A stretch of DNA of 45,989 nt, counting the filler, from Catajapyx aquilonaris (lineage: Eukaryota): the NCBI GenBank assembly GCA_000934665.2. It is 2 parts of 2 records of this genome, joined end to end, with 100 filler letters (N's around TTAATTAATTAA, not from the genome) between each part and the next. Parts side by side here need not be neighbours in the genome. Positions count along the whole stretch, not along the records: positions 23,046 to 45,989 come from JYFJ02005786.1; 1 more part is not named here. One strand, given 5' to 3'. Positions 1-45,989 of this stretch are shown piece by piece. Under the pieces are notes generated by a model. That model did no database searches. It was not told the DNA's origin and saw nothing but the letters and a program-made list of their open reading frames with translations. Each line of letters begins with the position of its first letter. Position 1 is the stretch's first letter. The translations under genes were made by a program, and so were the position numbers.

Positions 1-496
1 ACAGTAATCCAGGGTGATTTGCAACATGTCCTTTCGAGGAATCCATTGGAAACTCGCATGCACGCATCCTAAATTTCAATAATTTCTCTGCCATTTTCTA
101 CCGCAGAATTGCCTTTCTGACATTATCTCCAGATTAGGACTATGTGACATATCAGTCATTTGCCAAATATGAAATGCATATTTTGGTAATCATGTGGGCG
201 CAACAGCACTTTGTTGTGCAGTGTTGGACATTATTCACGTTGTACTGGTAGCAACATTTTCCGAAGCGGCAGAAGACACACGAGAGTACAAGCCGTGCGA
301 GCAAGATTCGTTGCCGCTTCAGAAAGTGTCGCTAGCAGTACGACTCGATTAATGTCCAAGATGTACAGACCAGCAAGCATTACTGGTTCCAAGAAGCGGT
401 TACCCCCTCGCCCTCGAGTAAACAAGTATCTGTTGCACACTTGCACAAGTGTCGTCTCAGGGGACAAGTTGAAACAGCAGACATCTCGTAACTCAC

Positions 497-606
497 CTGT
501 AAAACCTTGTAAAAATTCATACTGCCAAATTGAATAAACGTTGCCTGTAAAAATTTCCACCGCCATCATAAAGAGCAGCCGAGTGCAATGTTCCAATGAC
601 GTATCC
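497..606 (-). CDS. Possible exon (ATG at 569) of an unidentified gene running off the left edge
   Basis: On the minus strand: acceptor tttacttgcag before 606, strong donor CAG|GTGAGT after 497, and ATGATGGCG at 569 opening MMAVEIFTGNVYSIWQYEFLQGFT. No recognisable homology. Confidence 0.3.
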
Positions 607-1051
607 CTGCAAGTAAACAAACTAAACGAGAGCCAGGCAGGCGGCCAACACCACGTAGCAGAACAAGCGGAATCTCCTCTTCCGACCTGCGACCTCCGTC
701 CGTCGACTACCAGTCACGGGACTGTCCCCTCTACCAAAGATTAGAGAATCGCCTATTCACTGTTCCTTGGTTGCGACAGCGGCCACTGGCATGAGTTTCC
801 CAAAGCAAGCCAAATTAACTTGGATAGTTCGCATTTTGCCGTAAAAATGTGCAAATTTCCCCCCAGGTTACTATATGTTTCGAAGGTTTTAAAAAATTTC
901 ACGGGGAGTCGAGCCACCGAATATTTAGAAATGAACAATCGTGAACAATAATATTATGCCCTGTTGTGCCGGGTAGATAATTGATGCTAATCCTAAATGA
1001 ATCTAGCCTATAATTATGTCAGGTGTAACGTACGCACCATACCGTACTTAC

Positions 1052-1320
1052 CCAAAGTCTCGAGGTCCCGGCGGAAAAACTATAATCGCAAGAGGCCTTC
1101 CCTTCCGCTGGGTCCTATCAGCTCAGGATGAAAAATGAACAATGGCCGTCGAGGACGACACGCCAGCAGCACCCGCGCCATCCACAATGCTGAAGAGCGA
1201 GTCTATGCAGCAACGTGGCATGCAGTGAGTGGCGTCATCATCAGACTACACGTGATTGGTCGGATTCAGATTTGACTTTATACTTCCGGAAGGAAGTGAG
1301 GTTTCCAGTTGCCACGTGGT
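1052..1320 (-). promoter_or_regulatory. Candidate promoter and non-coding first exon
   Basis: CpG-rich stretch with ETS-type ACTTCCGGAAGGAAGT (~1282-1297), CCAAT box (ATTGG ~1255), CACGTG E-boxes, and a minus-strand donor TGG|GTAAGT at 1051-1046. Confidence 0.35.
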
Positions 1321-1958
1321 TCAAGTAATAGACCTAATTATTATGCAATCAAGCGTTGCAATGACAACAAAATAATGATGAAGTGAATTTTGAGCAGGTT
1401 TAACAAGGCTGGGATAGGGCTGTTTGAAGTACTGTTGTCCCAGCGGACCAGGTGGGAGTCAGTGCAGTGAGCTAATGGCCGGCTGTGACCAGAAACCGTT
1501 GGGAGGAACCGTTGTTCTCGCCCTATTGGCCAGCATTGTCCAACGCCTAATTAAAAAATTTCACAGGTGTGGGTTAATATCTTCATACTTACAAAAACGG
1601 AAATTTTGGACCAAGTTTGACGGTACTCTGTTTGTCGCCTTGCAGAATAAGTCTTCAGAAAAAGGAGATAACTCAGTTCAATGTCTCAATAATAAGATTA
1701 GGCAAATCACGCAAGCGTGATTCGAGTAGACTTTTTTCTCTTTGGGCAGCGGGGGGAAATGCGGCTGACAAAACCCGATTAATCCAGGCAATCTAGAGCA
1801 AAAAGGCCCCCAACCTGGGCTAAAATGCTTCATAAGGTTTCTGAACGGTTCCCCGTTCAGAATCTATTGCTGAATAACATATCCAAAATCCGCCAAAATC
1901 GGTCCACGGGAACACCCCCAAAAATTGACAAAATGGCGCCCAAGCCACATTTAAGTAG

Positions 1959-2051
1959 AGGTGAAGTGGGGGAAATGCACACCCGGGGTAAGTGCACATA
2001 TTGTGCATATATGTGCACTTACCCCGGGTGTGCACTTCCCCCAATTCACCT
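1959..2051. repeat. Short palindromic MITE-like element
   Basis: AGGTGAAGTGGGGGAAATGCACACCCGGGGTAAGTGCACATAT is followed by its near-perfect reverse complement ending TTCACCT. Confidence 0.7.
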
Positions 2052-2578
2052 TAAATAATTTTGTACTCCGAAACCAAGGCTTGAGGGACATTTTGTGTTC
2101 AGTTCGAGTGAGGGTGTGTTTTGTCGAACTGAATTTTTATGAATCCCTATTTTTAAAACGAGGGTTACTCGGCAACTGGGTTACCATGGCAACCATTGTA
2201 GCTCTGGTAACCCATTGCCAATCAATTGTACAATCAAACGTACATGCGTACAACTTTCTCTTTTGTATACAGAGAAACCCGTTCCCGGAAAAATTCCGCT
2301 ATATGGACGAGTTGAGTAACACTCAGGGTACGTTATGGACAGGATTCACTACATATTTATCTAGAGTGAATCCTGTCCATAACGGACCCTGAACATAACG
2401 GAAACTTGCCTATTGCGGATTTTTCTGGTAACTGGCGTATGTAAAGTACACTATTTCCGCGTCAAATATAGCGGAAATGGTGTAATTTTCATACTCCAGT
2501 TACCAGAAAAATTCTGCAATAGGCAAGTTTCCATTATACACAGGGTCCGTTGTGGACAGGTTTCACTGTATATTTATA

Positions 2579-3016
2579 CAGGGTGTATCGGAACTCTACC
2601 ATAAGCCATGTACCAATGGTATAAGGGGCACCAGAGCATCATTATATGTAGAGGCGTCATCATGTCTAGGAAGCCACATCACGTAGATAATTGATCGTTT
2701 GCGAAGTAGCGATTGCGCTTAAGCGTGATTGTAGAATAGCAGTGCATTTAGGGGGAACCGCATTCTAAGAGCCCTTAGTGACTACCCCAATAGCAGTGTG
2801 GCAGTAGCCCCCCAGAAAATAGCTGCGACCTTCACCTGTGATGCGATTGGCGGCTGAAGGTTTGCACACCTGCCAGGATATTTTATACCTATTGGTTGAG
2901 GTCAATTATCTCGGTCATGCGGCGGCCCAGGCCTATGATTCCGATACTGTAAATGATCATCTGCTGACCATTACGCCATTGGCATATGGCTTATGGTAGA
3001 GTTCCGATACACCCTG
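2579..3016. mobile_element. Tc1/mariner-type MITE
   Basis: TIRs CAGGGTGTATCGGAACTCTACCATAAGCCAT / ATGGCTTATGGTAGAGTTCCGATACACCCTG, flanked by TA on both sides. Confidence 0.85.
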
Positions 3017-3669
3017 TATACAGCGAAACATGTACATATCTGTATAGCACGTGACTCTAAAATTACGCAATGAACAAGTTTCCGTTATACCCTCGTGAGA
3101 CCCGAGAAGCCATTTGTGCAATTATTTAGTAATACTTTGAAAGAACTCTCTGTAGTGGAGGTGTAGAAGCAGTTTTTCTGAATTTCATATTTTTGTTGCA
3201 ATCACTTATTGCAAAATTATATGTCCAATAAATTATATAGGACATTGTGTCTTAGCTATAACATTCCTTCTCTATATTTTTCAATAAATTAAAAAGAACT
3301 TTTTTCTTTATTTCAATACAGCAGCCTTACGGTTTCCTTGTACAGTATAGCCATACTAGAGGTTACATTTGCCGTGTGTCCCCTATAGGGGACGGTCCTT
3401 TTCTTACAAGCTAGCATTCCATAATATTTGTTATCATTTTTGTTGTTTTGGGGACTATTATGAACTAAAAAAACAAATTTTTAAACAAAAAATCTTTCCG
3501 GCATATCTGCATTAATTGTCGTCAAAAATACACATTAATTTCATAACAATCGTATACCTATAAAAAGTGTCATATTGCAAACCCAAGAGGACCCCGCTGC
3601 GCGGGGCCCCTCGGCCGGAGGCCCCCTAGACCTTGCGGCCCTAATCTTCAGCCTGGCAAGCCTATTGGT

Positions 3670-3730
3670 AAATCCGGACCTGACGAGACCACAACACGTA
3701 CCGTGTTGTGGTCTCGTCAGGTCCGGATTT
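3670..3730. repeat. Perfect 29-bp inverted repeat with 3-nt loop
   Basis: AAATCCGGACCTGACGAGACCACAACACG-TAC-CGTGTTGTGGTCTCGTCAGGTCCGGATTT. Confidence 0.9.
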
Positions 3731-3778
3731 GCGTCTGTACGTTGCGTCTAGATCACGAGTGCGATAAAAATTTCCGAC

Positions 3779-6392
3779 CTGTAGGCTTACTAGCTTCTCC
3801 CTCTTGGTTTTGTCCATAGCCAACAGAACAGGTGCGCTGTAGTCAAGGTACGGCCTCATCACGGCTCGATAGAGAGCCGCAATTTGGCTTTCCTCGTGGA
3901 ACCCCAGGTCTGGCCGCCGACAGACCGAAGGAGGTTCAGCCTGTTGGAGCAGTGGTTCTTTATCCGCTGGGCATGCTTACCAAAGGTCAGGCCATGGTCA
4001 AGCGTGAGGCCGAGGAATTTGACCTCCTGTGCAATTGGGATAGCTCTCTCATTTAAGAGAATCTTCCAGCCTCCTGGTGGGGTGCCCCTTCTGGTGAAGG
4101 GCACCAGCTTGCACTTTTCGGGGGATAATTGAAATCCCTCTTCTTTCGCCCACGCCGCCACCTCATCGACGGCTACTTGGAGCCTCTTTGTGGCCCGTGT
4201 ACGGTGGTGGGTACCGCAGTACCAAACCGCGATATCGTCAGCAAACATGGAGACGCCGACCCCATTGATGCCTGCCAGCCTGGTAGGCAAATCGGTCATC
4301 ATTACATTAAACAGGACCGAGCTGATGGTGCTGCCCTGGTACCCCACGCCCCCTGCAGTTGTGATGTCCGACTTGTATTTCCCCAGATGTACGTAGTACT
4401 CCCGAGCCGAGAGATACTATTTGAGCCGCTGGAGCAGCCTACCGGTTACTCCAGCCCGGGCCAGCTTCAGAAGCAGCCTGTCGTGGCAGACACTGTCAAA
4501 AGCTCCCTTGATGTCAAAAAAGACTGCGAGCAACAGTCCGTGTTTGTAGGCGAGGCGCTCTCGTATCTTGGAAGTTAGTACAAGGAGGTTGTCAGTTGTA
4601 CTTCTTCCCCTACGAAACCCTGCTTGTGTTTGGTGGAGATATCCTTTGCTTTCCAGATGCCAGTTGAGCCTGTTGGTCATGACTCGTCCCATTGCCTTGC
4701 CTGGGCAGGACAGGAGGCTTATTGCCTGAACGAGCTAGGCTCCGAGAGGGGTTTTCCTGGCTTTGGGATTGGCGCTACTCGTGCCACCTTCCAGTCCGTT
4801 GGAACCACTCCATCCTTGTAACTGCGGTTACAGATTTGGAGGAGGGCTGTCAATGCCTCGGGAGGTAGGGACTTCAACATTTTGTTGGATATCCCATCCG
4901 GCCCGGGGGCCGAATTGCGAGATTTCCCAATGACCTCTCGTAGCTCACCCATTGTGATGTCGTGGTCGAGCGGACCTGTATCCAACTGGGTGGCAGTGGT
5001 GATCTCCTTCTCCTCATGGGTGAGTGAGGGACTGGAGTGGGTCACGTCTTTTGGGACCAGGCATCAAGCAGTGCCTGTGCGGTCTTGGACACGTCCCCCT
5101 GGTGGTGTGCCAGGGCTATTGCCCACCATGGCTCCCGGGCCGTAGTCCCCTTCGCCATTTTTGTTGCAAAAGCCCAGACCTGTGTCATTGGTGTGTGCTG
5201 GCCTATTCCACTACAGAAACGTGCCCAGCTGGCCTTCCTGGCTGCAAGCAGCGTTCTGCGGCACCTGGCCACTTCCCGTCTGTACTCCAGCTGGAGTTTT
5301 GTGTTCTGACGGTGCTTTTTGGCTCTCCTTCTAGCCTCTGTTTCCTTTTGTAGCGCCTTTGCGCAGGCCTGGTTGTACCTGGTGTCCAACAAGAATTGTC
5401 GCAAGCGGAAGCGCATGAACTACAGTCTCTCGTATACCTGTGCTCGTAGATTGTAGTTCGTGCGCTGCCGCTGCGACAATTCTTGTTGGACTGATAGTAC
5501 CAGGGCATCGCGACAAACTTGTCGGGGGTTTTCACTTCTAGGGTCGCCTCTTTGACCGCCGTCGAGATGGCGCCGGTGAGTTCAGTCAGACTGAGTTTCA
5601 GGCACGGCTGTAGAAGACAGGTTAGGTCACTCCCCACCCACCCCCTGCCGAAGGATTACGCACCGACTGCTCACTTGAGACCTCCACGAGACATTTCCCA
5701 GAGCATTTATGTGGCGACCCTACCGGACTAAGGCTGAACTTTATAGGTACGAAAGGAAAGGGCTTGTGGGGTCCAACATGGCCGCCGGCGGCCATGTTGG
5801 GCCAGCATGTAGCGCTTCCCTCTCGTACCTATAAAGTTCAGCCTTAGTCCGGTAGGGTCGCCACATAAATGCTCTGGGAAATGTCTCGTGGAGGTCTCAC
5901 GTGAGCAGTCGGTGCGTAATCCCTCGGCAGGTGATAAGCCCAGAAGATAGGGGTAGTGTCCGTGGGCTGGTTTCAGGTCACTCCCAGCCGGAGGCTGAAT
6001 ACATTTTGACAGAGTCTTGAACGTGGCCCAGTTTACCTGCCGCGTTACACTGCCCTTAGGGGCGGGGTGCTTGCGTGCAGGCTTAAGTGGGATGAGGAAC
6101 GTTGGGAAGTGGTCACTGCCCCACTGATCCTCCCCCACCTCCCAGGCGTAGTCCATAGATATGTCGCCAGAGAGGGCAGTAATGTCCAGACTTGAGCCGG
6201 GCTCGCCGGGGGCCCTCTGATAGGTGGGTCGTCCGTCATTGAGTACTATTAGGTCCGCTGCCGCTACGGCATTCTCCAAGGCCGTGCCCGAGGCATTTGT
6301 TATTGTGGTTGGCCCTCCCCACTCGCAACAATGCGCGTTAAAGTCTCCGCACATGACCAGTGGTTTTGGGCATTGTTCGAGTATGTTGGAAA

Positions 6393-6395
<3 letters not shown>
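3779..6395 (-). pseudogene. I-clade LINE ORF2, rest of endonuclease and reverse transcriptase, multiple frameshifts
   Basis: LSNILEQCPKPLVMCGDFNAH, SAPGPDGI, WKVARVAPIPKPGK, FFDIKGAFDSV, MFADDIAVW and RPYLDY spread over ORFs 5728-6534, 5042-5416, 4719-5045, 4417-4692, 3859-4347 and 3662-3862. Confidence 0.88.
5635..5974. mobile_element. Fold-back (palindromic) insertion with 11-bp target duplication
   Basis: Direct repeat AGGTCACTCCC at 5624-5634 and 5975-5985; inverted arms ~5644-5931 centred on CCAACATGGCCGCCGGCGGCCATGTTGG. Confidence 0.8.
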
Positions 6396-6440
<45 letters not shown>

Positions 6441-6497
6441 TATTATTATTATTATTCCCCTGCGCCCGAGAGCTTACGGGGAAGACCTCCCATCCAT

Positions 6498-9400
6498 TTA
6501 CAATCCACTTAACCTCTGGAAATTTACAGTACAATATCGCAAAACTTCAAAGATGATACTACTAAAGAAAAAAAGTAGCCTATACATTTGATGCACGGCA
6601 TGAATACGCATAGAAGCAAATAATAAATGTACCTTATCAGGTGGGAGCTTTGGAATACCTCGCAATTTTTTCCTTCTCAATAAACGGAAAAATGGACACT
6701 CATAAATTAAATGGAAAAGAGACCAGTTGACATTACTATTGCAAAGTGAGCATGGGATATCCCGATTTTCTGGAGGGAAGCTCAATTTGTAGTCTTTAAC
6801 GTAAAAGGAATAAGAAGCGTTTCTAAGGTTACTGATCAGTCGAACATACGGGAGAGGAACAGAGTACAAAAAATACTGAGAGAGTCCTATATCCGGCGCC
6901 AAATCAGTATAGTATGTGTAACGTTCTGAAACATGCATGAGCGACCGGTCCTGTTCCATCGAGGCTATTAATTGATTTTTAACTAAAACTTCCCGATTTG
7001 TGAAGTCCCCCTTCAACAGCCACTCTTTCCAATCAAAACCTGACCTCCAAAACAAATCCCTGGTCGCTCTCGCCCATTTCAGATCTACTTTCGCCTCGAT
7101 CAGCCAGTTCAGCGCTATCCTACTCCACCTGTCCTCAGGTAATGCTATTGTTTTCACCAGAAAGTTCAATAATTGCTTGAAAATGTTCACGGAGAGATGC
7201 AGCCTTCCTGTCTCCATCCTTACAAAGTATCCAGCCGTATTTCTAGGGAGCGCCAAGAATTTTTTGATAAAATAAGTTTGGAACCTCTCCACCTCCTCCA
7301 ACCGGTCCAGAGCCCAAAAACTCGCCCCATAGAGTGCGACAGGACTAATTTTAGCATCGAATATTTTAAAGGCCGTTCTTATGTCTCTGATTTTTAGGTT
7401 AATCAACGTAGGCCAAAGAGCATTTACCGTCGCAAATCCCTCCGTTACAAAATATCGAGATGCCCTAGCTGTTTGTGATGAAGATGCAAAGGGAACACCT
7501 AGGTATTTGTATTCTGGCACTACCTCAATCTTATTATCTTTCCAGTGGAAACTGTCCTTGCTAGAAATTTTCCCTCCTTTTCGAAATATGACCACTTTAG
7601 TTTTAGTTACATTTAATACCAGTTTGTTCGCATCAAAGTAGAGCTCCAGTGCTTTTAATCCTTTGCGTAAATCCAGCGGATTGTTCGTCAGAATGACCAG
7701 GTCATCTGCAAATTGCAAAAAATGAATTTCCACCCCGATACTTTTAAATCTTACTCCTGTTATCTCATTTTTACAAAGATTGCTGGTAAATCCGCCAGAA
7801 AGATGTTAAACAATAATGGACTCAATGGTTCCCCTTGCAGCACACCCCTCGTAATGGGTATCCTTTGCTGACCATCGTGTGACACAATATTAGCTGAGGA
7901 ATACACTGATTGCAGAGCATTCATAAATCTACTTTGGCTGACTCCCATAGACAGAAGTTTTGCAAATAGCTCATTGTGTTCTACCGAGTCAAATGCTTTC
8001 GCCAAATCCACAAACAGTGCATAGAGCTTACCTCTTTTTCTTTCAGTGAATTTTTGTATCAGCAGAGTGAGCACGAACAAGTGATCCATACACCCTCTGC
8101 CTCTTCTAAATCCTGCCTGGTTTTCCGGTAACAAATTCATCTCCTCCACCCAAGACCGCAGTCTAGCTTCTCGTTGCCCCGAAAAAAGTTTCATTATATT
8201 ATTTTCCAGTGAAATCGGCCGGTAATTCTCGGGACATGTGTCCGGTCCGGATTTGTATATCGCGATTACGGACAGGTCCATCCAAGTGGATGGTATCTTT
8301 CCCAAATCCAAAAAACTGTTGAATATTTTCAAAATCAGTTCTTGTAGTTCTGGGGAGGAGACTTTCAACAGTTCGTTTGGAATTTGATCGGGCCCACCCG
8401 TTTTTTATTTTTTAGTTGCTTTATGGCACCCTGAAGTTCCCGTAATACTACGGGTCCATCAAGTCTCCGTAACGAAAATGGACTAATTGTCCTGGGAAAC
8501 GCAATTGCGGCTCTTGGTACATACCACTGTTGCAAATACTCTAGCCAGACTTGTTCCTCAAGATTATGTTTACTACCCTTACTCCCACTCCTATGAGTTT
8601 TGACTAAAGACCAGAATTTCGCCATATCCGAGGTGTCCAACAGCTGCTGAATTTTAACATTGTAGAATAAATTTTCCTTCGCCTTAAGCTCTTTCTTGTA
8701 CAGCTGAGCTGCCATTTTATAATTTTGTCGTAGTGCCTCTGTTGGGTCATTTTTCCATACCGCCAGGGCTTTGAGCACAAGCCTTTTATCTTTCCGTAAT
8801 TTTGCATCGTACCAATGAGCTCGGGATTTCCTAGCTTGCAACGAGGGATAATCAAATTTCTGAATTATTCCCGTTTCACTCAATAGAGCTTGCACCAGCG
8901 GAGGAAAGCTCTCTGCCATCTCACTTACTCCCGGTACGTTCTGGATAAGTTGTAGGCATAATTGGGATACTCCCAGTTCCAGTAAATCTTTAACTTCTAC
9001 AATCCTATTCCAATTTATACTTTTCCTTGAGACCCTTTTTATTGGAGCTTCATTCAACCAGAATGAAGTACAGATTGGAAAATGATCAGAGCCCATAATT
9101 TCTAATACCTTGAAGTCAAGTAGAGTAGTTAACAAACCCTGCGACACGATAGAGTAATCAAGCACCGTACTGGCTGTAGTTGCACAAAATGTAAATTCAC
9201 CCTCTCTGTCCGACCTTGAGCGGCCGTTCAAAAGTGTCAAGGACGCCACATCCATAAACTGACATAATTTGCGCCCTTGGGAATTAATCGTTATGTCTCT
9301 CGAGTTTTTTGTGCGCTGCAATGAAGAAACCTCGATAGGATCATATTATATTAAACCTTGTGATTCCAATCCTACTCGAGCATTAAAGTCACCGGATAGA

Positions 9401-9941
9401 ATTACCTCATACCCCGCATCCAGCCAAGGAGTAATAGCTACTTCCAATTGCAACAAGCAATCATCATAATATTTAGATGGAGCAAAATACACTACACCAA
9501 CTATCACTTTTAAATCAAAAGGACAGACCAGCTCAGCAAACATAAACAATGGTGATGACAGCAACAGTTTTGGTTCCCGCCGGGACTGGATTATTAGAGC
9601 CAGGCCACCAGCTGGACGTCCCCTTTTCGCCACCTTGACAGCTTTTTCTTGAAAATACGTCCAGTCCCCACTAACAAACTGCTTTTGTCCGGACATGTCC
9701 CAGGTTTCGACACACCCCAGGATCTCCATATTCTGTATCACATCACTATACACTCACGTAAAGCATCAGCAACTTTTAACCCAGCCACGTTCCATGTAAC
9801 TACACTGCACTCGGATACTTTTTTCACTTTTCCACCATCGCTGCTTCTTTCATTAGAACACCCCACACTGAATTCCACCACCACCGGATGTGCCAACACT
9901 GTCTCTTCCCTGGTCTGGTCCAGACCTCGGGTAGGAACCAC
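6498..9941 (-). pseudogene. LINE ORF2p (APE endonuclease, RT, C-terminal CCHC); at least 3 frameshifts and 1 nonsense codon
   Basis: VVTWNVAGL, GCVETW, SGDFNAR, GSDHFP, NYRPISL, FVDLAKAFDSV, GVLQGEPLSPLLF, QFADD, YKYLG and CSLCN..HLIYEC; in-frame stop at 9346-9348. Confidence 0.9.
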
Positions 9942-9974
9942 ATGAAACTCAGGTGTGACCCACTTTACGAATTG

Positions 9975-10931
9975 CTAGTCATCCTCGATCGTAGCCACTA
10001 CCGCTGCCGGTTGGGCGTCTGATGACTTTGGTTGCTTCTCCGGTTGCTGTTCCGCTGGTGACTGCGCGACCACTCGTTCATCTTCCTCATCCTCGTCTTC
10101 TTCTTCTGTTGGCTCTTCATTGCGGCCATTGGACCTTGAAGCTTGTCTGGCATACTTTTGGGACGTCATCTTCTTAGGGTGAGCTAGGTTGTTCACATCT
10201 CTTGGTGATGTTGAGGATTTCCTTTTTTCCGACCTTGAGGAGAACACGTCAGGCTGACCCTGGGGTTGATCTTCAGTGTGGAGCTTCGTAGGTATTGGTT
10301 CGCTTCCCCTTTTCTTCAGCAGAGTGCCATTTGATTGCAGGACAAACAGACTGTCGTTTATATATAGCTTGTCATATTTTAATGTGGCTTTTTCGCCCTG
10401 GTCTCTTGCCTGGATCATGTATTGGCCCAACTGCCTCCTAATCGCTCTCGTGGGGATACTATAGTCCTCTTTGACGTGGTATGGAGTCCCCTTGAGATTC
10501 CTAGCGTTAGACAGTATAGTCCGTTTATCCTTGAAGAAGGAAAATGCAGCAACAATGGGACGCACTTTTCCCTGCTTTGCTGCACCCAAGCGATGTACCC
10601 TCTCCATTGAAGGGGGGTCTTGATGGGGAAATAACTTGAAGATCTGGATCCAGTGCAATGTCCTGGATTCTGTAATTTCCCACGATTCCTTCGCCTCATC
10701 AGGTATACCCATGATTATGAGGTTCCCCCTCCGGGAGCGGTCCTCTAACGCACGGTTTTTCTCTTGTAGCTCTCGTAACTGCTGCTCCAAGTTGTCGGTT
10801 TTGTCGATCACCTTTTTCATCTGCGAGTGTACCAGAGTCATTTGGGAGCCAATGGTGTCAATTATCGTCTGTTTGAGGTCCTTCAACAACTCACGACGGA
10901 ACTCATCCAAGTCCATGGTGGATTGACCCAT
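9975..10931 (-). CDS. LINE ORF1p, L1/Transposase_22-like (coiled coil-RRM-CTD) with acidic disordered tail
   Basis: Open frame with LEDRSRRGNLIIMGIPD, MERVHRLG, RPIVAAF, LKGTPYHVKEDYS and KYDKLYIND; first ATG at 10931. Confidence 0.85.
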   Translation of the reverse strand: MGQSTMDLDEFRRELLKDLKQTIIDTIGSQMTLVHSQMKKVIDKTDNLEQQLRELQEKNRALEDRSRRGNLIIMGIPDEAKESWEITESRTLHWIQIFKLFPHQDPPSMERVHRLGAAKQGKVRPIVAAFSFFKDKRTILSNARNLKGTPYHVKEDYSIPTRAIRRQLGQYMIQARDQGEKATLKYDKLYINDSLFVLQSNGTLLKKRGSEPIPTKLHTEDQPQGQPDVFSSRSEKRKSSTSPRDVNNLAHPKKMTSQKYARQASRSNGRNEEPTEEEDEDEEDERVVAQSPAEQQPEKQPKSSDAQPAAVVATIEDD

Positions 10932-11078
10932 TATACAATGGTATGCCCCCAACAGTACGCTGATAGTAGACTTTCGCTCCCCACTTCACTGCCCACAAAC
11001 GTAAAATTTAGCCCTGGGCTTGACCGACCGGAGCTCGTTCCACACGAGGCGTACTCTACTGCGTTCTGAGGGAGAGTC

Positions 11079-11462
11079 TATGTTGGAAAGTACATCCTCG
11101 TCAAGGTTTTCACCTGGCGGGTTGTAAAAGCAGGAGATCGTTACCCAACGACTGCCCATTTTCACCCTGCATGCCACCGCCTCTAGAGGGGCTTGCACGC
11201 CCGTCAGATTTAGCTCCGTGCTGGCCATAAAGCACGGTTGTTGGGGCACATATATAGCTACACCGCCACCTTTTGTGTCCCCTCGCCTTGGCTTTGAATA
11301 GGCCAGGTATCCTCTTACATTCTGCGCCTTCCCCCTCTGCCACGTTTCCGTTACAGCGAGGATGGGTGGGTGTATGAAGTCCTCATGTGCTCGTTTGATG
11401 AGCCCTGGCATTTTGTGCTGGAGTGATCGTGGATTCCAGCACACCAGCTTGGCGTCTTTCAT
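11079..11462 (-). pseudogene. I-clade LINE ORF2, N-terminal half of AP endonuclease
   Basis: MKDAKLVCWNPRSL...LAVTETW...GGGVAIYV...CFYNPPGENLDEDVLSNI, ending at the TSD of the nested LINE. Confidence 0.88.
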
Positions 11463-12985
11463 ATTGAATGTGCCAATGCTGCACCCAGTGACTTCTTATC
11501 GGGCAGCAATGATTTGTGAGGGATTATGGGGCGTAGCAATGCTCTGATCCTGCTGATCGTCGACATGCCTTCCCCTTCCTCTGTGAGGGCGAGTGTCACA
11601 GCAGCGACGATGCCCGATATGATTTTCTTCGTTAAAAGGTGTTCGATCTTGCCCTTTATGGCAGGCTTGGGCCTCATGTCCTGTACCGCCTTTTTGGCCT
11701 GGGCATAGGGGGCATAGGGGGCGTGTTAATGTCCGGGTCGGGGGTTGCCGGTTCAGGAGTGGCCATCCCTGGCTTCTGGCCTTTCCTGGAGCCAGCCCCG
11801 CCAGTGGTACGGTTTGTGTTCAGGCTTTTTGGAGATTTTGGCAGGGGCTTGGCAGGAGTTGCATCCATGCCTTTTTTCCCTTTCCCTTTAACCTGTCCCT
11901 TCCCCCTCCTGCCTACTATCGGGGTCTTGGGGGAGGAGGGGAGAGGTGCCATTTCCCCAATTCGAGCAGGTGCTGGTTTTGGCGGTGGGACTTGGGGGAG
12001 GCCCGCAAGGACCTCCCTGTATGTGGCCTTGGCCTGTCTTTTGGCCTCTTTATTACTGGCCCCTTCCTCCTCTCTCAGGCGTCTCGCTTCCTTGGCTACT
12101 AGGTGGCGTGGGCAGCCCTTGCTGAAGGACATATGCTCACCGCCCCAGTTCGCGTATTTCCGAGTTTCCGCCTTGCATCTGCTGGCCCTGTGGTTCTCCC
12201 CACAGTGTCTGCAGCGCCGCATGTTGCTGCAATTTTTTGCCACATGGTGAAACCCCTGGCAGTTCCAGCACTGGATTGGGGGGGGGACAAAGGGGGTAAC
12301 ATTTCGGTCGTTGATCCCTACAGTCACCTTCTTTGGCAGAGCGCCTTTGAAGGTGACCAGAACCGTGCTGCTCGGGATCTGTGTCCCGGCGACATTACGG
12401 CTGAAGCGTTTTGCTTTCACCGCGCCCGTCTCTGCCAGGGCCTCTAAAATGGCTTTGTCAGTGCTCGCTCCCTGAACCTTGATTAGGCCCCGGAAGCGCA
12501 TCGTCTGGGAGCTGGCGGTTGCACTGCACGGGATACCGCTAACCTCCCTTACTGCGGAGAGTTTTTCCGCTTCTTCCTCCGTGGCCACTTTGACACGGAG
12601 GTCGCCCGACTTCAGTACCCACAGCTGAAGGGGCTTAACCCCGTATTGACAAATCGATCTGGCAAGGAGGTTCGGGTTTATTCTCCCGTAGCCGTCCTCC
12701 TTGTTTCTGGGCTTGGACGTTACCGTTCTTACCCCCTTGTGGCGTTTCTGGGCCACGCCTTGCTCTAGCTAGTGTTTTGGGGAGAGCCTGTTTGGCAGCC
12801 ATATGGCATACCTTTTTAGTGGGGATCTGTTGGAGGGGAGGGTCTCCGTTCTCCGTATCGCTCCCAGATGGTGATCGATCTCTCTTGGATGGTCTAGATG
12901 GGCCATCCATTGATTCTGCTGGGCTATCCAGCGTGGGATCGGTATCATTGTCAGGTGCTGCTGCACCACCTTCTCGGGCCGCCAT
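11459..12985 (-). pseudogene. I-clade LINE ORF1 (nucleic-acid-binding, three zinc knuckles), frameshifted
   Basis: Pieces 13003-12635, 12756-11674 and 11677-11459; CWNCQGFHHVAKNC, CRHCGENHRASRC and a degenerate third knuckle YANWGGEHMSFSKGC. The last piece's stop overlaps the ORF2 ATG (ATGA). Confidence 0.85.
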
Positions 12986-14210
12986 GGCAGCTTTCGCCGC
13001 CAATTAGTTAGTGAGTTACTATTCTGAGTTTGACAGTGTTACTCTGTTAGTGTCAGTGTCAACAATCAACTGAATCAATCCGTGACAATCGTTCTCCTCC
13101 AGCCCTACTTCCTACGCCAAGGATATACTCTAACAACCGTGGGTCCGATCATCCTCTGAGAGTGTCCGATGTGTAAAGCCGGTTAGGCAGTTTGGGCCTC
13201 TACTTGTCGAACCTTTTCCAACCTACCCGTGTCTGGCAGTATATGGAAAATGCATTTACGGATTGTGCCGTGTTCAGACTGCAGGCATTCGGCAGTCTGA
13301 ATACTTGTCCATGTTATTAGTGGGGCAATGCAACTATTAACGATAGACTTGTGACGTCAGTACTACTGTACTGTATACTATAATATACGAATGTGATCAT
13401 TGATTAGGGGGGTTGGAGTAACAAAAATAACAAATAGATCTGCTGGTTGGCCCTGCGGGATGAAGCCGTTTTGAGAATTTTTGGGGAATTAAATCGAAGG
13501 TGCCAACATTTTTAGTCCGGCCTCTGGCTTTTTAATAGTGTTATTTATGATCGTTTAATATTGTAATTAAGACAAGAAACCTCCCGTATCTTGTCTTTTT
13601 GCGGTGGAAAAAATTAATTAGTCAATTCCAGTGTCAGAGTCTGGGCATTACTTCCGTCGACGTATAATAACCAGTTCTGCCCGATATCTTTTTCATTGGC
13701 GACCCCAGAAAACCGTCTCGTAAAATTAATTAGCGACCGCCCAGATGTGCACATTTTGATTCCCCCAACATGAAAAGACAGGTAAAAAGGGAAATGAAAA
13801 TCATTTATAACATTACTTAATCTATAAAGTTTTGAAAGTTGGCAACCGCGCGATATGTCGGTTATTTTCTGCCACTCCATGCGGTCAAAAGTATGACTGT
13901 TATGTCATGGTCAAGCACTTCGGTCATTTTACGACCGCGCCAATGGTCAAAAAATATGACCGAATTGGCGGTGACTACTCCAGATCGGTCAAATTTGACT
14001 GAAGTATTTCCCGGGATGATGGACTATTTAATGTTATTCTCCATTGTTCATAGCACTCTCATTTTCATAGACTGGCATGACAAGTATGATCTGCCATAAA
14101 TTTATTTAAGAAAGGAGACGCTCACCCTTAATGAATATCTTGGTGACAACACCTAGCCACTCTATTTCCCAGAATTAAAACCGTCAACAATACTTCTCGT
14201 TTGACAATGA

Positions 14211-14776
14211 TAGTCCGGTCGAGAAACCGAAACCCGTGCGTTTTTTGAGGGGACCTTTTTTTATGATCGCAGATTATTTTTGACATCCCAAGGATGAAAT
14301 TTAGCGTGGGAGCCATTTTTGTAATCTTGGCGTTTGGCCGCCATCTTGAATCCAAAATGGCCGCCGCCTCCTTTCACGTTTTTGCTTATAACTCCGCTGT
14401 GGTGCATTTCAGAGCAATGTTCTCCTCTATGAAAGTTACAGAGAAGTGTATGACACATTTAGCTACCAAAGATAATATCCTGGTGGTGGTAGTTCCAAAG
14501 TTACGGCCGGCTTTATGATTGAAGACTGGAAAATTGAACAATTACGCTGTCCTTTTTTACTGGTAACTTTGTTTTCGTTTACCGACGAAATATTTTGCCG
14601 AAACAAAAGTGTGAGAAAATGTAATTGCAAGCATTTCCATACCAAGACTGACCTAATCGGATAATTAGGAGTGAAGTAATCTTACGTTTAACACATACAC
14701 AATTAGAATTTATTTTCGGCGAAAAATAGTCAAATCGTGAAACAAATTGTCATAGACACAAAGTAAGGTTTTTTAG
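14211..14776 (+). repeat. Left terminal inverted repeat of Academ element (~566 bp)
   Basis: Near-identical reverse complement of 19618-20224; mirrored ORFs in the track (MDSRWRPNAK.., MVWKCLQ..). Confidence 0.92.
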
Positions 14777-14894
14777 CCTCAGAAAACTATCCCGAACCAA
14801 AAGTCTAGGAAAATCTGAACAGGGGAAAGCTGCCATATTGGCCGCCATCTTGGATTACTGCGAAAGCAGTCGAGTGCCCATAACTTATCTGAAG

Positions 14895-17800
14895 TCAATC
14901 ACTGCACTCTTCATCTGTATCGGTGTCTTCCATGGATGAGTCATACACAATCGGGTTGACTTCTTCTCCTTCCGTTTCTAGGACAGATTCCCCTTCGTTG
15001 GATTGAGGCAACTGGACTCCACTTGGAAGTGAGGGTATGGTGTACATGACAGGTCTCAATCCATCTTGGTGGGATTCCCATCCGAAGTTAGTAGGGTCCA
15101 GCCGTTTTGCAAGCCTTGAATTCTTATATTCATAAGCTTGCAAGTGACTTCGAAGACAGTGTTGTCTAAACGAGTCCTCGTCGGGAGGCAATCTGGCAGA
15201 AGCATAATATCGTAACTGCCGCCACTTACGTGCTCGGGCTTCGCACAATCGTTTGCTCACTGGGTCATTGTAGATGATGCTAATCGTTAATAACTCCAGT
15301 TGAAGGAACAGCTCATCGGATAGTTCCTCTTCAACTCCAAGTCGCTGTATTATTTGTAGGTACCTCATATTATTTGGCTGAAGAATTCGCTTCATTGATG
15401 TGACCTTCCCCAAGCTGAAGAAACCTTCTACTGTGTCACAACCAGTAAATGTGTAGACTCCAAGAGCAGCACACGCTTTGTCTTGTTCTGAGAACAATGA
15501 GCGACAGTTGTAAAATTCTGCACCATTTCCCGATTTTTTCTTGTACATATACATGTCATGTTCACTTAGGTGACTGATGTACGAAGAAATAACCCACACA
15601 TCTGTGTCTTCGAAATCAAAAACAACTGAATGAGAATCGCCTAACTGTGCTGCTTGGAAGAACGCCCTGGTATCTGCTTCACATGAACACGGTACGCGGT
15701 GCTTCGAATCGGGGATCGCATTCGCCGGATGTGAGATCAAAGCAGAGAAGATCCATGGTGTAGTACCAGTCAGCATTGTGCTCATAGGATTGCCACTCAT
15801 TCAGAAGGAAGTGTTGCAGCCTCTGTTTGTTCGCAGGCTTCGACAGAAATGAATGCCAAGCATTCCCTGTAGGCATTTGCTGGTCAGCAACAGGGTAAAC
15901 GTTTGGGACGAACCCGTACGACTGCATGCGACGTTTCTGCTCGTGATGCTTGGTACTGTCAATCAAGGTTTCTTCACTGTAAATATCATTCACTAAGTGA
16001 AACGCTATTGCTTGAGGATGGCGACTTAGTATGTACCTATACAGGTTGGAGGCATAACGACTCCAAGTCGTGCACGCTGGCACCTTGTTCCATGCCATTC
16101 CGACATCTATGACGACATGGTAAAGTGGTGGCGGCGTCACAGGTTGGAGAGTCAACAGTGTCATGAATTTTGACTTAACTGGTTTATGGAACATAGAGTC
16201 AGCTGTGAAAAGAGATAGGCTCACCGTTGTTATCCTATATTCCATAATATCCAGTAGAGTCATGGTAGGAGTTTCGCCACTCGTTAAGAGATCGACGACT
16301 TGCTTCGTTGCAGTGTGGTCCACCAATGTCCTCATTTCTTGCTTGCTCTTTGTGGACGCAGTCTTTGTCGCTAACGTCTTGCGTTTTCTTTTGCTGATAG
16401 GATCGTGCAGCGATCGAGTTCCATATGAAAGTCGGTCCAAGATTGCTTCTGCCATCGCATTCCCCTCGTCATGGGCTGTGTGCAGACTCTTGACTACTTC
16501 CTCCGACGCTGGCTGTCCAGTGCAAAGTGAGCGAAGACTTGTTCGACTTAGGTCCCATGGGTCCGCGTCCCATTCCTCCAGAGCAAGTTTCACTTCATGA
16601 ATTACATGCAAATCTTTGTTCATCCTCGATGGACCCAATTCTGGGTGGCGGTAAAGAGGTTTCTTCAGATTTATGGTTTGTTGCAATTGCTCTCTTAAGT
16701 ACAACACAGCAGGTCTGCTAAGGATGTTAATAGCAATCATGGAGAGATTCTTGGAGAAACCAACCCAGCCACCACTTCTTCTGTTCTTGGACTGTTTGTT
16801 CATGGTCATTTCAATGACCTGGTCGGGAGGCAATTTGCTGTAACTCTTGCCAGTCAACGAGAATGAGTATATTGAAGCCATATGTATCTTCTCTTCCTCT
16901 GTCAAGGTGGACATTCGCCAGTAGTAAAGAGAGAGGATGCGCAGATAATTTATGTTGCCATACGCCGCTAGAAGAGGAAGCATTCTGCGACAACTATCTA
17001 AGTATTCTTCAAAACTTACTCCACTCCTTAGACAGTGGTAGTGCTCAAACAGCACTTCCACATCAATGATGTAAGAGAGCCAAAATTTTGCCATATCTGA
17101 TGCAGACTCTAAGATATCTTGAAACATCACATGCACGAATTTGTTAAATGAATCTGATGCAACAAAGTCCTCACTTTCTTGTTATGTAGTGATATCTACG
17201 ACGTGTTCTAAACCGTTAAGTAGGTCTGGGTCATTCTCAAGACATCTTTGAATCAGCATGCGTAATAAAGCTTCTGCTATCAATTTGTGCAGACGCATTG
17301 CCCTGTTGTAGTGTTTTTCAGATAATGCTTGCTTTACACTGCCTGCAGCAACAATACCTGCAGCAACAGCTAGCTCCTCGATACCACTTCCTGTCATTCT
17401 CTTTCCTACAGCATTAAGGTATGACATCTCTGTGTGAAATCCACCTAACACGCCCTTTACGAGAGACCACCTATCCTCTTGCTCACACAGACATTCTTCA
17501 ATATATTTATATACTGCTTGATCACCTACAAGTTGAATTAGTGGCATTTTCTTGTGTTCCGCAACTCGTTGACACCAATCCAGCACATCTTTCACAACTT
17601 CTTTGCTTGGTGGCTGAGCGTAAGACTTGACATTATATGTTTCCCACTTCTCCACATCGCTTTGAAGGTTGCAGTGATAACCAATATATGAGGGTACATT
17701 TCCTTCCACTTGAATCACACGCATAAGTGAGTGAGCAATTACTCGGTGTACTATTGGTGCTTGTTCACCGGATTCCAATCTCTTTGGTTGTAACTCACTG

Positions 17801-19298
17801 CATACGCCATCGTGGCTAGAGTTTTTGGCGACAACAGGACAGGCTAGAGTTCTTTTGACTTCAGGCGTTGGTATAGCTAAAGCTATTCCATCGCTACCTG
17901 CTTCACAGCGAGAAGATATTGGTTGGCATTTTCCTGTGATTAAATGCATTACACCTTCAGCAAGGAAACGTACAGCTGGTTGCAATCGTTCCGCAACCAC
18001 TGCGCGGTCTTCTTCCAGTTTAGCATGGGGATCCGCAAGCAAAGCTATTAAGTTGTGAATATCATTAGGGGTATTGTCCTTTTGCAGTTCTTCAACCTGA
18101 CAGGGCCATGGTAATCCAGGCATGTTTCGATGCTTACCGTGTAGAATTTTAGCAACATTCTGTATCAAGTTGGAGGTGTTCGTGCCCCAACTATTCAGCG
18201 CACTTTCGACATATCTTCCCCCGTGCTTAGGAAAAAAGACTATTGATGACTTATTTCGTCTGTATCTCGACTGAAACGCAATATCCTTTCCAAAGTGTGT
18301 TTCCAGTTTTTGGCGAAGTGAGCGTAGGGCGTGCCTGTCGTCGCAGGTGTTCCGGATTTCATCGTTTGTTATCTTCATATCTCTCTGAATTTGCTCATAT
18401 TCGTATAGTAAGTCCCTGAGCGTGTAAACTTCTTTGTGGGTGTCCAAGCACTCACCAACATATTCACACAGTTGATTGAATGCCATGGTTTGTTTTTCTG
18501 TTAACCATTTCAGTCGCTGCTGACGTTGTTCTTTTTTGGCATCACTCGCATTCTGGTTGTGCACTGGTCTGCAGTATGTCTTCCAGCAGTCTTTATGATA
18601 TCGAATATCCAACGCCGCAGCTTTCAGTATCCCCCCTTCATTGTCACAGAATGTAATTAGAGCTTGCAGTCTATTCTTGGTTGGCTCATCTTGAACGTAG
18701 TCGACCGCCTTCGAGAAAGTTTCCCAAGCACCCTGCGTTTCCAGTCTGTGATACGTGACTGGTGTTCTTCCACCTAGGTTGTCTCTAACGGTTTTTCCTG
18801 CCAAGGTTTTGGTACAAATAACGCAAGACGAATGAGTAAAATCCATACGGCTACTTCGTGTACGTGGTTCATTTGTCTGGGGAGTAGGATTTCCAGCAGC
18901 TTCTCCCACATTTGCTCCAAGGATGGATTTCCTATGAGTGTCCGGCGCTCGTGTTAGTTTCTCGCCAACAATTTCAAGCTTGCAGAGTTTGTGAACTTTC
19001 CTAGGCACAGCGTCAACTTGTATTTTCCCATGGATATCATCAAAGCTCGTCCCCAAACCCTTCCACTCTTGTGCTTTCACTGCAATGTTGTTCCAGGTGT
19101 CCTGGTTTGGTTGTTGTAGTGGATTTTTCTCGGACGTTGTTGATTGCTCACATGATATAACACATTAGCCTTCTCTATCTGCTTTGGTTTTCTTGCTGGT
19201 AGGCTCTGGTGGCGATGCAACCAACAAGGCTTGTCTCTTTGTTGATTTTGATGTACTAGGAATATGGCTGTCCATTTTTCCACGTGTCTGTTATTCAC
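14895..19298 (-). pseudogene. Academ transposase fused to XPG/FEN1-like (PIN-fold) nuclease; nonsense codon and frameshifts
   Basis: IRYHKDC, VGDQAVY, LGGFHTEMSYL, HYNRAMRLHKL, PPDQVIEMTMNK (transposase); VIDVG, LVNDIY, EADTR, DTDV, TGCDTVEGFFSLGK, LPPDEDSFRQHCLRS (XPG-like). ORFs 19080-17182 and 17136-15679 are in one frame separated by a TAA; frameshift near 15690. Confidence 0.82.
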
Positions 19299-19617
19299 TC
19301 ACTGTATCAAAAGAACAAATGATAAACTTAGTGTAAGAAATAAATAAATAAAACTGAAAATTAAATGGAATAAAACCATAACCACACTGTTTTAGATTAA
19401 TTTCCTTTTCAGTTCACAGCACAACTTCTAATGTAATTTCAAATTACAAGGAAAAGGGCTACTTACATCTGGGGCCACGCCATACACAGACTCCGGTCGG
19501 CCCAACACATATCCTCAAGATGCCCCAAACCTCACACTTCATCAACACTGGTCCCTCCTCAGTTTTCTCTGTAGTCTGGCGCGATTGGCTGGATCTTTCT
19601 TTCCTTCCCTAGACTTA

Positions 19618-20224
19618 CTAAAAAACCTTACTTTGTGTCTATGACAATTTGTTTCACGATTTGACTATTTTTCGCCGAAAATCAATGCTAACTGTATATG
19701 AGTTAAACGTAAGATTACTTCACTCCTAATTATCCGATTAGGTCAGTCTTGGTATGGAAATGCTTGCAATTCTATTTTCTCACACTTTTGTTTCGGCAAA
19801 ATATTTCGTCGGTAAACGAAAACAAAGTTACCAGTGAAAAAGGACAGCGTAATTGTTCAATTTTCCAGTCTTCAATCATAAAGCCGGCCGTAACTTTGGA
19901 ACTACTACCACCAGGATATTATCTTTGGTAGGTAAATGTCTGTCATACACTTCTCTGTAACTTTCATAGAGGAGAACATTGCTCTGAAATGCACCACAGC
20001 GGAGTTATAAGCAAAAAACGTGAAAGGAGGCGGCGGCCATTTTGGATTCAAGATGGCGGCCAAACGCCAAGATTACAAAAATGGCTCCCACGCTAAATTT
20101 CATCCTTAGGATGTTAAAAACGAGATGCGATCATAAAAAAGGTCCCCCCCCCCNNNNNNNNNNNNCCCCCCCCCCCAAAAAAAAAAAAAAAAAACGCATG
20201 GGTTTCGGTTCCTCGACCGGACTA
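19618..20224 (-). repeat. Right terminal inverted repeat of Academ element (contains a small N gap)
   Basis: Reverse complement of the left TIR; expanded C/A homopolymers around Ns at ~20154-20165. Confidence 0.92.
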
Positions 20225-20607
20225 TGAGTACTACGTGCAGCTCAAACTGACATGGTCACAATCTTCACACCTACAGGTGGCATGTGTTCCAAGCAATCAT
20301 ATATCCCTGTCAGTAATTAAAACACCAAACATGAAATCTGGGAGTGGGGGAGGAAAATAAATTATTTGTGAAATGTTACAGGCAGGACCAAAATAAATCC
20401 GTTATTTTCCTCTGCCGTCTCATCTTTGGCAAAGAAACCAGAAAAATAATGATTTGGACCATTTCGGCAAGTGTTAGATCAATGACAGATGTGAAAATCA
20501 CTCCATCTCCAGCCGGGACCAGCCTTCGAGTCTGTTATAACCGAAAGTCTGTTACAGCCGAGGCTACTCGTATTATATCCAGATTCAACGGTATAAAATA
20601 ATGTTAA

Positions 20608-21026
20608 AGGGACACTCCACTCAAAATACAAGTTGGCCCCCAAAAATCGGGAAAAAAATCCTGATTCCGAATGTGCAATCGGTTTTTTTCTACGCCCACC
20701 GGTAACACGGAAAATCATATACAGTATGTACACACGTCGTCTGCTAAGAAGGGCGATACAACAGCATCCCGCGGCAAACCGGAGAAGTATAGTGCGCGCA
20801 CAGTGACAACTGCCGCGCCAGGCACGCCTGGTCTAGTTCCGCCCGGTTCAACTCTGGGGGCGTCGCCACCTGCGCCACCTGCCCCGCGCGCGGTTTTCGA
20901 ACGACACAATTCCAGCTTTCACACTGGCATTACCGTTCGTCTCTAAGAAAAACTGCTTATACCCTCGGAATCAGGATTTTTTGCCCGATTTTAGAACCCA
21001 ACTTGTATTTTGAGTGGAGTGTCCCT
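20608..21026. mobile_element. Kolobok-like MITE
   Basis: TIRs AGGGACACTCCACTCAAAATACAAGTTGG / CCAACTTGTATTTTGAGTGGAGTGTCCCT; TTAA on the left, TTCA on the right. Confidence 0.75.
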
Positions 21027-21029
21027 TTC

Positions 21030-21527
21030 AGGGGAGTAAAAAAATACGGTAACAGTCGGTAACAATGCGAGCCCTTGGCGACTACGTAAACAAACTCGCG
21101 TTTGCATGGACAGCATATGGGGATTCGACATGTCCACGCTTCGGCGGCCTTACGGCCACAAAAATGGAGCAATGGACACAAAAATTACGCCAAAAAATAG
21201 GACATGATCTGGCGCAGGGCACCTTCGGCGTCATTTTACCATTTTCGGCCTAGAAGTGACCTTTTCATTGAGTTGAAGTGAAAGGAAAATGGCGTTCCCG
21301 AAAAGCCCATTTGAATAACATGGCGGCAGGAACGCGACAAACTCGGGAACGCTTCGGCGCCCGTATGTCCCCAATTTTAATGCAATCATATTGACTATGG
21401 TACCATAGTGAAGGCAAAATTCCGCAGGGCCCCTTCGGCGTGATTTTTCCGATTAACCGTCCGTTTCGCCACAAAAAATATAATTCCCTCAAAAATGCGC
21501 CTACCGTATTTTTACTCATGCGCCCCC
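21030..21527. mobile_element. Second TTAA-targeting MITE abutting the first (degenerate left end)
   Basis: AGGGGAGTAAAAAAATACGGTA versus TACCGTATTTTTACTCATGCGCCCCC followed by TTAA; internal repeat GCAGGGC(A/C)CCTTCGGCGT. Confidence 0.5.
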
Positions 21528-21759
21528 TTAAAGTAAAAAGCAAACTCAGCGGTTGCCGTAGGCCCGTATAGAGGAGATAAACAAGTCGGTTTCCAGGCAA
21601 AGGGCCGAGTATTGTTGACAGTTAGCACACGGTGGCAAGTACAGGGTAGCTTGGACTAGCTAATGTAGTGAGAAGAGCAAATAAGGAGAGATTGACCAGC
21701 AGGTGAGCTCAGCAGTGATGACAGCCACTGATTCCACAGCTGAGTTGAGCAACGTACCG

Positions 21760-22401
21760 GTGACTTTTCTTACCCACCTGATTTTTGAAATTTTTTGGAT
21801 TTTCTAATTCTGCTTGTCCTATAGTGTTGAGAAAACATCACCTCCGCCCCTAATTTCCACATTAGCAGGGTGAAAATACAGCCGAAATACAGCCAAAAGG
21901 CGATGTTCCGAAGCCACAACACTCGCATCTGGTCCCGCGTCGCCGGCCAGCGCCAACGAGGGATAAATAGGGTACAAGCCGTAAAGGTCCGCCATCTTTG
22001 ATGGTTTTACCATGGCACTTCACGGCAAGATCATGTGCGAATTTGAATATATTTTCTGTATGAGCTCCTTTAATGCACTTTTCTACGTATTAATTCCTTA
22101 AGTACGGCAAAAATATTCAATTCGCGCGTGTTCTTGCCATGAAGTCCCATGGCAAAACTATCAAAGATGGCTTTACGGCTTGCCCGGGCCTGCCTGTATC
22201 CTATTTATCCCTCGTTGGCGCTTGCCGGCGACTCGGGACCGGATGCGAGTGTTGTGGCTTCGGAACATCGCCTTTTGGCTGTATTTTCACCCTGCTAACG
22301 TGGAAATTAGCAGCGGAGGTGATGTTTTCTCAACAATATAGGAAAAGCAGAGTTTAAAAAACCCAAATATGTTCAAAATTCAGGAGGGTAAGGAAAGTCA
22401 C
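21760..22401. repeat. Long fold-back element with ~290-bp imperfect inverted arms
   Basis: GTGACTTTTCTTACCC..CCTATAGTGTTGAGAAAACATCACCTCCGC.. is mirrored by ..GCGGAGGTGATGTTTTCTCAACAATATAGG..GGGTAAGGAAAGTCAC. Confidence 0.85.
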
Positions 22402-22629
22402 TTTGGATGTCAGTGAGTCCGTTGCTAGACTCACAAGGGACACTTTCCCAGTGCCACTCACGGATTTTCATGAAATTTGGTGTAGGCTATTGTTAGCCCA
22501 CCCAAAGGGATGAAAAGCACAGACAGTTACCTGCTCAAAATGACCATGTGATCAGGGAGCATATACTTCATAAGAGGCGCAAACTTCTGTCGGCGCCTTT
22601 GATGTCCGCGTCTCTCTGTTTATAGGGCG

Positions 22630-22945
22630 TTGCCAAGGCTGGCGGCCATCTTGAAGTGTGTGGTGCGCCAACGAGGTATAAATAGGGTACAGGCAGGCAG
22701 TCAAGGTCCGCGGGGGTCCGCCATCTATGATGGTTTTGGCTGCCATGGCAATACACGGCAATAACACGCGCGAATTTGAATTCGATATTGGAAAATGGGT
22801 AAGAAAATTGTTATTGCCGTGTATTGCCATGACAGCCAAAACCATCAAAGATGGCGGACCCCCGCGGACCTTGACGGCCTGCCTGTACCCTATTTATACC
22901 TCGTTGGCGCACCACACACTTCAAGATGGCCGCCAGCCTTGGCAA
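22630..22945. repeat. Fold-back element sharing its core with 21760-22401; runs into assembly gap
   Basis: Near-perfect ~135-bp inverted arms TTGCCAAGGCTGGCGGCC.. / ..GGCCGCCAGCCTTGGCAA. Confidence 0.85.
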
Positions 22946-23045
22946 NNNNNNNNNNNNNNNNNNNNNNNNNNNNNNNNNNNNNNNNNNNNTTAATTAATTA
23001 ANNNNNNNNNNNNNNNNNNNNNNNNNNNNNNNNNNNNNNNNNNNN
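22946..23045. other. Artificial scaffold spacer (N44-TTAATTAATTAA-N44)
   Basis: Exactly 100 nt, symmetric Ns around a palindromic six-frame stop linker at 22990-23001. Confidence 0.9.
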
Positions 23046-23395
23046 TTATTTTTAGATGTGCCTAAGTATGTTTGGACTGGACATTACAAGGTTGCCAAAT
23101 TGGAAGTCTGACCATGAACTTCGCGATTTTTTCCACTGTGCAGTGCATTTCAGTTTAGCTACCTCTTTTGCAATGGTAGTATAATTGTTCTAATTCACAC
23201 TATTATGCATGTTTTGCATCAAAAATTGTGATTGTGAAGCAAAATCAGCACCCTACATGTTTTGTTGGTATGACCTACATGAAAGCATCCCTGCATTACG
23301 ACTTATGTGCACCAGTTTATTACCATAGCTAGTGTGCCTTATTGCAATTTTTATAGTAGTGCATTAATGAACTTTTACACTCATTCTTCTTCCAG

Positions 23396-23504
23396 ATGGA
23401 CTTGGAAATCCAGAGACTATAGAATTGCAGTACTTTGGATCTCGGGAAGAAGAAGTGAAGCTGCAAGCAGCACCTACAACAAGGATGCATGATGTTCCTG
23501 AAGA
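23396..23504 (+). CDS. Internal exon A of an unidentified acidic, low-complexity protein
   Basis: ttcttcttccag| ... GAAGA|GTAAGT; reads GLGNPETIELQYFGSREEEVKLQAAPTTRMHDVPE; phase 1 in, phase 2 out, matching the next exon. Confidence 0.55.
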
Positions 23505-24353
23505 GTAAGTGCAAGTTAAATTAGACAAATGTTTGAAACTTTGAATAGGGGATTGTGGATGTAAATACTATGTGCCACCAGATGCCACATAATTCCAACT
23601 TAACTCTGTGGGACATGCCTGCCAGATAATTGTACATATGAGAGATTTTGCAAACATCATGTGCTTGTTTTTGGAAGGACAAGTAATTACACTGTTCTAC
23701 AAAATAACACTTTTTTTTCTCATTCCTGAACATTTGAATAGTGATTCCTATTGTACTTTCTGCGCTGAATCCGAATATCTACTCAGAAGGTTTCTGTCAG
23801 GCACAGTTTTAGAGATATATCGTTTTAAAGTTTGGAACGGTTTACTAGGGGTCTTTCCGAATCAAGTGGGCCTAAATGTTGCTAGACCATCTCGGATCTT
23901 GGTAAAAATAATCGCAGATGTACTCGCCTATTCCTTAATGCTGCTTATAACGTGTCAGGCATATTGCGGAATACCATGACGAGGAAAAATATCGCAAAAA
24001 TCTGGAAATGGCTGAAAATGAGGCCTTTTTTGGAGAATTTTTCTCAGTTAGTGGAAGTGGGCAAAAGCCAATGAACATGCATATCAAAAGAAAGAGAAAC
24101 ACCAGGAGAATGCACCTATGGAATTGGTTTTCCTCTTAAATGTAAAAATAACTTTTTATAGCATTTAATTGGTCACTTGATCAGTCACATGCCCAAGAAT
24201 TGTGACCTCAACAGTTAGTGATGTATTTGTGTTGCATCAGTCATATCTGGTGACACTAGTTCTGATGGATATAAGGTTCAGTATGTTAAGTTTGAGGCCT
24301 GGGTCATGCATGGTTCGCGAGAAAATAATAAATATGTTTTGCAGATACAGATA

Positions 24354-24863
24354 CAGGGTGTACCGCAAAAACATACTCGAAAGTAGCTGCATCCTAACTG
24401 AGGCACTTAAGTAAGTGCAATGTTTCCTTCTGTCAGTTGTAAGTTCAAGTTCCCAGGTTTCGTAGCTTGACAGACAGTAATGTTGCGTAATTTTGCACTG
24501 CGTAATGCGCCATTAGATTTTAGTAATTAACATGCATAAATCTTCTTCACACATCCAAGAGTTTTAATACCACATCAAGTACAGTATTGTATGCATGTGT
24601 GAGTGTGTGTGACTGCGGCATTATTCAGCTACACTGTAAACCGTAAAACATTAACCCTTAACTGAAGATGGCTGAAGAAGATTTATGCCTGTTAATTACT
24701 AAAATCTAATGGCACATTACGCAGTGCAAAATTACGCAACCGTCTGTCAAGCTACGAAACCTGGGAACTTGAACTTACAACTGACAGAAGGAAACATTGC
24801 ACCTACTTACGTGGCTCAGTTCGGATGCCGCTACTTTAGAGTATGTTTTTGCGGTACACCCTG
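24354..24863. mobile_element. Tc1/mariner-type MITE with long TIRs
   Basis: TA|CAGGGTGTACCGCAAAAACATACTC..GAGTATGTTTTTGCGGTACACCCTG|TA with ~180-bp arms; a second related right end at ~24990-25006. Confidence 0.85.
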
Positions 24864-25386
24864 TATCGCGGGTTCAAAAATCAAAATGGCTTCAAAATCG
24901 CAATCTGCGACCACCGAAATGTATAGGAAAAGACAATTTTCACCCACTCAGAAGACATGCAATGAAGAAGCTATTAGTTTCACGCGTGATTTTGCGGTAC
25001 ACCCTGTAGCGCTGGTTCAAAAATCAAACCAGCTTGTAAATGTCATTCTGCCACCATGAAAACATGAGGCATATGCTGGAGTAAATCCAGCAGTTTTCCT
25101 GCCTTTCCCCCCGTTGCGTTGGTATGTTGGTCTGAATCAAGCTCCGACGCTCGCTCCGAACGCGGCTCTACTCCTCCAGAGTGGCTCCACTGTTAGCTGG
25201 TTCGTGGAGCAAGGTTCTGTTCGGTTCACAACCCTAGAAAATAGGTTTTTGGACTGTGGGAGATATGAGCAGAACCTGTGCGAGCAGAGAGAGTATGTCT
25301 AAAAAACCCATTCAGCATGAAAAAATGCTCCTCCTGATGCAGGGATCAACCTTGGGACCTCAGAGGTGATATGCTTTGATCTAAAC

Positions 25387-25718
25387 CAGCCCCTGGAAAC
25401 TTCTATCCCAGCGCAATAGAAAAGGCCGATCCGTTATTCCTTCCCGCAGCGGCGCTAGTAAAAACAATGGAATCTCGCTGTGCGTGTCGTTCATTCGCCA
25501 TAACAACTCCATTCGCCATAACCCTCCTCCCGATTACTAGGTTTATCAGCGATCCCCCTCCCGATTACTACCGATAGCGTATACCAAGATGGCCGCAATA
25601 TGTGAGATGTTCACGATCCAGGTCACATCATGGCCACCTCCAGTCAGCGCCACGGCGGGAATGAGTAACGGAACGCAAGATGGCGGGGAGTTTCCCGACC
25701 TCTCCTTATACGACCGTG
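25387..25718. mobile_element. Insertion with 8-bp TSD (hAT-like) inside a degenerate tRNA-derived SINE
   Basis: ATCTAAAC precedes CAGCCCC and follows CCGTG; TIRs are poor; the joined flanks read as a decayed tRNA-like head on the minus strand. Confidence 0.5.
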
Positions 25719-26445
25719 ATCTAAACCATTATGATCTTGAGCTCTCTCTTGTGAGTCATATCTAGTATAACTACGTATTACTGTGGTATTCACTTGACTC
25801 TGGATATAATATAACAGCCTCGGTTGTGACGGACTCGAAAGGCAGGACCCGTCATACTTCCATAAGGCCCTGTGTATTTTTACTCCTGATATAACATACT
25901 CATTTCATTTTCACCTCACCTCGGCTATAACAGGTGATTTTTTTGGTCCCTCGGCAGGAAAATATGCTGTTTTCAACTATTGTATTTCCTTTTCCACATG
26001 CAGAAAGGCAGAGAATACTGGAGGGGGGTGATTTTCGCGTTTGTCACTGATCTAAACTACTCAAAATCATACTTTTTCTGGTACATTTGGCAACAAGGGG
26101 ACAGGCAGAAGAAAATCACTGATTTTTTTGGTCCTGCCTAATTTTGCCTTTTTGTGGATAGTTTCATTAATAAATGCAATAGTGTGCATTATAAGCATAT
26201 GGAAAGCAGAAAACTTGTGTATTCATTGCAAAAGTGGTGATTTGGCTATAACAGACCTCAGTTATAACAACAGACTTTTTCCGTGGTCCCTTGAAGTCTG
26301 TTATATCCGGGGTCTACCGTATTTACTTGTGCAATTATTACTCCTTGCTTGGCTTGCTGAAAATTATACTAGCTGTGGCTTTAGGAGGATGCATTGTAAA
26401 GGCAAGTTTGAAGTGATACTAAAATAACTTCATTTCTTTTTGCAG

Positions 26446-26477
26446 TGACGAGGAACTTGAGATTGCTCTGAATGAAG
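26446..26477 (+). CDS. Internal exon B (32 nt)
   Basis: tttctttttgcag| DEELEIALNE G|GTATGA; phase 2 in, phase 1 out. Confidence 0.5.
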
Positions 26478-26793
26478 GTATGATACTTTCCATCATTAAC
26501 AACACTATAATAGCATAGTAGTATTTATGTCTGCATGTCCATGATATCAATAGATTGGCCAGGAAATGGTTTCTGTGCACACACACCTATGCAGCACACC
26601 TCTTTGTAAGGAGATCCCTTAACAGGTGGACCAGCCAGTGGTTTCCTAGGTATCTGGATAATCACTGCTGATGGTATTTTGTGAGATCGCTTCTTATGCC
26701 GTAATGATTATTATCACACACAAATCCTGCTCCCTAGGTAACTGTTGTAAGGTGAGTTGGTCCATCTGCCAGGTGATCTTCTTACAGAGAGGC

Positions 26794-27065
26794 CCCCCGA
26801 TGGTATCTCCACCTTATCGTGGTGGTGGGGTTTGCGTTTCTCCCGTGACCCCAAGAGCTATGCCGGCGGTAGCTTCGTCTACTGGTAGGGCCACCCAAGC
26901 CTGACAGGTCTTGGGGGTAGGAGACAGACTAAGAGAGATGCCAGTCTTTCCTCTCTTCTTTTTCCTCTTCGTTTCTCTCTCCATCTGTCCCACCTTTGCT
27001 TCTTCTTAAAACCAGATAGCCATAGTTGCTTTGGCTTCTTCCGAATAAACCAAACCAAACCAAAC
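26794..27065 (+). mobile_element. Short non-autonomous retroposon with RTE-like structured head and (AAACC)n tail
   Basis: 13-bp TSD CTTACAGAGAGGC (26781-26793, 27066-27078); microsatellite tail; no Pol III A/B boxes seen; diverged second copy at ~45534-45781 (minus). Confidence 0.8.
26802..26942 (+). ncRNA. Candidate self-cleaving ribozyme (hatchet-like or HDV-like fold)
   Basis: Pairings GGTATCTC/GAGATGCC, CCAC/GTGG, GTTTG/CAGAC, TCTCC/GGAGA and CCCCAAGA/TCTTGGGG; motifs GGGGTTT and CAGAC-TAA. Activity untested. Confidence 0.4.
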
Positions 27066-28260
27066 CTTACAGAGAGGCATCATGTGTGTTGCCGCATGTG
27101 TTTTTGGACAGGCCAATGTGTCTGTTCATCTACCTCATTACTGGTTGGTCCCTCAACATTTCTCACCCTCTACGTGTTTTTTTTTTTTTAATTTATTTAT
27201 TTTTACTTGTTTTGGGCCAACAAGTACCGTACTCTGCCTGCCGGTTGACCTAGAAAGAAACACCTTGTATATTTCTGCTGATGTGATTGAGTTACATTTC
27301 CAAAATCATGTTGAACTGCAAAAAGTCTTAAACTGTGCCTGTTATGCTTATCAACATTGAACTGCTGAACACGCAAGTCTGCATGTTACTCCACCATTTC
27401 ATATGGTGTGTTTCAATATGAGGAGGTGGCCATAAATCAAGAGTGTCATGATTGGTGGAATTGAACAAAATTAGGCTTCTTTACCTATTGACCTATTTCC
27501 TGATGAAATTTGAAAATGTCTCACTTTGATGGAAATAGGTATCTTTTCCTGTTTTGAAGCATAGGTTTTGAACTTAAATTTGAATTTCCTGAAGTAGGCA
27601 AATTACACTAAATAATATCCATTGCCTACACACATATTCGCTCTAGTGTTTATGTCGAGGGTTGTAGGGCCTACTAGAAACTAGATGATGTCACAGTCTG
27701 AGCAGTATGCTTGCAGAGTGATTCAGGGACATGATAGGAGAGAAGAGCTGGGCGGAGGTGGGGCTGAACGTGACCTCATATCGTTCTTTCCTTTAATGAG
27801 CTGCATTTGGCCAGGCCAACCCGTCATCATTTCTTATTCAGTGTATATATATCTAGAACATCACACTCTCTGAACAGTGACTGGGGTTTGCCCTCTTATA
27901 CACTAGCTTCTCCTTTTCTGTGTACTGCTCCTATCCCAACTAATATCACTGTCATTGGCAGAAGTCCATTTGCAAGGAAAAACCTAGGAAAGAAACAAAG
28001 GAGTTCTCCATCTGGAATAATGCAATACTATCATCGGCTGAAAATAGCTGACTTCAGAAATCACCTCTGATGATAGTGATGAAGATAGATAGCTTTGGCT
28101 AATTTCCCAGATTTCCTCCTCTTGTTACAGCCTCAGGAAAACTGATTTCAACCCGTGTCTTTGGCTCATTAGGTGATCCTTTGCATGAAGATTTTAATGG
28201 CAGTGCCAGCTCAAAAACTCCAAAAAATGAAGATAGACACTTTTGGCAGCCACCTCCTCA

Positions 28261-28427
28261 AGGCCCATTCACACAGGCCGTCAACGGTTTTGGTTTTTGG
28301 TCTCGTCGACCCCGCGGGCCCTCACGGTAACCATGACGCGTTGTTTACGTGAGGGCCCACTCTGATTGGTCCGCGGGGTCGACGAGACCAAAAACCAAAA
28401 CCGTCGCCGGCCTGTGTGAATGGGCCT
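28261..28427. mobile_element. PIF/Harbinger-type MITE
   Basis: TCA|AGGCCCATTCACACAGGCCG..CGGCCTGTGTGAATGGGCCT|TCA: 3-bp TSD, almost wholly palindromic. Confidence 0.85.
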
Positions 28428-28623
28428 TCATACAAGTATCTTCCCATGCCCATTTCATGAGCAATTTTTTCATACTACTACAAGTACAAGCTGCTTTCTA
28501 TTATGTATTTATGTTTGTGTAGTTTTAGGAGCTATCAAAGATATCAGCTTCTAATATATGGAAAAACATCTCTTTGAAACATCAGCCTGGAAAAGGGAAA
28601 GGCTCAACCATTGACTTGAGGTA

Positions 28624-30362
28624 CAGTACCGTGAAAAATAGCATATCATAAGTGTAAACAACGGCTTTGGCATTACCTGGCAACTGGGCATGTTCGGACA
28701 TCGGCATGTGGAGAGTGCTTAGCGTTCTTTCTATTGAACATTGCCACTGTTTACAGGTAGCCATTGATGCTGGGCGACCTAGCGACGGTTGTGCATGCTT
28801 ACCAATGCATCGGAATAAGCGGGCTGAGGGGATATTATTTTGAGAAGGCGCTTTGTTATTATCACACTTGAGATCGTCACTTTCCAGCATGAGTCAGGAT
28901 GCATGGAGTTACTGAATATATCGGGAAGGAGTCCAGTATGCTCTTGTCTGCCAATTTAATATAAGGTCCACTGAATGTCATCCACTCCCAATCAAGTCCA
29001 GTGTAACAGATGAAAGGGGAGTGGTGGGTGGGTGAGAGTGTGTAAAAGAGGGTGGGTTGTGGGTAAGGAACACATTTTCCTTCTGAATTACTGTCAGAGT
29101 CTGAAATGTTGGATTTTTTCATCTTGTGAGATTCAGGTCTGACTCTCAGAACGTTTGAGAATAACTGATTTATTTCCCACTCACGATCAACATCAACATA
29201 GTACGCTAGTACAGGGTAATTCACATAAAACTGACACATTTCGTTCTCAATTAATTTTAACAAGAAGGGTGTATTTATTTATTTATTTATTGTACCTCAA
29301 ATGTAGAGTAACTTGGGAGAATACGAAACTCTAGAGGAAATGTTGAAAATGTCCTCCTTCCTGCTCTAAGCAGAGCGCAACACGTCCCGTCGTTCCATGT
29401 TGCTTGCCGTTCGTTGGAGAATGCTGTTGTCACAAGACCATTGATCTCTTGTATAATGTTTTGCTTCAAATCGTCCAAAGTTCAGGGGCGTGTGACGTAA
29501 ACTTGGGCTTTTAAGAGACCCCATAGAAAGAAGTCCGGGCTTGTCAAATCTGGAGATCTCGGTGGCCACAGATTCTTGGAAATTATCCGGTCGTCAAAGA
29601 AACTTTCAATGAGCTCCATGGATTTGTTTGATGTATGGCATGTGGCACCATATTGTTGAAAATATCCTTTACCCAGCTCTACGTCATCCAGTTGCTCAAC
29701 AAACTCCATGAAAATGCGCCGCTACTCTTCAGTGTTAACAGTCCGGTGGAAAAAAATTGGTCCCACTATTCTGTGTGTGGAGATTGCGCACCAAACCCAG
29801 ACTTTAACTGGGTGCATTGGTGTTTCATGAATGATGTGTGGATTCTGGACGGCCCAATAGCGTGTGTTCTGTGCGTTGACAAGGAATCATAACTGCAAAG
29901 GACCCGGCTTAATTCGAAACCTGAGGGGCCATTATGTGCAATGTGCATGTCCATCCGAATAAATAAAGAAAGAAATGTGTCAGTTTTATATTAATCACCC
30001 TGTATAAACCATAGTAACCACCAGACATGGCAACCAACTACTAGAACATCCCTCTCATCTTTCCAGCCATTCTGTAACTCCACCATGGGCACCATCATGG
30101 GAAGTGATGATAGTGTGATAATGACAAAAGCGCCTTCTCAAAATAATATCCCCTCAGCCCGCTTATTCCGATGCCATGCATTGGTAAGCATGCACAACCG
30201 TCGCTAGGTCGTCCAGCATCAATGGCTACCTGTAAACAGTGGCAATGTTCAATAGAAAGAACGCTAAGCACTCTCCACATGCCGATGTCCGAACACGCCC
30301 AGTTGCCAGGTAACGCCAAAGCCGTTGTTCACACTTATGATATGCTATTTTGCACGGTACTG
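28624..30362. mobile_element. Non-autonomous Tc1/mariner/pogo-type element with ~240-bp TIRs
   Basis: TA|CAGTACCGTG..CACGGTACTG|TA; mirrored ORFs 28582-28890 and 30095-30380. Confidence 0.85.
29212..30002 (-). mobile_element. Internally deleted Tc1/mariner (DDxD) transposon nested in the previous element
   Basis: TA|CAGGGTAATTCACATAAAACTGACACATTT..AAATGTGTCAGTTTTATATTAATCACCCTG|TA; transposase remnant FQQYGATCH..WPPRSPDLTSPDFFLWG..DDLKQNI with stops. Confidence 0.88.
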
Positions 30363-31879
30363 TACCAGTGGATCAAATAGGGTCACTTGAAATTTCAAAG
30401 CCCTACTGTGCTTATATGGTGCGATTCAATTGCACTGTCTCTTTTTTTTTGTGCAAAATTGCTTATGTTAGGCAGTCACTTTGGAACACCTGCTCTTAGA
30501 AGCTATTTATGGTACAAATATTAGCTACTAATGGTAGGTTGAATTGGTCCTTTTTTAGCTAATACAGAAAGGTTTAATCTTTGAAAAAATTTGTACATCT
30601 ATTGATTGCATGTGCTACGTGGTCAAAAGTAGCCATTCTGAATGTCTTAAGCTTAGATATGTAGCCTATTTTATGCAGTGCAAAGCATGAATAAATGCCT
30701 CCAATAAACCCAATACTTGAAGCTAATTGAAGAGTGGAAATGATAAAGGCTCTAAGTGCCAAAAGCAAAAATTTTGAGAATATTCATCAAAAGCGCTTCA
30801 TGTGCCGAGGCCAATACCCGTATGAAACCTCCAAATGCCCCAGATTGCTCATTTGATAGCAGGAATTCCTCAAAGATAGCGTAGGTTGTATGTCCATGCT
30901 GTTCCTTCAATAAAGCTCTTAAGTGCCACACAACATGGCGTACGATGGAATTTCCGAAGTTCAAGGCAAACGCTGGGAAAAGGGCGAAGGAAGTGCTGCA
31001 AGTGTCCGAGGTGTCAAGGGAATAAGCAATTCAGATGTTGTTTAACATCTTGTATTTTGAGGCCTGTTTATATTCCGTGAAAAAAAATTTCCTCGTTAAC
31101 CCTTAGAATCATGAACACAGTTACACTGTACTCCCGATTATCTGGCCTAATGATGTTGACAGATTATCGGCAAATGGTCATAGATACCGTAAAAATGAGC
31201 TAAACACAGGTTTTTAATGTACTACTCTACAGATAATCTGCACCCGGATAATCAGGAGTACAATGTATTTGGTAGCCTCTAGTGGATATGGTGCAGGTCA
31301 TCCATCAGTACCACAGGAATACCCCTATTTACATGATAATAATGTTAATGTGAGATTCTTGCACTTACACTCTTAATGAGGAAACCGTCCCCTGGCCCTT
31401 TCAGCTCTTTTGTTTCATCACATTTGGCCTTGGATTTTTATTATTAAGCAGTGACATATGTTCACTATTATTTCATCTGGCCAAGTGCCTTGATTGTATG
31501 TTACATCTGTGATGCCCTGTTCACCAAAAAAAAAAAAGAGTAGAATTTCGGATAGGATACACATAAATGGTTTTTTCTCAGCTTAAAAAATTTGTCACTT
31601 AGAGCCTTTATCATCTCCACTCTTCAATTTTTGTGACAACTGTCAAGGTAAGATTTTTTTTTGTGGAATTTGTTTATTCAAGGAGGAAAACGCTGACATC
31701 TACTAAATTTGTCACTTTTATTCTGGGCACTTCTCGTACTGAGAAATTACCATTTAATTTTCTCATATCAGTAGCCTACAATCTTTAAAATATTGAGGTC
31801 TATATTTTTTAAATGCTGGCTTCGCAAATGTTTCAGAGTTAGTGTTAGTATGATGAAAAGATGGCAGAGAAAGCAAAAT

Positions 31880-32274
31880 CAGGGCCGGCGCTAGGGGTGT
31901 GCGACCAGTGCTACCGCACAGGGCGCAGATGCGTGTGGGGCGCGAAAGAAGCGTAATGAGCCCTTTCCAAATAATATATAAATGTCATTAAATTTTTCTT
32001 CCTTAATGGTGCACACAAGGCCACAAGGGTGGCACCGCAGCAGAGCGCCACTTACTCAGCGCCTTCCAATGGCTTCCAGCAGCAAAATTTATTAATGCAA
32101 TTGACAATGCTCACCACATTCTTTCAGCGTTTCTGCTTCAAAAACATGTCATCATAGCGCCCCCTTCCAAAAAGGTTCCCCTTTCAAGGAGTAAATAAAA
32201 AGCAGTTGGAGGGGGGGGCATAATATAATTATGTCAAACTGCACAAGGCGCCATCTCACCTAACGCCGGCCCTG
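31880..32274. mobile_element. hAT-type MITE
   Basis: TIRs CAGGGCCGGCGCTAGG / CCTAACGCCGGCCCTG with perfect 8-bp TSD AGCAAAAT (31872-31879, 32275-32282). Confidence 0.9.
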
Positions 32275-32387
32275 AGCAAAATTATGAGGAAAAATCATGA
32301 TTATCACCTCTTTATTCTTAGAACTTAAGTAACAATGTATCAGAGACCTAGCATTGTTTTTATACATAAATTCTCTTCCTCTTGTAG

Positions 32388-32445
32388 ATGCTAGTTCTTC
32401 CTCCGGTGAAAGTGATTCTACAGAAGACAGCCACTGGGTGCCTGG
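32388..32445 (+). CDS. Internal exon C (58 nt)
   Basis: ttctcttcctcttgtag| (D)ASSSSGESDSTEDSHWVP GG|GTAAGA; phase 1 in, phase 2 out. Confidence 0.55.
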
Positions 32446-32960
32446 GTAAGAAAAAAACATGTAACTAGTAAAGCATGTTAAAATGTCAGGATGTGTTTCC
32501 TTTTGTGCTGCATTGTAGGAGGTTGTAGGAATGGTGGAAATATCCTCATGGATTCAGGTTTTTAATTTGAATTTTGGAAACAAAGATTGCTCTAATTGAT
32601 TGTAGAAATTTTTGTTCCATTATAGAGATGATTGCATGTCAATTCTAGTGAAAATTTGTAGTGGATATAATGCAAGTGGTGTCATGTCCATTCTTTGATT
32701 ACAGAAATAGAAAAACCATAATAACTTGTTTCTGATTTTGAATGGAAACTTTATACCCTGTTGATTACTAATTGCCATTTACTTGTACTGTGCATGTAGT
32801 CAAAGCCATACAATGTGGCAGTGGTGCAGGCTAGATTTTCATCGGAGTAAAGGCACCACTCAACTTGGATCAGAGTAGTCAGCATGCAATATATTAGTCA
32901 TGAACATGTTCTGCCTTAAGATGCCAAAAAACAATAACTGAACATTTTGTACATTTTCAG

Positions 32961-33220
32961 AGATTATGCAAGCACTGACCATCTACCTTCACACCAGGTG
33001 GATTCAAGGGAAGTAAATGAAGCTGTAGTAGAGCCACCAACCAAGCTGAGAAAAACAGAAGATGTCACAGATGGTCTGGAGAGTGCAGGTTGCAACATCA
33101 GCACTGCCACAAGTAGTGAGTTACAAGAATCTAATGTGGATGGTGACATTGACAATATGCCACATGCAGAGAACTCAGGAAATTCTAATGACCCTGAGGA
33201 GGAGGAAGAAAGTGCTACTG
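32961..33220 (+). CDS. Internal exon D (acidic, with PPTKLRK basic motif)
   Basis: acattttcag| DYASTDHLPSHQ..PPTKLRKTED..DPEEEEESAT G|GTACAT; phase 2 in. The donor is weaker, so the exon could instead read on to the stop at 33273. Confidence 0.55.
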
Positions 33221-36200
33221 GTACATTGGAATTTACATTCGTAGCCTCCTTGCACATGAAAAAATGTGGGTGATTTTAAGTGATTCTAGTAGGCTACTGC
33301 TGAATTTCCATTCCATTCGTATGCATGGAAGTTGGATTTCGCACACTGCATAATATGACTGCTATACAAGCAGTTACATGTTGTACTATCATTGAGATCC
33401 ACTGTGTGCTTGGCACACTGTGATGACAATATAAAAAATTATTTTTTATGCAATATTTTGTAATGTTTCCCTGCAAAGTTAGGTGAGAGAAAAGGACTGG
33501 TCATGTGACAAGTGCCTTTCTTCCTATTGGCAGCAAATCAGATCAAAGACTGGAGGTGCTGGTAACAAAAACATTTGATCTCATTTGTCTGCCATTTATT
33601 TTCTGTTACAAGCACTCTACACTGTAGCCAGTAACTACATTTATACATCATTAGAAATTTGGAATTTAGAGTTTCAGAGTTTGTACACACAGTACTAAAG
33701 CACAATGAACTACGGTACCGTAATTATGAACACACTTTCCACTATCCCAATTTATAACGATTTCTATTTGTCATGTGACCCGACATAAGTATTTATTTCT
33801 AATATTTGTCATTTCATTGACAATACCACACTGCTTTCATATGAGACTGTTGTCCTTACTGGTTTTGGACATAGGGCATTTCACCTTGGGATGTCAAACA
33901 GGTTGTTTAAGAATAACACTGGTGTTATTCTAAACACCCTTAAATGTCAACATTTAAGACAACCTCATGCGAGCCAGAGGATCACCTATTTATGTGGGAG
34001 GAGGGGAGAGAGATCATTATTTTGGTCTCTGCAGCCTTGTTACCCAGATAATGTGCCTTTCGCCATGGCACCAGTTTTCACCAATAGCATGCCCTGGAAG
34101 GTTTGCCTATTCTACATGGGTGCATCCAAAACTTCACATGTTTTAAACTATGCCCATGGGCATGCAAGCAAATCCCCTCAGTGGCACTAATCTCTTTGCA
34201 TGCCACGACAACTCATGCAAGCAGATCATCTGTGGTTACTGGGGTCTTGTATATGCAAGGTGCTCCTGGTGGCACCAATAGCAAGACTGAATACCAGTAT
34301 ATCATTATCAATCTAAGTAAAATGCATTTATGCATTTAATGCTTACTAAGTGCACCCAACAGAGCCAATGGAATGACATCAAGATAAGGTTGTGTCATAG
34401 GTTGTGCGCTTGCAAGCAGCCTAGAAGCTGGACTTTTTGGCCTCTACCCTTGTGTGGACAGATGACAACCCTCTAGGTGCTACATATGAATTAAAACTAA
34501 TTCATCACATTGCTATAATTTATTTTTGTCAATAACTAATTGAAATTGTAAGCAAATGATGATCTAAATCACATGACACATGCTCATAAAGAATGGTATG
34601 ACTCTGTGGATGAAATGTTTATTCTTTTCCCAACCCCTGGGTCACCAGCAGGGTATTTCCATGATGCGTCCGTCCGTTCGTAACACAAGTTTTGCCTACG
34701 TGCACAAGTGTATTTTATTATAACAATGCCAGAATGCATGCACTGCATGCTTAATCCATTTCATGCGATGTGTGTGTATTGTTACTATAAAATACGCTAG
34801 TACATGTCGGCAAAACTTCCGTTACGAACGGACAGTATGTCTGTGTTTGCGTGGAAATGCCCAGCATGTTTTAAGGGGTCATGAGGAAGGCTGGGAAAAG
34901 GCAATTAAAATCAAGAAAAAAAGAGAAGAAAAAAACAAGACAAAGTAAGAAATTTTAAGGGGGGAAATTCATCTCAATCTATGTAAGCATTGTACCAGGT
35001 TGATCATTTAGGATTATAGGTTATAAAAAAATGTTGAAAAATTCAGGAGGGGGTCATATGGGTCGCCATAGGTCGAGGACAAGTTGTCCATAGGGTCGTG
35101 ACAAAATCAGGTTGAGAATAGTGCTGGATAGTCAGGATAACCACATCGTCCATAGAGTCGTACCATTCTTTATGAGAGGGACTGTACAGCACATGGATAG
35201 TAAGCAATATGCATCAAACAATTGAAGATGCCACTCCAAAATTTCGAAAAACCATTTTATTGCGGATTCCTACTCTTGGAGTCAGGTCTCACAGCCCTGG
35301 TGAAGATGAAGGTCAACCAGAACTGCCTTGCAATTGAATCTCAAGGGGGGATAAAGAGAATTTGGGAGTAAAATTCTCGCTACTAACAACAGCAGAACCG
35401 AATTTTTTTCTGTGTAAGTGTAACTGACCTCTCTTACACATGTTTGTGGTACTTTTTCCATATTATTAATATAGTATTTTAAAGTCATTTGCATGCGGGA
35501 GTAATTTACACCGTTGTGAAATTTTAAGTGATGTCATAACAAGCACCCAAAAGTGCTCCTGACCTTTGAAACCGATTTTTATGTTTAGCTATAACTATAA
35601 CCTTTCGGCAAATAATAATTTTGTCAAAGATTTTCTGATTTGTATGCTGGCGTGGGGTGGGAGAACCCTAATTTTCACGGTTTTTATTGTGCCTAGAGGG
35701 AATGGTCAACTGCAAACACGACCCTTCTTTTATGTAGGGAGGGTGGCATGGAGTGTCTCCTCTTTCGGCCGGAGTTGGAACTCGAAGAAGGTACACATTC
35801 TCTTTATCTCCCCCATAAACTACAAAACTCCATATGGAGCAATGAAGCATACATGCAGTTTTTTCTCTCCTGAAAACTTACACCTTGTGGAGTTGGGCCC
35901 TTTGGCAAGTGAGGTCTTCAATTGTGTTTCAACTGGTTTTTATGTGCATGTTTCACTTGGGAAACCCCTACAAAATTTAATTGTCTTTTTCAGTGTGAAT
36001 ATTCGGATTTTAATTTGCGTCGTGACAATTAATTTTGATCTCCTGAGGAATCAAAACAAATTCTACGTAGTGTGCTGGAATTTTTGTGATAATGTAATGT
36101 TCAGTTAGTGGTGCATAAAAATACATTTAATTGGACGAGTAAAATGTATAACTTTGTTACAAGGAATGCCAGTTCCATTGTTAATATGATACAAAAGAGA

Positions 36201-36677
36201 TTAGGCAACAAGTGGTTTTTAAATTGCATCTACTTTTGTTTCAAACATGGCTGATTAATGTGTGACATTAATTTTTGCCCTTTTTATTCTATTAGTGATA
36301 TTTCCAGTCCTCCAGAACTTATGTATGTTTCATTCAGATGCAAGTGAGCCATGATTATGATTAGTCACGGAATAAATGATAAAACCTGGACAAGTTTCAC
36401 CTTTCATTGCACCCCATGTGGTTGACAATTGAGTTGCAGAAGAGCCACAAATTATGCCAAAAGGAACCCCTGCCTAGACCTGTTCAGGTCCAACAACCAT
36501 ACAGGCAGGTGTAAAAAAAAAAAAAAGAAGGAAATAATGACCTGGAATGTACTTGTATTTTATTCTAATGTACTCTCCAATACCACTGAGACACCTGTCC
36601 CAGTGCTGGACACCTGTCATAAAATTGCCATGGTAATAGACCATGGATTTGTGATACATAAGTCACACTCCAAGTAA

Positions 36678-36836
36678 GGCCAGGTTGCATCGGCTCCCGG
36701 AAAATTTGTCGGGCCGAATAAGAGCCAGGATAGTTTGTTATTCATTGTTCTCAACAATTCTATCTACAATGGATAACAAACTATCCTGGCTCTTCTTCGG
36801 CCAGACAAATTTTCCGGGAGCCGGTGCAACGCAGCC
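36678..36836. mobile_element. PIF/Harbinger-type MITE
   Basis: TAA|GGCCAGGTTGCATCGGCTCCCGGAAAATTTGTC..GACAAATTTTCCGGGAGCCGGTGCAACGCAGCC|TAA. Confidence 0.8.
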
Positions 36837-36841
36837 TAAGC

Positions 36842-36885
<44 letters not shown>

Positions 36886-37590
36886 TGTTTATTACTGCAC
36901 CCCTGCAATGTTATTACATCAAGAAGGGGGGGGGGAAGAGGTCTCAGAGAGTTACATCCCAGAACCTTAAAGTTTTTACCAAGGCACAAAAAAAGAAATA
37001 CATGTTTGTGGCATATCTGGGACGGTTCAAAATTAAAACATCATTGAACGGTCTGGAGGTGATTTCGGAAACTTCTGTAAGTATTTCAGTCTTGGCGCTG
37101 AGCTGAAAGTACACTCATAAATCACATGAAACAAGCCAAATCTGTCGGGATATTACATAAGGAACAGTTACTTTCTGAATTCAGCGGAATCGTATAGCCA
37201 TTTATAAATAAATACTGTGAGCTGTAATGTAAATTTATAATTAGTCTCTTTTTAGGCAATGGCAGCGGTGAGAGAAGATATTGCTCAAGATGAAAATCAA
37301 CTTGAATTTCCTTGTACAGCTCATATGTATGCGATCTCGCCAAACTTTGCCTGTCTGACTCTATGGAAACATCAGTTATTCTAATAATCAAGTCCCTTAC
37401 ACAGGAAGAGTCAGCCGTCACTAGACCTTGTTGCCAGTGCTCCCAAGACATTCCGGCCTTTGCGAAAAGTCTTATCACAGTTGTTACTCCACGGTATGTC
37501 TGGTCTTGTCTTCAGATAATTGTAAGTTTCAGCTAGTATACTCTCTGCGTTTTCATTTCCCTTCAGCTGTAGGAGAAACTTAATAGTTTA

Positions 37591-37830
37591 AAGGCCGCTT
37601 CACAAACTCGGCGTTGCGAAAGCGGGGCGAAATGCCCGTTTTACAAACTCGGATTTGCGCGAGCGAGGCGTGCTGAGCGTGGAAAATTTGCGAAGGGCTA
37701 TTCACAAATGCTGCGTGCGATGACCGAGCGCGGGCGTTGCGCTGGCGTCCAACCGGGTGGACTTTCTGCGTGCGATGAGCGGAAGGCCCACACGCCACGC
37801 TTTCGCAACGCCGAGTTTGTGAAGCGGCCT
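37591..37830. mobile_element. Palindromic MITE (Harbinger-like ends)
   Basis: AAGGCCGCTTCACAAACTCGGCGTTGCGAAAGCG / CGCTTTCGCAACGCCGAGTTTGTGAAGCGGCCTT; TSD ambiguous (TA or TWA). Confidence 0.8.
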
Positions 37831-38414
37831 TTAGTCTATTTTTCGTTGTTCTCCGAGCGTTGTGTCTCCCCACGAGGGCACCGCCCTATCACGGGGTAGA
37901 TAAATAAATAAATAATAAATTAATAGTTTAAGTACGTTGACGTAGAGATGTCTCCTGCCAGTTTCAAGCCTGAGGAAATAGCCAGCTGTTCTAACAGGGA
38001 GACCCTGGAACTTTTTTAGAAAAAATGTCTGCACCTTTTCTAGCTCTTCCAGATGTGCTAGTGCCCATATCGGTGAATGACATAAGCAGACCGGTAATAA
38101 TTGCGCATTAAATAACTGGAGAGCAGGAGATAGATATTTAATATTTTGAGCCTCGCCAGCATTGGTAAAATAGCATTCACCATCGCAAAACCTCTTGCAA
38201 TAAAGTGCTTAGTCGTGTTGTTGAACTTGGTAGAAGTATGGAAAGGAACTCCCAAGATATTTATAATTGGTGGTGATTACTAGCAGTCTCCCGTTCCAGA
38301 AAAACTTCTCTTTCTCAGAAAGAACCCCACCTTTTCTAAAAATCAAGATCTGTGTTTTTTCAACATTAATAGACAGACCAATTTCATCCAAATACTGCGC
38401 GAGTAGTGTACATC

Positions 38415-39264
38415 TATTTGACGCTGGGTCCTTTTTGGACCCCACGTCGTTTTTTCGATTACAAACTTACATTAACAAAACCATCCAAATATAAATGCTT
38501 CCTAAATTCGACCGGGACTATAAGTGACAAATTTTTTTAAAAATTGACCTCCTCTGACCCTTGGTTGACTCATGAGGCACTGTTTACCAGTATCCTGCGT
38601 GACCCAGCAGCTGTAAGTCTCCTTATTATGTGGCAGAACTGAAACTGGATCTGGTTGACTCATGCTTGACTTCCCGTTGGTGTGAAACCTGTGTATAGCG
38701 GAATCGCACGGAACCATAACATTTTCCGTAATGGACAGGTTTCCTTCACATTCGACACGGAATTCATGTACTGCAGATAAGCCCGTTCCCAGGAAAAATT
38801 CCGCAATGGACATGTTTCCGTTATACTCAGGGTCCGTTATGGACAGGTTTCATGATTGGCATTTGATTCAAGTGCAAGTTGCACTTGAGTCAAATGCAAA
38901 ATCGTCTCTATCTTTTTGGGCGATATAGTACAATACTATACATGGATAATTTTTTTTTACACCTGTGCGATTTTTTATGCTTGCTACATCATGAATTTGC
39001 CATGTCTATTTAGGGTCGGAAAAAACTGGTCGCTAACTTGCAACGTGGGGTCCTCTTTGGTCCCCAAGACGACTTGTGAACGTTTAAATGACGTTAACTC
39101 CCTTTAGAAATTTTTTTCGTCGCTCGTGAATTTTTTTCAGGTGTCAAAGAGTATATTTCAGGAATATAGGTGTGGGAATTTTCATTTTGACAAAAACATG
39201 CTTCAGGGTGGTGACATAAGCATACCTTGGGGTCCGAAAAGGACCCCACGTTGCAAGTTAAGGG
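38415..39264. mobile_element. piggyBac-like MITE remnant plus nested fragments inside the old LINE
   Basis: Right end ..GGACCCCACGTTGCAAGTTAAGGG|TTAA; inverted copy AACTTGCAACGTGGGGTCC at ~39035; related GGGTCCTTTTTGGACCC at ~38425. Left boundary approximate. Confidence 0.55.
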
Positions 39265-40345
39265 TTAAATTTTAAAAATTCTATGCATATCCCAAGTTTG
39301 TTTAACTTGAAGAATAGCAGATGGTGATTCACCGAGTCGAACGCTTTAGAGAGGTCCAAAAATTATATATAAAGTTTGCCTGCTTTCTTATTCACATATT
39401 TTTGTGCAAGGATGGTCAGGGTGAAAGTCAGATCACTGCACGATTTCCCCGATCTGAATCCAGCTTGGGTCAGCGGGAAAATCCTTTCCAGTTCTGCCCA
39501 GTCCAGAAGGCACCTAACCAGAATAGAGGTGAAGAGTTTCAGTGTACTATTCACCAGAGATATTAGTCTATAATTGCACGGATCTAATATTTCTCCCTTC
39601 TTGTACACTGGTATGACCTTGAGTTTTGTCCACTCTAATGGTAGCTTACCTTCGGGGCTGCGTACTAAGCTGTTAAAAGTTCTCAGCAGGATTGATTTCA
39701 TAGCCTCTAGTTTAAGTATCTCATTCGGAATCAAGTCTGGTCCAGGTGCTTTGCTCATTTTCAGCCGTGTTATCGCTACATTCAATTCTTGCTCGCTAAT
39801 CGTGTTATCGCTACATTCAATTCTTGCTCACTAATCGGGTCAACCCGGCCTAAGTTGAGCATGTGCTTTTCCTGCACCCCTCTTTAATATCCCTACTTCC
39901 AAAAATTTCCCAAAACGAAGCTACTCACATCCTAATTGGAACACCCTGTAGAGTTTAGCATCAGAGTGGGGCAATAACAAGGCATAAGTAACAGTAATGT
40001 TTTTGGTAAGAAGACAAGGCCCCCTGTCAGAGGGTCGCCATAATAAATACCTGTCCCCATGCATTTTCATACAAGTGTGACAACACTTATTGCATACTAT
40101 GCCTTAAAATGAGGTGGGGAGGAATGTGGTAAAGGTGATTATCAAAAGTATTGGCTTCTAAAACCAGGTTGGAGTGGACCCATCCTTTTAAAAGCCTGCA
40201 AGATAATGGGACCAGAAAATATATGTAACTTAAATAGCCCATTCCCAATCGGAAATTCAATACAATTCAGAGGTTGGATAAGTGATTCAGTTTATACTAA
40301 TTTTAGCAACTAATAACTGGGTTAACCAATTATAGTAACTCCTTA

Positions 40346-40555
40346 CCGAAGCAGTTTGGTGGAGTGGATAAGGTGTTCGACTGCTAATAGGGAGGTCCTG
40401 GGTTCGAGTCCCGGGGCCGGCAATCCTAACCGTGGTTTTCTGTGGTTTCCCACGGTTCCCCCAGGAGAATTCCGGGATTGCTTCCTAAATGATAGGCCTA
40501 AAGAACCGCCGGCTGATAACGGGGTACATGAATTATGTATTATTAAATTATTAAC
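40346..40555 (+). mobile_element. tRNA-derived SINE
   Basis: A box TGGTGGAGTGG (40357-40367) and B box GGTTCGAGTCC (40401-40411), followed by non-tRNA body GTGGTTTTCTGTGGTTTCCC and an AT-rich tail. Confidence 0.75.
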
Positions 40556-40886
40556 TGCTCAAAAAAGAGCAGCTTCATCCAAAAAAAAAACACTAACTGA
40601 AATGGTTATTTCAATTGGAACCTCCTGTACTATTTTGTCCACTGAAAAAGAGATTTCAACAGGGTCCAGACTGTCACATGGTCCAATAGAGTGAATAACT
40701 TTATACGACCTGGTGAAACAGAGCCTCTCTCCGGTCAGAAAATGTGTGTTGGAGTAAAAATCTAGAATCAGATGGACTTTATTCAGCGATTCTGCCACAT
40801 GTAGGAAAACTGTTAATTATTCTAGCAGCATGATATACTGTAAGTTCCATCGTGGACATATTTCTCTGCATAAATCATTCAAATGT

Positions 40887-41613
40887 TTATTTATTTATTT
40901 ATTTATTTATTTGTCAGCCCCGTGTTGCGAGCCATAGGCTCGTGTGGGGGGACATCCACTCACTACACATATATTAATACATTGTTTTCCATAATAAATT
41001 TGACACTTGGACAAAAGATCAGAGTTGCATAATGTGTGCTTACAAAAAAAGAAAAGAGGACATCATACCAGCAGCAGTGGTGACTAGCACCTCAGTCTTT
41101 TGAAGAAACTTACTATCAACTTCAATAATCACAAAAATTTAGTTTTTTAACTGCAGCGAGGAAGAAAGAATATAGTAGGTACGCATCCATCTTCCGGGTT
41201 TCGACAAATAAATAAAACAACCGATCAGGAGGGAATTTTGGAAGATTAGATAGGAATTTTCTTCTTGGTGAATTGAATAGTTGACATTCATAGATTAGGT
41301 GAAAGATAGAGCGATTTGTGGCCCAGTTACACCAATCGCATTTTTCTGAATCATTTAGGTTAATCGCTAGCTGATTTTGGAGACGAAGGACTTGCGAATT
41401 GTTCCTCAAGTTTGCAAGCAGGCGAATGTGGGAAAGAGGGAGATCCATAGCAAAATAATTTTCAATTCGGAAAGTGAGTTTTATTTCTTTGTAGTGAAGA
41501 TATCTTATTTTAGTGTCTTGTAATCTGTTAAGCTGATCCTGCTTTAGGTCATTTTCAATCTTCCGTAGTGAAATGGGGAGATCTTCAATATCTGCGAGCC
41601 AATTGTTCGTATA
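40887..41613 (-). mobile_element. 5'-truncated RTEX-like LINE 3' end
   Basis: 11-bp TSD CATTCAAATGT (40876-40886, 41614-41624); open 164-aa C-terminus with CDWCN..HLIYEC; (TAAA)n tail. Confidence 0.9.
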
Positions 41614-41632
41614 CATTCAAATGTGGATCTTC

Positions 41633-42083
41633 TTAGTTGTCAAGTGATGGTAACACCTTACTGTGAGCATTCATTTGACCGTGAAGAGCATCGGCCTCTT
41701 CCTGGCCATTCTTGGCATGCATTTGACCACCCTGCTTCCCAGCCCATTTCCTTTTCCTAACCCGTACCCTTTCAACTTCCTGACATTGCTCAAGACTCTT
41801 CCATCTTTGCACCAAATCAGTTCCACATTGATCTAGTGTTGTTTGAATGAATGGGAACGCTTTGAAGTTTGACACCTTTTCTCCATCCACTGTGTAACAC
41901 AAACTCAAAAAGCAATCGCAGCATAACCGTGAACAACTACGATTCATAAATTCCAAGTCACAGACTTCCCAAGTTGCCACCTTACTGCCAGTGCACATGT
42001 GGCAGTACACGGCCATCTCCTGACGCCTGTGCAGGATTACCGGATAACTTGATATCTTGGGGCTGTCACTGGGATGCATCAAC
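41633..42083 (-). CDS. SNAPC3: SNAPC3-like exon 6 (C-terminal zinc finger plus extension)
   Basis: ttcag| LMHPSD..YP..CHMC..ATW..CCDCFLSLCYTVDGEKVSNFKAFPF.. to stop at 41633; the six exons total 1359 nt = 452 aa. Confidence 0.88.
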
Positions 42084-42838
42084 CTGAACATGAGTCCAAA
42101 ATCATGAGTCCATAATCAGAGTGCCATAACACTGTGTAACAAATTTTAACTTTATGTTTGTGTTTGGGCATTTATTGTGTGTTTCAGTTTCCCCGTGTCT
42201 AGAAAGTACAGAAAATGGCAATTATGGTGTAAAACGTTTGCTTTTGTGACCAGGACAATCATAAGTATACAGAGCGATCACAGAACTACTACTGGGCTAA
42301 TGGGGACTAATTCGGGAAAGTGATGTGCAGTACAATCGTAAATCTAGAAAAACCACACATTTCTAAATATTGTCTTTGTTTTAAATATGTCTGAGGATAA
42401 GGTGATGTCTGAGGTGGGCAGGGGTGGGGGGTGGGTCAGGTTGTTTTTAGGTTTATTCTCATGAGTTTTATTAGTTCATATGTTGGGTTAGCTTGCGTCT
42501 CCCTTCATCGCTGACTACCCCTCATAGGGAAATGTCGTGATGTTGTTGTTGTTGTTGTTGTTGTTGTCTTTGTTTTGAAGTAGAAATAAACATTACTTTT
42601 GATCTAGATGTTGTCTGTTTATAAAAATTGAAATTTGTTACCCAAGTACGTATATGGGGATATGCAAAATATATAAGTCATTCTCCTGAGCACAAAGGCA
42701 AACTTTGGCAGGTCTAATGGCCATTATCTCAAGTTTTTAGGCATAAGAAAGCAGGACATAACACTCACTTGCCAAACACAAAAAGTGTGTTACATAGTGT
42801 AATCAGAGTGCATTGGTTTGTGAACATTACGCACTTAC

Positions 42839-43089
42839 CGAACATCTACGATCTCAAACTTGTGATTGCAAGTCCCATTTAGATGGACGTAATCATAAGG
42901 GAAGCCAAGAAAGCATATCAGATCTTTGAAGCAGGTTTCCTCCATCTTGGCCTTTTGAAGTGGAACCCTTCTTTTAAGTCCATCATGTTTTGTAATGATT
43001 GGAGGTTCCTCCAGTTCCCAAGCATTGATATTACGGCGATCATCATAAAATATTCCATTTATGTAGAGAAAGGCTGATGGATATTCATC
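42839..43089 (-). CDS. SNAPC3: SNAPC3-like exon 5
   Basis: aacag| DEYPSAFLYINGIFYDDRR..MEETCFKDL..LGFPYDYVHLNGTCNHKFEIVDV CG|GTAAGT; matches SAFFYFEGTFYNDxR and LGFPYLYCHQGDCEH of SNAP50. Confidence 0.9.
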
Positions 43090-43488
43090 CTGTTGGTTAC
43101 AGTGATTGTCAGTCTTATTGAAGACCAGAAAACCAAAGTACAAATGATAAGTGATTATTATCGGTCCCGGGTCTAATACCTACGGAAAAAAACCGGACGG
43201 GATAAAATACCGACGGGAAAAAAGTGGAAAGGTATATGTTCTGTGTATATTTTCGGTAATAAAGCTGTCGGAAATTTATTCTGTCTGTATTATGTCTTTC
43301 GGTATTACGTACCAGACCCGTGATTAGTTCTAAAGTCATGTGCATTCAGGATGAGTATCCGGTGATATCTTTTTATAAAACACATCACTGGATACATCCT
43401 GAATGCACGTGAACAGTCTGTCCAGAAGCATTACACTGCAGTGCAACAATTATTTTGTACTTAACTCACTAGTTAACTAAGGAATTAC

Positions 43489-43627
43489 CTTCAACAGCAC
43501 GGGTTCCTTCGACAGGTCCTCGGAGACATCATTGGTGACAAAGTTGTCACTACTGCACGATATTATGTCTCGTAATGCTGTCAGCTTCTGGCTGCCCAAG
43601 AACGAAAACATACTGTCCAATTGGTGG
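43489..43627 (-). CDS. SNAPC3: SNAPC3-like exon 4
   Basis: ctctgcag| HQLDSMFSFLGSQKLTALRDIISCSSD..LLK |GTAATT; hallmark LGSQKLTxLRDxIxCxSD motif. Confidence 0.88.
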
Positions 43628-43709
43628 CTGCAGAGAATAATTGGGAAGAAAATTATGCTGCAGAGCACTGAAGTTTCACATGTTTGTGGCGGAAACCAAC
43701 AAAACATAC

Positions 43710-43807
43710 TTAGCTGATGGAATTTTAGCATTCCGTGCATGGTACACAGCAATTGTCACAACCACTTCTGTGTCTGGAATATTGTCCTCACCATCACTCA
43801 GTCTGTC
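43710..43807 (-). CDS. SNAPC3: SNAPC3-like exon 3
   Basis: ttacag| DRLSDGEDNIPDTEVVVTIAVYHARNAKIPSA AA|GTATGT; resembles the ELILSVNILYP strand of SNAP50. Confidence 0.72.
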
Positions 43808-44022
43808 CTGTAACAGAATAATACACCATGCAATATTGCTAAAATGTAGGCACACAATGTGGCCCTTGTGAACATGCCAGTCTGTGAGAAATATGTGGTG
43901 AAATCTACTTCCCTTTCCAAATAGTATCTGATGGTGTTGATTTTTGACTCATGAGTAGTGAAAATGTAAATGTAATATCAGTCATAACTTATCTCCAACG
44001 TTGCATCCAATGAGTGTTATAC

Positions 44023-44200
44023 CTGATTGATCCCATCACAGTTGTGGGACATGACTGCCATCCGTCCCTGGCTCTCAACCATACAGCTCCAGAGCGTCGT
44101 GTACACCTCTCTTTCCTCATTAGTAATCCTAGTAGATGGCAAACTACAGTACTCCTGACGAGCTGTGCTTTTCTCCTCATCGTCCTCATTATACACCTTC
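44023..44200 (-). CDS. SNAPC3: SNAPC3-like exon 2 (predicted)
   Basis: tgtag| KVYNEDDEEK..CDGINQ |GTATAA; phase 2 in, phase 0 out. Confidence 0.6.
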
Positions 44201-44389
44201 CTACAGGCACAACAACACACGAAATTAACAGCAAAAGCACCACACAGGTTTACAGTGTTTACTCCTAGTGAAACATGCAGTCGATGTCTCATAAATGGTG
44301 CTACATATTACTACTACTACTACTGTTGTTCTTCTTCTTCTTCTAATTGATGTTGTTATTAGTATTAGTATTATTATTCCGTGGCTAAC

Positions 44390-44631
44390 CTGGTGAGATC
44401 AATGATGTGTTGGGCGAAATTAAGGCGACGCATCTCTGGCACATCACCAGCGTCCCTTACTTCCAGCCCAATCTCCTCCAGCCTCCGCACTATATCCCCT
44501 GCCTTTCCCCCGAACCCGCTGTATAACCTGGGTTCCCCCTTCCACGGATCGCCCAGCCTCACTGGACTGGTCGACGAGACGGTGTACAGACTTAGACGGT
44601 GTCTCCTTCCGAATGGCTCTGGCCGGTCCAT
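44390..44631 (-). CDS. SNAPC3: SNAPC3-like exon 1 (predicted)
   Basis: ATG at 44631 (MDRPEPFGRR..); donor AG|GTTAGC; phase 2 matches exon 2. Assigned by splice phase, not homology. Confidence 0.6.
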
Positions 44632-44964
44632 GATCACAAAAGCCGGGAGCCGTTCTCTTCAGTCTTCACGAACTCTTCTCCAGACGCATCTGCCACGGTT
44701 GCCAGATGCCAGACAGTGTTGCCGGACTGGTCTGGTGCGACGTCACAGAAATACGACGTGGCAGAGTCGTATTAAAGGCTGATTAAAGGCGTGGTCCTGT
44801 TGGCAACACTGTGTACATGAACTGGCCCGCATGTATGCAGTCGGTACGAACTTATTCTCCTACACCCAACAAGTGAGTATGATATGACCTGCTCGTTCGA
44901 CCTGTGACCACGGTGCTGTGCCGGTGCTGACTGATGCATACCCTTTCAGCAGGCACCTAAGGTA

Positions 44965-45066
44965 CTATATCGCTCAAAAACATAAGAGACGATTTTGCAT
45001 TTGAATCAAGTGCAGGATGCACTCGAGTCAAATGCAAAATCGTCTCTATGTTTTTGAGCGATATAG
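44965..45066. mobile_element. Small TA-flanked palindromic MITE
   Basis: CTATATCGCTCAAAAACATA..TATGTTTTTGAGCGATATAG; partial copy at ~38860-38931. Confidence 0.75.
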
Positions 45067-45390
45067 TACAAAGGGACGCGCTGCAGTGGACCGCCATCTT
45101 CATTATCCTAGAACAATGGCTGGCTTCCCGAGGCATAATTTCCAAATACACAGAGTTCGTCCAGGCCGCGGGCATAATTTCTTAATCCACATAGATTGGC
45201 CAGGCAAAGCCTTGGCCAGGCCATGCCGAATCCAAGAGCTTCGGCAAACGCCGCCAGGTGGCTGCAAATAAAAAAAGGACAAAATGCTGGTTTTGCGATG
45301 GCGCGCGTTGCATAATATACTTATAATTTTAACAGCAACCATTTAGCCCGCTATTATGGGCAGCATATTGACCATAATATATAATACATA

Positions 45391-45420
45391 ACTAGCAGCG
45401 GTACCCGTTCTTCGCACGGG
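45391..45420 (-). mobile_element. Helitron-like 3' end
   Basis: Minus strand reads CCCGT-GCGAAGA-ACGGG hairpin, an 8-nt spacer, then CTAG|T. Confidence 0.55.
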
Positions 45421-45533
45421 GAAAAAAAGAGCGTGGATAATTACACCGAAATCTTCTTAGATCTCAGGCAATATTAAATGCAAAACTACTCATTCCCTTG
45501 CATATGTAGGCACTGGAAGGGTGTAAAAATTCT

Positions 45534-45781
45534 GGTTTGTTTGCGTAATAAAGAGCCACGCAACTATGGCTAAGTGGTTATCAGAATACAAAAAGGTGGG
45601 ACAGATGGAGAGAGAAACGAAGAGGAAAAAGAAGAGAGGGTCTGTCTCCTATCCCAAAGACCTGTCCGACTTGGGCGGCCCTACCAGTAGTCAGTAGACG
45701 AAACTACCGCCGGCATAGCTCTTCAGGATCATGGGAAAACGAAAGCCTACCACCACGGCAAGGTGGAGATACATTGGGGGG
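45534..45781 (-). mobile_element. Second, diverged copy of the RTE-headed retroposon
   Basis: Reverse complement of 26794-27065 with substitutions and a ~20-nt deletion after CAGAC; short (AAAC)n tail; no clear TSD. Confidence 0.8.
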
Positions 45782-45989
45782 AGAGGGAATTTTTAAAAAT
45801 GGATAAAAAATTGGGGGAAGTGCAAAATTTGAAACGATTTTAAGGCCTGTTTCTACGGTAATCACCAACAAAATTCTGTTGCCACTGGCAAACAATTTTT
45901 TTTGCCTTACATATACGTAGATAATTTCACAGGTATGACCTTCAAAGCCCCTTTTCTCAAAACTGTTCTCATGTGGGTTGACGCATTAT

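Follow-up and report, generated by a model that had tools for sequence, protein, structure and literature searches.

A candidate HDV-like self-cleaving ribozyme at the head of a high-copy, non-coding retroposon of Catajapyx aquilonaris

INTRODUCTION

In Trypanosoma cruzi, an HDV-like ribozyme module (L1TcRz) occupies the first nucleotides of the non-LTR element L1Tc and is shared with a non-coding, non-autonomous derivative, NARTc. As described in PMC3185411, this active ribozyme is 77 nt long, cuts at position +1, starts with C, forms a P1.1 of a single base pair, and also acts as a promoter (Pr77). In arthropods, an HDV-like fold at the 5' end of R2 is described as freeing the element from its co-transcript, and the R2 derivatives called SIDEs, which are internally deleted and non-coding, retain the ribozyme; these elements are confined to 28S rDNA and are low in copy number (PMC3774820; PMC3414825). 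According to the survey in PMC3774820, P1 spans 6-7 bp in R2 ribozymes and contains 1-2 mismatches in a quarter of them, and their P4 is highly variable. RTE and baggins LINEs with HDV-like ribozymes are portrayed as promoterless elements that depend on read-through transcription and 5' self-cleavage (PMC6765202; PMC7761336). Two further systems are known from schistosomes. The RTE-clade element Perere-3 of Schistosoma mansoni carries twister T-variants at its 5' end, with the target-site duplication (TSD) beside the cut (PMC8501958), and short non-coding, SINE-like retroposons carry a self-cleaving hammerhead ribozyme, are transcribed by Pol III, and work as tandem copies (PMC6765202).

Here we describe a short retroposon in a 45,989-nucleotide stretch of the Catajapyx aquilonaris genome (GCA_000934665.2), filler included, which we refer to as the window. 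Like NARTc, the element is non-coding, and like both L1Tc and NARTc it has an HDV-like module, here a predicted one, at its first nucleotides, with a predicted cut at position +1, C as the first base, and a possible single-pair P1.1; it differs in its head of about 150 nt, its conserved P4 of 100 nt, and its animal host. Because the active L1Tc ribozyme shows both features in the account of PMC3185411, a C start and a weak P1.1 are not without precedent. The predicted release from a co-transcript and a mismatch-tolerant P1 of 6-7 bp recall R2 and its SIDEs, and the mismatched quarter of R2 ribozymes (PMC3774820) gives the P1 mismatch described below a precedent as well. Unlike those elements, however, the family studied here is dispersed, has about 1,300 matching contigs per run, and carries a pentanucleotide repeat at its 3' end. 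The transcriptional context described for RTE and baggins LINEs is the one proposed here for our element, a likeness of descriptions rather than of sequences. Perere-3 shares collinear sequence blocks with the distal P4 of our head, and the schistosome hammerhead elements, although of another ribozyme class, resemble it as short non-coding retroposons with a self-cleaving ribozyme, which here is a candidate.

RESULTS AND DISCUSSION

The element and its borders

Retroposon copy 1 occupies positions 26793/4-27066 on the plus strand and comprises about 273 bp of non-coding DNA (Table 1). A preliminary description of this DNA had placed a retroposon with a 13-bp TSD and an (AAACC)n tail at 26794..27065, and both its coordinates and its anatomy proved correct. 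The same description had seen no ORF of note and no A or B boxes. Only two ATG ORFs of at least 30 aa overlap the copy, and both are incidental (77 aa on the plus strand, starting in the flank, and 56 aa on the minus strand). No Pol III head is recognizable either: ARAGORN found no tRNA gene in the window, Rfam returned no tRNA, 5S, 7SL, or snRNA match to the element, and there was no Rfam match at gathering score across the whole window. Because neither ARAGORN nor Rfam gave anything that would indicate a Pol III head, we call the element SINE-like rather than a SINE. With its TSD, its simple-repeat 3' tail, its lack of an ORF, and its many dispersed and 5'-truncated copies, it is a LINE-dependent, non-autonomous retroposon.

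Table 1. Positions of the element, of the strands proposed for its head, and of other features in the window
Feature	Position	Strand	Details
TSD, 5' copy	26781..26793	.	CTTACAGAGAGGC; final C (26793) alternatively element base 1
Retroposon copy 1	26793..27066	+	head, CT-rich body, 3' tail module, (AAACC)4
P1 5' strand (proposed)	26793..26798	+	CCCCCC; relatives CTCCCCC (CUCCCCC)
J1/2 (proposed)	26799-26801	+	relatives GAU
P2 5' strand (proposed)	26802..26809	+	GGTATCTC; relatives GGTGTCTC (RNA GGUGUCUC) paired with GAGACACC
Spacer P2/P3 (proposed)	26810	+	relatives C
P3, L3, and P3' (proposed)	26811..26823	+	ACC/GGT with 7-nt loop TTATCGT
P3; L3; P3'	26811-13; 26814-20; 26821-23	+	P3 ACC; P3' GGU; L3 of relatives UUAACGU
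P1 3' strand (proposed)	26824..26830	+	GGTGGGG; relatives GGGGGAG
P4 arm (proposed)	26831..26928	+	98 nt; about 100 nt in relatives
P4 basal helices	26831-34 with 26925-28; 26839-43 with 26920-24	+	TTTG/CAGA; TCTCC/GGAGA; two both-side changes
Distal P4 domain	26855..26910	+	most conserved part of head; twister-like blocks GTAG..CTACTG, CCCAAGC, CGG
J4/2 (proposed)	26929..26934	+	CTAAGA; relatives CGAAGA; candidate catalytic C at 26929
P2 3' strand (proposed)	26935..26942	+	GAGATGCC; relatives GAGACACC
CT-rich body	26943..27011	+	unrelated to body of metagenome relatives
3' tail module	27012..27046	+	hairpin AGCCA (27018-22) / TGGCT (27032-36)
(AAACC)4 tail	27047..27066	+	TRF: (AAACC)x4.0
TSD, 3' copy	27066..27078	.	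CTTACAGAGAGGC; 13-bp direct repeat
Copy 2	45534..45783	-	diverged, internally deleted
RVT_1 matches	3859-4416, 6498-8404, 39363-39827	-	
CCHC-knuckle ORF1-like frame	11674-12768	-	
(TAA)n arrays	6394-6456, 36842-36884		at presumed 3' ends of LINE fragments

Abundance and variation of the family

Five public runs, none of them recorded as RNA, contain the locus. Contigs of runs X1, X2, X3, and X5 were placed on positions 26700-27150 at 80% likeness, which yielded 1275, 1308, 1357, and 59 contigs, respectively. Their summed depth, which is not equivalent to copy number, amounted to 30,000-120,000 within 26796-27066 as opposed to 345-2,500 in the flanks. Depth climbs at 26796, drops at 27067, and is lower toward the 5' end of the element. 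Just before 26793, 13 of the X1 contigs diverge into upstream sequences that have nothing in common, and we therefore set the 5' border of the family at 26793. A second point of divergence lies just before 27012, where 16-18 contigs per run share only the 3' module and the tail and continue upstream into a different, loosely conserved sequence (consensus agreement of about 0.5). Since these contigs match from 27012 onward only, we conclude that another family, possibly the partner LINE, has the same 3' module.

Among the variants listed, the family majority departs from copy 1 at 26902 (G), 26913 (T), 26917 (A), and 27011 (G). None of the listed variants falls within 26796-26844, an observation that is suggestive only. 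At position 26940, about 55-65% of the family carries A, which completes perfect complementarity to 26802-09, and the G/A polymorphism at this site preserves a pair with T26804 (U.G or U:A). The flanks of the insertion (26700-26793 and 27079-27150) have a summed contig depth of 345-1,450, compared with about 20-35 for single contigs, and show variants in 5-32 contigs. They are thus repeated as well, and copy 1 lies within another, lower-copy repeat.

A head shared with a second retroposon family

A single 21-mer from the head led to six metagenome loci (L006-L011), all of which match only the first 145-149 nt of the element, at 81-85% identity. The match extends over element nt 1-145/149 in four loci, 16-145 in L009, which is a 5'-truncated relative, and 61-145 in L010, where the contig ends. 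L008 and L011 share the same flanks and probably represent a single locus in two assemblies, so the number of independent insertions is five. Downstream of the head, the relatives continue into unrelated sequence and finish in a (GAA)n end. In L007, a 12-bp duplication (TTTACATATAAT) adjoins the first base of CTCCCCC, and L006 has a 10-bp near-duplication that adjoins the same base at the equivalent position. Because both duplications abut its first base, the head is the true 5' terminus in another element family. Given these duplications and the difference in bodies and tails, the head is a discrete 5'-terminal module common to two retroposon families.

In the relatives (L006 460-760, with L007 and L009 likewise), which are retroposons of about 445 bp, the head gives way to a GC-rich stretch of 60 nt, then to a run of 7-8 A's at about 215 nt, an unrelated body, and finally (GAA)n. 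An A-run in this internal position suggests that these elements are of composite origin. Scans of viral contigs gave either no match or chance matches only (5 loci with at most 21 nt alike), metagenome and genome contigs scanned with the first pattern gave no match, and a bacterial scan returned chance matches only (38 loci with at most 29 nt alike). Head 14-16-mers were absent from the paper texts searched, which were drawn from outside Repbase and the subscription journals.

One head joined to different bodies and tails in two families is what SINE head modules look like, and the A-run about 215 nt into the relatives also agrees with a classical SINE whose head is of a new kind, derived from a small cellular RNA that is as yet undescribed and whose Pol III promoter is internal. 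We think it very unlikely that the head arose in this way, given that no tRNA was detected, that no Rfam family matches, and that the first base is C. Strings resembling A and B boxes could be picked out by eye in the head, but they are not conserved between the two lineages, and a Pol III reading of them was rejected.

An HDV-like strand order in the head

HDV-like ribozymes form a nested double pseudoknot in the order P1-P2-P3-L3-P3'-P1'-P4-J4/2-P2' and cut at nucleotide 1 of P1, as set out in PMC4908430. The strands of the head follow this order in the relatives. P1, for which the preliminary description had seen no canonical candidate, is in fact evident: in four relatives it pairs at 7/7 positions by Watson-Crick pairing, starting at element nucleotide 1. 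In copy 1, it pairs at 5 of 7 alignment columns, or at 5 of 6 positions if the element begins at 26793, and T26826 stands opposite C26796 as a C.U mismatch that is present in P1 of both window copies. P2, for which at least 5 bp are expected in this ribozyme class (PMC3774820), has 8 bp and is paired at 8/8 positions in the 5 sequences that cover it. The three pairs of P3 are uninformative either way because they are invariant in all seven covering sequences. L3 is 7 nt long and is conserved at positions 1, 2, 5, 6, and 7, and a possible P1.1, which would join L3 to the bases that follow P1', consists of a single A:U pair (G.U in copy 2), where 1-2 bp would be expected. A C is found at the J4/2 position in 6 of the 7 covering sequences, the other being L010 with T, and C26929, which is followed by TAA in copy 1 and by GAA in the relatives, is a candidate for the catalytic C of J4/2. 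The placement of P1 also agrees, in a positional sense only, with what would be expected of a cleavage site, as the TSDs of L007 and L006 adjoin P1 base 1 and the family border in the window lies at 26793.

Every stem drawn in the preliminary description is present in the sequence at the positions it gave, and most of them can be placed within the HDV-like scheme. Its CCAC-CTTATC-GTGG hairpin corresponds to P3/L3 with the register shifted by 1-2 nt, and its GTTTG/CAGAC and TCTCC/GGAGA stems form the base of P4. Its closing stem (GGTATCTC/GAGATGCC) is P2, and the C-T-A-A that it had remarked on before this stem is located at the HDV-like J4/2 position. Both the closing stem and TCTCC/GGAGA show compensatory changes in the relatives, in agreement with the view that the 5' part is a conserved structured RNA. 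The covariation proposed for CCCCAAGA/TCTTGGGG held only within the window: copy 2 does pair ATCCTGAAGA/TCTTTGGGAT, but the relatives keep just CCC/GGG and GA/TC. Within this stem, the family majority has the letters of copy 2 at 26913 and 26917.

The second copy that had been noted at 45534-45781 exists and lies on the minus strand. In a self-BLAST of the window, it aligns at 45779-45560 with 78.2% identity over 243 columns, and the remaining matches of the element in the window are at most 28 nt long with E values of at least 0.4. Its 5' start is CTCCCCCC, as in the metagenome relatives. However, it is without the 20 nt equivalent to 26930-26949 and has thereby lost J4/2 and half of P2, and its P1 pairs at only 4 of 7 positions. 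Because of this deletion, which takes the P2 3' strand, and the poor pairing of P1, we consider copy 2 a dead copy.

Statistical tests of the fold

The fold was scored on alignment A4 (8 rows, 33 pairs, and 209 cells). On these sequences, which are the same few that defined the fold and which effectively represent two lineages, the six relatives being nearly identical, 95.7% of the cells pair, a share that falls to 41.5-53.1% once the partners are slid by 1-3 columns. In A4, changes on both sides affect four pairs, compared with 0-2 in the slid controls: one in P1 (columns 2:38, U:A to C:G), one in P2 (14:157, G:C to A:U), and two in P4 (50:142, G:C to U:A, and 53:139, U:A to C:G). Compensatory change is thus limited to a single pair in P1 and a single pair in P2. 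The covariation score was 0.085, compared with 0.051 in shuffles, of which 1 of 500 attained the observed value. When copy 1 is set against L007, 3 compensatory changes are seen where 0.36 would be expected, and 36 of 20,000 random placements gave 3 or more.

We also searched with a descriptor that combines a P1 of 7 bp, a P2 of at least 7 bp, a P3 of 3-4 bp, an L3 of 5-9 nt, and C-N-R-A at most 3 nt before P2', with parameters drawn in part from the ribozymes described in PMC3774820. With zero mismatches, it matches L006 and L007, in each case with P1 exactly at the first element base, and copy 1 fits its order with one P1 mismatch. It has no match in copy 2, in which the 3' strand is deleted, or in the 5'-truncated L009. 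Dinucleotide shuffling reproduced a match with this fixed start twice in 20,000 trials and a match anywhere in the shuffled stretch 11 times in 1,000. Because the descriptor also matches 18 places in the 92 kb that make up both strands of the real window, it proves little by itself. A P1 that satisfies the strict descriptor in copy 1 by drawing on flank bases 26790-26796 was discarded as a copy-specific coincidence.

Folding energies from RNAfold were no better than those of dinucleotide shuffles, with z scores of -0.61 for 26794-26950, +0.56 for the head of copy 2, and -1.47 for the whole element; a further z of -0.23 was likewise ordinary. Searches of Rfam for ribozyme families (HDV-like, CPEB3, drz, hatchet, twister, hammerhead, pistol, and others) found none at E<=10 in 26700-27150, L006, L007, L009, or L006 310-475, and at this threshold Rfam yielded only weak matches to other RNA classes, snoRNA and miRNA models among them, which we take as noise. 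The hatchet, HDV-like, and twister models, which the preliminary description had thought worth comparing, thus matched neither the window copy nor the relatives. For the HDV-like models, we treat this as a weak negative because they cannot score pseudoknots or a 100-nt P4. The reading of the head as a hatchet ribozyme, with which the preliminary description had begun, is one to which we give practically no credence. In the description of PMC6154101, the hatchet layout has four stems (P1-P4), and nucleotides in its linkers and bulges are conserved; the covarying helices of the head follow the HDV-like strand order instead. The resemblance of motifs noted in the preliminary description is all that speaks for a hatchet, and Rfam gave no hatchet match at E<=10.

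Uneven conservation and the distal P4 domain

Conservation between copy 1 and L006 varies strongly along the head. The two sequences are identical at 33 of 39 columns in the core, at 15 of 24 and 12 of 18 columns in the basal P4 strands, and at 52 of 56 columns in the distal P4, and this falls to 4 of 12 columns after the head. The basal P4 helices vary in sequence with their pairing kept, and the distal domain is conserved in the sequence itself. RNAalifold predicts a three-way junction for the distal P4, where no covariation is seen. Because the distal P4, and not the catalytic core, is the most conserved part, selection may act on something besides cleavage.

This pattern bears on whether the head is catalytic at all. 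It could be a conserved structured 5' module of another sort, either a piece of a LINE 5' UTR that binds a retrotransposition protein or a promoter acting at the DNA level, with the HDV-like pairing fortuitous. Such a module would accommodate a distal P4 that is the best conserved part of the head as well as the empty Rfam searches for ribozymes; moreover, the nested helices P2, P3, and P4 alone account for 3 of the 4 compensatory pairs, and the background rate of the descriptor is high. It sits less well with the 5' end of the relatives, where the first seven bases are perfectly complementary to the seven bases right after the P3 hairpin, and the nested minimum-energy fold leaves both of these strands free. 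A pseudoknot also fits the change of U:A to C:G in P1, and 2 nt upstream of the P2 3' strand there is a C-N-R-A motif. The first base of the element is C, and it is unusual for transcription to start at C. On balance, we regard a head without catalysis as rather unlikely, though an alternative to be taken seriously.

The distal P4 of the relatives also contains, in order, the blocks of Schistosoma twister ribozymes as given in Table 1 of PMC8501958: GC, GUAGC...GCUACUG, CCCAAGC, CGG, a 4-nt strand complementary to an upstream 4-mer, and A-GGG. A three-block pattern matches 5 of the 6 relatives and 0 of 100 window shuffles. The active unit might accordingly be a ribozyme of the twister type, located centrally in the head and similar to those at the 5' ends of Perere-3, but we consider this very unlikely. 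The same three-block pattern matches 0 places in the window, window copies included, and no Rfam twister match was obtained at E<=10. In PMC8501958, twisters are characterized by adenines conserved at the cleavage site in L1, by an L2 strand rich in A, and by an L4 that can form two pseudoknots. An L4-like CCCAAGC is present in the head, but the loop expected to hold the cleavage-site adenines is variable (GAG, GCA, GUG, and AUG) and the A-rich strand is replaced by ACA. The motif would also put the cut about 56 nt downstream of the element's 5' end, yet these 56 nt are retained in full-length copies, and strings from the head are absent from the PMC8501958 supplement. The twister likeness could mark a twister-derived domain or be a coincidence. 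It is the sole hint, and an indirect one, of the link to RTE elements that the preliminary description had proposed.

A broader interpretation would unite these observations in a metazoan superfamily of SINE-like elements in which a ribozyme head replaces the Pol III promoter, with the head maintained at 81-85% identity (93% in the distal arm) in different hosts and in families that share neither body nor tail. The head would then be a composite of an HDV-like scaffold and a P4 that is either twister-derived or of new function, such as docking the partner reverse transcriptase. We offer this as a long shot, distinctly improbable at present.

A model for the origin of new copies

Our preferred reading, which we hold with a little more confidence than doubt, is that copy 1 is one copy of a high-copy, non-coding, LINE-dependent family whose first 150 nt or so form the module of an HDV-like self-cleaving ribozyme, intact or slightly decayed. 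As judged from sequence comparison, the element is probably a ribozyme-headed, non-autonomous non-LTR element, which is a class already known. Such an element would probably be promoterless and would be transcribed within longer transcripts. Its head would adopt the nested double pseudoknot and cleave directly upstream of element nucleotide 1, and this self-cleavage would give the template for retroposition its exact 5' end. A partner LINE would recognize the 3' hairpin and the (AAACC)n tail (27012-27066), and target-primed reverse transcription would copy the RNA and leave a duplication of 12-13 bp, an insertion footprint that is observed. Copy 1, with the C.U mismatch in its P1, may cut poorly. 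Within the window, we found no LINE with the head or tail of the element; the LINE fragments there (RVT_1) have no sequence in common with it and adjoin (TAA)n rather than (AAACC)n.

If the head cleaves, this would explain the very high copy number of a short, promoterless element, since any host transcript could supply it with a precise 5' end. The family would then be a dispersed, high-copy example from an animal beside the few known ribozyme-headed non-autonomous elements (NARTc and the R2 SIDEs), and its head would be a large natural HDV-like ribozyme with a strongly conserved peripheral domain. In that event, the element would bear on the control of HDV-like ribozymes by peripheral domains, a subject treated in PMC4908430, and on the exchange of retrotransposon ribozyme modules between element families.

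Other features of the window

Several fragments of non-LTR retrotransposons are present on the minus strand at 3859-12768 and 37122-42115 (Table 1). A 35-bp tandem repeat of 2.1 copies with a 97% match lies within a LINE fragment at 39766-39837. Also on the minus strand, three stop-free frames that abut one another, with 660, 500, and 301 codons adding up to about 1,460, extend over 14895-19164; they have no Pfam match at E<=0.001 and may represent an undescribed transposon protein or a decayed gene. Runs of N at 20154-20165, 22946-22989, and 23002-23045, 100 in all, were read as assembly gaps.
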